DNA of 64,000 bases from an uncultured Ectothiorhodospiraceae bacterium (lineage in GTDB: Bacteria > Pseudomonadota > Gammaproteobacteria > JAABTG01): the NCBI GenBank assembly GCA_964439835.1, contig CAYTPQ010000001.1:84120-148119 (forward strand), read 5' to 3'. A program made the translations under genes and the position numbers. This document shows positions 1 to 64,000 of this stretch, piece after piece. Every line of letters starts with the position of its first letter. Positions within the stretch are counted from its first letter, which is position 1. The notes below the pieces were generated by a model. That model was not told the DNA's origin. It worked only from the letters and a program-made list of their open reading frames with translations, and did not search any database.

Positions 1-2183
1 ACCTGGCCCTGGTCGGCGACGCGGTCGACAACGTCCCGGGCGTGCCCAAGGTCGGCCCGAAGACCGCCGCCAAGTGGCTCGGCGAGTACGGCTCGCTGGA
101 GGGGGTGATCGCCCGTGCCGGCGAAGTCTCCGGCAAGGTGGGGGAGAACCTGCGGGCGAGCCTCGCGCAGCTGCCCCTGTCCCGGGACCTGGTGACGGTG
201 CGCTGCGACCTGCCGCTCGGGGTAGCGCCCGACGACCTGCGCGTGGCGGCCCCCGATCCCGCCCGTCTGCGGGAGCTCTACTCCGCGCTGGAGTTCAAGA
301 CCTGGCTCGCCGAGGTGCTGACCCCGGGCACGGACGTCCCCGCGCCCGCGGGCGACCCGCCGAAGGCCGCGGCGGACTACGAGACCGTCCTCGACCGGGA
401 GCACTTCGAGGCCTGGCTCGATCGGCTGCGGGCCGCGGAGCTGTTCGCCTTCGACACCGAGACCACCAGCCTCGACTACGTGCAAGCCGAGGTCGTCGGG
501 GTCTCGTTCGCCATCGAGCCCGGCCGGGCCGCTTACGTCCCGCTGGCCCACGACTACCCCGGGGCCCCCGTCCAAATCGACCGGGAGTGGGCCCTCGGGC
601 AGATCCGTCCCCTGCTGGAGGACCCGGGGCGGCCCAAGGTCGGGCACAACCTGAAGTACGACATGAGCGTGCTCGCCCGCCACGGCGTCGAGCTGCGGGG
701 GATCCGCTACGACACCATGCTCGAGTCCTACGTGCTCGACAGCACCGCGAGCCGCCCCGACATGGACTCGATGGCGCTCAAGTTCCTCGGCCACCGCACC
801 ATCCGCTACGAGGACGTGGCCGGCAAGGGCAGCGCCCAGCTCCGCTTCGACCGGGTCCCGATCGAGCAGGCGGGCCCCTACGCGGCCGAGGACGCCGAGG
901 TGACCCTGCGCCTGCACCGCACCCTCTGGCCTCGCCTGGAGGCCGAGCCGAAGCTCGCGCGCCTGTTCGCTGAGGTGGAGATGCCGCTGGTGCCCGTCCT
1001 GTCGCGGATGGAGCGCAACGGCGTGTGCATCGACGTGGCGGCGCTCGAGCGCCAGAGCGCAGAGCTGGCGGCCCGCGTCGCCGAGCTGGAGCAGGAGGCC
1101 TGGCGGCTCGCCGGGCAGCCCTTCAACCTGGCCTCGCCGAGCCAGATCCAGGTCGTGCTGTTCGAGAAGCTGCAGCTGCCGGTGCTCGAGCGCACGCCGA
1201 CGGGGCAGCCGTCCACCGCGGAGTCGGTGCTCCAGGAGCTGGCGGCCCTCTACCCGCTGCCGGCCGTGATCCTGGAGCACCGGGGCCTGACCAAGCTCAA
1301 GTCCACCTACACCGACGCCCTGCCCCAGCGGGTCAGCCCCGTCACCGGCCGGGTCCACACCAGCTACCACCAGGCGGTGGCGGTCACCGGGCGGCTGTCC
1401 TCCTCCGAGCCGAACCTGCAGAACATCCCGGTGCGCACGCCGGAAGGGCGACGCATCCGGCAGGCCTTCGTCGCGCCCCCCGGCCAGCGCCTGGTCTCGG
1501 CCGACTACACCCAGATCGAGCTCCGGATCATGGCCCACCTCTCCGGGGACGCGCGGCTGCTGGCCGCCTTCGAGGCCGGCGAGGACGTCCACCGGGCGAC
1601 CGCCGCCGAGGTCTTCGGGGTGCCGCTCGAAGGGGTCTCGGCGGACCAGCGGCGCGCCGCCAAGGCGATCAACTTCGGGCTGATCTACGGCATGTCGCCC
1701 TTCGGCCTGGCCCGGCAGATCGGCGTCGATCGGGCGGCGGCCCAGGACTACGTGGACCGCTACTTCGCCCGCTACCCCGGCGTGCGCCGGTTCATGGACG
1801 CGATCCGCGAGCAGGCCCGGGAGCAGGGCTACGTGGAGACGGTCTTCGGCCGCCGCCTGTACCTGCCGGAGATCCGGTCGCGCAACCGCCAGCGCCGTCA
1901 GTACGCCGAGCGCACGGCGATCAACGCGCCGATGCAGGGGACCGCGGCGGACATCATCAAGCGGGCGATGGTCGCGGTCGACCGCTGGCTCCTGGACAGC
2001 CGGTTCCCCGCCCGCATGATCATGCAGGTACACGACGAGCTGGTGCTGGAGGTGGCCGAGGGCTCAGTGGACGAGGCGGTGGAGGCGATCCGCTCGCACA
2101 TGGCCGACGCCGACGCCGGCGAGCTGCGCGTGCCCCTGGTGGTGGACGTGGGCGTCGGCGCCAACTGGGACGAGGCGCATTGA
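1..2183 (+). CDS. polA: DNA polymerase I, 5'-truncated at the window edge. Present: end of the 5'-3' exonuclease domain, the 3'-5' exonuclease domain and the polymerase domain.
   Basis: The reading frame is open from nt 3. The translation LALVGDAVDNVPGVPKVGPKTAAKWL matches the 5'-nuclease helix-hairpin-helix region. Downstream motifs are typical PolA: 3'-5' exonuclease FDTETTSLD, and polymerase RRAAKAINFGLIYGMS and QVHDELVLE. Stop codon at 2181-2183. Confidence 0.95.
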   Translation, partial: LALVGDAVDNVPGVPKVGPKTAAKWLGEYGSLEGVIARAGEVSGKVGENLRASLAQLPLSRDLVTVRCDLPLGVAPDDLRVAAPDPARLRELYSALEFKTWLAEVLTPGTDVPAPAGDPPKAAADYETVLDREHFEAWLDRLRAAELFAFDTETTSLDYVQAEVVGVSFAIEPGRAAYVPLAHDYPGAPVQIDREWALGQIRPLLEDPGRPKVGHNLKYDMSVLARHGVELRGIRYDTMLESYVLDSTASRPDMDSMALKFLGHRTIRYEDVAGKGSAQLRFDRVPIEQAGPYAAEDAEVTLRLHRTLWPRLEAEPKLARLFAEVEMPLVPVLSRMERNGVCIDVAALERQSAELAARVAELEQEAWRLAGQPFNLASPSQIQVVLFEKLQLPVLERTPTGQPSTAESVLQELAALYPLPAVILEHRGLTKLKSTYTDALPQRVSPVTGRVHTSYHQAVAVTGRLSSSEPNLQNIPVRTPEGRRIRQAFVAPPGQRLVSADYTQIELRIMAHLSGDARLLAAFEAGEDVHRATAAEVFGVPLEGVSADQRRAAKAINFGLIYGMSPFGLARQIGVDRAAAQDYVDRYFARYPGVRRFMDAIREQAREQGYVETVFGRRLYLPEIRSRNRQRRQYAERTAINAPMQGTAADIIKRAMVAVDRWLLDSRFPARMIMQVHDELVLEVAEGSVDEAVEAIRSHMADADAGELRVPLVVDVGVGANWDEAH

Positions 2184-2273
2184 ATAACCTGTATTGAAGG
2201 AACGCCTTCCGCTGACTACTGTTTCGCAGACAAGCACCTCTCCGAGGCCAACGCACGGAAAGAAGGCCGCGCC

Positions 2274-3026
2274 ATGTTGCTCATACCCGCGATCGACCTG
2301 AAGGACGGCAAGTGCGTGCGGCTGCGCCAGGGCCGCATGGACGACGAGACCGTGTTCTCCGACGACCCGGTGGCCATGGCCGCGCGCTGGGTGGACGCCG
2401 GGGCGCGCCGGCTGCACATCGTCGACCTGAACGGCGCCTTCGCCGGGCAGCCGAAGAACGCCCCGGTCGTGCACGCGATCGCCGAGGCCTTCCCCGACCT
2501 GCCGATCCAGGTCGGCGGCGGGATCCGGGACGAGGAGACCATCGAGGCCTACCTCGCCGCCGGGGTGCGCTACGTCATCATCGGCACCAAGGCGGTGACG
2601 GCGCCGCACTTCGTCTCCGACGTCTGCACCGAGTTTCCCGGCCATGTCATCGTCGGCCTGGACGCGAAGGACGGGCGGGTCGCGGTGGACGGCTGGTCGA
2701 AGCTCTCGACCCACGACGTCATCGACCTGGCCCGCCACTTCGAGCAGGACGGGGTGGAGGCCATCGTCTACACCGACATCAGCCGGGACGGGATGCTCTC
2801 GGGCGTCAATGTGGACGCCACGGTGCGGCTCGCCCGCTCCATCCACATCCCGGTCATCGCCTCCGGCGGGATCCGGACTCTGGACGACGTGCGGGCCCTC
2901 TGCCAGGTCGCGGACGAGGGCGTCACCGGCGCGATCACCGGCCGGGCAATCTACGAGGGCACGCTCGACTTCGCGGAGGGGCAGGCGCTGGCCGACTCGC
3001 TGGCCGGACAGACCGCCCGCAAGTGA
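2274..3026 (+). CDS. hisA: ProFAR isomerase (HisA).
   Basis: 250 aa. N-terminal [14 protein letters not shown], and GGGIR / ASGGI phosphate-binding motifs of the HisA/HisF (beta/alpha)8 fold. The length matches HisA. Confidence 0.9.
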
Positions 3027-3184
3027 GCAGCGCATCGCACTTGCGGTCAGCGGATCGTCTGACCGTCGCCCGCGGCCATCCGCGGCGCTCAATGCCGGCG
3101 CGGGGAAGGTCGCTATCTCTACCGCCGCCGTCCTCGGCCTCCCCGGGGCCGGCCGGCTTCCCAGGGCTCCAGGTGAGGCGCTAA

Positions 3185-5122
3185 GTGGAACTCCAGTTCG
3201 AGATCGCCGGCAACCAGATCGACGGGGCCCGTGACTACCAGGAAGACACCTTCCTCATCACCCACCTGGGCCAGGGGGACGACCCGAGCGCCGCCGCGCT
3301 CGTGATCGTCGCCGACGGCATGGGCGGCCACGCCGCGGGCAACGTCGCGAGCAACATCGCCACCTCCACGTTCCAGAAGACCTTCTCGGGCCTCTACCCC
3401 ACGGACGAGGTGGCCGGCGCGCTGAAGCAGTCGCTGCTCGCCGCGAACGACGCCATCCGCGCCGCCGTCAAGGAGACGCCGGCGCTCCAGGGGATGGGCT
3501 GCACGATGGTCGCCGCCCTGCTCTCCCGCGGCCGGCTCTGGTGGGTGAGCGTCGGCGACAGCCACCTCTACCTGCTGCGCGACCGCCAGCTGGTGAAGAA
3601 GAACGCCGACCACAGCTACGGCGGCTACATCAAGCGGATGAAGGAGATGGGGGCGGACGTGGAGCCCGACCCCAACCTGTCCCCCAACATGTTGATGAGC
3701 GCGATGATCGGCGAGGAGATCGCCGACATCGACCTGTCGGAGACGCCCCTGACGCTTCTGCCCGGTGACCGGGTGCTGCTCGCCACCGACGGCCTTGACA
3801 CCCTCGGGCAAGGGTCGGTCATCCAGCACTCGGCCTGGTCGGCGACCGCCCGGGACTGCGTCAGCGCCCTGCTGAAGGCGGTGGAGGACGCCGAGCAACC
3901 GCGCCAGGACAACACCTCGGTCGTCTGTGTCGACGCCAAGACCCGAGAGATCCGCCCCGAGAAGCGCGAGCCCGCTCCGGCACCGGCAAAGGCCGAGGCC
4001 GCGACCCCGGCTGCGGCGACCGGCGAAGGCCCGGCTGCGGACCAGATCCCGGAGCTGGAACCGGTGGACGAGGCCGAAGAGCAGTGGACACCGGCCCCGT
4101 TCCCCAAGCGCGCCTGGACCCCCGAGCCGGCCCCCACCCGCGGCCGCGGCCGCCGCGTCGCGCTCTGGTCCGTGGCCGCACTGGCGCTGGCTGGCGCTGG
4201 GGTGGGCGGCTATCTCTGGTACGCCCAAGGCAAGCCCCCCGCCGTGCCCGTGGCCTCGGTCTCCGCCCCGGCGTCGCCCGCCCCCGGGGTGCCCGCGCGC
4301 ACGGAGCCGGCCGGCCCGCCCGAGCCGGCGGCCGAGGCCACGGCTCCCGAGCCCACGCCCGCGGCAGCCCCTGCGCGTGGCGCACCCGCTCCCGCGGGGG
4401 TGTTCCGCGACGGCCTGAAGAGCGGCGGAGAGGGACCGGAGATGGTCCCGCTGCCGGGCGGTCGCTTCGAAATGGGCGGTGCGCCGACGACGCTGAACCC
4501 GGACGAGCGCCCTCGCCACCTGGTGACTGTCGCGCCCATCGCGGTGAGCCGCCACGAGGTGACCTTCGCGGAGTACGACCGGTTCGCCCGGGCGACCAAC
4601 CGCCGGCTGCCGGACAGCGGCGAGGTGGACCGGGCCGAGCACCCGGTGGTCCACGTCACCTGGGACGACGCGCACGCCTACGCCCAGTGGCTCTCCCGGG
4701 AGACCGGCAAGCGCTACCGGCTGCCGAGCGAGGCCGAGTGGGAGTACGCCGCCCGCGCGGGCACGACCACGCTGTACTGGTGGGGCAACGACGTGGGCAA
4801 GGGCAACGCCCACTGCTTTGACTGCAAGAGCGGGCTGCACCCGCGGCAGACCGCCCGCGTGGGCTACTTCTCGCCCAACCCGTTCGGCCTCTACGACACG
4901 TCAGGGAACGTGGCAGAGTGGGTGCACGACTGCTACCACCCGGACTACAACGGCGCGCCGGACAACGGCTCGGTCTGGGACGGCGGCGACTGCACGCGCC
5001 GGGTGGTCCGGGGCGGGTCGTTCAGCAGCGCCTCCTCAGCCCTGCGCAACGCCAAGCGGGACAAGCTCTCGCCGACCCAGGGGTACGATAACGTCGGGAT
5101 CCGGCTGGTCCGGGAGCCATAG
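3185..5122 (+). CDS. Membrane-anchored PP2C-family Ser/Thr phosphatase fused to a C-terminal FGE-sulfatase (SUMF1/formylglycine-generating-enzyme-like) domain.
   Basis: GTG start. N-terminal PP2C motifs (DGMGGHAAG, LATDGL). A Pro/Ala-rich linker, then one TM helix (VALWSVAALALAGAGVGGYLWYA). The C-terminal domain has FGE-type motifs: GGRFEMGG, HPVVHVTWDDAHAYAQWLS, YRLPSEAEWEYAARAG, RVVRGGSF. Confidence 0.8.
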   Translation: MELQFEIAGNQIDGARDYQEDTFLITHLGQGDDPSAAALVIVADGMGGHAAGNVASNIATSTFQKTFSGLYPTDEVAGALKQSLLAANDAIRAAVKETPALQGMGCTMVAALLSRGRLWWVSVGDSHLYLLRDRQLVKKNADHSYGGYIKRMKEMGADVEPDPNLSPNMLMSAMIGEEIADIDLSETPLTLLPGDRVLLATDGLDTLGQGSVIQHSAWSATARDCVSALLKAVEDAEQPRQDNTSVVCVDAKTREIRPEKREPAPAPAKAEAATPAAATGEGPAADQIPELEPVDEAEEQWTPAPFPKRAWTPEPAPTRGRGRRVALWSVAALALAGAGVGGYLWYAQGKPPAVPVASVSAPASPAPGVPARTEPAGPPEPAAEATAPEPTPAAAPARGAPAPAGVFRDGLKSGGEGPEMVPLPGGRFEMGGAPTTLNPDERPRHLVTVAPIAVSRHEVTFAEYDRFARATNRRLPDSGEVDRAEHPVVHVTWDDAHAYAQWLSRETGKRYRLPSEAEWEYAARAGTTTLYWWGNDVGKGNAHCFDCKSGLHPRQTARVGYFSPNPFGLYDTSGNVAEWVHDCYHPDYNGAPDNGSVWDGGDCTRRVVRGGSFSSASSALRNAKRDKLSPTQGYDNVGIRLVREP

Positions 5123-5254
5123 GATAGGCGACTGCATCTTCCGCAAGATGGCGGCCGGGAGGTCCGGCCCGACGGTACGTTTTGACGGCGGGCCAGCATG
5201 CTGTTACGTCCAGCCGCATCTTCAATCGTACTCGAATAATTATTCGACTATGTT

Positions 5255-5644
5255 ATGGAGGAGTACCGGCTGAGCTACGCCCAGTGCAGGGAGCTGCTCG
5301 CGCAGCGGCTCGCGGAGCCTGCCCCGGGACGCATCCAGCTCCTCGCCGGGCCGCGCCAGGTCGGCAAGACCACGCTCCTGCTCGAGCTGGCCGAGGCCCT
5401 CGGGGTCGACGGGGTCCTGGAGGGGAGCTGGGGCAGGTGGGCCGTCGAGGTCAAGACCGGCCGGTTCGAGGTGAGAGAGCTCGCGCCCCTCCTGGAGTTC
5501 ACCCGCCGCGACCCCGAGCTCCGCCCGCTCGTCCTCTGCGACACGGACGGCCGCGCGACCACCGAGCGCGCGGGGGTGCAAGCCCTCACCTGGCAACAGT
5601 TTCTCCTCGGGGAGCCTCCCGGAACGGCCTCCGCGGGGAGGTAA
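5255..5644 (+). pseudogene. Internally deleted fragment of an AAA/DUF4143-type P-loop ATPase.
   Basis: 129 aa. An N-terminal Walker A (LLAGPRQVGKTTLL) is joined directly to C-terminal-type sequence. Intact family members are about 400 aa. Confidence 0.5.
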
Positions 5645-5942
5645 CCGCCGGGGTAGGGTGGCGGCCGCCGCCTACGTCGAAGGCACCGCGATCTCCCGCC
5701 GCCCTCCCAGGCCACAGGACGTCCCTCGGTTCGGCCGTCGGCATTGGTCTCCGCAAAGCTCGCGCTAGACCGACGGTCGCCGGGCCGTCTCAGAGCGGCG
5801 AACGAGCCCGGCGGATCGCAGGGGTCGACGTCGATTGGGGGTCGCGCCCCGGCCTCTCTCAAACGAGGCGGCAAAATTCAGTTCGACCCCTTTTTTCGGG
5901 GCTGAGGCGGGTTTGGCGCGCAGCCGACCGTCCGGATCACCC

Positions 5943-6382
5943 ATGCCAACGCCTGCTGCCGCTCTGCCGCCCATCGACCCCTCCCGCGTCGACCAGCGCG
6001 TGCGCCTGCACGAGGTCGGCTGGCGGGAGTACGAGGCCCTGCTCGCGATGCGGGGCGAGCAGGGTGGCGTGCGGGTGACCTACCTGGAATCGGCGAGCGC
6101 GTGACGCCGCCCGAGATCCCGGACCTGGCGATCGAGGTGGTCCGGACCTCGGGGGGGATCGACAAGCTCGAGGTCTGCCGGGGTCTCGGCGTACCGGAGG
6201 TCTGGGTCTGGCAGGACGCGGCCCTGCGGGTCTTCGTCCTGGAGGGCGAGCGTTACCGCACCAGCCCCCGCAGCCGCCTGATCCCGGACCTGGATCCCGC
6301 CCTTCTCGCGCGCTTCATGACCACCGGCTCCCAGACCGAGGCCGTCCGGGCCTATCGCCAGGCGTTGCAGGAGGAATCGTAG
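5943..6382 (+). pseudogene. Uma2-family (DUF820) putative endonuclease, frameshifted and truncated.
   Basis: Two overlapping ORFs (5835-6104 and 6101-6382) carry Uma2-like segments: VRLHEVGWREYEALL... and IPDLAIEVVRTSGGIDKLEVCRGLGVPEVWVW. The frame shifts at about 6101 and the combined length is shorter than an intact Uma2. Confidence 0.5.
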
Positions 6383-6457
6383 GGCAGCGGGCTCATTCGG
6401 CCTCGTTGTCGGTCACGACCACAGCGCCCGTGAAGGCGCCGGTGCTATCATTTACCC

Positions 6458-6883
6458 ATGGTGGCCCTGGTCATCGACACCAATGTACTGGTCGGCGCAT
6501 GTCTGCGGGCGGAAGGACCCAGCCGGGCAGTGATCAAGCGGTGCCTCGCGGGCGCCTATCAGCCGCTCATCGGCACTGCCTTGTTCCTGGAGTACGAAGA
6601 CGTGATGAGTCGCGAGACGCTCTTCGCGGGCAGCCCCCTCAGCAAGACGGACCGGAACGAGGTCTTCGCCGGCTTCCTGGCGGTGTGCCGCTGGACCGAG
6701 GTGTACTTCGCCTGGCGGCCGAACCTGCCGGACGAGGCCGACAATCATCTGTTCGAGCTCGCCGTGGCCGGGGGAGCCGATGCGGTGATCACCCGCAACG
6801 TCAGAGATCTAGCCGGAGGCGAGCTCCGCTTCCCACGCATCCGCGTTCTGACCCCCGAGCAGTGTCTGGAGAGGTTCCCATGA
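6458..6883 (+). CDS. PIN-domain toxin (VapC-like, PIN_3 family).
   Basis: 141 aa. N-terminal LVIDTNVLV PIN motif with acidic residues at conserved positions. It overlaps the downstream antitoxin by 4 nt. Confidence 0.75.
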   Translation: MVALVIDTNVLVGACLRAEGPSRAVIKRCLAGAYQPLIGTALFLEYEDVMSRETLFAGSPLSKTDRNEVFAGFLAVCRWTEVYFAWRPNLPDEADNHLFELAVAGGADAVITRNVRDLAGGELRFPRIRVLTPEQCLERFP

Positions 6884-7158
6884 CCACGCTGACCATTCGC
6901 TTACCCGAAGATAAGCACGAGCGTCTGAAGGCCCTAGCGCAGGCGCGGAAGATCAGCGTCAACAAGCTGGTCGACGAGCTCGCCACCGTCGCGCTGGCTA
7001 ACCACGACGCCTTTCTCCGCTACCAGGGGTACGCCCGGCAGGGCGACCCGCAGCGTGCCCTGGCGCTCTTGGAGGGGCTCGATCGGGCGGACCAAGTATC
7101 CGATGAAGGGGAGGACACGTCCGCCCGGGAGCGTCGCGGGTCAGGCTTGGATAATTGA
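6880..7158 (+). CDS. Ribbon-helix-helix (CopG-like) antitoxin partner of the PIN toxin.
   Basis: ATG at 6880 overlaps the toxin stop. TIRLPEDKHERLKALAQARKISVNKLVDEL is a classic RHH N-terminus. The toxin-then-antitoxin order is unusual. Confidence 0.65.
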   Translation: MTTLTIRLPEDKHERLKALAQARKISVNKLVDELATVALANHDAFLRYQGYARQGDPQRALALLEGLDRADQVSDEGEDTSARERRGSGLDN

Positions 7159-7488
7159 ATTCCTGCTTTCGAGCATACAAAAGTACAGAAGGGGCTTCGG
7201 TTTTCTGGTTTCGGTGGCCGCCGCATCGCCTGCCCCGTCGGCCCCGGGGCAGGCGGACGTCGAACGGGGCGACGCAGACCTGGGGCGGTCCCGCTCGGAT
7301 CTGGGCGAAGGTCGGGATGCTCGGCGCGGACAGCATCGCCACCGCGGATCAACCGGGTCAGACACCATCGATCCCACCAGATGGCAGCGCTTGGAAGCCG
7401 CTGTGGCAACCTCCCGCTGCTCAGGCTATTGTCCGCGTAGTCGGCCGTGAGCCGACAGCCGACCGTGTTTCCAAGGAGGGAAACGAAG

Positions 7489-7626
7489 ATGACCGCCGCC
7501 GTGTTCGACACCCACGCCCACATCAAGAAGCTCACCGCCGCCGGGGTCTCCGAGCAGCAGGCCGGGGTCCATGCGGAGGTCCTGCTTGTGACAGGCCGAA
7601 TCGTCGCGGCCGTCTGGCTTCTGTGA
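7489..7626 (+). pseudogene. N-terminal fragment of a DUF1640-family coiled-coil protein.
   Basis: 45-aa ORF behind a strong RBS (AAGGAGGG). MTAAVFDTHAHIKKLTAAGVSEQQA matches the conserved DUF1640 N-terminus. It stops prematurely; family members are about 100 aa or more. Confidence 0.4.
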
Positions 7627-7643
7627 CAACTCCGGGGACACTC

Positions 7644-7988
7644 ATGGAAAACTGCCTGTTCTGCAAGATGGCCAGCGGCGAGATCCGGCCGGACGTGATC
7701 TACGAGGACGACGACGTCCTCGCCTTCAACGACATCAACCCCAAGGCGCCGACCCACTTCCTGGTCATCCCGAAGGAGCACATCGCCACGCTGAACGACC
7801 TGGACGAGGCCCACGCGGCGCTGGTCGGCAAGCTGTTCCTGGCGGCAAAGCGGATTGCGCTGGAGAAGGGCTTCGCCGGGCCGGGCTACCGGACGGTGCT
7901 CAACTGCAACGCCCAGGCGGGGCAGTCGGTGTTCCACATCCACCTGCACGTGCTGGCCGGCCGGCTGATGGGCTGGCCACCGGGCTAG
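7644..7988 (+). CDS. HIT-family (histidine triad) nucleotide hydrolase, HinT-like.
   Basis: Has LFCKMASGEI and the histidine triad HIHLHVL. 114 aa from the ATG at 7644. Confidence 0.85.
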   Translation: MENCLFCKMASGEIRPDVIYEDDDVLAFNDINPKAPTHFLVIPKEHIATLNDLDEAHAALVGKLFLAAKRIALEKGFAGPGYRTVLNCNAQAGQSVFHIHLHVLAGRLMGWPPG

Positions 7989-8121
7989 GAGGAGACTGGC
8001 CCCGTAGGAGCGGCGCCCCCGCCGCGAGGAATCGGCGCGGGGCGCGCCTCCCACGGCCATCCGCGACGTCTCCCCTGATAGGGGTCGGCGCCTCCTGCCG
8101 CGAACGGCAGCCTGCGAGTTC

Positions 8122-9996
8122 TCAGGGTCCGGCCCCGGTTCCGAGCGCCTGCCTCAGCAGCAGGACGTGCGTGGCGTTTTGCAGCGGGGACTCGGTCAGG
8201 GCCGGGTAGTCCCGGGCGGCGGCCTCCGTTGCGCGGCGGCGCAGGGCGTTGTCGCCGGTCGCCTCCGCCAGGCGCAGGCTCACCCGCAGCAGCACCGCCG
8301 ATGCCGAAGGGGTCGGCCCGTCGGCGATGAGCGCCTCCACGTCGCCGATCGGCAGCACGCCCGCATCGGCGAGCCGCCAGCCGGTCGGGGTGCGGAACCG
8401 GCGCCAGGCCTGCTCGATCAGCTTGCCCGCCGCGGTCCGGGCGGCGGCGTCGCCGGAGACCTCCCACCAGGCCAGCAGCCCCGCCGCCACGTAGGCGTAG
8501 TCCTCGATCCCGGCCTCGCCCGCCGGCCTGCCCTCCAGCAGCGCCCGGCGCAGGCGCTCGGGGGGACCGAAGCCGGTCGCGAGCGACGACGCCAGGCGTG
8601 CGGCGGCCTCCCGGTACCTGCCACTGCCGGGGCCCGCCGCGGCGCGCGCCAGGGCCTCCAGGGCGAGGCCGTTCCAGCCGGCGATGACCTTCTCGTCGCG
8701 CGGCAGCGTCCGGCCGGCGCGCGCCGCCCTCAGCTTGACGCGGGCGGCGTCGAGCCGGGCCCTCGCCTCGCCCTCGGGGATGCCGAGGCGGGCGGCGACC
8801 TCGCCCGCCCCGCGCGCCGCCATCGGCAGCAGGCCCTCGCCACCCCGCTGGGCGTCCGCGTCCCAGGCCAGGGCGACCGCCTCGCGCTCGGGCGCCGAGA
8901 GCACCGCCCGCAGGGCCTCCTCGCTCCAGAGGTAGTAGCCACCCTCCCGGCCCTGCGCGTCGAGGGCCGACAGGCTGGCGACGAAGCCGCCGCCCGGCGC
9001 GGCCATCGCCGCCAGCAGGAAGTCGAGGGTGTCCCGGGAGACCTCGCCGTAGCGGGGCTCGCCCAGGACCTCCGCCGCCCGCCGATAGACCTCGGCCAGC
9101 TGGGCGTTGTCGTAGAGCATCTTCTCGAAGTGTGGGGTGTGCCAGCCGGGGTCGACGGTGTAGCGGAAGAACCCGCCGCCCAGGGCGTCGCGCAGGCCGA
9201 GACTCGCCATCTGGTCGAGGGTGAGCCGCAGGAACGTGGCCAGCTCCGGCCGGGGCTGCAGGCGCTGGAGCTCCAGCAGGGCCAGCAGCTGCGGGCTCGC
9301 GGGGAACTTGCTCTCGTGGCCGAAGCCCCCCGCTAGCTCGTCCGCCGCAGCCAGGGCCGCGCGCGCGAGCCCGTCCGCCAGCCGCGCGGACTCACTGGGG
9401 CGCAAGGCGGCGGGCGGGGTAGTGCTGCCCGCCAGCTCGCGCGCACCGGCCTCGGCCAGCGCCGCGAGCCCCTTGGCGTCGCGGCGCCAGCGCTCCTGCA
9501 ACCGGCGCAGGAGCTCCAGGAACTCGTCCCGGCGCTGGTAGACGGTGCCGAACAGCGGGTGGCCGGAGGGGGTCAGGAGCACGTTGAGCGGCCAGCCGGC
9601 CCGCCCGCGGGTGCGGTTCAGGAACGCCAGGAGCTGGGCGTCCAGGGCGGGCAGCAGCTCCCGGTCGACCTTCACCGGGACGAAGTGCCGGTTCAGGTAC
9701 GCGGCCACCTCGGGGTCCTGGAAGCTCTCCCGCTGCATCACGTGGCACCAGTGGCAGGCGAAGTAGCCACTGGAGACGAGGATCAGCTTGCCCTCCCGCC
9801 GGGCCCGCTCCAGCACCTCCGGCCCCCAGGGCTGCCAGTCGACGGGGTCCCCGGCGTGCAGGGCCAGATAAGGCGAGGGCTGCCCGGCGAGGCGGTTGCC
9901 GGCAGCTCCGGCCACAGAGACCAGCGCGCAGAGCCCCCCCAGCACAAGGGTCGCCCAGAGGCTCGCGCGACGGCGTCGGTCGTTCACCATGCCCAT
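8122..9996 (-). CDS. Secreted thioredoxin-domain protein (DUF255/YyaL family, spermatogenesis-associated-20-like).
   Basis: Signal peptide. Thioredoxin-like CHWCHVM motif near the N-terminus, followed by an alpha-helical glycoside-hydrolase-like region typical of DUF255/YyaL. Confidence 0.8.
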   Translation of the reverse strand: MGMVNDRRRRASLWATLVLGGLCALVSVAGAAGNRLAGQPSPYLALHAGDPVDWQPWGPEVLERARREGKLILVSSGYFACHWCHVMQRESFQDPEVAAYLNRHFVPVKVDRELLPALDAQLLAFLNRTRGRAGWPLNVLLTPSGHPLFGTVYQRRDEFLELLRRLQERWRRDAKGLAALAEAGARELAGSTTPPAALRPSESARLADGLARAALAAADELAGGFGHESKFPASPQLLALLELQRLQPRPELATFLRLTLDQMASLGLRDALGGGFFRYTVDPGWHTPHFEKMLYDNAQLAEVYRRAAEVLGEPRYGEVSRDTLDFLLAAMAAPGGGFVASLSALDAQGREGGYYLWSEEALRAVLSAPEREAVALAWDADAQRGGEGLLPMAARGAGEVAARLGIPEGEARARLDAARVKLRAARAGRTLPRDEKVIAGWNGLALEALARAAAGPGSGRYREAAARLASSLATGFGPPERLRRALLEGRPAGEAGIEDYAYVAAGLLAWWEVSGDAAARTAAGKLIEQAWRRFRTPTGWRLADAGVLPIGDVEALIADGPTPSASAVLLRVSLRLAEATGDNALRRRATEAAARDYPALTESPLQNATHVLLLRQALGTGAGP

Positions 9997-10064
9997 AATT
10001 TACGGCATAAAATGCCGGGGGCGAGCGGCGCGCCAGCCCGTTGAGCGCCCGCCCGGAGGTTGGG

Positions 10065-12995
10065 ATGTCGGCCGCTTCCACACCCCCTGCGGTGCCCCGT
10101 CGCCGCCCGGCCGTGGGGCCGGGCCTGCGGCGGCTGCTGTTCCCGGTCCTCGGCCTGTTCGGCCTGCTGGCCGTCAACGGGGCCTACCTGGGCAGCGTGA
10201 CCTTCTTGGAGTGGTGGACCGGCGAGGTCCACCAGGACTTCCTGTACCAGGTGATGTTCCTGGTGCACCTGGCCCTCGGCCTGCTCCTGATCCTCCCGGC
10301 CCTGGCTTTCGGCGCCCTTCACCTGCGCAACGCCTGGCGCCGGCCCAACCGGGCGGCGGTGCGGGCCGGCCTCGCCCTCTACGTCACGGCGGTCCTGCTG
10401 CTGGCGAGCGGCGTGGTGCTGACGCGCTTCGACTTCTTCGAGGTCAAGGACCCGGAGGTGCGCGCCGTGGCCTATTGGGTCCACGTCGGCACCCCACTGG
10501 TCGCCGCCTGGCTGTTCGTGCTGCACCGCCTGGCCGGACGTGCGATCCGCTGGCGGGTGGGCGCCGCCTGGGCGGCGGTGGCCGTCGCCTTCAGCCTGGC
10601 GATGCTGCTGGTGCGGGCCCCCGACCCCGGGCACAGCGCGGACGCCGCGAGCTATGCCGGCGACGCGTTTCGCCCCTCCTTCGCCAAGACCCGCGACGGC
10701 GGGCTGATCCCCGCCCGGGTGCTGATGTCGGACGAGTACTGCAAGGCCTGCCACGCCGACGCCTTCGAGCAGTGGTCCCACAGCGCGCACCGGCTGAGCT
10801 CCTTCAACAACCCGGCCTACCGCTTCTCGGTGCGCGAGACCCGCCAGGTGACGACCGACCGGGGCAACCCCCGCGGCGCCCGCTTCTGCGCCGCCTGCCA
10901 CGATCCGGTGCCGCTGTTCTCGGGCGCCTTCGACGACCCGGCCTTCGACGACGAGCACCACCCGACCGCCAACGCCGGGATCACCTGCACCGCCTGCCAC
11001 GCCATCACCCGGGTCGACAGCCCGCGCGGCAACGGCGACTACACCATCGCGAGCCCGGTCCACTATCCCTTCGCCTACAGCGACCACCCTCTGCTGGAGT
11101 GGGTCAACCACCAGCTGGTGAAGGCCAAGCCGGCCTTCCACAAGAAGACCTTCCTCAAGCCCCTGCACCGGGAGCCCGAGTTCTGCGGGGTCTGCCACAA
11201 GGTCCACCTGCCGAAGGAGGTGAATGGCTACAAGTGGCTGCGGGGCCAGAACCACTACGACACCTACCTGCTGTCCGGCGTCTCGGGCCACGGCGCGACC
11301 AGTTTCTACTACCCCGACAAGCCCGCCGAGAGCTGCGCCGGCTGCCATATGCCCCTCACCGAGTCGATCGACTTCGGGGCCCAGCACTACGACGACTCGG
11401 GGCGCCTGAAGGTCCACGACCATCAGTTCCGGGGGGCCAACACCGCCCTGCCCCACCTGCTGGAGATGCCGGGCTGGGTGAATGAGCGGCACCGGCAGTT
11501 CCTCGAGGGCGTCGCCCGGGTGGACCTGTTCGGCCTGCGGGAGGGGGGTGCCATCACCGACCCGCTGCGGGCACCCCTGCGGCCCGAGGTCCCGGCGCTG
11601 CGCCCCGGCGGCGAATACCTGCTGGAGGTGGTGGTCCGCACCCTCGGGGTCGGCCATGTCTTCACCCAGGGGACGTCCGACTCCAACGAGGTCTGGCTCG
11701 ACGTCGCGGTCACCGACGGTGGCCGGCCGGTGGGGCGGAGCGGCGGGATGGCCGAGGACGGCGCGGTCGACCCCTGGTCCCACTTCGTCAACGCCTACGT
11801 GCTCGACCGCAACGGCGACCGCATCGACCGCCGCAACGCCCACGACATCTTCACCGCGCTCTACGACCACCAGGTCCCGCCCGGGGCGGCCGACGTCGTG
11901 CACTACCGGCTCCGTGTGCCCGAGGACGCCCGGGGGCCGCTGACGGTCGAGGTGGCGCTCGCCTACCGCAAGTTCGACACCACCTACCTGCGCCACTTCG
12001 AAGGCGAGCGCTTCGCCGGCAACGACCTGCCGATCACGGTGATCGCCCGGGATCGGGTCACCTTCCCGATCGAGCAGGACCCTGGGCGGGACAGCCCGGC
12101 CTCGACGGCGGTGCAGCCAGGGTTCCCATCGACCTCTTCCCCGTTGTCGCCCCCGACTGCCGTCGCAACGCCGTCACCGCCCCCCCGGCACGGGGATTCG
12201 CCCGCCGGCACCCGAGTCGCCGACGGAGCCGGGTCGGCGCCGGCCGCCGCGGCCACTACCGAGGTCCCACTTTGGCAGCGCTGGAACGACTTCGGGATCG
12301 GGCTGCTGCGCAAGGGTCAGCGCGGGGAGCTGCGCCAGGCCGAGGCGGCCTTCAGGGAGGTGGAGCGTCTGGGGCGGGCCGACGGGCCCGTGAACCTGGC
12401 CCGGGTGTACCTGCGGGAAGGTCGGCTCGACGAGGCCCGCGAGGCCCTGCGCCGGGCCGCGAGCCACGACCCACCCGCCTACCCCTGGGTCATCGCCTGG
12501 CTCAGCGCCCAGGTCGACCTGCAGAACGGAAACCTGGACGAGGCCATCGCCGGCCTGCGACGGGTGCTCGCCACGGACTTCGCCGAAGCCCGCCGGCGGG
12601 GTTTCGATTTCGGCCTCGATTACCGGATCCGCAACGAGCTCGGCCAGGCCCTGTTCGAGCGGGCGAAGCCACTGCGGGGCGAGGCGCACCGGGCCGAGCG
12701 CGACCGGCTGCTGGGCGAAGCGGCCGGCGAGTTCGAAGACGTGCTGCGGCGCGACCCCGAGAACCTGACCGCCCACTACAACCTGTCGCTCGTCTACGCC
12801 CTGACCGGCGAGCGGCAGCGGGCCGAGGCCCACCGGGCCCTCTACGAGCAGTACCGGCCCGACGACAACGCCCGCGAGGTGGCCGTCACCCGCCACCGCC
12901 GGGCGAACCCGCCCGCCGACCACGCGGCCGAGGCGGTGGTGATCTACGACCTGCAGCGGCCGGGGGCGCCGGGTTTGGCGGGTGATGGGACATAA
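10065..12995 (+). CDS. Multi-domain protein: N-terminal polytopic membrane segment, pentaheme cytochrome c domain, C-terminal TPR repeats.
   Basis: ATG at 10065 preceded by GGAGG; the ORF track starts at TTG 10041. About 5 TM helices carrying His residues. Five CxxCH motifs: CKACH, CAACH, CTACH, CGVCH, CAGCH. The C-terminal third is TPR-like. Confidence 0.75.
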   Translation: MSAASTPPAVPRRRPAVGPGLRRLLFPVLGLFGLLAVNGAYLGSVTFLEWWTGEVHQDFLYQVMFLVHLALGLLLILPALAFGALHLRNAWRRPNRAAVRAGLALYVTAVLLLASGVVLTRFDFFEVKDPEVRAVAYWVHVGTPLVAAWLFVLHRLAGRAIRWRVGAAWAAVAVAFSLAMLLVRAPDPGHSADAASYAGDAFRPSFAKTRDGGLIPARVLMSDEYCKACHADAFEQWSHSAHRLSSFNNPAYRFSVRETRQVTTDRGNPRGARFCAACHDPVPLFSGAFDDPAFDDEHHPTANAGITCTACHAITRVDSPRGNGDYTIASPVHYPFAYSDHPLLEWVNHQLVKAKPAFHKKTFLKPLHREPEFCGVCHKVHLPKEVNGYKWLRGQNHYDTYLLSGVSGHGATSFYYPDKPAESCAGCHMPLTESIDFGAQHYDDSGRLKVHDHQFRGANTALPHLLEMPGWVNERHRQFLEGVARVDLFGLREGGAITDPLRAPLRPEVPALRPGGEYLLEVVVRTLGVGHVFTQGTSDSNEVWLDVAVTDGGRPVGRSGGMAEDGAVDPWSHFVNAYVLDRNGDRIDRRNAHDIFTALYDHQVPPGAADVVHYRLRVPEDARGPLTVEVALAYRKFDTTYLRHFEGERFAGNDLPITVIARDRVTFPIEQDPGRDSPASTAVQPGFPSTSSPLSPPTAVATPSPPPRHGDSPAGTRVADGAGSAPAAAATTEVPLWQRWNDFGIGLLRKGQRGELRQAEAAFREVERLGRADGPVNLARVYLREGRLDEAREALRRAASHDPPAYPWVIAWLSAQVDLQNGNLDEAIAGLRRVLATDFAEARRRGFDFGLDYRIRNELGQALFERAKPLRGEAHRAERDRLLGEAAGEFEDVLRRDPENLTAHYNLSLVYALTGERQRAEAHRALYEQYRPDDNAREVAVTRHRRANPPADHAAEAVVIYDLQRPGAPGLAGDGT

Positions 12996-13833
12996 GGTCT
13001 CCGACCCCTTTGGTGGCCAGCATCTCCTTCGCCGGGGATCGATCGCCGGTGCAGCTGATATTGCGCGGGGCGTCCAGCAGGCGGATGTCGAAGCCGAGGC
13101 CTTCGTAAAGATCGAGGATCCTCGGTGTCGCCTGATTGGAGGCGACGACGGGCCCCGGGTGGCGGGCGAGCCAGTGGGCGAGCCGAACCTGGTCGTCCCA
13201 GGAGAAGCCATCCTTGGCGTAGTCGACGAACTGCACGTCGTAGGGGGGGTCGGCGTAGACGAAGTCGTCGGGCTCGAGCGCGAGGGCCTCGAAGTCCCCG
13301 TGGATGAAGGTCCAGTCCCCGAGGACCTCGCGGTAGGGCGTGAAATCGCGCACGTAGTAGATCCGGGCGTAGCGGCCGAAGGGGACGTTGAAGGCGCCCT
13401 TGCGGTTGAAGCGGCAGAGGCCGTTGTAGCCGGTGCGGTTCAGGTAGTAGAACAGCTCCGCCGCTTCCTGGCTGTCGGCCTGACCGCCCAGGATAAGGGC
13501 GTTGAAGCGTTCCCGGTGCGCGTAGTAGAGCGCCTCGTCGTTCTCCATCGGGACGTCCACGGCGAGGCCCCGCTGCAGCCAGCGGTAGAAGTTGACCGCG
13601 TGGGCGTTGGCGTCGCCAAGCAGCGCCCGTTGCGGTCGCAGGCCGAGCACCACGGCGAGCCCGCCGCAGAAGGGCTCGACCAGCCGGCGCCCCCGGTACG
13701 GTGCCCAGAGCGGATCAAGATGGGGCAGCAGCCAGCGCTTGCCGCCGGCCCACTTGAGCGGGGGCTGCAGACGGCCTTCCGCGTCCCGGAGGACGGCACT
13801 GGCGGTCAACTGGGAACGGGAACGCCGGGGCAT
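12886..13833 (-). CDS. dam: Dam-family N6-adenine DNA methyltransferase (MethyltransfD12); orphan, no cognate endonuclease seen.
   Basis: Motifs KWAGGKR (motif I) and DPPY (motif IV). RNISCTGDRSPAKEMLAT resembles the Dam C-terminus. The ORF then runs about 40 further codons and overlaps the convergent cytochrome gene by about 110 nt. Confidence 0.8.
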   Translation of the reverse strand: MPRRSRSQLTASAVLRDAEGRLQPPLKWAGGKRWLLPHLDPLWAPYRGRRLVEPFCGGLAVVLGLRPQRALLGDANAHAVNFYRWLQRGLAVDVPMENDEALYYAHRERFNALILGGQADSQEAAELFYYLNRTGYNGLCRFNRKGAFNVPFGRYARIYYVRDFTPYREVLGDWTFIHGDFEALALEPDDFVYADPPYDVQFVDYAKDGFSWDDQVRLAHWLARHPGPVVASNQATPRILDLYEGLGFDIRLLDAPRNISCTGDRSPAKEMLATKGVGDLMSHHPPNPAPPAAAGRRSPPPRPRGRRAGSPGGGG

Positions 13834-14053
13834 GGGGCGCCATTCTTACACGGCGCAGCGGGATGGTGCGCACACAGTGGGGTCGCCGAGTCGCCGTAGG
13901 GTGGGTTAGCGGCTTAGCCGCGTAACCCACCGGCCCGCGCAGAGGCCCCACGCCCCGGTGCGTTGCGCTTCGCCAACGCGACCTGCGGCTGCTGTGTGCC
14001 GACCGGACTGCGGCCTTGGGCTTCGTCTCTCCCCCTGCTAACTTCTGAGGACC

Positions 14054-16783
14054 ATGGGCTACGAAGGGAATCGTCCCGCCGCAGGCCGGGCCGGCGTCCT
14101 CGGCGCCGTGCGCGCCGGCGAGCGCCGGCTCGCGGCCTATCTGGTCCTGACCTTCTTCCTACTGAGCGCCGGCCTCGCGGTCGGTCGCGGCAGCGCCGAC
14201 GCCCTGTTCTTCAAGCGCTACGGCATCGAGTACCTACCGCTGGTGTTCCTGGCGCTGGGCGGCCTGCTCGCGGCGGCCGGGACGGTCTACGCGGCGTTCG
14301 TGGACCGCGTCCCGGCGGAGCGCTCGGGGTTGGTGATCGGCATCGTGCTGGCGGTCCTGCTCGCGGCCGGCTGGTGGGGGATGACCGCCACCCATGCCGA
14401 GGCCCTCTACCCGCTGTACTACCTGACCTACGAGGTGGCCTCCGAGCTGCTGCTCGTGCACACGCCGCTGTACCTGTCCCAGAACCTGGACACGCAGGCG
14501 GCCAAGCGGCTCTCGCCCCTGGTGTTCGCCGGCGGGCAGGTGGGCACGGTCTCCGGCGGGCTGCTGCTCGGGCTGGCCGCCGGCCACATCGAGGTTCAGG
14601 ACCTGCTGCTCGTGTGGGCGGGCTTGCTGGTCGCGGGCGTCGCGGCAACCGTGCTCTGGCACCGCCGCCAGGGCGCCTCGGCCTACTACCGGGCGCCGCG
14701 CAGGGAGGCCCGCCCGCTGCGGGCCGCGGCCGGCCAGGTCGCCGCCGGGGTGCGGCTGGCTCGGCACTCCCCGCTGGTGCGCCGGGCCTCGCTGTCCCTG
14801 TTCTTCCTCGTGATCGCCTTCTACGTCCTCGCCTATGCCGTGAACCGGGTCTACACCGAGACGTTTCCCGGCGAGGCGGAACTCGCGGCGTTCTTCGGGC
14901 TCCTGATCGCGGTCAACAGCCTGCTCGCCCTGCTGCTGCAGGTCTTCGTGACCGGCCGCCTGGTCGACCGCATCGGCCTGCGCCGGGCGAACCTGGTCTT
15001 TCCCCTCACCCTGATCGCGAGCTACGCCGCGCTGCTCGTCCACTTCGCACTGCCGTCCGCGGTCGCGGCCAGCGTCAGCAAGGACGCGGTGATGCCGGGG
15101 GTCCGCAACCCGGTACGGGCGATGTTCCTGAACGTCATGCCGCAGGGGCTGCAGGGGCGGGCGCGGGCCGTTCAAGTGCTGCTGGTGATGCCGCTCGCGC
15201 TGGCGGTGTCGGGGGCGGTGCTGTGGCTGGTCCAGGGGCTCGATGCCCCTCTCCTGTTCCTGGTGCCCGGAGCCCTTGCCGCGGCCCTCTACCTCTTCTA
15301 CAGCCACCGCATGAGCCAGGCCTACGCCGGCACCATCCTCGAACACCTGCAGGCCCGCGTCTGCCTCCCCCCCGACGACCTGGCGCAGGGCATGCAGGGG
15401 GCCGGTACCGATGCCTTCGCCGCCCTCGGGCGCGGGGTCGAGCACCCCGACGAAGAGGTAGTGGTCTCTTTCGCGCAGGTCCTGGTCGCCTCGTTCCCCG
15501 AGCGCGCGGCACCGGTCCTCCTCGCCCGCATGGGCGGCATGAGCAACGCCGGCGCCGACCGGCTGGTGCGCGTGCTCTCGACCGTGCCCGCCGGGCTGCG
15601 CCCGGTCTTGTGGGACCGCGCGCGGGCAGGCGACCCGCACCTGCGGGCGACGGTGCTGCGGGCGCTGGCGTCCCAGCCGGACGCCTTCTTCGCGGCGGAG
15701 GTCCGGCAGACGCTGGCGGCCCCAAACCCCCGGCTGGCCGCAGCCGCGGTCCACGGCGCGCTGCGGCTCGCCAACGCCTCACCGCGGCCGACCGCACTCC
15801 GGGTGTGGCAGGGCCTGTTGGAGGGCCCGACCGACGGCCGGCTGGCGGCGCTGGACCTGACTGCCAACCTGGCGCGGGTGGAGCCGGCCGAGCGGGAGCC
15901 GCTGCGCGAGGGTTACCGCGCCGCCTTCCGCTCGCTCCTCGGCCTCGACGATGAGACGGTCTCGCTGCGCGTGCTGCGGGCGCTGGCGGCCTGGGACGGG
16001 CCACCCCTGCCGGAGATCGAGCCGGCCGTGGTCGCGCTGGCCGCGGGGAGCAACCCGCTGTCAAGGGCCGCGGCGGTGTCGGCGGCACGCTGGCTTCCGG
16101 CGGTGGAGCGCCGGGAGGCGATCGCGCGGGAGGCGCTCGCGGACGGGCACCAGCGGGTGCGCGACGCCGCGACCGAGCTGCTCCTCGGCGGCGCGACCGG
16201 CGCCGCCTTCCGAGACCTGGCCCAGCGCTGGATAATCCTGGGCAGGCAGGGCTCGCCCAGGGCCCAGGCCACGCTGTTGGAGGCGCTGATGGCACAGGGC
16301 CTGCCGCACGCCGTGCTGGTGGCCGCCGCCCGGGCCCGGGCCGCAGACGCGCACTGGCTGGAGGAGGCCCTGGCCCCGGTCGAGGCGGCGGTGCGCTCCG
16401 GCCACCGGCGCTTCGCGCTGCTCGAGCAGACCCTGCGCGAGCGCGTCGCGCAGACCGTGGACGTCGCCCTCCTCGCCCTGCAGGGCAGCGGCGACGGCGA
16501 GTCCTTTGCCGCGGTGCGGGCGGCGCTGCGCAGCGGGGACGCGCGATTCCGCGCCGATGCGCGGGAGGCCCTGGCGAATCTGGGGGACCGAGAGGTCGTC
16601 GCCCTGCTGGCGGGCGTCCTTCGCGACCCGGAAGACCGGCTTCGGGCCACCGCCCCGGGCCGGTTCCGGGACGCCGACGAGGCAGCGCGCTGGTGCACGC
16701 TGCACGGGGACCCCTGGCTCAGCGCCTGCGCCCGCCACGCGGGGACGGGCGCCCCCTCCGCCGAGGCGGCCACCGTTGGTTGA
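14054..16783 (+). CDS. Polytopic MFS/nucleotide-translocase-like membrane domain fused to a C-terminal HEAT-repeat domain.
   Basis: 909 aa. About 12 predicted TM helices in the first ~430 aa. The C-terminal half is alpha-helical repeats (LRALA..., RVRDAATELL) consistent with HEAT/PBS lyase repeats. Confidence 0.7.
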   Translation: MGYEGNRPAAGRAGVLGAVRAGERRLAAYLVLTFFLLSAGLAVGRGSADALFFKRYGIEYLPLVFLALGGLLAAAGTVYAAFVDRVPAERSGLVIGIVLAVLLAAGWWGMTATHAEALYPLYYLTYEVASELLLVHTPLYLSQNLDTQAAKRLSPLVFAGGQVGTVSGGLLLGLAAGHIEVQDLLLVWAGLLVAGVAATVLWHRRQGASAYYRAPRREARPLRAAAGQVAAGVRLARHSPLVRRASLSLFFLVIAFYVLAYAVNRVYTETFPGEAELAAFFGLLIAVNSLLALLLQVFVTGRLVDRIGLRRANLVFPLTLIASYAALLVHFALPSAVAASVSKDAVMPGVRNPVRAMFLNVMPQGLQGRARAVQVLLVMPLALAVSGAVLWLVQGLDAPLLFLVPGALAAALYLFYSHRMSQAYAGTILEHLQARVCLPPDDLAQGMQGAGTDAFAALGRGVEHPDEEVVVSFAQVLVASFPERAAPVLLARMGGMSNAGADRLVRVLSTVPAGLRPVLWDRARAGDPHLRATVLRALASQPDAFFAAEVRQTLAAPNPRLAAAAVHGALRLANASPRPTALRVWQGLLEGPTDGRLAALDLTANLARVEPAEREPLREGYRAAFRSLLGLDDETVSLRVLRALAAWDGPPLPEIEPAVVALAAGSNPLSRAAAVSAARWLPAVERREAIAREALADGHQRVRDAATELLLGGATGAAFRDLAQRWIILGRQGSPRAQATLLEALMAQGLPHAVLVAAARARAADAHWLEEALAPVEAAVRSGHRRFALLEQTLRERVAQTVDVALLALQGSGDGESFAAVRAALRSGDARFRADAREALANLGDREVVALLAGVLRDPEDRLRATAPGRFRDADEAARWCTLHGDPWLSACARHAGTGAPSAEAATVG

Positions 16784-17225
16784 CTTCTTCGACCGGGTCC
16801 TGCTGCTGAAGCGCGCGCCCTTCTTTGCGGAGGTCGAAACCGACGATCTGCGCCACGTGGCCCGGGCGTTGGAGGAGCAGGTGTTCGCGGCGGGCGAGCA
16901 GGTGTTCCGGATCGACGAGCGGGGTGACCACATGTACATCGTGGTCAGCGGGCGGGTGGGGATCTCGACCGCGCGGGACGCCCGCGCGAAGGACTTCATC
17001 GCCGAGCTGGGGGAGGGGGAATGCTTCGGGGAGATGAATCTGGTGGACGAGCTGCCGCGGTCGGCCACCGCTGTCGCACTGGAGGCCACTCATCTCCTGA
17101 CCCTGGAGAAGGCGCGCCTGAGGAACCTGTTGATGAGCTACCCGGCGATTGCCGTGGGGATGCTGCGGGCCCTGTCCCTGCGCCTGCGGGAGGCCCATCG
17201 GCGGGCCCGGGGGCAGGGGCGATGA
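16775..17225 (+). CDS. Stand-alone cyclic-nucleotide-binding (cNMP/CAP-family) domain protein.
   Basis: GEGECFGEMNLVDELPRSATAVAL and RAxxA motifs of a CAP-type cNMP-binding domain. A probable TTG start overlaps the stop of the upstream MFS/HEAT gene (ttGGTTGA), suggesting translational coupling; the exact start is uncertain. Confidence 0.65.
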
Positions 17226-17326
17226 GCGGTCTTTCGGTCTCGACCGGGCGCCCGGTTGGGTCGCTCCCCGTCGGGAATCGACGCCGATGCGCCGCCACCC
17301 GGGCGCTGGAGAAGGGCAGGAGCGCC

Positions 17327-18067
17327 ATGTGTCAGCAACCTGCCAGGGCCCTCGCGATGGCCGCCGTGCTCGCGACCGGTCTGGGCGGGGCACCCGGCCC
17401 CGTGCCGGCCCAAGAGTCACTCTCGTCGGACCCCCACTACACACCGGCCGGCTTCTTTGACGTCCACGTCTGCAACTGGCCGGACCGCCCGCTCTTCTTC
17501 CTGGTGCTGTTCTCGACCGAGCGCTTCGCGGAGGTCAACGGCGTCGAGGTGACCGGGCCCGGGGGCGAGCCGGTCGCACGCCTCGACCCCGCGAAGTTCA
17601 TCCGGCTGGACCGCCCCGGCAAGCCCGAGAAGCGGGTATTCATCCAGCAGGTCGAGGTCCCCGCCGGCGCGGCCAACGGCTGGTACAAGGCGCGGGTGCG
17701 CCTGAGCGACGGCCAGGAGGTCCTCGGCCGCGACTACGTGGTGATCACGGCCCTGCCCCGGGCCGGCGGGTTGGCCCCGGCGCGGGACGCGACCGTCGGC
17801 CTGCCCGCCGTCTTCACCTGGGCGCCGGTGGCGGGTGCCGCCCGCTATCAGGTCTACCTCCGCGACCTGTGGCAGCCGGGCGATAATCCCGTCCACCAGT
17901 CGAAGCTCCTGACTGACACCCGCTACGAGGTCCCGGCGGAGGTGCTGAAGCCCGGCGGCCACTACTCCTGGAAGGTCCACGCCCGGGACGTGGACGAGCA
18001 CATCCTGCTGGGGGACTACAACCACGGCTCCCAGAGCGAGTGGACGCCCTTCGAAGTCGCGGAGTAG
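17327..18067 (+). CDS. Secreted hypothetical protein.
   Basis: ATG at 17327 behind an AGGAG RBS. Signal peptide MCQQPARALAMAAVLATGLGGAPGPVPAQE. No domain recognised by eye. Confidence 0.5.
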   Translation: MCQQPARALAMAAVLATGLGGAPGPVPAQESLSSDPHYTPAGFFDVHVCNWPDRPLFFLVLFSTERFAEVNGVEVTGPGGEPVARLDPAKFIRLDRPGKPEKRVFIQQVEVPAGAANGWYKARVRLSDGQEVLGRDYVVITALPRAGGLAPARDATVGLPAVFTWAPVAGAARYQVYLRDLWQPGDNPVHQSKLLTDTRYEVPAEVLKPGGHYSWKVHARDVDEHILLGDYNHGSQSEWTPFEVAE

Positions 18068-18078
18068 CGGGAAAGGCA

Positions 18079-18226
18079 TCGACCACAAAGTACACGAAGG
18101 ACACGAATGGGATGGAGAACGCAATTTGCACGAGGGCGATCGGATGAGTCTGCGAACCCCTGGCTCGCCCTGGTTAGTTCCGTCTATCAAGTCCTTCGTG
18201 TCCTTTGTGTCCTTCGTGGTGGAAAG
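18079..18226. repeat. Hairpin element A, built from tandem 9-bp units flanked by ACCAC/GTGGT. Family with B (20358-20460) and C (56779-56892).
   Basis: Left arm ACCACAAAGTACACGAAGGACACGAA at 18083-18108. Right arm GTCCTTCGTGTCCTTTGTGTCCTTCGTGGTGG at 18191-18222. These are imperfect inverted repeats with a loop of about 80 nt. The element is AT-richer than its surroundings. Confidence 0.6.
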
Positions 18227-18986
18227 TCCACTCACCGAGTGGCGGCGTACTGGCATCGGGGTCGGCCTGGCCGCTCTGCTCGCGCTGGCGCCACCCCCCG
18301 GTGTGGCGGATACGGCCTCGGGGTCCCTGCCTGCCGCCTGCGCGGTCGACTGCGTGAGCCGCTACGGCGAGGTACTGGGCACGGCGGACCCCGGCGTGCC
18401 CGCCCACTCCAACTGCAGCTCGGCCTGCGTCTCGTTCGAGCCGCACGTGCGGGACGGGCGTTTCCTCGGCATGAAGTGGCAGTGTGTCGAGTACGCCCGC
18501 CGCTGGCTCTACACCGCCAAGGGCGCGGTCTTCGGCGACGTCGACGTGGCGGCCGACGTCTGGCGCAGGGTCGACGCCCTGACCCGAGTCGCGGACGGCG
18601 GCCGCATCGCTCTCACCGCTCACCCCAACGGCTCCCCGTCCCCTCCACGGCCCGGCGACCTGCTGGTCTACGGCGACGAGTTCCTCGGCACCGGCCACCT
18701 GGCCGTCGTCCTGCGGGTGGACCCCGCGGCGGGCACCGTGGAGGTCGCGGAGCAGAACTACGACAACCGCCCCTGGCCGGCCGACCACGCCCGTCGGATC
18801 GACCTGGTCGAGCGTGGCGGGAGGTTCTGGCTGCTGGACGCGTACCTGATTGGCTGGAAGCGCGCCGAGGGGTTACCCGAGGTCTCCAGTGACGTCGGAG
18901 CCCCGGGGGATCCCACCCCGTACCGTGATCCGGCGGCTGGGGTACAGGTCATCGGTCCCCCTGGGTCCCGGCTTACGCCGGAATGA
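18214..18986 (+). CDS. Secreted CHAP-domain (cysteine/histidine-dependent amidohydrolase/peptidase) protein.
   Basis: GTG start inside the right arm of hairpin A. Signal peptide RRTGIGVGLAALLALA. CHAP catalytic Cys context QCVEYARRW and His context GHLAVVLRVD. Confidence 0.7.
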
Positions 18987-19104
18987 CAGCCCGCGCGTGT
19001 GCCGCGAGTCGGCGTCGCTCGCGGGCGGCACGCACGACCTCTGTATGGACAGCGGGCGTGACCCGTGGTGGAGTCTCGACCATCCGCCTTCCGGGAGGTC
19101 CATC

Positions 19105-20172
19105 ATGCTGAGCGAGGCCAGGGGGAAGTTGAACCGTCTGCGGGCCCGCTGCGCGCCCTTCACCCTGCTCAGTGGGCCGCGCGCGGCCGAGGCCATCGAG
19201 TCCCTGGCCGTGTTCGAGCTCCGCCCCGGCGAGTCGGTCACCGTGCGGCCGGGGACGCGCACGGACTACCTGTACGTGGTGGAAGGGGAGGTCGAGGTCA
19301 CCCCACCGGGTGGCCCGTCTACCCGGTACGTGCCGAGCGACACGGACGTGCGGCCGATCGAGCTCGAGGCGGGAGGCCCGCCGCTGACCATCTCGTCCGA
19401 AGGGTCCGGCCTGCTGGCGCGGGCCGACGGCGACACCCTCGACTACCTGCTCAGCTGGGAGACCCTGGGCACGGGCCTTGGCATCGAGAGCGAGGCCCTG
19501 CAGGCGCGCCTCGCCGCCGTCCGACGCTCGCTTGCCTTCCGGCGCATGCCCCTGGAGTGCGTCGAGGAGGCCTTCCGGCGCATGCGCCAGGTGCAGGTCC
19601 GCGCCGGCGAAGAGGTGGTGCGGCTCGGCGAGCCGGGAGACGCCTTCTACATCATCGAGTCGGGCCGGGCCGAGGTCTGGCGGCCGGGTCTTTACGACGA
19701 GGTGCCCCACAAGGTCGACGAGATGGGCCCGGGCGAGGCCTTCGGGGAGGAAGCGCTGCTCACAGGCGATGTACGCGGGGCGACCGTCCGCATGATCGAG
19801 GACGGTACCCTCCTGGTCATGGACAAGGCCGACTTCGAGGCCCTGATCGGCGCGCCGATGGTCGAGCACGTGGAGGCGAACATCGCCCAGGCCTGCCTCG
19901 ACTCCGGGTACATCCCGCTCGACGTCCGCTACGGCGAGGAGTTCGAGGAGGGCCACATACCCGGCGCGTTCATCATCCCGCTGCCCGAGCTGCGTCACCG
20001 CTTTCACGAGCTCGACCCGGCCGCCCGCTATCTGGTGTACTGCCGCAGCGGACGCCGCAGCGCGGTGGCCGCCCTGCTCATGAAGCAGCGAGGGCTGCAC
20101 GCCGTGAGTCTGCGCGAGGGCATCCGCGGCTGGCCCTTCGCCACGGAGGTCTCGACTGTAATCGAGCTGTAA
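19105..20172 (+). CDS. Protein with two cNMP-binding-like domains and a C-terminal rhodanese (sulfurtransferase) domain.
   Basis: ATG at 19105 behind a GGGAGG RBS. The first cNMP-like domain is degenerate. The second is clear (GEPGDAFYIIESGRAEV, GPGEAFGEEALL). The rhodanese domain has an active-site Cys (YLVYCRSGRRS). Confidence 0.8.
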   Translation: MLSEARGKLNRLRARCAPFTLLSGPRAAEAIESLAVFELRPGESVTVRPGTRTDYLYVVEGEVEVTPPGGPSTRYVPSDTDVRPIELEAGGPPLTISSEGSGLLARADGDTLDYLLSWETLGTGLGIESEALQARLAAVRRSLAFRRMPLECVEEAFRRMRQVQVRAGEEVVRLGEPGDAFYIIESGRAEVWRPGLYDEVPHKVDEMGPGEAFGEEALLTGDVRGATVRMIEDGTLLVMDKADFEALIGAPMVEHVEANIAQACLDSGYIPLDVRYGEEFEEGHIPGAFIIPLPELRHRFHELDPAARYLVYCRSGRRSAVAALLMKQRGLHAVSLREGIRGWPFATEVSTVIEL

Positions 20173-20357
20173 CAATGCCCTGCTGTACTGCGCGGCTGGC
20201 GGCACGCGCTGGCGCACCGCCCGAGCTCCTCGAGCCGGTCCTCGCGCGCTGCCCCATGCGGACGCTGGCCCCCGGCGAGACCCTGCTCTCGCCCGCTGAG
20301 CCGAACCACCACCTCTACCGGCTGCCGGACGGGCGGCCGACTGACGCGCAGCAAGCG

Positions 20358-20460
20358 AAGGAACCACAGAGAGCACAGAGAGCACAGAGAGCACAGAGTA
20401 CACAGAGTTATCGGAGCTTCTGCTCTGTGCACTCTGTGGGCTCTGTGGTTCATAAACCAC
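20358..20460. repeat. Hairpin element B, built from tandem 9-bp units (AGAGAGCAC x3-4); same family as A and C.
   Basis: Left arm ACCACAGAGAGCACAGAGAGCACAGAGAGCACAGAGTACACAGAG at 20363-20407. A 15-nt loop. Right arm CTCTGTGCACTCTGTGGGCTCTGTGGTT at 20423-20450. The element lies immediately upstream of crp. Confidence 0.6.
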
Positions 20461-20481
20461 TCCTGACACCGAGAGGCGCAG

Positions 20482-21123
20482 ATGCTCGATAGGATCCCGC
20501 TCTTCGCGGCGCTGACGCCCGAGGCCGTCGCCACGCTCGAACAGCACTCGGCGGTGCGCAGCTTCCGCAAGAACACCGTGGTCATCCAGAAGGGCGACGA
20601 GAGCTCGACCCTGTACGCGGTGGTCGAGGGGCGGCTGAAGGTCTCGATCGCGGACAACGAGGGCAAAGAGGTCATCCTGAACACCCTCGGCCCGGGCGAC
20701 CACTTCGGCGAGCTGGCGATCCTGGGGGAGGGCCCGCGCACCGCGACGGTGATCACGCTGGAGGACTCGCGGCTCCTCACCATGTCGCGCTCGGCCTTCC
20801 TCGACTGCCTCGGCAAGCACCCCGACATCGCGCTGGCGCTGATCCGCCACCTGGCCGACCGGGTGGCCCAGCTGACCGAGCAGGTGGCGAGCCTGGCCCT
20901 GCGCGACGTCTACAGCCGGGTGCGCGAGACGCTGACGGCGAACGCGGTGGAGGCGGACGGCAAGCTGGTGACCGGCCGCTTCACCCAGAGTGAGATCGCG
21001 CAGATGGTCGGCTCCAGCCGCGAGATGGTCAGCCGGATCTTCAAGGAGCTGCGCGAGGGCGGCTACATCAGCCTGGACGACAAGCGGGTCACGATCCTGA
21101 AGAAGCTGCCGACGCGCTGGTAG
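20482..21123 (+). CDS. Crp/Fnr-family transcriptional regulator (cNMP-binding domain plus C-terminal HTH).
   Basis: 213 aa. cNMP domain motifs GPGDHFGELAIL and RTATVITL. C-terminal HTH SEIAQMVGSSREMVSRIFKELRE. Confidence 0.85.
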   Translation: MLDRIPLFAALTPEAVATLEQHSAVRSFRKNTVVIQKGDESSTLYAVVEGRLKVSIADNEGKEVILNTLGPGDHFGELAILGEGPRTATVITLEDSRLLTMSRSAFLDCLGKHPDIALALIRHLADRVAQLTEQVASLALRDVYSRVRETLTANAVEADGKLVTGRFTQSEIAQMVGSSREMVSRIFKELREGGYISLDDKRVTILKKLPTRW

Positions 21124-23932
21124 CGTCCCCCGCGGCACCGTCCGCACTGCCACCCGCAGCGCCCTCGGCCTGGCACGCCAGCCGACGGCCGACGACCGCC
21201 GCCAGGTTGAGCGAGAGCTGCGAGGTGATCCCGGGGAAGAGCCTACCGAGGTGCTGGACCCGGTTCCACTCGATCGACAGCGCCCGGGTCGCACCCACGG
21301 AAACGACGTCTGCGGTCCGCGGCGATTCGCACACCAGCGCGATCTCGCCGAACATCTCGCCCGGGCGCAGCTCGCGCACATGCCTGCGGGCCCCGTCGGA
21401 CGAGCGCTGCCAGACGCCGGCGGCGCCGTCCAGGATCACGAACATCTCCGACGCCCTCTCGCCCTGGCGGACGATCGCCTCGCCGCTCGCGTACTCGCGC
21501 AGGCCGCCGAGCAGCACCAGCTTCTTGACCTGCCAGGGCCGCAGGCCCCGAAAGAGCTCGCAGGTCCGGAGCACCTCCGGCCGGATCTGCAGCGTCAGGA
21601 GGTCGTAGAGCGTCACCAGCCGGACGGTGGAGATCAGGATGGGGAGCAGCAGGAGCGTCACCAGCAGGGCGACCAGCAGCACCATGGCGCTGAGCAGCCC
21701 GAAGTGGACGACCGGCGGGAAGCTCGACACCGCGAACACTGCGAAGCCGAGCGCTAGCGCCACCGCTGTGCTGACCATCGGCAGGACTTCGTCGCGCACG
21801 GTGTCCCGCAGCGCCTGGTCCTGATCGCCGTGGGCCTTGGTGTGCTGCTGGTAGCGGGCCATGAAGTGGAGATACAGCACGTCGCAGATCCCGAGAGAGA
21901 TCGACGCCACCATCGCCGTGCTGGTGTCGAGCGGGATCCCCAGGTACCCCATCACCCCGAACAGCGCCGCGATCGGGAACAGCATCGGCACGACGGCGAT
22001 GAGACCGGCCTTGGCGTTCACGTAGAGCAGCGAGACCACCAGCCAGATGACGAAGAACATCAGGGCGAGCGAGGAGGCCTGCCCGTAGGCGATGTTGTCG
22101 GTCGCCCGCTGGGCGAGCACCGCGTCGCCGGTGACCTCCACGTGCAGACCGGGGTCGATCTCACGCTCGACGAACGCCTCCAGCCCCGCCAGCGCCTCGC
22201 GCAGCTCACCCGAAGAGGACATGCCGTGGCGCACCAGGATCCGGGCCGTGCTGAAGTCGGCAGACACGTACGGGGCCACGTCCTTGTGGTCGACGAACAG
22301 CAGGTACTCGCGGACCACGTCGTCGGTCTCGGGCAGCCGCAGCTTGCCGGAGCGGTCCTCCTCCATCACCGCGTTCACGAACGCCACGAAGTCCGCGAAC
22401 GACATCGAGACGTCGAAGCGGCCGCTGGTCGCCAGGTACTCCTGGATCCGGCGCAGCTGCTGCAGGTAGTACACCTGCTGGAAGGTGCCGCGGATGTCCG
22501 CCCGGACCACGATGGAGAAGCTCTCGGCACCGGCGAGACTTGCGCGCAGTCGATCGAGGCGCTGCACCGTGGGCGAGTCGCTCGCGAAGTAGTCCAGGGG
22601 GTCGTTGTTCACGCGGACCTGGGCGGCGCCCCACAGCCAGGCCAGCGCCACGACCCCGAGCAGCCCGAGGGTCACCCAGCGGTGGGCGACGGCCGCCCCG
22701 ACCACGCGCACCGCGACCCGCTGCAGGCGGCCGTCGGCGAAGGTCCGCTCCCGCGCCGGACCGGCGGGGTGCCGCTCCGCGAGCGCCAGGTAGGCCGGGA
22801 TCAGGGTCACGGTGACCGCGAAGTTCAGCAGCAGGGCCGTGGACGAGACCAGTCCGAAGTCCCGCAGCAACTCGATGCCGCTCGCCGCGGTGGAGAGGAA
22901 GCCGACGTAGGTGGTGCCGAAGGTGAGCAGGACGGTCAGTCCCAGGCTGTCCCCCATCCTGAGGAGCGCCTCCCGGGTACCGATCCCCTCCTCCAGCCCG
23001 CCGTAGTAGTCGGCGATCAGGTGAGTGGCCTCGGAGGAACCGACGATCACGATGAGGGCGGGGACGATCGAGGTCAGGATGCTGACCGGGATCCCCACCG
23101 CCGCCATCAGCCCGAGGGTCCAGAGGATCGTGACACCACTTGTGAGCAGCGGGACGACGGCGGCGTTCGCCCGCCGCAGGGCCAGGGCCAGGGTCAGCAC
23201 CGAGACCCCGAGGGCGAGCGGGAGCACCCGCCACTGGTCGCGGTGGATGCTCTCCGTGATCGCCGCCCGCACGTAGGGCGAGCCGATCACGAAAGACTCC
23301 GCCAGGCTGCCCGCGAGGGGCCGCAGCGCCGCCTCGACCGCGGCGACCGCCTGCTCCTCGAAGTCGGCGGCCTCCGGCTTCCGCTGCAGCGAGACCAGCG
23401 CCACCATGGCCTGGCCATCGGTGGAGAGCAGGTTGCGCGCGACCAGCGGATTCCCCAGGGCGTCCCGCAGGACCTGCGCCGCCGCCTCCTCGGAGGCGGG
23501 GATCGGGTCCAGGTAGGGGCGGCTCGTCACCTGGCCGTCGACACTCTTGACGTTCTTCGCCGTGAACAGGCTCTCGACGTGAGCGACCTGGGGCAGCTCG
23601 GCAATCCGGTCGAGCACGGCCTTGACCTGGAGGAGCTTGGGCTCGGTCAGGAGGGCGGAGTCGCGGAAGAAGAGCGTCAGCGGCTCGTCCGCGCCGAAGG
23701 TCGCCTGGGTGCGGGCCAGCAGTGCCTTCGCCGGGTCACCCTGCAGGGTCATCCCCTCGGCGGAGATATGCAGGCGGAGGGACGGGAGTTGGGAGGCCGC
23801 GAGGGCGCTAAGCAGGACCAGCGCCAGGAGGACGCGCCAGGGGCGGGTTGCCGAGTAGCCGATGACCCGGTGCACCACGGAGCGCGTCCCTCGCTGGCAC
23901 CGGCCTGCAACCGGCACGGCGGAGTATAGCAA
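21089..23932 (-). CDS. MMPL/RND-superfamily (SSD) transporter with a C-terminal cytoplasmic cNMP-binding domain.
   Basis: 947 aa. Two 6-TM MMPL repeats with large periplasmic loops. C-terminal LFRGLRPWQVKKL...GEMFGEIALV...RTADVVS is a CAP-type cNMP domain. The 3' end overlaps convergent crp by about 35 nt. Confidence 0.8.
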   Translation of the reverse strand: MLYSAVPVAGRCQRGTRSVVHRVIGYSATRPWRVLLALVLLSALAASQLPSLRLHISAEGMTLQGDPAKALLARTQATFGADEPLTLFFRDSALLTEPKLLQVKAVLDRIAELPQVAHVESLFTAKNVKSVDGQVTSRPYLDPIPASEEAAAQVLRDALGNPLVARNLLSTDGQAMVALVSLQRKPEAADFEEQAVAAVEAALRPLAGSLAESFVIGSPYVRAAITESIHRDQWRVLPLALGVSVLTLALALRRANAAVVPLLTSGVTILWTLGLMAAVGIPVSILTSIVPALIVIVGSSEATHLIADYYGGLEEGIGTREALLRMGDSLGLTVLLTFGTTYVGFLSTAASGIELLRDFGLVSSTALLLNFAVTVTLIPAYLALAERHPAGPARERTFADGRLQRVAVRVVGAAVAHRWVTLGLLGVVALAWLWGAAQVRVNNDPLDYFASDSPTVQRLDRLRASLAGAESFSIVVRADIRGTFQQVYYLQQLRRIQEYLATSGRFDVSMSFADFVAFVNAVMEEDRSGKLRLPETDDVVREYLLFVDHKDVAPYVSADFSTARILVRHGMSSSGELREALAGLEAFVEREIDPGLHVEVTGDAVLAQRATDNIAYGQASSLALMFFVIWLVVSLLYVNAKAGLIAVVPMLFPIAALFGVMGYLGIPLDTSTAMVASISLGICDVLYLHFMARYQQHTKAHGDQDQALRDTVRDEVLPMVSTAVALALGFAVFAVSSFPPVVHFGLLSAMVLLVALLVTLLLLPILISTVRLVTLYDLLTLQIRPEVLRTCELFRGLRPWQVKKLVLLGGLREYASGEAIVRQGERASEMFVILDGAAGVWQRSSDGARRHVRELRPGEMFGEIALVCESPRTADVVSVGATRALSIEWNRVQHLGRLFPGITSQLSLNLAAVVGRRLACQAEGAAGGSADGAAGDATSASAASSGS

Positions 23933-24067
23933 CCCAGGTTAAGGAACCTGGCGACCCGCCGTCGCCCGGGGTCGGCGCCCGGGTTGTGGGATCTGGTGAC
24001 CTCCGGACTCCGCCGGGATGGTGGGACCGCCGCTTCCGCGGCGGCCCCGCGCGACGTCTCCCGGGAC

Positions 24068-24790
24068 CTACCGCTTGATCGCCCCGCGGTCGTCGGCCGC
24101 GACCTCGGCCAGACCCACCTGCTCCAGAAGGGCCGCGCGCTGGGCGCGCAGGCCGGCGTCGTTCGGGTTGCGGTCGATGAGCCGGGTGAGGGCGTCGAAG
24201 GCGTCGTACCAGAGCCCGGCCTCGGCGTAGAGCGCGGGCCGGGCGCGCTCGTTGGCCGCAGCGATGCGCGAGCGGGTCGTCGCATCGGCGGCAACGCGGC
24301 GAACGGTACCGCCCGCCGTGCTGTCGAGCGAGCGCTGGGCCGGGTCGCGGACCACCGACACGAACCACTGGTACTCCACGTCGGGCTTCAGGGTGATCCC
24401 CTGGCTCGCCAGGGGCACGGCGTGCAGGCCGGCAGACCCCGGAGCAGACAGTTTGCGCTCCAGGACCGGCTTCTCGGCGCCGTCGATCATCAGCGTCACC
24501 TCCACCGGCCCGTCCACCGGGCCCGAGGTGTACCAGTAGAGCGTGGGCTGAGCCTGGGTCGTCAGGCCGGTGTGGTCCGGGGCCAGCACCTCGACCGAGA
24601 CGTTCGACGGGTCAGCGCCGCGGGTGCCCCCGCCGACCCGGCTGGCCGGGGCGCCGCGCATGGGCGGCTTGTAGACCAGGGGGGACGCGTCGGCGCCAGT
24701 GGCCGCGGGGTCCGCAGCGAGAGCCGGGGCCGAAAGCCCGAAAATGCAGGAGAGTGCGAGGACGCTCGCCGATACCTTCCAGGTGCTCAT
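24068..24790 (-). CDS. Secreted DUF928-domain protein.
   Basis: Signal peptide MSTWKVSASVLALSCIFGLSAPALA. The PPMRGAPASRVGGGTRG motif is characteristic of DUF928. GGAGG RBS. Confidence 0.75.
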   Translation of the reverse strand: MSTWKVSASVLALSCIFGLSAPALAADPAATGADASPLVYKPPMRGAPASRVGGGTRGADPSNVSVEVLAPDHTGLTTQAQPTLYWYTSGPVDGPVEVTLMIDGAEKPVLERKLSAPGSAGLHAVPLASQGITLKPDVEYQWFVSVVRDPAQRSLDSTAGGTVRRVAADATTRSRIAAANERARPALYAEAGLWYDAFDALTRLIDRNPNDAGLRAQRAALLEQVGLAEVAADDRGAIKR

Positions 24791-24913
24791 TGCTCGATAC
24801 CTCCGCCTTCTGACCAGGCCGCCGGTGGGTACCGGCGCACATTAACCTGGGTTACAGGGTCAAGCATAGGGGGCCGGCACCCCGCCGGCTGCCCCGGGGG
24901 GTCACAGACCGGG

Positions 24914-24943
24914 TGTGACGTATTCACGTGTGAATAGGTCACA
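24914..24943. promoter_or_regulatory. 30-bp near-perfect palindrome with CRP-like half sites, in the divergent DUF928 / hypothetical-gene intergenic region.
   Basis: TGTGACGTATTCACGTGTGAATAGGTCACA: outer half sites TGTGAC...GTCACA and inner half sites TTCACGTGTGAA. An extra GTCACAG lies at 24901-24907. Confidence 0.4.
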
Positions 24944-25028
24944 GCGCCGGCCGGCACTGGCGCACCTGTGTCTCTTGGCCCGCCTGCCACACTTTGCTCA
25001 AGACGTGACGAACCGGAGTGAAGGCACC

Positions 25029-25331
25029 ATGACCGCGACCATCGCAACCCTCGAGCCCGTCTCCAGCTGGTGGCAGACCCTCGGCCTGGGCAGCGTCTGG
25101 GGCTTCGGCCGCGACTCCGGGCGCTCAGTCCGCCGCCCCAGCAGCGTCAGCACAAAGGGCACCGATACCCACTACGCCGGGCGCCGGATGCGGGTCGGCA
25201 CCGGCTACTGCGGGACCGTCGAGCTGACCGGCCGCTACACGCTGAGCCCGCATACCGAGGTGCGGCTCTACGAGGACACCGAGGGCCGTCTTCACTACCT
25301 GGCCAATCTGCGGCCGGCCGCCAGCGCCTAG
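25029..25331 (+). CDS. Hypothetical protein.
   Basis: ATG within ORF 24915-25331 (MTATIATLEP...). No recognisable domain. Coding status uncertain. Confidence 0.3.
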   Translation: MTATIATLEPVSSWWQTLGLGSVWGFGRDSGRSVRRPSSVSTKGTDTHYAGRRMRVGTGYCGTVELTGRYTLSPHTEVRLYEDTEGRLHYLANLRPAASA

Positions 25332-25403
25332 GGCTCGATGGCACGCTTCTAGCTTCCCGGTACGGGCGCCTCACGCCCCATCGGCCCTGGGAGACCCCGC
25401 ACC

Positions 25404-27239
25404 GTGAAGACCGAGACCCTCCAGCATTCCCCGATCCAGCGTTACCTGGACACCCTGCACGCCGAACTGGCGGACCTGCGGGGCGGCGAGGTCGCCAGCT
25501 ACATCCCGGAACTCTCCCACGCCGACCCCGAGTGGTTCGGCATCGCGCTGGTGACCGTCGACGGCCACGTCTACCAGTCCGGGCAGAGCCGCCAGCCCTT
25601 CACCGTACAGTCGATCTCCAAGGCCCTGGTCTACGGCCTGGCGCTGGACGACCACGGGGTCGACCCGGTACTGGCCAAGGTGTGGGTGGAGCCCTCGGGC
25701 GAGGCCTTCAATTCGATCAGCCTGGAGCCCGGTACCGGCCGGCCCCGCAACCCGATGATCAACGCCGGCGCCATCGCCACTGCCGGGCTGATCAAGCGCG
25801 AGGAGAGCCTCGGGCCGATGCAGCGCATCCTCGCGGCCTTCGCCCGCTATACCGGGCACCCTGCCGAGGTCGACGAGAAGGTCTACTTGTCGGAGAAGGA
25901 GACGGGGCACCGCAACCGCGCCATCGCCCACCTCCTGCTCGGCCACGGGATCCTGGACCGGGAGCCCGAGGAGGTGCTCGACATCTACTTCCAGCAGTGC
26001 TCGATCCTGGTCACCGCTCGCGACCTGGCGCTGATGGGCGCCTGCCTCGCCAACAGCGGCGTCAACCCCATCACCGGCGTCCAGGCCCTGAAGAGCGAGC
26101 ACGTGGAGAAGGTCCTGAGCGTCATGACCTCCTGCGGCATGTACGACTACTCGGGCGCCTGGATCTACGACGTCGGCATGCCCGCGAAGAGCGGCGTCGG
26201 CGGCGGGATCCTGGCCGTGCTGCCGGGGCAGTTCGGGCTCGGCGTGTTCTCGCCGCCGCTGGATGCCAAGGGCAACAGCGTGCGCGGCATCGAGGCGTGC
26301 AAGCGGATCTCCCGGGACTTCAAGCTGCACGTCTTCAACGTCGCCCACTCCACCTCGAACACCGCCATCCGCGTGCGCTACGACGCCACCACGGTGCGCT
26401 CGCGGCGGGTGCGCCCGGCCGACGAAGTCGCGGCGCTCAACGAGCACGGCAACCGGATCCAGGTCTATGAGCTGCAGGGCGAGCTGCGCTTCGGCGCCGC
26501 CGAGTCGATCGTCCAGCAGATCCTGGAGGGCGCGGAGAGCCTCGACTACCTGGTGGTCGACCTGAAGCGCGTGTTCGAGCTCGACCACGCGACGCGGGAG
26601 ATCTTCGCCCGGCTGGCCGACGCGATGGAGGCCGCCGGCAAATCGGTGCTGTTCGCCCACACCCGCGAGCACTACCGGTTCCGCCGGCACCTGCTGCGGC
26701 ACTTCCCCGACGCCGAGATGGGCCCCCTCCTGGCGCACGACGACGTGGATCACGCACTCGAGTGGTGCGAGGAGCACCTCCTGCGCGACAAGCTGGGGCA
26801 TGCCCCGGGCGCGGCACAGGTCGGCGGGTGCGCCGACCAGTTCCTCTGCCGGGGCATGACGGCGACCGAGATCGGGTCGCTCCAGAGCAAGGCCCGCCAG
26901 GTCCGCTTTGCCAAGGGCGAGTCCGTGTTCCGCGCCGGCGACGCGGCGGACTCCTTCTTCTTCATCCTGAGCGGGGAGGTGGAGGTGTACGTCGCCACGG
27001 ACTCCCGGCGCGAGGTCCGCCTGGCCACGCTGGGCGCCGGCAACGCCTTCGGCGAGCTGTCGATGCTGGATCAGCGCCGGCGCACCGCCGACGTGCGCGC
27101 CGTGGTGGACACCGAGTGCCTGGAGGTCCACTTCGACGTCCTGGACGAGGCCGTGAAAACGCGCCTCCTGCTGAACCTGGCCGCCCAGCTCGCCCAGCGG
27201 CTCAGCCGCGACGCCAAGGAGATCCGGCAGCTCGGCTAA
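25404..27239 (+). CDS. glsA: Glutaminase (GlsA-type serine-dependent beta-lactamase fold) fused to STAS and cNMP-binding domains.
   Basis: Glutaminase motifs QSISK and NPMINAGAI. A middle STAS-like segment (LDYLVVDLKRVFELDHA). C-terminal CAP-type cNMP domain (FILSGEVEVYV, GAGNAFGELSML, RTADVRA). Confidence 0.85.
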   Translation: MKTETLQHSPIQRYLDTLHAELADLRGGEVASYIPELSHADPEWFGIALVTVDGHVYQSGQSRQPFTVQSISKALVYGLALDDHGVDPVLAKVWVEPSGEAFNSISLEPGTGRPRNPMINAGAIATAGLIKREESLGPMQRILAAFARYTGHPAEVDEKVYLSEKETGHRNRAIAHLLLGHGILDREPEEVLDIYFQQCSILVTARDLALMGACLANSGVNPITGVQALKSEHVEKVLSVMTSCGMYDYSGAWIYDVGMPAKSGVGGGILAVLPGQFGLGVFSPPLDAKGNSVRGIEACKRISRDFKLHVFNVAHSTSNTAIRVRYDATTVRSRRVRPADEVAALNEHGNRIQVYELQGELRFGAAESIVQQILEGAESLDYLVVDLKRVFELDHATREIFARLADAMEAAGKSVLFAHTREHYRFRRHLLRHFPDAEMGPLLAHDDVDHALEWCEEHLLRDKLGHAPGAAQVGGCADQFLCRGMTATEIGSLQSKARQVRFAKGESVFRAGDAADSFFFILSGEVEVYVATDSRREVRLATLGAGNAFGELSMLDQRRRTADVRAVVDTECLEVHFDVLDEAVKTRLLLNLAAQLAQRLSRDAKEIRQLG

Positions 27240-27249
27240 ACGCCCCCGA

Positions 27250-27370
27250 ACATGGTGTGCGGCGGAAGCCGCACCTACGGGTCTGCTGTAGGGCCGCCGC
27301 AGGGCCGGCTTTAGCCGGCCATTCCTCCGTAGGCCCGGCCACCCCGTGCGGCTGAAGCCGCACCTACGGG
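27250..27370. repeat. REP/BIME-like palindromic elements between convergent genes.
   Basis: Two copies of GTGCGGC(N4)GCCGCACCTACGGG (27255-27281, 27345-27369) flank GGCCGGCTTTAGCCGGCC (27307-27324). The same two motifs recur at 43534-43558 and 43584-43601. Confidence 0.5.
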
Positions 27371-29325
27371 CTTTCAACCGGGGCGGCCGCTCCCCCGCCC
27401 CCCACCTGGAGCGCGAAGACGTTCACGACCTCGGCCTTGCCCTTGAGCTGCAGGCCGCCGACCGGGCGGACCGGGAAGGCGTCGCGCAGCCGGCGGACGG
27501 TGGACTCGGCGATCATCACCCGGCAGGGGCAGGTCGGGTCGTCGCTGGCGACCTCCTTGCCGTAGCTCTCCAGCCGCGCCGCGGTGTTCACCACGTCGCC
27601 GATGGTGGTGTACTTCATGCGCCGGGCGCTGCCGATGCAGCCCGCGACCACCGGGCCGGTGGCAATGCCGAGGCGCATCCGCACCATCGGCAGGCCCTGC
27701 TCGGCCCACACCGCGTTCATGCGGCCCATCTCGCGGGCCATGGCGAGGGCGCACTCCACCGCGTTGCGGGCGTCCTGCTCGATCTCCTCGTTGGTGGTGC
27801 GCACCACCGGCACGCCGAAGTTGGCCTTGATGGCGTCGCCGTAGTAGTCGTCGACCACCCCCCCATGGGCCATGACGAGCCCGGCCATAGTCTCCATGTA
27901 CTCGTTGAGCCAGTCCATCAGCCCCTCGGGCGTCAGGCGCTCGGCCACCGGGGTGAAGTTCTCCAGGTCCGAGAACAGCACCGTGACGATGTGGGTACGC
28001 GCCTCGATGCGTCCCCCGGCCAGGAACTTCTCGCGCTCGCGCCAGAGCTCCTCGGCGACGTCGGGGCTCACCTGCTTGGCGAAGATGTCCATCAGGAAGC
28101 GCCGCTCCGAGCGCTCGAAGCCCGAGATGTACGCCACCACCAGGGTCGCCGAGGCGAACATGGCCATCGCCGCCGGGACGATCGGCAGCCACCACCCGTA
28201 GAGGAAAGCGCCGAAGGTCAGGGCCGTGAGCGCGAGCCAGGCGGGCGGGGCGACGATGGCGAACCGCCCGAGCGATCGGACCAGCAGCGCGAGGCCGGCC
28301 CCGAGCACGCTCCAGAAGAAGATCCAAGCGTACTCCAGGGGCTCGGACAGGAACCGTGGCGGCCGGTCCCCGTCCATCGCCATGCGCAGCAGCTGGCTGG
28401 TCGCGTGGGCGTGCAGGAACACCCCCGGGACGTTGGCGATGCCGCCGGCGCCCCGGCTGTAGGGCGTGAGGAAAAGGTCCTTCACGCTGTCGGCAGCAAC
28501 GCCGATCAGCACGATGCGGTCACGGAGCGCGCCCTCCGGTACCCGGCCCTCCAGCAGCTCGGTCAGGGTGTGGGACTCGAAGGGCTTGGCGCCGCCCTTG
28601 TAGTCCAGCAGGAACTGGTAGCCCGCGGCGTCCGCCCCCGAGTAGCCTCCGTCGTGGGACTCCAGCGGCACCAGAGTCACCTGGCCGAGGCGAAGGTAGG
28701 TCGGGTCCGGCTCACCGGGCTGGGGCGAGACGCCCTCCCGCGCGAGGTAGAGCAGTGCCAGGCGCAGGGAGAGGGAGTAGCCGACCCGCTCGCCGTCGTC
28801 CAGGAACAGCAACCCCCGGCGTACCGCGCCGCCCGGGTCGAGCACCAGGTCGGCGAACCCCACCTGCTCGCTGCCGACCAGCACCGAGGGCGGCGGCACG
28901 ATCGCCCCGCCCACCGCCCGGAACTTCTCGATCGCGACGATGTTCGGGCGCGCGGTCAGCAGGGCCTCGAAGCGCTCGGTCCCCGGGGCCACGGCCAGGT
29001 CCCGGTAGAGGTCGAACCCGACCGCCCGCGGCTCGCCGCGCAGGATGGCCTCCAGCACGTCCGCCAGCATGGCGTCGCTCAAGGGCCACTGACCGAGCCG
29101 GTGGATGTCCTCGTCGGTGGCCCGGATGACCGCGACCCGCCGGTCCTGCCAGCCGTGCTCGGGCCGCAGCCGCAGGTAGGCGTCGTAGGCCGCCAGCTCC
29201 ATCGCCTGCAGGTACCCGAGCGCCCGCAACCCCGCCACCACCAGGAACACGGAGAGCGCCACCCCGATGCTGACCACCCCGGGCTGGCGAAAGATCTTCG
29301 GCACGCGTTGCGATAACGGGGACAT
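27364..29325 (-). CDS. CHASE2 sensor domain fused to a class III adenylate/guanylate cyclase (membrane-anchored).
   Basis: N-terminal TM, CHASE2-like periplasmic region, 3 TM helices, then cyclase-homology-domain motifs (VTVLFSDLENFTPVAERL, GDAIKANFG, GIATGPVVAG). Confidence 0.85.
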   Translation of the reverse strand: MSPLSQRVPKIFRQPGVVSIGVALSVFLVVAGLRALGYLQAMELAAYDAYLRLRPEHGWQDRRVAVIRATDEDIHRLGQWPLSDAMLADVLEAILRGEPRAVGFDLYRDLAVAPGTERFEALLTARPNIVAIEKFRAVGGAIVPPPSVLVGSEQVGFADLVLDPGGAVRRGLLFLDDGERVGYSLSLRLALLYLAREGVSPQPGEPDPTYLRLGQVTLVPLESHDGGYSGADAAGYQFLLDYKGGAKPFESHTLTELLEGRVPEGALRDRIVLIGVAADSVKDLFLTPYSRGAGGIANVPGVFLHAHATSQLLRMAMDGDRPPRFLSEPLEYAWIFFWSVLGAGLALLVRSLGRFAIVAPPAWLALTALTFGAFLYGWWLPIVPAAMAMFASATLVVAYISGFERSERRFLMDIFAKQVSPDVAEELWREREKFLAGGRIEARTHIVTVLFSDLENFTPVAERLTPEGLMDWLNEYMETMAGLVMAHGGVVDDYYGDAIKANFGVPVVRTTNEEIEQDARNAVECALAMAREMGRMNAVWAEQGLPMVRMRLGIATGPVVAGCIGSARRMKYTTIGDVVNTAARLESYGKEVASDDPTCPCRVMIAESTVRRLRDAFPVRPVGGLQLKGKAEVVNVFALQVGGGGAAAPVESP

Positions 29326-29539
29326 TCTGGTTTTCCTGCAGACCGCCCGGGGACTGGGCTCCAGGGGGCTCGCCGAGGGCGCATTGTCTGGCCTCGGCGC
29401 GGGGAAAACCAGGCGGCCGCGGCCTGACGGGTCAACGACCAGTGGCGCGTCTGCTTCGTGTGGCGCAAGGGATCAGTTGGGACTGATCCTGGCGACGTTC
29501 CCACGGACGGAGCCTCAGGGCAGTCGCATACCCCGGATG

Positions 29540-29896
29540 TCAACCCCCCGACTGCCGCAGACGCGCGAGGTCGAACGACAGCTGCTTGTGGTGCTTGACG
29601 GCGAGGAGGTAGACCGCCCGCTGGAGGACGGCGTAGAGGATGAGGTAGTCGCCGGCGAGATACTCGCGCAGCTCGCCGGGGCCGAGTTGCTCGGCCAAGC
29701 GACGCGCGGCTTCCAGGCCCTCGGCCGAGCCCACCGCCCGGGCCAGAAAGGGGCGCCCCAAGCCGGGGTGGCGCTCGAGATTCGGGACGACGTTGTCGAC
29801 CAGCTCGTCCAGGAGGTCGGCGTAGGCGCCTGGCGCCTCGCGCTCTGCCCAGTACGCCTCCAGCGCGCCGAGATTGGCCTCGAAGTTCGCCGTCAT
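29540..29896 (-). CDS. parE: ParE/RelE-family toxin.
   Basis: C-terminal GDYLILYAV...VYLLAVKHHKQLSFD is ParE-like. The ATG (MTANFE) lies inside the longer ORF 29540-29929. Confidence 0.7.
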   Translation of the reverse strand: MTANFEANLGALEAYWAEREAPGAYADLLDELVDNVVPNLERHPGLGRPFLARAVGSAEGLEAARRLAEQLGPGELREYLAGDYLILYAVLQRAVYLLAVKHHKQLSFDLARLRQSGG

Positions 29897-29947
29897 CCGC
29901 ACCGGTGTCGGCGAGCGCTCTGCGCACACGTCCGGACGCCCCCCGGA

Positions 29948-30244
29948 TTAACGCTGTTTCCCCCGCCGTCGCTTCAGCTCGCCCAGGGCCTCCCGCGCGT
30001 CGCGCGTGCGCCCCGCGGCCACGTCGGCCAACCCCTTCGCCGCCTCCTCCAGGAGCACGAGGTGGATCCGTTCCCGCTCCAGGCGGTGGTAGTAATCGAG
30101 GCGCTCGGCGTCGATGAGCGCGACGTAGCTCTCCCCGTTCCTGGTGATGATCTTCTCGGCCCCCGCCTTCACCTCCTCGGCCAGCTCTGAGAGCCGAGCC
30201 CGAGCCTGGGTGAGCGGAACGACGTCTCTGGCAGTGATGGCCAT
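29948..30244 (-). CDS. Phd/YefM-family antitoxin.
   Basis: N-terminal ARDVVPLTQARARLSELAEEVKAGAEKIITRNGESYVALI is the Phd/YefM fold. It lies immediately upstream of the ParE-like toxin on the same strand. Confidence 0.75.
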   Translation of the reverse strand: MAITARDVVPLTQARARLSELAEEVKAGAEKIITRNGESYVALIDAERLDYYHRLERERIHLVLLEEAAKGLADVAAGRTRDAREALGELKRRRGKQR

Positions 30245-30404
30245 TGGGCGGCACTCAACCTAAGGAGTACAGAATTCAGTGCAGAATAGAGGCGCGACGT
30301 CGGCGGCGTCAATTGTGTGAGGGCCCATGGGCGCCCCCATGGATCGCGAGGGCGGGGGGTTCCGCGCATCGGAGCACATCACTAATTGTGATACACTCTC
30401 GGCT

Positions 30405-30662
30405 GTGTACCAGGTCGAGTACCTGCGGACTGCGCAGAAGGCGCTTCGGCGAATGCCCGCCGACGTGGCAAGGCGGTTCCTGGATGCGCTTGACCGGCTT
30501 GCGATCGACCTCGCGTCGCCGGGGCTGGACGTCAGGCCTCTGCGTGGACGCCCGGGGTGGCGATTGCGGATCGGCAGTTGGCGAGCCGTGTACCGGGTCG
30601 AAGAAGGGAGGCTTCTCATCCTTGTGCTGGACGTCGGGTCGCGGGGAGGCATTTATAAATGA
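30405..30662 (+). CDS. RelE/HigB-like mRNA-interferase toxin (toxin-first arrangement).
   Basis: RPLRGRPGWRLRIGSWRAVYRVEEGRLLILVLDVGSRG is the RelE/ParE superfamily C-terminus. The start is ambiguous: GTG 30405, or ATG 30327 / 30339. Confidence 0.65.
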   Translation: MYQVEYLRTAQKALRRMPADVARRFLDALDRLAIDLASPGLDVRPLRGRPGWRLRIGSWRAVYRVEEGRLLILVLDVGSRGGIYK

Positions 30663-31036
30663 GTGAGCGCGTGCAGGTCATCGAGCGCGACGGTGTCCCC
30701 GAGTGGGCGGTCGTGCCTTACGAGGAGTATCAGCGGCTGGTGGCACTGGCGGAGGAGGCCGCGGAGGTCCGGGCCTACGACGAGGCGATGGGCCGGGCGC
30801 AAGCCGGGGAGGAGCGGGTTCCCGCCCGGCTGGCTCGCCGACTCGTCGAGGGCGAGAACCCGATCCGCGCCTGGCGCGAGCACCGTGGTCTCACCCAGGC
30901 GCAGCTCGCCGAGCGGGCCGGAGTCGGCCAGTCCTACGTGGCCATGCTCGAGGCCGGAGAGCGCAAGGGGTCCGTGACGCGGCTGCGGGCCCTTGCCCGC
31001 GCCCTCGGAGTCGAGCTGGACGACCTCGCCCAGTAG
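30659..31036 (+). CDS. HigA-like antitoxin with an HTH_XRE domain.
   Basis: Overlaps the toxin stop. The C-terminal half (WREHRGLTQAQLAERAGVGQSYVAMLEAGER) is an XRE-type helix-turn-helix. Confidence 0.75.
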   Translation: MSERVQVIERDGVPEWAVVPYEEYQRLVALAEEAAEVRAYDEAMGRAQAGEERVPARLARRLVEGENPIRAWREHRGLTQAQLAERAGVGQSYVAMLEAGERKGSVTRLRALARALGVELDDLAQ

Positions 31037-31146
31037 GGATCGATGGTGTCTGACCCCATTGATCGGGGCAGGCGCAGGACCGGGTGGGCGCGGCGCGCCC
31101 GCGGCGCGATTTGCGGAGCCCCCTGGGCGGGGCTAACCTGCCAGGT

Positions 31147-31365
31147 ATGATGGACTGGTCCTCTTGCCCCGAGGTCGAGCGCGACCCGGACCGATTGGGT
31201 GGCGCGTGGGTCTTTCGCGGTACTCGTGTACCGGTTGCGGCGCTGTTCGAAAACCTCGAGGACGGCGCTCAGCTCCAGGACTTCATCGACTGGTTCCCGG
31301 GCGTGACGCTGTCCCAGGCGCGCGCGGTGCTGGAGCACGCCGCGCGCTCGCTGGACGCCGCCTGA
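31147..31365 (+). CDS. DUF433-domain protein (putative antitoxin-like partner).
   Basis: SCPEVERDPDRLGGAWVFRGTRVPVAALFENLEDGAQLQDFIDWFPGVTLSQ matches the DUF433 consensus. Confidence 0.6.
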   Translation: MMDWSSCPEVERDPDRLGGAWVFRGTRVPVAALFENLEDGAQLQDFIDWFPGVTLSQARAVLEHAARSLDAA

Positions 31366-31686
31366 GTGTTGATCCTGTTCCACCAGGGTGTCCCGGCACC
31401 CCTGCGTCGCTCGCTGGTCGGTCACGAAATCAGGACCGCTTTCGAGATGGGTTGGTCGACCCTGGCCAACGGCGACCTGCTGGCCCAGGCAGAGTCGCAC
31501 GGATTCAACGTCCTCGTGACCACCGACCGCAATCTCGGGCATCAGCAGAACCTGAGCCAGCGATGCATTGCCATCCTCGCGCTCTCCACGACCAGCTGGC
31601 CCCGCATCCAGCGCACGACGGCCGTGATCTTGGAGGCCCTCAGCGGCTTGCAGGCGGGGGCATACGTCGAAGTCGAGGTCCCGTAA
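31366..31686 (+). CDS. DUF5615 (PIN-like) protein paired with DUF433.
   Basis: GTG start overlapping the DUF433 stop (TGAGTG). 106 aa with the small PIN-like pattern seen in DUF433/DUF5615 pairs. Confidence 0.6.
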   Translation: MLILFHQGVPAPLRRSLVGHEIRTAFEMGWSTLANGDLLAQAESHGFNVLVTTDRNLGHQQNLSQRCIAILALSTTSWPRIQRTTAVILEALSGLQAGAYVEVEVP

Positions 31687-31760
31687 TTGCTCTCATGCGG
31701 ATTGGCGGCTGTCGCGCCATTTCACCGTGACTAATGGAGTCTGCCCCCCCTTGAAAGCCA

Positions 31761-31800
31761 CGGAATCCCTTCGTCGTCGCCGACCCGCTGGCGGAGTAGC
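31761..31800 (+). pseudogene. Remnant of the 3' end of a second vapC copy.
   Basis: A 40-bp near-identical duplicate of the last codons of vapC (32799-32838): GGAATCCCTTCGTCGTCGCCGACCCGCTGGCGGAGTAG. It is followed by the same 28-bp hairpin repeat. Confidence 0.5.
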
Positions 31801-32109
31801 GGTGATCGATGGTGTCTGACCCTATTGATCGTGGCCCGGGGCGAGGCGCGGTTTCAACCGGCGGGGGGATCATGCCGCGGCCTCGCCAAGGGTCAGATTG
31901 ACTGATATCTCATCCCACGGGACCAGCACCTGGCCCCGCTCGTTCCTCGCCACCAGGTCATGGGCCATCAGGCGATGGACGTCCCGGTAGACGTTGCTGG
32001 GGAAAAGGGGTCGAACTGGATTTCTAGTGTTGCGCTGCCCCCAGGTTCCTGTCTTGGGGGCAAGAAAGTCAGTTCGACCCCTTTTTCCTTCCGCCGCCTT
32101 GACGCCTCG

Positions 32110-32127
32110 ATGTAGGACATCCTACAT
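32110..32127. promoter_or_regulatory. Perfect 18-bp palindrome ATGTAGGACATCCTACAT about 30 nt upstream of vapB; a putative autoregulatory operator.
   Basis: Perfect dyad symmetry, positioned between a putative promoter and the vapB RBS (GAGAGGAGGGG). Confidence 0.4.
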
Positions 32128-32156
32128 TTCGGCGGTCGTGAGAGGAGGGGACGCTC

Positions 32157-32405
32157 ATGCAGCAGCGCATCAGCTTGAGAGAGGCCAACCAGCACCTGTC
32201 GCGGTACGTGGAGTCCGTGGAGCGAGGCGACGAGGTCGTCATCACCCGGCGCGGGGTACCGGTCGCGCGGCTCGTCCCCTACCAGCCCACCCGGGGTCTC
32301 ACCCCCCAGCAGTTCGAGGCACGAGCGCGGACCCGCGAGCGGCTGGAGCGGGGCTTCCACCTGGGCGACGAGCGTCCGAGCCGGGACGACCTCCATGAGC
32401 GATGA
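32157..32405 (+). CDS. vapB: VapB antitoxin (Phd/YefM-type fold).
   Basis: 82 aa. N-terminal SLREANQHLSRYVESVERGDEVVITRRGVPVARLVP. The stop overlaps the vapC start. Confidence 0.7.
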   Translation: MQQRISLREANQHLSRYVESVERGDEVVITRRGVPVARLVPYQPTRGLTPQQFEARARTRERLERGFHLGDERPSRDDLHER

Positions 32406-32832
32406 GCGCTTTACGCTCGACACCAACGTGCTCGTGTACGCGGTCGATGCCGACGCCGGCGAGCGCCACGCGCAGGCGCGGGAGCTGGTCGACCGCGCTG
32501 TCGAGGCGGACTGCGTGCTGACGCTGCAGGCCCTCGGCGAGTTCTTTCACGCCGTGACCCGCAAGGGACGCATGCCGGTGGCCGATGCCGCCGATCAGGT
32601 GCGCGACTGGCAGACCCTCTTTCCGGTGGTCGCGGCCCGGACGGAAGACCTCGACCGGGCCATGACGGCGGTCCTGCGCCACGGACTCGCCTTCTGGAAC
32701 GCGATGCTCTGGGCCACCGCGAAGGCGGCGGGCGTCACCGTGCTCCTGTCCGAGGACTTCCAGCACGACCGCGAGCTGGAGGGCGTCCGCTTCCGGAATC
32801 CCTTCGTCGTCGCCGACCCGCTGGCGGAGTAG
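32395..32832 (+). CDS. vapC: VapC PIN-domain ribonuclease toxin.
   Basis: N-terminal FTLDTNVLVYAVD PIN motif with conserved acidic residues. 145 aa. Confidence 0.8.
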   Translation: MSDERFTLDTNVLVYAVDADAGERHAQARELVDRAVEADCVLTLQALGEFFHAVTRKGRMPVADAADQVRDWQTLFPVVAARTEDLDRAMTAVLRHGLAFWNAMLWATAKAAGVTVLLSEDFQHDRELEGVRFRNPFVVADPLAE

Positions 32833-34029
32833 CGGTGATCGATGGTGTCTGACCATTGATCGCTAGTCGGTAGCCGAGCTCGCCGGCGTCCCGAAGGCGG
32901 TCCTCGGCGAGCGAGTCGCCTCGCTGGCCGACCGGCGGGCCGAGGTCACGGCTGCCATGGACCTGCTGCTGCTCGGGATCTGAGGGGAGCCCTTCCAGCA
33001 GGCGCCCCTATCAGGCCCGGGCGCAGGCCCGGCCCGATCAGGTTGCTGATTCGGCCGTCTGATCCATGGCGTCTGACCCCCTTGAAAGCCAGCCTCGCGC
33101 GGCGGCCGCGCACCTAAGGTCCTCGGGTCGAACGTATGCTCTACAAGGGCGACGACTTCGCGCGGACCGACATCGCGGGCGTGGAGGCGTCGGGGGGCAG
33201 GTGAGGCGTTGAGCTGCCCGCGGAGCACGCGTCTCGCAGCCAGCAGGCCCCCTGCGTGACGCTCCGGCGGCGACGACCCTGAGACACGCATCGGGTCTGC
33301 CCTACTGAGCGACTCTCCTCTCCGGTCTCCCGGCGCACCCCCATTGATCCGCACGGGGGCTGATTTTGGCGTGTCGTCATTAATCCGGAAGAAATGACGA
33401 CATGGTTTCCACCGTCTCGTACACGAGGCTGCACCACGATGGCGCAAAGGGCCGGTGGCATCGTCGATCCGGTGCGCGACTGGCGGGCCACGCCCTGCAT
33501 CTGCTTCACAGCCCCTCGGACTGGCTCGCGGCCATGTCCTGAACGAAGGCATGGCTCTGATTTCCCTACATATCCCACAGGGTCTCCTCGGCCCAGCCCA
33601 GTGACACGCCCGAGCTCCGGCGAAGCCGGCGTGTACCCGTGACCTGCGACCCGCCTCCACGGGCCCCGTCGGAACTCCTTACAACTGCAACGGCGGACTC
33701 CTGCGAGCGCGTGAGCCAACCCTATGAGCCGGCAGGGGATACAGGATGTGGCTCGATTCATGCTGGTTGACTTACATCAATTCTTAAGCTATTCCCGGTC
33801 TGTGAGTTGGGTTTTTGACAGGGGCGTGAGTTTCGAGGAAGGGCGCTGGGGAGCGGAAGGAGAGGTCGGCCGTCTCCGCTGGCCCGGGTGAGGCAGCGGC
33901 GCCCGCCTTCGGATCGAGCAGTGGGGGACCTCGTTACTGGCGTCCCAGTGCCGCCCTGAGGAATTCCACGCCTCGCGTGGGGCCCCTTCCGTCTGATTGA
34001 CCACACGGCGCGAGCGCAGAGGTGAGTGG

Positions 34030-35193
34030 ATGAGAGCAAGAACAAAGGGCACCGCCGGCGCGCTCGTTGCGGCATTGTCACTGGCGCTGACGGTGGATGC
34101 GCAGGCGCAGAGAACGGGTACCCGCACCACCACTACGACGTCGCCGACGACGTCGATTAACCCGTACTCCGATCCCTGGCTCGCGACCATCTATGGCGAG
34201 ACCACGTACAGCTTCACGTATGTTGAAGCTCCGCCCAGCAGTGGCCTAATCAACCTACTCAGCTCCAGTTGGTCCGGGGTGGGTTCTCTGTTGCCGGTCC
34301 TCCTCAATGCCAAGCTTTCGGTCACGGGCTCAGGTCTCACAAGTGATTGGACAGAAATTCCAGGACCGAACGGAGAGCCTTGTGGAGGAGAGAATGGGAA
34401 CTGTCGGACCGAGCTAAACGTGCCCGTCGACTTCCACTTCAACTACACAAATGGTTACGGTGTCACCGGAGACCTATACGACCTCCTGACCGGCAACTCC
34501 ACTTCCGACACCAGCGGTTACGTCTTCGAGTGGCGAGACGACGGATTGCTGTTCAACACAGTAGATATCCCATTAACCCTCCAGATCCCCTTCATCGGCC
34601 CAACAACACTGCTCCCTGCATCCGAGGGAAGTGGTCAGATGGTGGAGCAGGTGGGAGCGGGAACCAGCCAACCGAATCGCGAGGTCCTTGGCTTCGTGGA
34701 GGACAGCGCTTTCGTGGGAGACTGCAAGATTGGTGATCCGAAATTGTACGCCTGCATCCTCGACCTCTATGCGACTCCGGGCGAGGACGGTCTTCTGCTT
34801 CGCCTGTTCTGCCCCGACTGGCCCGACGTGACAACGTGCTTCAGCGACAACAGCCCGACGTACGGCGGCGCTTCCCTGCTGTCCACTGCGAGTGTCGCCC
34901 CCGCCTCCACCAACGGAACGATCCTCCCGGGACTCGGGCTGGGCATCTTCCGCCTGAGCCCGGAGGACTGTCTCACGGAGCACCCAAACGACGCGTCCCT
35001 GTGCGAAGAGGCGACGTTGACCGAGAACGCCATCGCGCTCGGCGAGCAGTTCGGCAACCGGGGCGGCATCGTCGTGTTCAACGCGGCCACGGAAGCGCCC
35101 GAGCCCGCGAGCCTGGCGCTGCTGGGCGTCGGTCTGGCCGGGATGGGCTTGATGCGGCAGCGCGTGCGGCGTCGCCGGCCAGCGGCGCACTGA
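34030..35193 (+). CDS. Secreted PEP-CTERM sorting-domain protein (paralog 1).
   Basis: Signal peptide. A Thr-rich stretch (TGTRTTTTTSPTTSINPYSDPW). C-terminal PEPASLALLGVGLAGMGLMRQRVRRRR is a PEP motif, then a TM helix and an Arg cluster. GC is lower than in flanking genes. Confidence 0.75.
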   Translation: MRARTKGTAGALVAALSLALTVDAQAQRTGTRTTTTTSPTTSINPYSDPWLATIYGETTYSFTYVEAPPSSGLINLLSSSWSGVGSLLPVLLNAKLSVTGSGLTSDWTEIPGPNGEPCGGENGNCRTELNVPVDFHFNYTNGYGVTGDLYDLLTGNSTSDTSGYVFEWRDDGLLFNTVDIPLTLQIPFIGPTTLLPASEGSGQMVEQVGAGTSQPNREVLGFVEDSAFVGDCKIGDPKLYACILDLYATPGEDGLLLRLFCPDWPDVTTCFSDNSPTYGGASLLSTASVAPASTNGTILPGLGLGIFRLSPEDCLTEHPNDASLCEEATLTENAIALGEQFGNRGGIVVFNAATEAPEPASLALLGVGLAGMGLMRQRVRRRRPAAH

Positions 35194-35313
35194 GGCCCGA
35201 GAGCAGGCAGACTGCTCGGCCGGTCGCAAAGACCCCCGGCGAACAGAGATGCCGGGGCGCGCGCAAGTCTGCCGGGAAGCCGGTGGGTCGGTTTTGCGCC
35301 TCTCGACCCCCCC

Positions 35314-36507
35314 TTACGCCAGCAACTCCTCGCAGCGCGACACGATGGCCTCCAGCGCGGCGCCAGGCTCGTAGTCGGCGTGCCGGGCAGCGAATTGTTG
35401 GGCCGCCGCGCGGAAGGAGGCCTCCCCGGTCAGGCGATTCAGGGCCTCGCGGATGTCTGCCTGTCCCACCGGCTCGACCAAGACGAGGCCGGCGCCTAGC
35501 CGCTGAACGTTCAGGGCCGTGATCAGCTGCTCGGCGTGCATGGGGACGGACAGGATCGGAACGCCGGCTAACAGGGCTTGGGAGACGGTCCCCAACCCCG
35601 CGTAGCCGACGAAGAGGTCCACCTGCCCAAGAGCGGCACTCAGGTCGACGGGGTCCGGGGAGAGCGTGACGTTGCGCCCCGACCATCGCTTGCGAAACCT
35701 GGGCGTAACGTCTGGCACGAACACCAGCGCCCGCAGGTCCGCCTCCTGCAAGGCGGCGAGGAGGTTCTCCAGGCCCGGCGTCTCCTTCCGCAGGTACCCG
35801 AAAACCCTGGCGCCCCCACCCCGGGGCCACGCGGGCGGTATGCCCTTCAGCCCGCCAATCAGCGGGTCCCAGTAGCGCTGGCCGGTGCGGCCGGGGTAGT
35901 GGTCGAGCTCCGGAAACGTGCAGAGAAAATCCTCCGCCACGTCGAAGAGGTCGGCGAGCCGTCCGAGCCCGGCCAGACCGATCACCGACAACGTGCGGTT
36001 CACCGTGTCGAGCGCCAGACGCTCGCTGTAGGCCAGGCGGACAATCGGTACCGGCTCCCACGTCCGGAACGCAGGGATCGGCTCGGTCCGGGAGGGCGAG
36101 AAGAAGCCGTTGCCTTGCACCACGACCGGGATCGCCAGGCTCCGCGCGGCCAGCTGTGCCGTGGGGGCGGAGTTGGCGATGAGCAGGTCGGGCCGTTGCT
36201 GCTCGAACAGGCGTCTCCAGCCCTGCACGGGACCGAGCAACGCCTCGGGGCTGTGGTAACCGGTGCGGAGCAGGATCTCCGCGAAGCTCGCGGGGGATCC
36301 CAAGCCCGCGGCGCCCGCGACGCCGAGCGGGGCCTGCAGGACGGTGAAGGACTCGCCGCGAAGGACGTTACTCGCGCGGGCCACTTCCCGTAGGGCCATG
36401 ACGACCCGGTGGCCGCGCGCGTGCAGGTCCCGGGCGAGGGGCAACATCTCCCCCACGTGTCCCAGGTTGCCACCGAGCTCCCAAGCGAAGAGTACGGTCT
36501 TCGTCAC
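35314..36507 (-). CDS. GT1-family glycosyltransferase (UDP-glycosyltransferase/MGT-like).
   Basis: 397 aa. N-terminal FAWELGGNLGHVGEMLPLARDLHARGH. C-terminal donor-binding region VGYAGLGTVSQALLAGVPILSVPMHAEQ (GT-B signature). Confidence 0.8.
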   Translation of the reverse strand: MTKTVLFAWELGGNLGHVGEMLPLARDLHARGHRVVMALREVARASNVLRGESFTVLQAPLGVAGAAGLGSPASFAEILLRTGYHSPEALLGPVQGWRRLFEQQRPDLLIANSAPTAQLAARSLAIPVVVQGNGFFSPSRTEPIPAFRTWEPVPIVRLAYSERLALDTVNRTLSVIGLAGLGRLADLFDVAEDFLCTFPELDHYPGRTGQRYWDPLIGGLKGIPPAWPRGGGARVFGYLRKETPGLENLLAALQEADLRALVFVPDVTPRFRKRWSGRNVTLSPDPVDLSAALGQVDLFVGYAGLGTVSQALLAGVPILSVPMHAEQLITALNVQRLGAGLVLVEPVGQADIREALNRLTGEASFRAAAQQFAARHADYEPGAALEAIVSRCEELLA

Positions 36508-36907
36508 GGGAGGGGCGAGAAGCCGGCAGGCACGGCGCGACGGGAAGCCTCAGGCACTGGCCTGGCCTGGCTGGACTCGGGCCGACGGGGCGAGGCGAGG
36601 CGAGGCGGAAAGACACCAGAGCTTCTTGATCGGGGCCGGAACCGAGTGGTGTGCCGAGCATACATGGAGCGGCGCCCCGGGGGCCGGAGTCTCTGCCAAC
36701 CGGAGCGTGCCGTGCCGGGGGACGCATATATCGGAAAGCTTTACAGTTGATGCAGGTTTAGGGGCGCTCTATCCACTCAACCCGCTGAAGGAAAGAGTAT
36801 TTCCTGTGTCGGCGCGAACTTTGCTTTCGGGTGGCATGGCCCTGCGCTTCGCGGAGGCCGCACGGCTCGCACGCATGTTATTCAAGTCGACTGGAGGGCC
36901 ACCCCCC

Positions 36908-38044
36908 GTGAGCGCGCATATCGGCCGTTTCGCCATCAAGCCCCTCGCCCTCGCCGTCATCGCCGTCGTCGCCGCCGCTGCGACCAGCGATGCCATGGCG
37001 CAGCGCCGGGGCAGCACCACCACGACCACCTCCACCACGCCCACGACCCAGGTGAATCCGTACTCTGACCCCTGGTTCGGGATCGTTTGGGGCGAACTGG
37101 GCTGGGAGCTCAGTAAAGCTCTCGACGATTGGGGCAATCCTCAGACGTATGTTTTTGAGCAGTCGGACTTCGAAAAGGACTGCTTCAGTGAATCCGGTGG
37201 TTGCACCCAAAACTTACTCAACCTCACCCTGAGTGGCACGAGCCTGAGCAGTTACTGGTGGGAGACGCAGGACGATGCCGGCACGAGTCTGACGGAGGAG
37301 TTCGAACCAGACGAAGTAGCGGACTCCACTCCGCCGGGGAACGCGCCGCCGCCAGAGAATGCCCAGGGGTTCCCCGTGGACTTCAGGTACAACCTCTTCA
37401 ACGGTGCCGAGATCCCTCAGGTGGTCGACGGGCAGTACGTCTTCAACAGCGCGGCCTTCCTGGCGGGCGAGGACGTCCCGCTAACGGTTGTCTTCGGGGG
37501 CCTACCGGGTCCGAACAGTAGTCCTTTCAGCTGGAAGGTCACCGAAGACGGCAGCCCGACAAATATTGATGGGAGCGCCTTCGGCGTCCTGACGGAGAAG
37601 ACGACCGAGTTCCTCTCGTTCATCGAGACACCTGATTCCAACAATTCTCTTGATTGCCCGGCGGGCGGCGTCGCGGTCAACAGCACTGACCCCGACCCGA
37701 ACTGCATCCTCGACCTGTACGGTATCAAGACTAGCGTCGGGGGTCTTCCGCTTCTGACCGCCCCCATCAGCACCTACGCGGTCCTCAGGTTCTCGAGTCC
37801 GGGGGTGATCGAGGGCCTCGCCTTCGTGACGAACACCTTTAGCATCGATGGCGGAGAGGGCGGCGCCCCTCTGCCGGATAACTGCGTCCCTTCCATGGGT
37901 CCGGCCAACTGCAATGGCGCAAGCAGCAGAATCGTTGGAGAAAACTTCCGTCTCGTCCCCGAGCCCGGCACGGTCGCATTGCTCGGCCTCGGCCTGGCGG
38001 GTCTCGGCGTCGCGCGGCGTCGGCGCACGGTCGCGGATCGCTGA
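36908..38044 (+). CDS. Secreted PEP-CTERM sorting-domain protein (paralog 2).
   Basis: Signal peptide. Shares STTTTTSTTPTTQVNPYSDPW and ILDLY motifs with paralog 1. C-terminal VPEPGTVALLGLGLAGLGVARRRR is PEP-CTERM. The start is ambiguous: GTG 36908, or ATG 36875 / 36836. Confidence 0.7.
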   Translation: MSAHIGRFAIKPLALAVIAVVAAAATSDAMAQRRGSTTTTTSTTPTTQVNPYSDPWFGIVWGELGWELSKALDDWGNPQTYVFEQSDFEKDCFSESGGCTQNLLNLTLSGTSLSSYWWETQDDAGTSLTEEFEPDEVADSTPPGNAPPPENAQGFPVDFRYNLFNGAEIPQVVDGQYVFNSAAFLAGEDVPLTVVFGGLPGPNSSPFSWKVTEDGSPTNIDGSAFGVLTEKTTEFLSFIETPDSNNSLDCPAGGVAVNSTDPDPNCILDLYGIKTSVGGLPLLTAPISTYAVLRFSSPGVIEGLAFVTNTFSIDGGEGGAPLPDNCVPSMGPANCNGASSRIVGENFRLVPEPGTVALLGLGLAGLGVARRRRTVADR

Positions 38045-38297
38045 GCTCGCGGGCGCCCTGCGCCGCAGTTGCATCTGACGGCCCTGGCCGAGTTACCCCT
38101 CGGCCGGGGCCTTTGTATTTCCGCCCCTCGCGGCTCTTCTCATCGCTCACTGATTAGTCTATGTTGAGTCCCTGACCCGGCTGTCCCGCGGAGTTTTCAG
38201 TAGCCGGGGCGCGGTTCTCCGAGACGTGCCATGGGGCCAGCGCGGTCGGGTGTCGCGACCGATGTGACGCCGGTGCAACGGCCAACGGGGAACCGCG

Positions 38298-41200
38298 GTG
38301 GGGGGAGAAAGCGTGCGGCGAGAGAGAGGCCGACCCGTTCGGGGCGGGCGAACCAGTACGGGCTGGCGGCGTTCGACCCTCGCCGGTCTGGTGTTGACCC
38401 TGGGTTCGGGGTTTCCGGGCGCAGGCCAGGCGCAGGCGCCAATCGTCCGTGACGGCACCGTCGGCCCTGCCGGGCCAGTCAACGCCGCCGGGGGCGTCTA
38501 CACCATACCCGCCAGCGACGGCACCTCGGCCGGCGCGAACCTCTTCCACAGCTTTTCCAACTTCAATGTCCCCGCCGCAACGACCGTGCAGTTCACGGAC
38601 ACGGGCGCGCCGAGCGCGGTCGCGAACGTGATCAGCCGCGTAACCGGCAGCAACCAGACCCGCATCGAGGGCACCCTCTCCAACATCCCCGGCGCCAACT
38701 TCTATCTCCTGAACCCGCGCGGGGTCTTCATCGGTGAGAACGCCTTCATCGACGTCTCGGGCTCGTTCCACGTCTCGAGCGGCGACTACATCCGCTTCGG
38801 CGACGGCGGGCGCTTCTACGCTGACCCGGCACGGGTGAGCACCTTCTCGACCGCGGAGCCGGCGGCGTTCGGCTTCCTGGGCGGAAATCCATCGGGTGGG
38901 ACGCGCGGCACGATCGAGGTGTCGGGCAGCCCCTTCGACGCCGGCTTCGGCTTCGGCATCCACGTCATCCCCGACGGCCAGGCCTGGTCCTTCGTCGGCG
39001 GCGACGTGCGCATCGGATGGGGCGACACCCAGCTCGCCTACCTGTTCAGCTGGGCAGGGCGCGTGAACCTGGTGAGCGTCGCCTCCGCGGGCGAGGTGCA
39101 GCTGACGCCGACCGGCGTCACGCTGGACGGGGTGAGCGCGCTGGGTCGCGTCGACATCGTCGAGGGCAGCTCGTTCGACGTGCGCGACATCTACATCCGG
39201 GCGGGGACGCTGAACATCGACGACTCGTACCTGGCGTCCGGGGTCTTCACCGACACCGAGGGAGTCATCGACGTGGCCGTCACGGGCGACGCCACCATCG
39301 GCGGAGCCGGCGGATTCTGGGAGGCGGGCTTCTTCTCGGCGGCCGGCGCGGAGTTCGGCGGATTCGGCCCCGGTGCGCCGATCCGGCTCGCCGTGAGCGG
39401 AACGCTTGCCGTCGACGGCATCGGCAGCGTGCAGACGCTGAACCGCAGCTTCGGCACCGAGAACGCGGGCGCCGTCGACATCGTCGCCGGCACGGTGGAG
39501 ATCCGGAACGGCGGCTTCGTCGTCAGCCGCAACGACGCAGGCTCGGGTACCGGCGGGGCGCTGCGGATCGAGTCCCAAACCCTGCGACTCTCGGGGGACG
39601 GACCGCGCTCCGCCTCCGCCCCCGACTTCTTCGCCTTCGACGCCACGCCTGGCATCGCCGCCTACACCACCAACGGAGCGGACGCCGGTAGCGTAAGCGT
39701 CACCTCCAGCTTGCTGGAAGTGCTGGGCGGCGCCGAGGTGAGCGCCCGCACGTTCGGCGCCGGCCGGGGCGGTGACCTGACCATCGACGTGACCGAGGTT
39801 CGAGTGTCCCGCGGCGGCGCGGCCGCCGGCGGCATCGCGGCCGAATCGATCGGCACCCAGCCCGGGGGAGGGGTCATCCCGACGGGGGACGCTGGCAATC
39901 TGGTCATCCGCGCCGCACGGCTCTCGCTGCTCGACGACAACGCCCAGGTCAGCGCCAGCACCAACTCGACCGGGCGCGCCGGCGCGGTCACCATCACCGC
40001 GACAGAGTCGGTCACGACTGCGGGCCGCAACAGCGGAGTCTTCAGCAGTACCCGGGGCAAAGCCGCCGAGATCGGCGCGCAGCCGGGCGACGCGGGTAAC
40101 GTCGCCATCACCACGCCACTGCTCCGGATGGACGGGCCCGGGCGCATCGAGGCGGCCACCAGCGGTGACGGCAGTGCGGGGTCCGTGCTCCTGGACGTGG
40201 GCCGCCTGGAGCTCCTGGGTGGCGCCCAGGTGCGGTCGTTCAGCGGCCAGGTGCTGCCGGGCGCGTCGGCGCCGGACGTCGGCCTCGGCAACGCCGGCAC
40301 CGTCAGCGTCAGGGCGAGCGAGTCCGCTTCCCTCTCCGGCGTCAGCGAGACCGGGGCGCCGACCTCGCTCTCCAGTCAGACCCGCGGCCCGGGCGCCGGC
40401 GGGCAGGTCGAGGTCTACACCCCGCTCCTGACGCTGGCCGACGGGGCGCTCATCGGCGCCGACACCGGCGGCGACGGCGACGCGGGGGCGGTCTACGTCG
40501 AGGTCGACCGCGCAACCCTGTCGGGCGGCGCGCGGATCAGCAGCGACAGCGGTATCACGGTGGGCGGTCTCGACCTGCTGGGGACGGGCGAGGGCGGCGG
40601 CGTCACCCTGGTCGCGCGGGAGAGCGCCAGTCTGAGCGGTAGCGGTACCCGTGTCTCGACCCGGACCCAGGGAGCCGGGTCGGGCGGAGTGGTAACCCTT
40701 CAGGCCGGCGCCATTGACCTCGCGGGCGGCGCGGTAATCGCGTCCGACACCTCCGGCACGGGAGACGCGGGCGCGGTCTTGCTCTACGGAGACACGACTC
40801 GCCTGAGCGGCAGCGGGACGCGCGTTTCGACCGAGACGCGCGGCACCGGCGCCGGCGGAGGCGTGCTGATCGCGGGACCGAGTCTGCAGTTGCAGGGCGG
40901 GGCGGTCGTCAGCGCCGAGACCTTCGGCACCGGCAACGCCGGCGCGGTGGTCTTGGAGGGCGGCAACGTTGCGCTCGCCGGCAGCGGGACGCGCGTCTCC
41001 ACCGGCACCAGCGGCCCCGGACGCGGCGGCGACGTCGAGATCTCCGGCGAGCAGCTGTCGATTACGAGCGGCGCGTCGGTATCCGCCAGCAGCACCGGCA
41101 CCGGCCTCGCGGGCAACATCACCATCCGCCTCGGGGACAGCCTGACCATGCAGGGCGGGAGCGTGACGACGCAGGCCGTCACCTCGGACGGCGGCAACAT

Positions 41201-41738
41201 CACCATCACAGCGCCGCGGCTCATCCACCTGCGGGACAGCCAGATCACCACGTCGGTCGAAAGCGGGACGGGCGGGGGCGGCAACATCTTCATCGACCCG
41301 CAGTTCGTGGTGCTCCAGAACAGCCAGATCATCGCCAACGCCTTCGGCGGGCCGGGCGGCAACATCCGGATCGTCGCCGGGCAGCTGATCGCCGACCCCT
41401 CGACCCTCATCTCGGCCTCGTCGGCCCTCGGCATCGACGGCACCGTGAACATCGACGCCCCCGACACCAACGTCAGCTCCGCCCTGGTGGCTCTGCCCGA
41501 GTCCTACCTGGACGCCTCGAGCCTGCTGCAGCCGAGCTGCGGGGCGGCGCGCGCGGGCTTGAGCAGCCTGGTCGAGGTGGGCCGCGGCGGCCTGCCGCCG
41601 GACCCGGACGGGTATCTCTGGAGCGTGGACGTGGACACGAAGACCGTCGCCCCGGCCAGCCGCCGGACCGCCGCCCGCGCCGCGGCGAACCCCTTCGAGG
41701 GCGCCCTCGCCTTCGCCGGCCAGGGGTGCCGGCGGTGA
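38298..41738 (+). CDS. TpsA exoprotein: N-terminal TPS/haemagglutination-activity domain, long right-handed beta-helix repeat region, distinct C-terminal domain.
   Basis: TPS-domain motifs NLFHSFSNFNV and NPRGVFIGENAFIDVSG. Degenerate GAG...SG(S/T)... repeats throughout. A conserved C-terminal block of about 150 aa (NIFIDPQFVVLQNSQIIANAFGGPGGNIRI...). Confidence 0.85.
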   Translation: MGGESVRRERGRPVRGGRTSTGWRRSTLAGLVLTLGSGFPGAGQAQAPIVRDGTVGPAGPVNAAGGVYTIPASDGTSAGANLFHSFSNFNVPAATTVQFTDTGAPSAVANVISRVTGSNQTRIEGTLSNIPGANFYLLNPRGVFIGENAFIDVSGSFHVSSGDYIRFGDGGRFYADPARVSTFSTAEPAAFGFLGGNPSGGTRGTIEVSGSPFDAGFGFGIHVIPDGQAWSFVGGDVRIGWGDTQLAYLFSWAGRVNLVSVASAGEVQLTPTGVTLDGVSALGRVDIVEGSSFDVRDIYIRAGTLNIDDSYLASGVFTDTEGVIDVAVTGDATIGGAGGFWEAGFFSAAGAEFGGFGPGAPIRLAVSGTLAVDGIGSVQTLNRSFGTENAGAVDIVAGTVEIRNGGFVVSRNDAGSGTGGALRIESQTLRLSGDGPRSASAPDFFAFDATPGIAAYTTNGADAGSVSVTSSLLEVLGGAEVSARTFGAGRGGDLTIDVTEVRVSRGGAAAGGIAAESIGTQPGGGVIPTGDAGNLVIRAARLSLLDDNAQVSASTNSTGRAGAVTITATESVTTAGRNSGVFSSTRGKAAEIGAQPGDAGNVAITTPLLRMDGPGRIEAATSGDGSAGSVLLDVGRLELLGGAQVRSFSGQVLPGASAPDVGLGNAGTVSVRASESASLSGVSETGAPTSLSSQTRGPGAGGQVEVYTPLLTLADGALIGADTGGDGDAGAVYVEVDRATLSGGARISSDSGITVGGLDLLGTGEGGGVTLVARESASLSGSGTRVSTRTQGAGSGGVVTLQAGAIDLAGGAVIASDTSGTGDAGAVLLYGDTTRLSGSGTRVSTETRGTGAGGGVLIAGPSLQLQGGAVVSAETFGTGNAGAVVLEGGNVALAGSGTRVSTGTSGPGRGGDVEISGEQLSITSGASVSASSTGTGLAGNITIRLGDSLTMQGGSVTTQAVTSDGGNITITAPRLIHLRDSQITTSVESGTGGGGNIFIDPQFVVLQNSQIIANAFGGPGGNIRIVAGQLIADPSTLISASSALGIDGTVNIDAPDTNVSSALVALPESYLDASSLLQPSCGAARAGLSSLVEVGRGGLPPDPDGYLWSVDVDTKTVAPASRRTAARAAANPFEGALAFAGQGCRR

Positions 41739-43510
41739 GGCCCCCCGGTCCCGGTACGCCGGCCGGGTTGAGCACGCCTGAATTCAGGGCAACCCGGCTG
41801 GCCGCGGCCCTGGCGCTGACGCTGGCATCCACCAGCACGCCGGCCCAGCAGTTCGGCGTGCCCGACGTGCCCATCGGCGCCCCGGGCGCCCGGCAGCTGG
41901 AGGACTTCGGCGAGCGGGCCCTGCCCCGCCCGGGCTTCGCCCCCGGCAAGGCGCCAAGCGTCGGCGTGCCGCGACCGGCCGCCCCGGCAGCAGGCGAGCG
42001 GGCCCCGGGTGGGCCGCGGATCCTGCTCCGCGAGGTCCGGGTCACCGGCAACACGGTGCTGCCGGAGGAAGACCTGCGGGCCGTGACCGCCCCCTACGTC
42101 GGCCGCCAAGTCAGTAGCGAGGACCTGGAGACCCTGCGCCTGGCGCTGACCCGGCTCTACGTCGACCGCGGCTACATCAACTCCGGCGCGGTGATCCCCG
42201 ACCAGAAGGTCACCGAAGGCGTGGTCGAGGTCCGGATCGTCGAGGGGCGGCTGACGGACATCCAGGTCACCGGCAACCAGCGGCTCGACAGCGACTACGT
42301 GAGCGACCGCCTGGCGCTCGGCGCCGGCCCGCCGCTCAACGTCAAGGGCGTGCAGGAGCAGCTGCAGATCCTGCTCCAGGGGCCGTTCATCCAGCGCATC
42401 AACGCCGAGCTGGAGCCGGGCGACCGGCCGGGCGAGGCGCGCCTGCGGGCGCAGGTCGAGGAGGCCCCTCCGGTGCGGCTCTCGGTCGGCACCGACACCG
42501 ACCTCTCGCCGGCCCTCGGCGAGGCGCGTGCGGTGGTGCGCGGCCAGGCCTTCAGCCCGCTCGGGCGCGGCGACGTGCTGACCGGCGAGGTCGCGGTCGC
42601 GAGCGGCCTGCAAGACTACATCCTCAACTACGCCGTCCCCCTGAACGCCCGGGACCTGACCCTGGACGTCTTCGGCGAGTGGACCTCCTCCAAGGTGGTG
42701 CGCGGCGAGTTGCAGGACCTGGACATCCGGGCCGAGAGCTCGACCCTCGCCTTCCGCCTGAGCCAGCCGGTCTACCGCACCAGCCAGGAGCAGCTCACGC
42801 TGGCCGCCGGGCTAGATCTGCGGCAGAGCACCACCTGGCTGCTGGACGAGCGCTTCGCCTTCTCGCCGGGGGTGGAGTCCGACGGCGAGAGCCACGTCAC
42901 CGTGCTGCGCTTCGTCGCCGACTGGGTGACCCGCAGCCGCAGCCAGGTGCTGGCGGCACGCTCGACGCTGAGCTGGGGCATCGACGCCTTCGGCGCCACG
43001 GACAACTCCGGCGGCCTGCCGGACGGGCAGTTCGTGGCCTGGCTCGGCCAGTTCCAGTGGGCGCGCCGGCTGGGCGAGACCGACAGCCAGCTGGTGTTCC
43101 GCTTCGACGGCCAGCTGACCTCCCACCCCCTGCTGCCGCTGGAGCAGTTCGCGGTCGGCGGGCTCACCAGCGTGCGCGGCTACCGGACCAACGAGATCGT
43201 CCGCGACCGGGGCTACATCGCCTCGCTGGAGCTGCGGGTACCGGTGCTGCGGCGCGAGGACGGCAACCCGATGCTCCAGATCGTGCCCTTCGTCGACGCC
43301 GGCGGCGCCTGGTACAAGGGCTACAGCACGCCCGACCCGAACCGCATCACCAGCGCCGGCCTCGGCCTGCGCTGGGACCCGGCCCCGCCGGTGCACGCCG
43401 AGGTCTACTACGGCCAGAACTTCCAGGGCAAGGGCATCCCCGACGACCCGAGCGGCCTGCAGAACACCGGCTGGAGCTTCTTGCTCACCGCCGACCTGCT
43501 GACTTGGTAG
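41726..43510 (+). CDS. ShlB/FhaC/HecB-family TpsB outer-membrane transporter (POTRA domains plus 16-strand barrel).
   Basis: The GTG start overlaps the tpsA stop. POTRA region ILLREVRVTGNTVLPEEDLRAVTAPYVGRQVSSEDLETLRLALTRLY. The C-terminal beta-barrel ends ...LTADLLTW (aromatic terminus). Confidence 0.85.
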   Translation: MPAVRPPGPGTPAGLSTPEFRATRLAAALALTLASTSTPAQQFGVPDVPIGAPGARQLEDFGERALPRPGFAPGKAPSVGVPRPAAPAAGERAPGGPRILLREVRVTGNTVLPEEDLRAVTAPYVGRQVSSEDLETLRLALTRLYVDRGYINSGAVIPDQKVTEGVVEVRIVEGRLTDIQVTGNQRLDSDYVSDRLALGAGPPLNVKGVQEQLQILLQGPFIQRINAELEPGDRPGEARLRAQVEEAPPVRLSVGTDTDLSPALGEARAVVRGQAFSPLGRGDVLTGEVAVASGLQDYILNYAVPLNARDLTLDVFGEWTSSKVVRGELQDLDIRAESSTLAFRLSQPVYRTSQEQLTLAAGLDLRQSTTWLLDERFAFSPGVESDGESHVTVLRFVADWVTRSRSQVLAARSTLSWGIDAFGATDNSGGLPDGQFVAWLGQFQWARRLGETDSQLVFRFDGQLTSHPLLPLEQFAVGGLTSVRGYRTNEIVRDRGYIASLELRVPVLRREDGNPMLQIVPFVDAGGAWYKGYSTPDPNRITSAGLGLRWDPAPPVHAEVYYGQNFQGKGIPDDPSGLQNTGWSFLLTADLLTW

Positions 43511-43658
43511 CCGGCTACGCTGGCCGTCGCGCCGTGTGCGGCTGAAGGCGCACCTTCGTAATCCGATAGCACCGGCTTGTGGGGCCGGATTCAGCCGGCC
43601 ATGGGTCCGCTGCACGTGTCAGGCGGGCGGAAGCCGGCCCTACCACGGCCCCCCCCCA

Positions 43659-44072
43659 TCATCGCCGCCTGCGCTTGAGCTGGAACGTGCTCATCGCGGG
43701 CACTAGGTCGGCGTAGGGCACGGCGCCGGGGTTGCGGTATCGGGCCACTGCCGCCTCGACCAGGGAGCCGACGTCCGCGACGGCGCCGGAGCCTGTCGCT
43801 CCGGGGTCGACCAGCTGCTGCAGCCCCAGCAGCCCACCCATCTGCACCTTCATCCCCACCCCGTGGGGCAGCTCGGTCAGGTCGTCCGTGTAGCCGAGAG
43901 CCGGCAAGCCAACCTCCTTGAGCCGGGCGAGCACCTCGACGCAGAGGCCATGGGTCTCGGGCGCGTGGCAGGCGATGTCGGGGCCCTCGCGCCGGGTAAC
44001 GACCTCGGCGTGCCGGCAGCCGAAGTCCCCGGGCAGAAGCGCCTGGCGAAATGGGCAACGCAGGTCTTCCAT
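43659..44072 (-). CDS. Small hypothetical Cys-containing protein, co-oriented 13 nt downstream of the CHAT gene.
   Basis: 137 aa with four Cys (CPFRQALLPGDFGC, IACHAPETHGLC). Weak RBS. No domain recognised. Likely co-transcribed with CHAT. Confidence 0.4.
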   Translation of the reverse strand: MEDLRCPFRQALLPGDFGCRHAEVVTRREGPDIACHAPETHGLCVEVLARLKEVGLPALGYTDDLTELPHGVGMKVQMGGLLGLQQLVDPGATGSGAVADVGSLVEAAVARYRNPGAVPYADLVPAMSTFQLKRRRR

Positions 44073-44084
44073 GGTTTTGCCCCG

Positions 44085-46367
44085 CTACAGCCAGTTGCCG
44101 ATCAGCAGGAACGGTCCCCAGTAGGCCGGGTGGGCGTAGCGGCGGTCGGCCATCAGGGCGAGCTGGGCCTGGCGCAGGGCCTGGCCCTTGCCGACCGAGC
44201 CTTCCTGCAGGCGGGCGTAGAAGTCCGAGATCAGCAGCGAAGAGGCCTGGTCGCTCACGTACCAGAGGGTCGCCACCGCGCTGCGGGCCCCCGCCTTCAC
44301 CGCGACGCCCGCTAGCCCCAGCGCCGCCCGGTCGTCACCGGCGGCGGTGCGGCAGGCGCTCAGGGTCAACAGCTCCACCGGCTGGTCCCGGTAGGCGGTG
44401 CCGCCGAGCTGGGCTTCCAGATCATTCAGCGTGATCCGCCCGTCGTAGGTCAGCAGGAAGGTGTCCTCCACCTCGCGCCCGAACTCCCCGTGGGAGGCCA
44501 CGTGGACGATCGAGTAGGGGCGGCGCTCCAGCTCGGAGGCGAAGGGCTCCTCGCGGAAGGCGTTGTTCTTCAACACGGTGGTGGGAAAGCGCGCGCGCAG
44601 GGCCTCGATCTCGGCGCCGACCGCGGGCAGGGCCGGGAAGCCCTGCACGGCGTCGGTGAGCCCTCCGACGAGGATCCGGGCCTCCCGGGCGGCGAGCGGC
44701 CGGGGGTCGGTCAGCGTCAGGCCGGGGGAGGTGGCCACCACATACCGGCTCACCAGGAACTCCTGGCCGTCGTGCAGGACCGTCAGCGGCACGGTGCGCA
44801 GCACGCCGTCCGGCACGTACACGAGGGTGTCTATCCCTGCCGCCGCCAGGTCTGCCTGGACCGGCCGTACCAGCCAGTCGTAGACCTGCTGGGCCGGCCG
44901 CAGGAACTCGCGGGTGGTACGCTTCTCGAGGCCGCGGCGCAGGGCGGACACCGCCGCCTCCAGGTCACGGGCCGCGACCGGGCTCTGGTACAGCCGCAGG
45001 CCGTCCGGGAACCCCACCAGGACCGCTAGCTGGTCCGGCAGGACGATGGGGTACAGGACCGCGGTCTTCGCCGCGACCGACTCGACCCCGCTCGTCTTGG
45101 AGCGCAGGGCCGCCACGCAGTCATCCTGGAAGTAGTCCTCCAGCTCCGCGTTCTTCAGGCGCTCCACCGTGTCCCGCGCCTCGCGCAGGCCGGCCTGCGC
45201 GGCGGCCGGGTCGCGCGCCGCGGCAGCCTGCACCAGCAGCAGATCGGTGAGCTCCAGGTAGACCGGCCCCGCCTGCTCCCGGAACGAGGTCGGACGGGCG
45301 TGCCGGCCCACGGTGAGATCCGGGCGGATGCCGTCGAGTGTCGCAGTGGCGAGCCGGTAGGCGGTCAGCGCCCCCTCGGGGTCGCCCAACTGGCGCAGCA
45401 GGCGCCCGGTCTGCCACTGCCAGCGGTACAGGCTCTCGGGGGCGGCGGCCTCCTGCGCGGCCCGGGCCGCCTCACGGCTCAAGGCCAGCGCCCGCTCGGG
45501 GTCCCCGTTGGCCTGGTACAGCGCGCCCTGGTAACCCAGGGCGTAGGAGAGGGTCCGATCGTCGCCGATTGCCTGCGCGGTGCGGGCGGCGTCCTCGAGC
45601 GCGGCCAGGGCCTGCCGGCGCGGCGCCTCGCCGGCCCGACCCGCGGGGGCGCCGGCCGCGTGCAGCCGGCCGATGCTCACCAGGGTGGCCGCCCGGGCGT
45701 GGGAGTCCGGAAGCGAACGGGCCAGCACGCCCGCCTCGGCCAGCGCGGCGGCAGATTCCCGGGCCTGCCCGGCGTCGCGCAGGGCGCGCGCCAGGTTGGC
45801 GGCGGCGCGGGCGGCCAGGGCCGCGTCGCCCGCCGCGCGGGCCGCGCTCAGGCTATCGCGGTACAGGGAGGCGGCCTTGCGCGCGTCGCCTTCACCCGCG
45901 GCGATGCCCGCCAGGTCGTTCGCAGCCCGGGCCGCCTGGGCGGGGTCCCCGCCCTCCCGAGCGAGCCGGAGCGCCTGGTCGAGGGCCTCCCGGCCCTGTC
46001 GCAGCTCGCCGCCGAGGACCAGGGCGTTGCCGAGGCCGGCGGTGGCGCGCGCCACCAGCGCCGCGTCCCCGGCCTCGCGCGCCAGGGCGAGCGCACGGGA
46101 CAGCCGCTCGGCCGCCAGGGAGGGGCGGCCGAGGGCGAGGTACGCGTTGCCCGCCCCGAGCTGCGCGCGCGCCTGGCCGGCGACGTCCCCGCCCTGCTCC
46201 GCCTGCCGCAGCGCCTGCTCCCAGCCCGCCAGGGCGTCTTCGAAGCGACCGGCCTGGAAGGAGGCGTCGGGCGCGTCCGCAGGAGACCCGCCCGAGTCCG
46301 CCGGCGCGAGGACCGACAGGGCCAGTAGGGCGAGCACGACGGCCGGCGTGGCGAAGGGTATCCGCAT
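44085..46367 (-). CDS. TPR-repeat plus CHAT-domain (caspase-like) protease with an N-terminal signal peptide.
   Basis: Signal peptide. About 8 TPR-like repeats (...LGNALVLGG...). The C-terminal CHAT domain has a His/Cys dyad (HVASHGEF, LLTLSACRTAAG). Confidence 0.85.
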   Translation of the reverse strand: MRIPFATPAVVLALLALSVLAPADSGGSPADAPDASFQAGRFEDALAGWEQALRQAEQGGDVAGQARAQLGAGNAYLALGRPSLAAERLSRALALAREAGDAALVARATAGLGNALVLGGELRQGREALDQALRLAREGGDPAQAARAANDLAGIAAGEGDARKAASLYRDSLSAARAAGDAALAARAAANLARALRDAGQARESAAALAEAGVLARSLPDSHARAATLVSIGRLHAAGAPAGRAGEAPRRQALAALEDAARTAQAIGDDRTLSYALGYQGALYQANGDPERALALSREAARAAQEAAAPESLYRWQWQTGRLLRQLGDPEGALTAYRLATATLDGIRPDLTVGRHARPTSFREQAGPVYLELTDLLLVQAAAARDPAAAQAGLREARDTVERLKNAELEDYFQDDCVAALRSKTSGVESVAAKTAVLYPIVLPDQLAVLVGFPDGLRLYQSPVAARDLEAAVSALRRGLEKRTTREFLRPAQQVYDWLVRPVQADLAAAGIDTLVYVPDGVLRTVPLTVLHDGQEFLVSRYVVATSPGLTLTDPRPLAAREARILVGGLTDAVQGFPALPAVGAEIEALRARFPTTVLKNNAFREEPFASELERRPYSIVHVASHGEFGREVEDTFLLTYDGRITLNDLEAQLGGTAYRDQPVELLTLSACRTAAGDDRAALGLAGVAVKAGARSAVATLWYVSDQASSLLISDFYARLQEGSVGKGQALRQAQLALMADRRYAHPAYWGPFLLIGNWL

Positions 46368-46480
46368 CCCAGTGGTCTCCCGTGCGGGGGGACACCTGCG
46401 CCGCGCCGAGTCTCCTACGGGAGACGGGGCTCGGGGCAGGCGCCCGGACAGTTAACGCACGATAACAGGGGTACAGCGCC

Positions 46481-46719
46481 CTGAAAACGGGGACATTCCG
46501 GCTCCTTGGAGCTGGGCGCGACCCCGGGGACACCCCGCACGGGTCGGCAACCCCGCGGAAAGCCGGGGCGCGGGGCCTTGGCCCCTGCCTTGCTGGATTC
46601 CGGCTTTCGCCGGAATGACGACGGGGAGGTGGTCGAGGACTCGTGTTGCTCCCGGGAGGATGCCGCAAGAGCACGACAGGACGCGGCCTGCGGGAAATGC
46701 AGAATGTCCCCGTTTTCTG
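46481..46719. mobile_element. MITE-like element (~240 bp) bounded by 17-18-bp terminal inverted repeats.
   Basis: Left TIR CTGAAAACGGGGACATTCCGG (46481-46500). The right end GCAGAATGTCCCCGTTTTCTG (46699-46719) is its reverse complement in 17 of 18 core positions. It sits in the divergent CHAT / CRTAC-like intergenic region. A third, solo copy lies at 29312-29336. Confidence 0.35.
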
Positions 46720-46811
46720 ATCCGCATCATCGGCGGACGGGCGCCGGCCGTGGATAGTGGGAGGGCACCGGCCGCACCTCCGATGTCGCCGCCTGCCGCG
46801 CGGCGAGGCCC

Positions 46812-49800
46812 GTGGATGCCAAGCCGATGAACGAGAGCGACGTTCCCGCCAGCCCCCGACCCCATCGCGGCGAGGCCGTGATCGGCCGGGCGTTCCGCTG
46901 GTCCCTGGCGATCTTCGCCGCGGCCGGCGTCGTCGTGGCCGCCGGCGTCTATCTCGCCCGCCGCGCGCCCCCTCCCCCGCCGTCCGTAGAGCAGGCCCCC
47001 GTGGCCGCCCCGCGGGAGGCGGCGGCGCCGGTCCGCGAGCCGCCGGCCCTGCCCTTCACCGACGTCACCCGCGAGGCCGGGATCGACTTCCGGCACGTGA
47101 GCGGCGCCCGCGGGGAGCGCCTGCTGCCCGAGACCATGGGCAGCGGCGCGGCCTTCTTCGACTACGACGGCGACGGCGACCCGGACCTCCTGCTGGTCAA
47201 CTCGGACGACTGGCCGGTCGAAGCGGCCGCATCGCCGGCCGGGGACGCTACCGGTGGCCCGGACCTGGCCGGAACCCCGCAACGTCTAGGGAACTCCGCC
47301 GAAGGCGATGTTGCCGCAGGAACCCCCGGAACGGCCGCGGACCGACCGGCGCCGGGGCCCACCGGGGTGTCCCAGGGCCCGGTGTCCCCGGGCGCCGTCG
47401 GCGGCAATGCACGCCACCCCACCCTCGCCCTCTACCGCAACGACACCGTTACGGGCGATAAGGGCGCGCCGGCGGTGAGCTTCACCGACGTCACCCGGGA
47501 GGCGGGGCTCGCCGTGAGCCTCTACGGCATGGGCGTCGCGACCGGCGACTACGACGGCGACGGGCACGTGGACGTCTTCGTCACCGCCGTTGGACCGAAC
47601 CGGCTGTTCCGCAACCAGGGCGACGGCACCTTCCGCGAGGTCACGGAGCAGGCGGGCGTCACCGGCGCGGCCGACGCCTGGAGCACGGGCGCCGCCTTCT
47701 TCGACTACGACGGCGACGGCGACCTGGATCTGTTCGTCGGCAACTACGTCCGCTGGTCGCGGGAGATCGACCTACAGGTCGACTTTCGTCTGACCGGGAT
47801 CGGCCGGGCCTACGGTCCCCCCTCCGCCTTCGAGGGGGCGCACCCCTACCTCTACCGCAACGAGGGCAACGGGACCTTCACCGACGTCTCCGCGGCAGCA
47901 GGGGTCCAGGTCGCCAACCCGGCGACTGGGCGACCCATGGCCAAGGCCCTCGGCGTCGCGCCGGTCGACCTGGACGGCGACGGTCGCATGGACCTCCTGG
48001 TCGCCAATGACACGGTCCAGAACTTCCTGCTCCGCAACCGCGGCGACGGCACCTTCGAGGAGATCGGCACCGCCGCGGGCGTCGCCTTCGACCGCGACGG
48101 CGCCGCCACCGGCGCGATGGGCATCGACACCGCGCGCTACCGCAACGACGAGGCCCTGGCGGTGGCGATCGGCAACTTCGCCAACGAGATGACCTCCTTC
48201 TACGTCACCCAGGGCGTGCCGGACCTGCTGGCCGACGAGGCGATCCAGGCGGGGATCGGCCCCGCCTCCCGGCAGGCCCTGACCTTCGGGCTCTTCTTCT
48301 TCGACGCGGACCTGGACGGGCAGATCGACCTGCTGCAGGCGAACGGCCACCTGGAGGCGGAGATCAATCAGGTGCAGCCGAGCCAGCACTACGCCCAGCC
48401 GGCCCAGCTGTTCTGGAACTGCGGCCCCGACTGCCCGGCGGCCTACGTACCGGTCCCCGCGCAGCAGATCGGAGACCTGGCGCGGCCGATGGTCGGGCGC
48501 GGGGCCACCTACGCGGACGTGGACGGCGACGGGGACCTGGACGTGCTGCTGACCGAGAACGGCGGCCTGCCCCGCCTGCTGCGCAACGACCAGGCGCTCG
48601 GCCACCACTGGCTGCGGGTGCGGCTCGTCGGCCGGGCCCCCAACCCGGACGCCATCGGGGCCCGGGTCGAGCTGACCGCGGGGGGCGTGACCCAGTACCG
48701 GCAGGTCGTGCCCGCGCGGAGCTACCTGTCCCAGGTGGAGCTGCCCGTCACCTTCGGCCTGGGGCAGTCGGCCGCGGTGGAGCGGCTGCGGGTGACCTGG
48801 CCCGACGGCAGCGCGGAGGACGTGCCGGTAGAGGGCATGGACCGGCTGGTCACGGTCCGGCAGACGGGGGCCGGGCCAGCGGCAACCGCCCTCCCCACCG
48901 GATCAGCCCCCGCGACGCCGACGGGGGGCAACCCCCCCACGGCGCTCGCCGCCGAGGCCCCGCCCGCGGCAGGATCTGTGGCGACACCCGGCCCGCCGGC
49001 CGCCGCCCCCGCCGCCACGCCACCGCCCACCGCCGAGGGCGGCGGGTTCGTCGAGATCGCCGAGGCGTCCGGCCTCGACTTCGTCCAGTTCAACGGCATG
49101 TCGGGGGAGTGGTACCTGGTCGAGAACCTGGGTGGGGGTGTGGCGCTCCTCGACTATGACGGGGACGGGGACCTGGACGTGTTCCTGGTCCAGGGCGAGA
49201 TGCTGGGGCCGAAGCCCCCGTCGGCCGCCCTCTTCCCGCCCCCGCCCGGCAAGCCGCCCGGCGCCCGGCTCTACCGCAATGACCTGACCGTGGCCCCGGA
49301 CGGGACACGCTCGCTGCGCTTCACCGACGTGACCGAGCAGAGCGGGATCCGCGATACCGGTTACGGCATGGGCGTCGCCGCAGCCGACTACGACAACGAC
49401 GGCGACGTCGACCTGTACCTGGCCAACCTCGGCCCCAACCAGCTCTGGCGCAACAACGGCGACGGCACCTTCACGAACGTGACCCAGCCGGCGGGCGTCG
49501 GCGAGCCGCGGCTCTCGGTCAGCGCCGCCTTCCTCGACTACGACCGCGACGGCCGGCTCGACCTCTTCGTCGGGAACTACGTGGACTTCAGCCCCGACAA
49601 CAACCGGCCCTGTTACGCGCCCTGGAGCGCCCGGGACTACTGCTCGCCGAAGGTCTACCGGGCCCTGCCCGACACCCTCTACCGCAACCGCGGCGACGGC
49701 ACCTTCGAGGACGTCAGCGTGAAGACCCGCGTCGCCCAGGAGGCGGGGACCGCGCTCGGCGTGGTGGCCGCGGACTTCAACGGCGACGGCTGGGCCGACG

Positions 49801-50708
49801 TCTACGTGGCCAACGACGGCATGGCCAACCACCTGTGGATGAACCAGAAGGACGGCACCTTCGTCAACGACGCGCTCCTCGCGGGCGCGGCCGTCAACCG
49901 GGAAGGCATGGCCGAGGCCAGCATGGGCGTCGACGCCGGCGACGTGGACGGCGACGGCGACGAGGACCTGTTCATGACCCACCTGGCGGGGGAGACCAAC
50001 ACCCTCTACCTGAACAACGGCGAGGGCTGGTTCGAGGACCGCTCGGTGCAGAGCGGCCTGGCGGGGCCGAGCAAGGCCTACACCTCGTTCGGAACGGCCT
50101 TCTTCGACTACGACAACGACGGCGACCTGGATCTGTTCGTCGCCAGCGGGGCGGTCAACATCATCCAGACCCAGGCCGAGGCCGGCGACCCCTACCCCCT
50201 GCGTCAGCCGAAGCAGCTGTACGAGAACGAGGGCGAGGGGCGCTTCCGGGACGTCTCCGCCGAGGCCGGCGCCGCCCTGCAGGTACCCGAGGTGAGCCGG
50301 GGGGTGGCCTTCGGCGACCTGGACAACGACGGCGACACCGACCTGGTGGTGGCCAACAACAACGGGCCGGTACGCCTGCTGGAGAACCGGCTCGGCACCC
50401 GGAACCACTGGCTCGGCCTGCGGCTCATCGGCCGCGAGGGCCGCGACGCCGTCGGCGCCCGGGTCGCTGTCGAGCGTGCGGGCCAACCGACCCTCTGGCG
50501 CCGCGTCCGCGCCGACGGCAGCTACGCCGCCGCCAACGACCCGCGCGTGCTGGTGGGCCTGGGCCAGGGGGGCGAGGTCGGGCAGGTCCGGGTCCACTGG
50601 CCGGACGGCACGGTCGAGTCATTCGCGGGTCTGCTCGCCGACCGCTACCACACGGTCAGGCAAGGGTCCGGGCGCCCAGCGGAGCAGGAACAACCGCAGA
50701 GACACTGA
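46812..50708 (+). CDS. CRTAC1-like protein with two tandem FG-GAP/VCBS beta-propeller plus ASPIC/UnbV modules.
   Basis: 1298 aa. Repeated FxDVTxEAG...GMGVAxGDYDGDG.DLFV and LYRNxGDGTF motifs. Two UnbV/ASPIC-like blocks: RVELTAGGVTQYRQV...VTWPDGS and RVAVERAGQPTLWRRV...VHWPDGT. Confidence 0.8.
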   Translation: MDAKPMNESDVPASPRPHRGEAVIGRAFRWSLAIFAAAGVVVAAGVYLARRAPPPPPSVEQAPVAAPREAAAPVREPPALPFTDVTREAGIDFRHVSGARGERLLPETMGSGAAFFDYDGDGDPDLLLVNSDDWPVEAAASPAGDATGGPDLAGTPQRLGNSAEGDVAAGTPGTAADRPAPGPTGVSQGPVSPGAVGGNARHPTLALYRNDTVTGDKGAPAVSFTDVTREAGLAVSLYGMGVATGDYDGDGHVDVFVTAVGPNRLFRNQGDGTFREVTEQAGVTGAADAWSTGAAFFDYDGDGDLDLFVGNYVRWSREIDLQVDFRLTGIGRAYGPPSAFEGAHPYLYRNEGNGTFTDVSAAAGVQVANPATGRPMAKALGVAPVDLDGDGRMDLLVANDTVQNFLLRNRGDGTFEEIGTAAGVAFDRDGAATGAMGIDTARYRNDEALAVAIGNFANEMTSFYVTQGVPDLLADEAIQAGIGPASRQALTFGLFFFDADLDGQIDLLQANGHLEAEINQVQPSQHYAQPAQLFWNCGPDCPAAYVPVPAQQIGDLARPMVGRGATYADVDGDGDLDVLLTENGGLPRLLRNDQALGHHWLRVRLVGRAPNPDAIGARVELTAGGVTQYRQVVPARSYLSQVELPVTFGLGQSAAVERLRVTWPDGSAEDVPVEGMDRLVTVRQTGAGPAATALPTGSAPATPTGGNPPTALAAEAPPAAGSVATPGPPAAAPAATPPPTAEGGGFVEIAEASGLDFVQFNGMSGEWYLVENLGGGVALLDYDGDGDLDVFLVQGEMLGPKPPSAALFPPPPGKPPGARLYRNDLTVAPDGTRSLRFTDVTEQSGIRDTGYGMGVAAADYDNDGDVDLYLANLGPNQLWRNNGDGTFTNVTQPAGVGEPRLSVSAAFLDYDRDGRLDLFVGNYVDFSPDNNRPCYAPWSARDYCSPKVYRALPDTLYRNRGDGTFEDVSVKTRVAQEAGTALGVVAADFNGDGWADVYVANDGMANHLWMNQKDGTFVNDALLAGAAVNREGMAEASMGVDAGDVDGDGDEDLFMTHLAGETNTLYLNNGEGWFEDRSVQSGLAGPSKAYTSFGTAFFDYDNDGDLDLFVASGAVNIIQTQAEAGDPYPLRQPKQLYENEGEGRFRDVSAEAGAALQVPEVSRGVAFGDLDNDGDTDLVVANNNGPVRLLENRLGTRNHWLGLRLIGREGRDAVGARVAVERAGQPTLWRRVRADGSYAAANDPRVLVGLGQGGEVGQVRVHWPDGTVESFAGLLADRYHTVRQGSGRPAEQEQPQRH

Positions 50709-50716
50709 GGCGCAGA

Positions 50717-52444
50717 GTGATTAACGACCATTCAACCACCTCGGCGCCTCTGCGCCTCTGCGGTAATTCCCGACCGACGCGCGGCCATCGGCTGATTGCG
50801 GCGCTCTTGGTGCTCGCGGCCCTCGCCGCGGGCGCCGCCGAGGACCCGCTGAGGGTGCCGTCGGTGTGGCGAGGGGTCGCGCTGCAGGCGATCCCCGACC
50901 CCGACCTCTCCCAGGCGGAGCCGGCCGTGCAGCAAACCCTGCGGGAGGCGCGGGAGAACCTGGTGAAGAGCTTGCAGGCACCGGACATCACCGCCGGCCA
51001 GCTGGCCGACGCCTTCGGCGCCACCTGCGGCTTCTACCTGGTCTACCGGCTGTGGGAGCCCGCCGGGCCCTGCTACGCCAACGCCGAGGCGCTCGCCCCC
51101 GGCGACTACCGCTGGCCCTACTACCTGGGGTACCGGCACGAGCAGGACGGCCACCCCGAGCAGGCCGCGGCAGCCTTCGAGCGGAGCCTGGCCCTGCGCC
51201 CGGACTACGCCCCCGCGCGCGTGCGACTCGCCCGCGCCTACCTGGAGCTGGGCCGCGCCGGCGAGGCCGAGCCCATGCTGCAAGACGCACTCGGCGACCC
51301 CGGACTGCGGGGGCCCGCCCGCTTCGCCCTCGGGCGCGCGGCCCTGGCCCGCAACGACCACGCGGCGGCGGCCCGCGAGCTGGAGGCGGTCCTGACCGAG
51401 CAGCCTGAGGCCTCGCGGGTCCGCTACCCGCTCGCCATGGCCTACCGCGGCCTCGGCCGGGTCGAGGATGCCCGGGCCCAGCTCGCCCAGCGCGGGGAGG
51501 GCGAGCCCCGCTTCGTCGACCCGCTGCTCGACGAGCTCCAGGGGCTCCTCACCGGAACGCGCACGCTCTTCTACCGGGGCATCGAAGCGGTCCGCAACGG
51601 CCACTTCGACGCGGCGGTGGCCGCCTTCGCCGAGGGGCTCGGCCGCGAGCCGGGCAACGTCAACGCCCGGGTGACGCTGGCGCGGGCGCGCTACCTGACG
51701 GGCGACCGGGACCGCGCTCGGCGCGAGCTGGACGAGGCGCTGGCGCGCCAGCCGGACCACGACCTCGGGCTGTTTCTGCGCGGCGTGCTGGCCGAAGAGG
51801 ACGGCAACCCAGAGGAGGCCGCGAGGTTCTACGAAAGGGCGCTCGCCGCCGCACCGGAGCACCCGGGGGCCAGCCAGTACCTGGGCAACGCCCGCATGCG
51901 TGCCGGCCGCTACGAGGAGGCCGCCAAACTCTACGCCACCGCCTGGCGCGACGACCTCAAGAACATGACGGCGCGCCTGTACGAAGCCCTCGCCCTGACC
52001 CTGGCGGGCCACGACCGCACCGCCCGCGAGCGGCTCGAGCGCGCCGTCGCCGACGTGCCGGACGACCCGATGCCGCGCCTGGGTCTAGCGCGGCTGCTCG
52101 CGGCGAGCCGCGACGACACCGTCCGCGACGGCGCCCGGGCCCTGCCCCTCGCTCAGGCCCTGTTCGACGGCTTCCCCAGCCTGGAGCACGCCGAGACCCT
52201 GGCCATGGCCCTGGCCGAGGTCGGCCGGCTGGAGGACGCGGCCTCCCTCCAGGAGAATGCAGTCCAGGCGGTGGTGGCCGCCGGCCGCTTCGATGCCCTG
52301 CCGCGGGTCCAGGCGGCCCTTGAGCGCTATCGACAAGGCCAGCCCGCCCGGCAACCCTGGTCCGCCTCCGAGCCGATGCTCTACCCACCGCCCGGCCAGG
52401 CGCGCGGACCGTTCCTGCAGTACCCCACCTTGTCGGCCTACTGA
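50717..52444 (+). CDS. Secreted TPR-repeat protein.
   Basis: GTG start 9 nt after the upstream stop. Hydrophobic signal-like segment LIAALLVLAALAAGAA. Multiple TPR-like helical repeats (AYLELGRAGEAEPMLQDAL...). Confidence 0.7.
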   Translation: MINDHSTTSAPLRLCGNSRPTRGHRLIAALLVLAALAAGAAEDPLRVPSVWRGVALQAIPDPDLSQAEPAVQQTLREARENLVKSLQAPDITAGQLADAFGATCGFYLVYRLWEPAGPCYANAEALAPGDYRWPYYLGYRHEQDGHPEQAAAAFERSLALRPDYAPARVRLARAYLELGRAGEAEPMLQDALGDPGLRGPARFALGRAALARNDHAAAARELEAVLTEQPEASRVRYPLAMAYRGLGRVEDARAQLAQRGEGEPRFVDPLLDELQGLLTGTRTLFYRGIEAVRNGHFDAAVAAFAEGLGREPGNVNARVTLARARYLTGDRDRARRELDEALARQPDHDLGLFLRGVLAEEDGNPEEAARFYERALAAAPEHPGASQYLGNARMRAGRYEEAAKLYATAWRDDLKNMTARLYEALALTLAGHDRTARERLERAVADVPDDPMPRLGLARLLAASRDDTVRDGARALPLAQALFDGFPSLEHAETLAMALAEVGRLEDAASLQENAVQAVVAAGRFDALPRVQAALERYRQGQPARQPWSASEPMLYPPPGQARGPFLQYPTLSAY

Positions 52445-52516
52445 GACGTTCGGGGTGCTTGGGCGGATGCCCGGGCGCCCCCCAGCCGGCAACACCCACC
52501 CACCAGGACCCCGTCG

Positions 52517-55500
52517 ATGACCCCACGACACCGCCACGCCCGCCCGCCCCTCGTCCTGCTGCTCGCAGCGCTGGCGGGGCTGACCGCAGGCCCCCCGGCC
52601 CTCGCCCGTCCCGTCGCCATGACCGACCCGGCCGGCGAGACGGTGGCGCCCCTGCCGGCCGAGGCCATCGGCGCCAACAACCGGGGCGTGGGGCTGATGG
52701 GGCGTTTCGAGTACGGCCCCGCGTGGGAGGTCTTCGCCGGTCTGGTCCAGGCACACCCCGAGTGGCTCCAGGGGCGGGTGAACCTGGCCATCGCAACCCT
52801 GAACCGCCAGCTCGACGGCGACGAGAAGGCCGCCCTGGCCCTGGTGGACGAGGTCCTGACCCGTGACCCGGCGCACCTGCGGGCCCACTACGTGGCCGGG
52901 CTGCTGCGCCTGTACCTGGCGAGTCCCGCCGAGGCGCTGCCGCACTTCCACAAGGTCGCCGAGGCCGACCCGAACGACGCCTACGCCGCCTACTACATGG
53001 GCCAGACGCTGGCCCAGCTCGGTCGCCCGGCCGAGGCCCTGCCGGCCTTCCGGCTCGCGATGCGACTCGACCCCTATCTGCGCAGCGCCTACTACGGCGC
53101 CTTCCAGGCCCTGCAGCGGTTGGGGGAGCGGGAGGAGGCGCGGCGCCTCGCGGAGGAGTACCAGCGCCTGGCGGCCAACCCGCGGGCCCGACTGGCGGAG
53201 TTCAAGTACACGCGCATGGGGCCCAAGGCTGAAGCCCTCGCCGTCGATGCCCCTCCCAAACCACCGACAGCCCCCTTGCCCCTGGGGCCGGTGTTCGCCC
53301 CGACGCAGCCCCTCGCCGCCGCCGGCCTGCCGGGCCTCGCCTTCCGCCCGGACCAGCCGGCCGGTGTCACGGCGACCGACCTGAACGGCGACGGGCGTCT
53401 CGACCTCTTCGTCGCCGGCGCCGTGGCCGGCGAGCCCGCCCGCAACCTGGTGCTGATGGCAGCCCCGGACGGGGGCTTCACCGCGGACCTCGCCCACCCG
53501 CTGGCGGCGATCACCGACGTGCGGGCGGCGGCCTGGGGCGACGTGGACAACGACGGCCGGGTGGACGTCTACCTGGCCCGCCGCGGCCCCAACCAGCTCT
53601 GGCGCCAGGACTCCCCCGGGGAGTGGCGGGACGTCACCGCCGAGAGCGGCACCGATGGCGGGGCCCGCGACAGCGCGGACGCGGCCCTGCTCGACGCCGA
53701 CCACGACGGCGACCTGGACGTCTTCGTGGTCAACGCCGACGGCGCGAACGAGCTCTTCAGCAACAACGGCAACGGCACCTTCCGCCCGATCGCCGCCGCC
53801 CAGGGGATTGCGGGCCCCGGCCGTGGCGCGCGCACGGTGGTGGCGGTGGATCTGGACCGCGACCGCGACGTGGACCTTATCGTGCTGAATCGCGAGCCGC
53901 CCCACGAGGCGTACCTGAACGACCGGCTCTGGAGCTACCGCCCGGCCCCGGGCTTCGAGGCCTTCTCCGCCACGCCGGCGCTCACCGCCCTGGCGGCGGA
54001 CATGGACGCGGACGGCTTCGCAGAGATCTACGCGGTGGACCCCGCGGGCCCGGTGCGGCGCTGGCTGCGGGCGGGCGACGGGACCTGGCGCGGGGAGGTC
54101 CTGACCCGGCTCGACGACGAGGCCCCCTGGGCCCAACTCGCCGTGCTCGACGCGGACGGGGACGGCCGGCTGGAGCTCCTGCTGGCCCGCCCGGAGGGCT
54201 GGCGGCTCATCGGGGCGAGCGGCAAGGTCCTGGCCGAGACCCTCGTCCCCGAGGAGAGCCCCCTCGCGGGCGCCCTGGTCTGGCCGGCGGAACCGGCCCG
54301 CGGGCCCTCCGTCCTCGCCCTGGGCGGGCCGGTCCCGCTCACCGTGGCGAGCCCCGGGACCGGCCGGTACCCGTTCCTGGCGCTGACCCTGTCGGGGGCC
54401 ACCGACCCCGCCAACGCCATGCGCTCGAACGCCTCCGGGATCGGGGCCCGGCTCGCCGTGCGGGTCGACAGCCGGTGGACGGTGATCCAGGGCCACCGGA
54501 GTCACTCCGGGCCGGGCCAGGGCCTGACCCCCGTCACCGTCGGCCTGGGGCCTGAGGGTCGGGCCGATTTCGTCGCCATCGAGTGGTCCGAAGGGGTGTT
54601 CCAGAGTGAGATCGATCTGGGCCCCGGCAGCGTCCACCGGATTGTCGAGACCCAGCGCCAGCTCTCCAGCTGCCCGGTGCTGTTCGGCTGGGACGGCAAG
54701 GGGTACGCCTTCGTCACCGACTTCCTCGGCGTGGGCGGCCTCGGCTACGCGGTCGGGCCGGGGGAGTACGCCGAGCCGCGGCCCTGGGAGAACCTGCTGC
54801 TACCGCCGGGGCTGCTGCAGCCACGCGAGGGCCGCTACGCCTTGAAGCTCACCGAGCCCATGGAGGAGACGGGCTACCTCGACCAGATCCGCCTGGTGGC
54901 CTACGACCTGCCGCCCGGGTGGGACCTGGTGCTCGACGAGCGCATGGGCACCGGCGGCCCGGTCCCGACCGGCCAGCCGCGGTACTACCGGCGGGAGCTG
55001 CTACCCAGCGAGGCCAGGAACGGCCGCGGCGAGGACGTCACGGCCACGGTCCGCGCCGCCGACGGGGCCGCCGCGCCCCTGGGGCCGCGGGACCGGCGCT
55101 TCGTCGGCCGCCTGGAGACCGAGGAGGTCCTGACTCTGCGCTTTGACCGGCCGCTGAACGGTGGTCCGGGCGCGCCGGTGCTGGTCGCCGACGGCTGGGT
55201 CGAGTACCCCTACTCCCAGACCTCGTTCGCCGCCTGGCAGGCGGGTGCCACGTTCGACCCCCCGACCCTGGAAGCGCGGGGTGCCGATGGCGCCTGGGTG
55301 ACCGTGGCCCGGCAGTTCGGGTACCCGGCCGGGATGCCCCGGCGGATGTCGCTGCCGCTGAACGGCCTTCCGGCTGGCACGACGCAGCTCCGCCTGCGCG
55401 GCAACCTGGAGGTGTACTGGGACCGGTTGGCGGTGGCGTTCGCGGAGGAGCCGCCGGCGGTCCGGCAGCACGCGCTGCCGCTGGTCGCGACCCGGCTGGC

Positions 55501-55891
55501 AACCACCGGCTTCCCGCTGCGCACCGACGGACCGCAGCATCGGCCGGACTACGACTACGCCCGCCGTTCGCCCTTCTGGGACGCCCGCTACCTGGAGGGC
55601 CTCTACACCCGGCCGGGTCCGGTCGACGAGCTCCTGGCGGAGCACGACGACGCGCTGGTAGTGCTGGGGTCGGGCGAAGAGGTCCACGCGGAGTTCGCGG
55701 CGCCCGCTGAGGCCCCACCCTCGGACTGGACCCGGCGCCTGGTTCTGGAGACCCGCGGCTGGACCAAGGACATGGATCTCTACACCAGGGACGGCGAGAC
55801 GGTGGGTCCACTGCCCTCCAGCGGCCAGGCGGGCGACGGCCGGGAGCGGCTGCACGCCGTCTACAACATTCGCTACCTGGGAGGCTACTGA
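52517..55891 (+). CDS. Secreted N-terminal TPR region fused to FG-GAP/VCBS repeats and an ASPIC/UnbV domain.
   Basis: Signal peptide. TPR repeats over the first ~230 aa. FG-GAP-like DLNGDGRLDLFVAG, WGDVDNDGRVDVYL, DADHDGDLDVFVVN. UnbV-like block RLAVRVDSRWTVIQGHRS. Confidence 0.8.
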   Translation: MTPRHRHARPPLVLLLAALAGLTAGPPALARPVAMTDPAGETVAPLPAEAIGANNRGVGLMGRFEYGPAWEVFAGLVQAHPEWLQGRVNLAIATLNRQLDGDEKAALALVDEVLTRDPAHLRAHYVAGLLRLYLASPAEALPHFHKVAEADPNDAYAAYYMGQTLAQLGRPAEALPAFRLAMRLDPYLRSAYYGAFQALQRLGEREEARRLAEEYQRLAANPRARLAEFKYTRMGPKAEALAVDAPPKPPTAPLPLGPVFAPTQPLAAAGLPGLAFRPDQPAGVTATDLNGDGRLDLFVAGAVAGEPARNLVLMAAPDGGFTADLAHPLAAITDVRAAAWGDVDNDGRVDVYLARRGPNQLWRQDSPGEWRDVTAESGTDGGARDSADAALLDADHDGDLDVFVVNADGANELFSNNGNGTFRPIAAAQGIAGPGRGARTVVAVDLDRDRDVDLIVLNREPPHEAYLNDRLWSYRPAPGFEAFSATPALTALAADMDADGFAEIYAVDPAGPVRRWLRAGDGTWRGEVLTRLDDEAPWAQLAVLDADGDGRLELLLARPEGWRLIGASGKVLAETLVPEESPLAGALVWPAEPARGPSVLALGGPVPLTVASPGTGRYPFLALTLSGATDPANAMRSNASGIGARLAVRVDSRWTVIQGHRSHSGPGQGLTPVTVGLGPEGRADFVAIEWSEGVFQSEIDLGPGSVHRIVETQRQLSSCPVLFGWDGKGYAFVTDFLGVGGLGYAVGPGEYAEPRPWENLLLPPGLLQPREGRYALKLTEPMEETGYLDQIRLVAYDLPPGWDLVLDERMGTGGPVPTGQPRYYRRELLPSEARNGRGEDVTATVRAADGAAAPLGPRDRRFVGRLETEEVLTLRFDRPLNGGPGAPVLVADGWVEYPYSQTSFAAWQAGATFDPPTLEARGADGAWVTVARQFGYPAGMPRRMSLPLNGLPAGTTQLRLRGNLEVYWDRLAVAFAEEPPAVRQHALPLVATRLATTGFPLRTDGPQHRPDYDYARRSPFWDARYLEGLYTRPGPVDELLAEHDDALVVLGSGEEVHAEFAAPAEAPPSDWTRRLVLETRGWTKDMDLYTRDGETVGPLPSSGQAGDGRERLHAVYNIRYLGGY

Positions 55892-55981
55892 GCCATTCCA
55901 AGGGGCGGTTGCCATCGGCATCGAGCAGGTCCCCCGAAGGGGAAAGAAAGCTGTGCAGCCCGCAAGCAAAGCCGAGGCAAC

Positions 55982-56039
55982 AAAAAAGGGGTGAGGAGAC
56001 TCACCCCTTTCATTGCCCACCCCCCCGCGCGGGGGGTGG
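55982..56039. terminator. Two tandem GC-rich hairpins: a rho-independent-type terminator for the minus-strand Gly/Tyr-rich gene, and a possible bidirectional stop for the upstream plus-strand gene.
   Basis: Hairpin 1 at 55982-56014: stem GGGGTGAG / CTCACCCC, flanked on the minus strand by a T6 run. Hairpin 2 at 56017-56039: CCACCCCCC-GCGC-GGGGGGTGG. Confidence 0.55.
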
Positions 56040-56048
56040 CGAACGTAG

Positions 56049-56357
56049 CTACTTCTTCTCGGAGGAAGACGAAGCCGCAGGCGCTACGACCACCGGCGCC
56101 GCATAGTACGGGTAGCCGCCCCAGCCGTAGCCCGGATAACCGCCCCAGCCGTAGCCCGGATAGCCGCCCCAGCCGTAGCCGGGGTACCCACCCCAGCCGT
56201 ATGGGTAACCATAGCCGCCATAGTACGGGTAGCCGCCGTACCAGGGGCCACCGCCCCACCAGGGGCCACCGCCCCAGAAGGCACTCGCCGAAGTCGCCGC
56301 CAGCCCGGTGGCTCCCACCACCAGCGCCGCCGCCAGCACACGAGACATCTTGGTCAT
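56049..56357 (-). CDS. Small secreted Gly/Tyr/Trp-rich repeat protein, sulfur-globule-protein (Sgp)-like.
   Basis: RBS GGAGAG. Signal peptide MTKMSRVLAAALVVGATGLAATSASA. The mature part is almost entirely GGYPGYGWGGYP repeats, ending in a Ser/Lys tail. Followed by a strong terminator. Confidence 0.55.
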   Translation of the reverse strand: MTKMSRVLAAALVVGATGLAATSASAFWGGGPWWGGGPWYGGYPYYGGYGYPYGWGGYPGYGWGGYPGYGWGGYPGYGWGGYPYYAAPVVVAPAASSSSEKK

Positions 56358-56504
56358 GACTGTTCTCTCCTCAAGCACGTGATGAACAAGACTCCTGAAA
56401 TACCAGGTCAGCCCCTTGGTGCCACTGCAAACCTATTATATTCAGAGTCCTGAGGAGGGAAATGATCCACATCAACGGCCACCAAGAAGTTGACGTGGAT
56501 CAAT

Positions 56505-56738
56505 TTACAACCCGACCAACTCGGCGTGCACACCCGCCGAGCGCACCTGGGCCAGGATGGTCTGGCTCGAGACCCGGTCGGGGTTGTACTCGACGACCAT
56601 CAGGTGCGGGCGTTCGTCGTGCGAAACGGCGGCCACCACCCCGTCCAGCGCCCGCAGGCCGTCACCGATCCGTTCCCGAGTGGCGTGGTCCACCGTCTCG
56701 TCGATATGAACCGTCACGTCAACCAGCTTGATGTCCAT
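56505..56738 (-). CDS. Small hypothetical cytoplasmic protein.
   Basis: 77 aa. No signal peptide, no Cys motifs, no recognised family. Confidence 0.35.
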   Translation of the reverse strand: MDIKLVDVTVHIDETVDHATRERIGDGLRALDGVVAAVSHDERPHLMVVEYNPDRVSSQTILAQVRSAGVHAELVGL

Positions 56739-56778
56739 CAGCCACCTCCGCCGTGGTTGCTCAGCGCTGCCCGGAATT

Positions 56779-56892
56779 TGACCACGAAGGACACCAAGAA
56801 CACAAAGGGAAAGGATTTGAACGCTAAGACGGTCCCCACGGCGACCCCGTTAATCCAATTGTCCTTCGTGTCCTTCGTGTTCTTGGTGGTTA
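56779..56892. repeat. Hairpin element C, built from tandem 9-bp units; same family as A and B.
   Basis: Left arm ACCACGAAGGACACCAAGAACACAAAGG at 56781-56808. Right arm GTCCTTCGTGTCCTTCGTGTTCTTGGTGGT at 56861-56890. It lies just downstream of the V-ATPase subunit D gene. Confidence 0.6.
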
Positions 56893-56900
56893 ACTCGCAT

Positions 56901-57533
56901 TCAGGCCTGCGCGCGCTGGGCTTCCTGCTCGCGCAGGACCTTGATCTGGAAGAGCGTGTTGCGCTCCTCTTCCTCCAGGGTCGAGACGATGAAGGCGATG
57001 GTGTTGCGGTAGCGCGGGATGACGTTGTACTTGAGCGCGTTCACCCGCTTCTGAGTCTTGCGCTGCTCCTCCAGCAGGCGCCAGAGGGCGGTCTCCGCCT
57101 CGCCCAGCCGGGCCAGCAGCACGGCCATCTCGGCGAAGCGGGCGCGGGTCTCGTCGAGGGTGGCGTCGGTGCCGAGCACCGCCACCGGCTGCAGCGGCAG
57201 GCGCTCGGCGGTGACCGCCGGGTACTGCACGCCCAGGTGGCTGCGCGGCAGGATGTGGACGTCGATCCCGAGCGGCAGGCCGAGTGCGACCTGGCCAAGC
57301 TTCTGCTTGCCCATGCGCATGTGCGTCACGCTGAGCCAGCGGTAGGCCTCGCGCACGGACTGCCGGGTCTGTTTGCGCAGGCTGCGGTAGTGGCCGAGCC
57401 GCTCGTAGACGAGCCGCGTCAGCAGGTCTTTCTTGCGCTCGAGCAGGGTGTGGCCCTGCTCGAGGAAGGCGACCTGCCGCTTCAGGCGCAGCAGGTTGCT
57501 CTTGGTCGGGGGGACTTTGAGTCGCTGTTCCAC
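56901..57533 (-). CDS. atpD: V/A-type ATPase subunit D.
   Basis: 210 aa. N-terminal KVPPTKSNLLRLKRQVAFLEQGHTLLERKKDLL matches V-type subunit D. Confidence 0.85.
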   Translation of the reverse strand: MEQRLKVPPTKSNLLRLKRQVAFLEQGHTLLERKKDLLTRLVYERLGHYRSLRKQTRQSVREAYRWLSVTHMRMGKQKLGQVALGLPLGIDVHILPRSHLGVQYPAVTAERLPLQPVAVLGTDATLDETRARFAEMAVLLARLGEAETALWRLLEEQRKTQKRVNALKYNVIPRYRNTIAFIVSTLEEEERNTLFQIKVLREQEAQRAQA

Positions 57534-57540
57534 GACGTGA

Positions 57541-58931
57541 TCAGACCTCGGCCGAGCCGGCTTCCCACTTGTGGTACTTGGCGATGTCCGCCTCGGTCAC
57601 GCGGGCGAGCGCGTCAGGCGGCAGGAACGACAGCAGGTCCCACGCCAGGTTGAGGGTCTCCTCGATGCTGCGGTCGTCATCCTCGCCCTGGCCGACGAAG
57701 CGCTTCTCGAAGGCGTCGGCGAACGAGAGATAGCGGCGATCCCGCTCCGAGAGCTCCTCGGCACCGATGATCGAGGCCAGGTTGCGGGCCTCGAGCGCCC
57801 GGGCGTAGGAGGCGTAGAGCTGGCTCGCCACCCGTGGGTGGTCCTCGCGGGTGAAGTCCTTGCCGATGCCGTCCTTCATCAGCCGCGACAGCGAGGGTGG
57901 GACGTTGACCGGCGGGTACACGCCCTGGTTGTGCAGCTCGCGCGACATCACGATCTGGCCTTCCGTGATGTAACCGGTGAGGTCCGGGATCGGGTGGGTG
58001 ATGTCGTCCGAGGGCATCGACAGCACGGGCACCATCGTGATCGACCCGTGGCGGTTGCGGATGCGCCCCGCGCGTTCGTAGATCTCCGCTAGGTCCGAGT
58101 ACAGATAGCCGGGGTAGCCCTTGCGCGCCGGGACGTCACCCTTGGCCGTGGCGACCTCGCGCAGGGCCTCTGCGTAGTGGGTCATGTCGGTGATGACCAC
58201 CAGCACGTGCCGGTCCTGGTCGAAGGCGAGGTACTCGGCGGCCGTCAACGCCGTGCGCGGGAGGATCAGCCGTTCCATCGGCGGGTCGTCGGCCAGGTTG
58301 ATGTACATCGACACGTTGGAGAGCACGCCGCTCGACTCGAACTCCTCTTCGAAGAAGCGCGCGTCGGTGTAGGAGACGCCCATCGCCGCGAACACGATGG
58401 CGAAGTTCGCCTCCTCGCCGGGCAGCTTGGCCTGGCGCACGATCTGGGCGGCCAGCCGGTTGTGGGGCAGCCCGGAGCCCGAGAAAATCGGGAGCTTCTG
58501 TCCGCGCACCAGCGAGTTCAGCCCGTCGATCGTCGACACCCCGGTCTGGATGAACTCGCGCGGATAGGCGCGCGAGGCGGGGTTCACCGAAGAGCCGTTC
58601 ACGTTGCGCTTGAGCGAGGAGACGATCGGCGGACGCCCGTCGCGGGGCTGGCCAACGCCGTTGAAGATCCGGCCCAGGATCGCCGGTGACAACGGCACCT
58701 CGAACGGCTCTTCCAGGAAGCGGACCCAGGTCCGCTCCAGGTCCAGCTCCTCGGTGCCCTCGAAGACCTGCACCAGCGCCACGTCGGTCGAGGTCTTGAT
58801 GACCTGGCCGTTGCGCAGGTTGCCCTTGTGGTCGCGGACCACCACGCGGTCCCCGAGGGCCACGTCGGGGACGCCCCGCATGAACAGGAGCGCACCCCGG
58901 GCGGCGGTGGCCATCCGGTATTCTTTCTCTT

Positions 58932-58935
<4 letters not shown>
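57541..58935 (-). CDS. atpB: V/A-type ATPase subunit B (non-catalytic/regulatory).
   Basis: 464 aa. Typical subunit-B sequence (LPIFSGSGLPHNRLAAQIVRQA...); no canonical P-loop. Confidence 0.9.
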
Positions 58936-60705
<1,770 letters not shown>

Positions 60706-60713
<8 letters not shown>

Positions 60714-61356
60714 GGAAGAGCGTCCCCATCTGGCCCGCGGTGGCGAACAGGCGTTCCAGAATCACCCGCTCGAGGTCCGCCTCGAGTCGCGCCACGCGAC
60801 CCTCGAAGGTGTTGTCCACGCTGATGCGCCCGTCGACGCTCTCCACCAGCACCCCACCGGAACAGGCGCAGGCCTCCGAGGAGAGCTCGATGGTCTTGCC
60901 GGGGACCGCAACGCGGAACTCCTTGGCCCACCGATCACCGACCCGGCGCTGATCGAAGTCGCTCAGGCGGGCGATCAGCTCGTCGCGCTCGATCGCCTGG
61001 GCCGCCTCGACGAGCAGGGACTTAAGGAGGGCCAACCCGGACTCGTCGTCGGCCTGAAGGGTCTTCAGGCGGCTGTTCACACCCTGCATCACCGACTGCA
61101 CGAGCCCCCAGCGCAGTCGGTCCATGTCGGCCTGCATGCGAATCTCGCTCGACTGCACCAGCCGGCGGTACTCGCGCTCGGCCCGATTCTTGGCGAGCAG
61201 CATCTCCTTCTCCTCCATCAACCGCAGCCGGTCCGCGGAGTCGGTGAGTATGCGCTCGCGCGCACGCTGCGCCTGTCGCAGGTGCTCGTCGGCGAGTATC
61301 TTGGCGCGCTCGAAGATTGCCTGTTCGAGCGACGCGACCTGGTCGTTCGGATTCAT
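60706..61356 (-). CDS. atpE: V/A-type ATPase subunit E.
   Basis: 216 aa. N-terminal charged coiled coil (EQAIFERAKILADEHLRQAQRARERI) and a C-terminal globular part. Confidence 0.75.
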
Positions 61357-61676
61357 GTCGTCCGTTCCTCAAGGGCCGAGGGCCCGAGCACCCGAGTCAC
61401 CAACGCCTCCACGGGCGGCCTGTAGCTCTCGGGCGCATCCAGGGGCGGGACCTCGCTCACGATGATGCGCCCGCCCTCCCGCCGGACCCGGTCGAGGTGG
61501 CGACCGCCGCGCGCGACCAGTCCGCTCTCGACGAACACGAGTGCCTGGTCGTGGCCACGCAAGAGGTCGGCGAGCACCCGCTCCACCTCTTCCGCGGTCG
61601 CGTCCTCGTAGGTCTCGGCGCCCAGCAGGGCAAAACCCTGCATGAGCGCGGCGCCACCCATGGCGACGACCCGCAT
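61353..61676 (-). CDS. atpF: V/A-type ATPase subunit F.
   Basis: 107 aa. MRVVAMGGAALMQGFALLG...ALVFVESGLV matches the F-subunit pattern. Confidence 0.7.
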   Translation of the reverse strand: MRVVAMGGAALMQGFALLGAETYEDATAEEVERVLADLLRGHDQALVFVESGLVARGGRHLDRVRREGGRIIVSEVPPLDAPESYRPPVEALVTRVLGPSALEERTT

Positions 61677-62125
61677 CAGATCCTACCCAGCAGCAGGATG
61701 GTGACGACCAGGCCGTAAATCGCGATGCCTTCCGCGAGGCCCAGGTACACCAGCGTGCGGCCGAAGATCTCGGGCTTCTCGGCGATGACGGCAAGCGACG
61801 CCGCACCTACCGGGCCCACCGCGAGGCCGGCGCCAACGGTCGCCAGCGCCGTCGGGATGCCGATGCCGATCAGGGCGAGGCCGAGGCCGACGGAGATCTC
61901 CTTCGCCACCTCAGCGGCAGCAGGCTCGGCGGCCATAACGTCGTGGATGCCGAGGAACAGGATCCCGATGAGTGCGCCGAAATACGTGATCAGGTTCAGG
62001 CCGACGGTACCCTTGAGCCAGCCGATGGCGGCGGGGCTTCGCGGCATCGGGCGCAGCTCGAAGTAGAAGCCGAGGGCGATGACGCCGAGGAGGCTGACGG
62101 ACATCACGGCAAGCAGCCAGTACAT
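61676..62125 (-). CDS. atpK: V/A-type ATPase proteolipid subunit K (c-ring), duplicated 4-TM type.
   Basis: 149 aa with four hydrophobic helices. A conserved acidic residue sits in the last helix (YLGLAEGIAIYGLVV). Confidence 0.85.
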   Translation of the reverse strand: MYWLLAVMSVSLLGVIALGFYFELRPMPRSPAAIGWLKGTVGLNLITYFGALIGILFLGIHDVMAAEPAAAEVAKEISVGLGLALIGIGIPTALATVGAGLAVGPVGAASLAVIAEKPEIFGRTLVYLGLAEGIAIYGLVVTILLLGRI

Positions 62126-62206
62126 GGTGTGCTCCTGTTCCGGTGTGGGTGGTTAGGATCGGACGTTGATAAGGTTCTCGCAGACCGAGGCGCGCGGTGC
62201 CTTCGC

Positions 62207-63985
62207 TCACGAGCGGATTACGCCCTCCAGGCGCAGCGGCACAAAGGCCCTGCCGTCGCCCCGGAAGAAGCGCGAGAAGCCCTCGTAGTATTCGAGACGC
62301 AGGACCTGGATCATCACGATGGCACCTTCGACGACGATGATGAAGACGTTGCCGAGGACAACCGTGATCCAGTGACCCGCCGTGTCGAGCATGCCTGCGA
62401 GCGTGAACACCGCCACCGCCAGGGCGACGTGATTCAGGCTGAAGGCTGCTACGCGCAGGAACGAGAGGGTATTCGCCAGGTAGTTCATCACCGACTCGAA
62501 GCCCTCGACGATCACAACCAGGAGCCGTTCGCCGTAGGGCCCGTGAAAGTGGTGCCACTTGAAACCCATGACTACCGCCAGCGGAACAACAACGGCCAGT
62601 GTCTCCTTGAGACCGAAGACGCCCGAGCCCATCCACCGGAAGCCGGCGTAGATCCCCCCGAGATAGAGCAGGGTTCCCGCAATCCCGCGGGTGTCGAACA
62701 GCGCCTCCTCGACGCGCCCCTCGTTGAACAGGTTGTAGAGCGTCAGGGCGTTGGCGACCAGTATGAAGCCGATACCCCAGTAGAGCGCCACCTCGAGCAT
62801 GCGCAGTGGGTCTGAGAGCGGCGCCATCCAGAGGGCGTGCAGCACGTGCTCATAGCCGAAGATGCTGCCGTACACGAACCCAAACGTCATCGACGAAAGT
62901 CCGGCAGTGATCATGATCGGCACGACATCGGGGAACCGCCTGCGGAAGTAGAGGGCCGACAGCGCGATCACCGCCCCGTGCCCGACGTCGCCGAACATCA
63001 TCCCGAACATCAGGATGAAGCTCAGGGTGAACAGTACCGTCGGGTCGATCTCCCCGTAGCGCGGGATCCCGTAGTTCGAAACCAGCGCGACGAACGGTCG
63101 CATCCAGCGCGCATGCCGCATCACGGACGGCACGCGCGCCCGCTCGTCGGGGCGCGGATTGCGCGTGGTCAGCACGTAGGGGACCGAAAGCTCCGACTTG
63201 AGCGCCTCGCCGAGGGCCGCGACGTCGTCCTTCGGGATCCAGCCCTCCACCACCGCCAGCCCGCCCATGCCACGGAGCCGCGTCGCCAGCTCGGCGTAGG
63301 GCGCCGCGATCGCGAGCGTCCGACAGGCCTCCGCGAGCTTCTCCTGGTGGCCGGCGACGACGGCGTCGATCTCCGCGGACTTCGCCCGGTACTGACGCTT
63401 CAGGTCGTCGGCCTGGGCGGCGAGCTCGTATCGGATCCGCTCGGGGTGGTCCCGGAACTCGGGCGGTATCGAGACTGGCCGGAACTCCGCGGTCTGGAGC
63501 AGCGCCGAGATGTCATGGTCGGACTCGGCCGGACCGGCGACCACCAGGTACACGACCCCTTCGGCGTCGTGGAAGGGGCGGACGAAATGGCCCGCCAGGG
63601 AAGCGGCCTGCTCCAGTCGCTTCAGGTTGGCCCGCTGCACCGTGCCAACGTGCATCGACAGGAACGTCTTCGGGCGCTGCAGCATACCGAGGTCCACGTC
63701 CAGGGCCGCGAAGCGCTCGAGACTCTCCGCCAGCTGCTTGAGCGAGGTGCCGCGCTCTTCGAGCACCCGCGCCTGTTCCTCGAGCTCGGAGAGCTCATGC
63801 CAGAGGTCCCCGAGATAGATGTTCGTGCGCTCGAGCTCGTCGAGATCCACGACCCGCGACAAGTCGGTCGCCACGTCCAGGGGGCAGTAGCCGCCGCTGC
63901 GGATCTTGAGGAGCCGGGACTTCGCGCTCAGGAAGACCTCGCGGAACCGCTCCCCCGGCGAGTCGGGCAACGCGCCCTCCGGCAC
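62207..63985 (-). CDS. atpI: V/A-type ATPase subunit I (a-subunit, stator/proton channel).
   Basis: 592 aa. Hydrophilic coiled-coil N-terminal half, then a polytopic C-terminal half containing Arg in a TM helix. The start is close to the window end and may differ. Confidence 0.8.
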   Translation of the reverse strand: MPEGALPDSPGERFREVFLSAKSRLLKIRSGGYCPLDVATDLSRVVDLDELERTNIYLGDLWHELSELEEQARVLEERGTSLKQLAESLERFAALDVDLGMLQRPKTFLSMHVGTVQRANLKRLEQAASLAGHFVRPFHDAEGVVYLVVAGPAESDHDISALLQTAEFRPVSIPPEFRDHPERIRYELAAQADDLKRQYRAKSAEIDAVVAGHQEKLAEACRTLAIAAPYAELATRLRGMGGLAVVEGWIPKDDVAALGEALKSELSVPYVLTTRNPRPDERARVPSVMRHARWMRPFVALVSNYGIPRYGEIDPTVLFTLSFILMFGMMFGDVGHGAVIALSALYFRRRFPDVVPIMITAGLSSMTFGFVYGSIFGYEHVLHALWMAPLSDPLRMLEVALYWGIGFILVANALTLYNLFNEGRVEEALFDTRGIAGTLLYLGGIYAGFRWMGSGVFGLKETLAVVVPLAVVMGFKWHHFHGPYGERLLVVIVEGFESVMNYLANTLSFLRVAAFSLNHVALAVAVFTLAGMLDTAGHWITVVLGNVFIIVVEGAIVMIQVLRLEYYEGFSRFFRGDGRAFVPLRLEGVIRS

Positions 63986-64000
63986 GTCGACGGTCTCGGG

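Follow-up and report, generated by a model that had tools for sequence, protein, structure and literature searches.

A two-partner secretion pair and an exported TPR-CHAT protease belong to a conserved five-gene cell-envelope module with a CHASE2 receptor cyclase and a DUF928 protein

Transporters of the TpsB family export beta-helical TpsA proteins to the cell surface, and in Bordetella FhaB/FhaC (prodomain) and in CdiA (secretion arrest) the TpsA C-terminus is retained in the periplasm and processed by proteases. The LapA/LapG/LapD system is composed of type I secretion, a C93 protease and a HAMP-GGDEF-EAL protein, and LapD receives c-di-GMP from inside the cell. To our knowledge, linkage to a CHASE2 cyclase and a DUF928 protein occurs in no described two-partner secretion (TPS) system.

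In Magnetospirillum gryphiswaldense, a CHASE2 adenylate cyclase gene comes directly after mtxA; for MtxA (MGR_0208; PDB 4z29), reported to be specific to magnetotactic bacteria, the authors suggested periplasmic signalling, and deletion of mtxA gave no phenotype under standard conditions (PMC4439547). The CHASE2 cyclases CyaD1, CyaD2 and CyaK of Sinorhizobium meliloti are reported to need the outer-membrane protein NsrA to perceive an external protein signal, and their cAMP acts through a Crp-like regulator (PMC7529298, PMC13001267). DdvA carries a periplasmic TPR-CHAT domain with a His-Cys pair, for which a role as a protease has been proposed that is activated by a signal and sets off signalling across the membrane (PMC11506125).

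The window is the whole 64,000-nucleotide stretch of DNA analyzed here. The earlier note had named TpsA, TpsB, CHAT and DUF928 genes in it, all of which were recovered at the positions given there and confirmed by their Pfam domains. A CHASE2 cyclase, whose membership of the set that note had missed, is a fifth core component. The five genes are:

38298..41738, forward strand: TpsA, 1146 aa (Pfam TPS 3.9e-28; NCBIfam TIGR01901 1.7e-16); signal peptide, then TPS domain (nt 38478-39212) with an NPRG motif (38712-38723), a body of Gly/Thr/Ser-rich repeats, the passenger being read as beta-helical, and the conserved C-terminal signature CGAARAGLSSLVEVGRGGLP (nt 41538-41597)
41726..43510, forward strand: TpsB, Omp85-type outer-membrane transporter, 594 aa (Pfam ShlB 2.3e-28, POTRA_2 1.6e-22, Omp85 4.8e-14); POTRA_2 at nt 42026-42247, ShlB barrel at 42431-43372, loop-6 VRGY motif at 43172-43183
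44085..46367, reverse strand: TPR-CHAT caspase-like cysteine protease, 760 aa (Pfam TPR_12, and CHAT 3.2e-55); signal peptide at nt 46299-46367, roughly 19 helical hairpins of TPR-like type, and a CHAT domain at nt 44094-44900 whose catalytic residues are His626 (44490-44492, in HVASHG) and Cys672 (44352-44354, in LSACRTA)
27364..29325, reverse strand: CHASE2-adenylate/guanylate cyclase, 653 aa (Pfam CHASE2 4.9e-61, Guanylate_cyc 1.6e-24); by hydropathy, TM1 at aa 15-33, a CHASE2 domain in the periplasm (nt 28297-29250), a set of three TM segments at aa 331-403 and a class III cyclase in the cytoplasm (nt 27418-27999)
24068..24790, reverse strand: exported DUF928 protein, 240 aa (Pfam DUF928 8.2e-38); signal peptide ending ALA|A, Ig-like beta-sandwich (aa ~60-165), TPR-like helical domain (aa ~170-239) and a flexible conserved Arg/Gly-rich motif YKPPMRGAPASRVGGGTRG (nt 24617-24673)

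Co-occurrence was assessed in 30 DUF928-seeded loci from many phyla, each with 9 kb or more of sequence to either side. In these full neighbourhoods CHASE2 and cyclase domains were each found 24 times, CHAT 25, TPS 27, the TpsA C-terminal domain 27 and TpsB 25 times; all five components were present in 19/30, and no locus was empty. The taxa include Beta- and Gammaproteobacteria, Desulfobacterales, Methylomirabilota/Rokubacteria, Scalindua, Verrucomicrobia and Nitrospirae. The co-occurrence of CHAT, TPS and TpsB with DUF928 is far beyond chance, and TpsA, TpsB, the TPR-CHAT protein, the CHASE2 cyclase and DUF928 are well supported as one conserved five-gene unit. Desulfobacterales encode it as a single operon in the order TpsA, TpsB, CHAT, CHASE2-cyclase, DUF928, the closest CHAT relatives have it as one compact cluster, and TpsA and TpsB were adjacent in 5/5 contexts seeded with CHAT homologues. 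Across module loci no sixth widely conserved gene was found. The six domains also diverge together, with pairwise distances that correlate at r 0.69–0.92 (26 loci), although shared phylogeny alone can produce such a correlation. The co-occurrence of CHAT, DUF928 and haemagglutinin proteins in cyanobacteria and proteobacteria, which the earlier note had mentioned, was borne out by this survey, and CHAT and TPS genes proved to be co-conserved in related as well as distant genomes. We found no paper describing the five-gene module and no experiment on any of its members in the literature. What the note described is one half of a five-gene cell-envelope module, whose parts are separated in the window by extra genes.

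The CHASE2 cyclase directly adjoins DUF928 in most loci and also in cyanobacteria (Nostoc plasmids). The cNMP signalling genes had been regarded as mere neighbourhood, a view that does not hold: because the CHASE2 cyclase is a core member (24/30 full neighbourhoods), the link to them is not incidental. Residue analysis of the cyclase domain showed intact metal, Asn and Arg residues, with Asp at the position of the usual substrate-specifying Lys. Co-transcription of CHASE2 and DUF928 has been lost in the window, where the module parts are separated by a glutaminase gene and a stretch of lower GC that is rich in toxin-antitoxin genes. cNMP-binding genes flank the module in the window, in a closer relative (L086) and in 11/60 cyclase-containing loci. 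Those bordering the DUF928 gene are:

21089..23932, reverse strand: MMPL/RND-type membrane protein with C-terminal cNMP-binding domain (Pfam MMPL 1e-31, cNMP_binding 5.5e-20)
25404..27239, forward strand: glutaminase-STAS-cNMP-binding fusion (Pfam Glutaminase 1.7e-117, STAS 1.9e-05, cNMP_binding 2e-22)

The MMPL-cNMP gene comes immediately after DUF928 in the same orientation, an adjacency repeated in L086, and its product is probably a cNMP effector of the module in this lineage. The glutaminase fusion gene is located between those for the CHASE2 cyclase and DUF928 but runs in the other direction, and is absent from this position in the relatives examined; its product is probably also a cNMP effector and lies outside the conserved core.

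The distinctive C-terminal domain that the earlier note had ascribed to TpsA was confirmed: 51/56 module TpsA proteins, and a homologue from Nostoc PCC 7120, carry the signature C-x(10-14)-SS[FL]x[VLI]xGRxG[LIV]P. In the window protein a tail of 46 aa comes after it, in which a Cys stands three residues from the end; among module TpsA tails of at least 39 aa, 35 end in Cys, which is absent from the short-tail forms. The tpsB start lies inside the end of tpsA, with an overlap of 13 nt. An unrelated 137-aa gene (43659-44072), unmentioned in the note, is located between tpsB and the CHAT gene. Directly upstream of tpsA is a further surface-protein gene:

36875..38044, forward strand: PEP-CTERM-anchored surface protein (Pfam PEP-CTERM 3.3e-06; the start at 36875 is an estimate)

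A PEP-CTERM gene is also present between tpsA and the CHASE2 gene in loci L001, L004, L006, L007, L011, L021 and L088. The position of the window gene is that seen in the betaproteobacterial version of the module, and the sequence match is confined to the sorting signal.

The His/Cys dyad of the CHAT protein, which had been described as intact, is so: H622, H626 and C672 are invariant in a 60-sequence alignment, and the pair is at least 95% conserved among 54 locus-encoded homologues. By hydropathy, the window CHAT protein has a single N-terminal hydrophobic segment, as do 41/47 module CHAT proteins, and the DUF928 protein likewise has one, so both are predicted to be exported. An AF2 model of the CHAT protein (pLDDT 88.8) gave Foldseek matches to the TPR-CHAT protein Csx29/Craspase (E 1.8e-14), to separase and to the periplasmic TPR-CHAT region of the anti-sigma factor DdvA. 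The DUF928 protein is predicted to fold like MtxA, with an Ig-like and a TPR part. In Nostoc the CHAT domain is fused to a CHASE2 protein on its cytoplasmic side and the Arg/Gly motif of DUF928 is still there; the motif therefore need not be a CHAT cleavage site.

We tentatively propose, with a probability of roughly 45%, that the module is a trans-envelope sensing device in which surface TpsA, periplasmic CHAT, a DUF928 adaptor and the CHASE2 cyclase lead to a cNMP signal. TpsB would export beta-helical TpsA to the surface, whereas the Cys-bracketed C-terminal tail, if TpsA behaves like FhaB and CdiA, may be retained in the periplasm or at its border. Events that involve the surface-exposed protein might then activate the periplasmic CHAT protease or open access to its substrate. 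DUF928, as a periplasmic adaptor with Ig and TPR parts like those of MtxA, would relay the change to the CHASE2 domain in the periplasm. The cytoplasmic class III cyclase of the CHASE2 protein would make the cyclic nucleotide, to be read by neighbouring cNMP-binding proteins (the MMPL transporter, the glutaminase, a Crp-type regulator and a rhodanese protein). The outside-in direction of signalling, the CHAT substrate and the periplasmic retention of the TpsA tail are the elements that we infer.

Variant loci bear on this proposal. In rare variants (L002/L076 and L065) an anti-sigma (zf-HC2)-TM-DUF928 fusion beside an ECF sigma factor replaces the cyclase, which implies information flow from periplasm to cytoplasm and favours a role in signal transduction over one as a simple adhesin or toxin system. 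The output end varies further, in that CHASE2 of L042 and L029 has no output domain. Loci L060 and L061 have CHASE2 and DUF928 only. In Nitrospiraceae, TpsA, TpsB, CHAT and DUF928 remain together although CHASE2 is missing within 10 kb, so that these four envelope genes may serve a separate function. This would suit a reading that we consider rather unlikely, in which the main job is attachment and not sensing, and the module serves LapA/LapG/LapD-like maturation and release of an adhesin or exoprotein with regulatory feedback. The tail would hold the surface adhesin TpsA until periplasmic CHAT cuts it to release or mature the protein, DUF928 and CHASE2 would control or sequester the protease or report the envelope state, and cNMP would regulate expression. 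TpsA proteins are typically adhesins or exoproteins, and the conserved Cys-bracketed tail, the exported CHAT protein with its intact catalytic pair, the PEP-CTERM surface proteins beside tpsA in this lineage and the CHASE2 proteins of L042 and L029, which have no output domain, are all consistent with release. The cyclase, however, produces a signal whereas the degenerate EAL domain of LapD receives one, LapG-type and LapD-type domains were absent by Pfam, and the sigma-factor swap implies a flow of information from the periplasm into the cytoplasm.

Quite improbable is the model of the earlier note, a TPS adhesin or toxin processed by the secreted CHAT protease, with DUF928 as accessory and the cNMP genes as an unrelated island. 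Its domains and the co-conservation of CHAT, TPS and DUF928 were confirmed, but the CHASE2-cyclase is as conserved as CHAT (24 versus 25 of 30), which largely refutes the unrelated island, and PADLOC matches were to generic cyclase and TPR models only. Processing of an exported TpsA by CHAT may still account for one step. The toxin reading of TpsA is unsupported: a motif search found no VENN motif, the C-terminus is conserved and not polymorphic, and no cytoplasmic immunity-like gene is present. Contact-dependent inhibition or anti-phage defence, with CHAT and a Pycsar-like cyclase as immune effectors, is highly improbable: CHAT proteases and class III-like cyclases do occur in defence systems, PADLOC PycC models match the cyclase domain (4.2e-24) and Craspase Csx29 matches the CHAT fold, but the PycC matches span the generic cyclase fold only. 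Also against defence are the export signals of CHAT and DUF928, the non-polymorphic C-terminus of TpsA, the absence from the loci of any conserved CRISPR, CBASS or effector genes, and the location of the module among housekeeping genes in diverse genomes.

Compared with the described systems, the window shares with FhaB/CdiA-type TPS a TPS-domain passenger and an Omp85-type TpsB from overlapping genes, a C-terminal segment that is distinct from the beta-helix and could stay periplasmic, and a dedicated protease encoded nearby. That protease is a caspase-like TPR-CHAT protein and not of the subtilisin, CtpA or DegP type, and the window TpsA has no toxin domain and resembles solved TpsA proteins only distantly, the TPS domain of HxuA being its sole PDB sequence match (E 4e-4). 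The likeness to LapA/LapG/LapD is one of logic (surface protein, periplasmic cysteine protease, inner-membrane receptor with periplasmic domain and a nucleotide second messenger); the families are unrelated, and the CHASE2 receptor of the window synthesizes a cyclic mononucleotide. With MtxA the module has in common the predicted DUF928 fold and the neighbouring CHASE2 cyclase gene, whereas the account of MtxA (PMC4439547) mentions neither TPS nor CHAT genes and MtxA gave no sequence-level match to the DUF928 profile. DdvA, a structural match to the window CHAT model, is a precedent for a periplasmic TPR-CHAT protein proposed as a signalling protease, but its CHAT domain is fused to an anti-sigma factor and proposed to cut itself (PMC11506125), whereas the window CHAT is a free exported protein and the anti-sigma factor of the ECF-sigma variants has DUF928 as its fusion partner instead of CHAT. 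In S. meliloti the partner is NsrA, and the one Sinorhizobium CHASE2 cyclase inspected has a FecR-domain neighbour and not DUF928, TPS or CHAT; NsrA/CyaK is nevertheless a reported precedent for an inner-membrane CHASE2 cyclase that depends on an outer-membrane beta-barrel protein.

Five genes of the window, encoding a TpsA protein, a TpsB protein, a TPR-CHAT protein, a CHASE2 receptor cyclase and a DUF928 protein, very probably form one unit, hereafter the module. As the window has about 70% G+C, genes were picked by third-position GC. The four genes that the earlier note had named (TpsA, TpsB, CHAT and DUF928) were all confirmed by Pfam at the following positions.

Module genes of the window (coordinates, strand, product, domain matches with E-values)
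24068-24790, minus strand, DUF928 protein: DUF928 8.2e-38 (Pfam; 130.4 bits against a cut-off of 26)
27364-29325, minus strand, CHASE2-class III cyclase: CHASE2 4.9e-61, aa 26-343; Guanylate_cyc 1.6e-24, aa 443-636
38298-41738, plus strand, TpsA: TPS 3.9e-28, aa 61-305, as the sole Pfam match
41726-43510, plus strand, TpsB: POTRA_2 1.6e-22 and ShlB 2.3e-28 (Pfam)
44085-46367, minus strand, TPR-CHAT protein: CHAT 3.2e-55 (Pfam)

The gene neighbourhoods of five full-length CHAT homologues were compared with the window (loci of relatives carry the letter L). In L001 and L088 a stretch of about 11 kb holds CHAT, TpsB and TpsA in the opposite orientation, a PEP-CTERM gene, the CHASE2-cyclase and DUF928. 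L003, from a member of the Methylomirabilota, had TpsB, TpsA, CHAT, CHASE2-cyclase and DUF928; L002, from a deltaproteobacterial bin, had CHAT, TpsA, DUF928, an ECF sigma factor and TpsB without CHASE2; and in L089 the contig stops after TpsA. CHAT neighbourhoods thus keep the TPS genes, in agreement with the co-conservation proposed in the earlier note. The association was also recovered from the DUF928 side. A search with a four-sequence DUF928 alignment against one genome per species returned 79 loci from Beta- and Gammaproteobacteria, Desulfobacterales, Rokubacteria/Methylomirabilota, Scalindua, Verrucomicrobia, Nitrospirae, Binatia, Entotheonella and others. Six-frame translations of these loci were searched with profiles derived from the window's proteins and their initial matches, and components were counted in those 30 loci that extend at least 9 kb to either side of DUF928.

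Module components in the 30 DUF928 loci with at least 9 kb on either side
CHASE2: 24/30
Cyclase domain: 24/30
CHAT: 25/30
TPS domain: 27/30
TpsA C-terminal domain: 27/30
TpsB: 25/30
All five genes: 19/30
None of the components: 0/30

In Desulfobacterales the genes form a single co-directional string in the order TpsA, TpsB, CHAT, CHASE2-cyclase and DUF928. All-against-all clustering of the locus ORFs gave no sixth widely conserved gene, and most other clusters were shadow ORFs from other reading frames. Local exceptions were a PEP-CTERM gene in a betaproteobacterial clade and, in eight loci (L003 at 2655-4268, L013, L016, L019, L026, L066, L068 and L069), a pyridine-nucleotide-disulphide oxidoreductase fused to a cyclic nucleotide (cNMP)-binding domain. 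Pairwise distances of six domains across 26 loci were correlated (r 0.69-0.92), consistent with inheritance as one unit; a common phylogeny could by itself give the same. The secretion and protease genes had earlier been described as lying next to a cNMP signalling island. The cNMP genes are indeed present, but the CHASE2 cyclase, found in 24 of the 30 loci, is a regular member of the module rather than a neighbour.

The closest relatives have a compact layout, with CHAT running towards oppositely oriented TpsB, TpsA and PEP-CTERM genes, followed by CHASE2-cyclase and DUF928 in the direction of CHAT. The relative order and orientations of the module genes in the window are the same. Three stretches that are missing in these relatives lie between the window's parts, namely a 137-aa gene, about 7.5 kb of lower-GC DNA and a glutaminase gene.

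Other features around the module in the window (coordinates, strand, product)
21089-23932, minus strand, MMPL protein with a cNMP-binding domain, downstream of DUF928
25404-27239, plus strand, glutaminase-STAS-cNMP-binding fusion, between CHASE2 and DUF928
29.5-32.8 kb, toxin-antitoxin region with ParE/Phd, HTH_3, DUF433 and PIN genes
33997-35193 and 36875-38044, both plus strand, two paralogous PEP-CTERM proteins (26% identity, E 3.5e-10)
43659-44072, minus strand, 137-aa gene, 12 nt past the stop codon of the CHAT gene on its tpsB side

By comparison with the relatives, we infer that the three stretches are insertions; neither an integrase nor terminal repeats were found at them. As the relatives are compact and the window is interrupted, the 14 kb gap between DUF928 and tpsA looks secondary. 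GC content falls to 0.65-0.68 across 30-38 kb, against 0.70-0.75 in the flanks. The lower-GC stretch that separates the CHASE2 gene from the PEP-CTERM gene preceding tpsA (about 29500-36870) also holds a PEP-CTERM protein, a glycosyltransferase and a 265-aa ORF without a family match. In both PEP-CTERM proteins of the window the signal peptide is followed by a Thr-rich stretch. Seven betaproteobacterial-type loci also carry a PEP-CTERM gene at the corresponding place upstream of tpsA; orthology between the window's protein and the betaproteobacterial module-linked one was rejected, since only the sorting signal matches, and it is best regarded as a positional analogue. The 137-aa protein has four conserved Cys and no signal peptide, and neither Pfam nor NCBIfam has a model that matches it. 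Although it is a member of a genuine, uncharacterised family (338 representative clusters at E up to 0.001), it was discarded as a sixth module component because no homologue occurs in 82 related loci.

Downstream of DUF928 lie the genes for the MMPL protein, a Crp-type regulator and a cNMP-binding rhodanese protein. The same adjacency of DUF928 and MMPL-cNMP genes occurs in L086, a closer DUF928 relative (73% identity), where an anti-sigma kinase and a STAS partner accompany a cNMP-binding SpoIIE phosphatase. Four different cNMP-binding proteins (the rhodanese fusion, the Crp-type regulator, the MMPL fusion and the glutaminase-STAS fusion) are thus encoded in less than 9 kb of DNA, at 18850-27239 of the window. 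On the other side, downstream of the CHAT gene, 46812-55891 (plus strand) encodes two FG-GAP/ASPIC-UnbV repeat proteins of 1298 aa and 1148 aa, the latter with N-terminal TPRs, and a 570-aa TPR protein between these two giants. An operon for a V/A-type ATPase (subunits A, B, E and I) lies at 56901-64000 on the minus strand, and PolA and HisF are encoded at the opposite window end.

TpsA has a signal-peptide-like N-terminus and, on reading of its sequence, an NPRG motif within 'LLNPRGVFIG' at aa 139; it also matches TIGR01901 of NCBIfam (1.7e-16). The reading frames of tpsA and tpsB share 13 nt, and TpsB carries the loop-6 VRGY motif at aa 483. The pair has the gene features of type Vb (two-partner) secretion, and TpsA is predicted to be exported by TpsB. 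Among PDB sequences, the sole match of TpsA was the TPS domain of HxuA, and a scan of tpsA DNA for tandem repeats found none. The distinctive conserved C-terminal domain noticed earlier in TpsA was borne out by the signature C-x(10-14)-SS[FL]x[VLI]xGRxG[LIV]P, present at the C-terminus of 51 of the 56 module TpsA proteins. Where the tail after the signature reached at least 39 aa, a Cys stood within the last eight residues in 35 cases; this terminal Cys is missing from the short-tail forms. In the window's TpsA the two cysteines of the tail are C1081 and C1144.

In the CHAT protein, the catalytic His/Cys dyad is intact, as had been claimed: H626 in 'HVASHG' and C672 in 'LSACRTA' are invariant in an alignment of 60 sequences, and their conservation is 95% or more among 54 homologues encoded in the loci. 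Foldseek searches with its AF2 model (pLDDT 88.8) matched the Craspase protease Csx29 (E 1.8e-14), separase (about 1e-11 to 1e-12) and the anti-sigma factor DdvA (1.3e-11), and the protein is a predicted clan CD caspase-like cysteine protease. Full-length homologues form a large family, the best at about 60-61% identity; PDB sequences gave TPR proteins only. The CHAT and DUF928 proteins each have one N-terminal hydrophobic segment, which marks both as exported, and such a segment is present in 41 of 47 module CHAT proteins. A promoter and terminator scan around the CHAT gene gave nothing, which is uninformative at 75% GC. Our literature search found no study of free periplasmic CHAT proteases; the periplasmic TPR-CHAT part of DdvA has been proposed as a site-1 protease (PMC11506125).

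A hydropathy scan of the CHASE2 cyclase predicts a TM segment (aa 15-33), a periplasmic CHASE2 domain (aa 34-330), three TM segments (aa 331-403) and a cytoplasmic cyclase. We know of no ligand for CHASE2. The cyclase domain (27418-27999, minus strand) has the two metal-binding Asp, the Asn and the Arg. The usual substrate-specifying Lys of class III adenylate cyclases lies in KxxGD. In the window's cyclase this position is Asp ('DDYYGDAIK'), and a Lys stands three residues past the GD motif ('DDYYGDAIKANFG'). The pattern of Asp for Lys with a Lys after GD is common to 33 of 58 module-linked cyclases; of the others, 10 have Lys and 10 have Gln at this position, with differing neighbouring residues. 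With Asp in place of Lys, the product nucleotide is not assignable from residues. In Sinorhizobium meliloti, perception of an external protein by CHASE2 cyclases requires NsrA, an outer-membrane protein (PMC7529298, PMC13001267); the one Sinorhizobium CHASE2 cyclase inspected adjoins a FecR-domain protein, not DUF928.

The best match of the DUF928 protein in the protein collection is at 90% identity. Its AF2 model (pLDDT 83.5) has a flexible conserved Arg/Gly-rich N-terminal motif, YKPPxRGAPxxRVGGGTRG, followed by an Ig-like sandwich and then TPR-like helices. The protein is predicted to share its plan of a signal peptide, an Ig-like beta-sandwich and a TPR-like helical domain with MtxA (MGR_0208; PDB 4z29) of Magnetospirillum gryphiswaldense. 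A profile of 62 DUF928 sequences, a narrow one at 47-90% identity to the query, missed 4z29 at E up to 10 and had no meaningful match among PDB sequences; given this narrowness, a remote homology with MtxA may have escaped it. The mtxA product has a signal peptide, and a CHASE2-adenylate cyclase gene comes next; deletion of mtxA gave no phenotype in standard conditions, and the authors suggest a role in periplasmic signalling (PMC4439547). Among the open-access papers searched, a single one mentions DUF928, and it does not link it to the other module genes.

Several loci depart from the common composition. In the genome of L002 and L076 (16916-18235 in L002) and in L065 (9113-10615), a zf-HC2 anti-sigma-TM-DUF928 fusion lies beside an ECF sigma factor; here CHASE2 is gone, TpsA, TpsB and CHAT are kept, and DUF928 is the periplasmic domain of an anti-sigma factor. 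L042 and L029 encode CHASE2 without a cytoplasmic output domain. The Nitrospiraceae loci L070 and L075 are part-duplicated (TpsA-TpsB-CHAT-DUF928-DUF928-TpsA), with a TonB-dependent receptor downstream and no CHASE2 within 10 kb. CHASE2 and DUF928 genes adjoin in two Nostoc plasmids. In one of them, pCC7120alpha of Nostoc sp. PCC 7120 (L083, 8870-11215), a single protein combines an N-terminal CHAT domain with intact His/Cys and CHASE2; the CHAT domain precedes the first TM segment and is thus apparently cytoplasmic. The DUF928 gene comes next, and a TPS-domain protein bearing the TpsA C-terminal signature is encoded about 3 kb upstream. We had considered the Arg/Gly motif of DUF928 as a CHAT cleavage site, but this is weakened because Nostoc keeps the motif while its CHAT domain, fused to CHASE2, apparently faces the cytoplasm.

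The conserved set comprises a surface passenger with its outer-membrane exporter, two soluble exported proteins, and a receptor in the inner membrane that bears a signalling enzyme in the cytoplasm. Across these variants the envelope parts are constant while the output can be a cyclase, an anti-sigma/ECF sigma pair or absent, which is typical of signal transduction and argues for an inward flow of information. We favour, at a rough probability of 45%, a proteolytic relay that runs from the outside in across the envelope. TpsA would be its surface element, and the Cys-bracketed tail the portion able to reach periplasmic proteins; the C-termini of FhaB and CdiA are held in the periplasm. CHAT would act as a signal-dependent protease and DUF928 as the partner of CHASE2, with cNMP as the output, read by the adjoining cNMP-binding proteins. 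The main rival, which we consider rather unlikely, is a system for adhesin maturation and release with regulatory feedback, and it is favoured by the module variants without CHASE2. The earlier suggestion that TpsA might be a toxin is not upheld, as the protein lacks a VENN motif, its C-terminus is conserved across phyla rather than being a polymorphic toxin end, and no small cytoplasmic gene of the immunity type is conserved after tpsA in the compared loci. A role in anti-phage defence was dismissed, since PADLOC gave only generic PycC cyclase-fold matches and a TPR match.

A more tentative extension of the outside-in relay is that CHASE2 domains could be receivers of trans-envelope protein signals and not small-molecule sensors, with DUF928/MtxA proteins as periplasmic co-receptors and a type Vb-secreted protein as the antenna read by a caspase-like protease. 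If so, the module would represent a new class of bacterial cell-surface signalling, spread over many phyla and with interchangeable outputs (cNMP synthesis or ECF sigma release). Each part is of a known kind, and NCBIfam names for the module proteins are generic only. The assembly of a type Vb pair, a caspase-like protease, a DUF928/MtxA-like protein and CHASE2 appears to be undescribed: the open-access papers covered contained nothing linking the module genes, although a description elsewhere is possible. CHASE2, DUF928 and free periplasmic CHAT proteases have no established role in this setting. The export mechanism of two-partner secretion is well understood, and because the module joins all three to such a system, the three questions can be addressed in one operon. 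The module occurs widely in groups of environmental importance (Gallionellaceae, Sulfuricella, Desulfobacterales, Scalindua, Nitrospirae, Methylomirabilota and cyanobacteria), so that sensing of surfaces or contact, if this is its role, would bear on the formation of biofilms, flocs and consortia.

Two known systems invite comparison. Contact-dependent inhibition (CdiA/CdiB/CdiI) is marked by a polymorphic toxin end, VENN and an adjacent immunity gene, none of which the window's system has. FecA/FecR/FecI signalling employs a TonB-dependent transducer, a FecR-type anti-sigma factor and an ECF sigma factor, none of them encoded in the module region of the window; an ECF sigma factor beside an anti-sigma-DUF928 fusion is confined to the variant loci L002/L076 and L065. 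Set beside such systems, the module would add type V secretion to the few bacterial routes that move information, and not just proteins, across the outer membrane.
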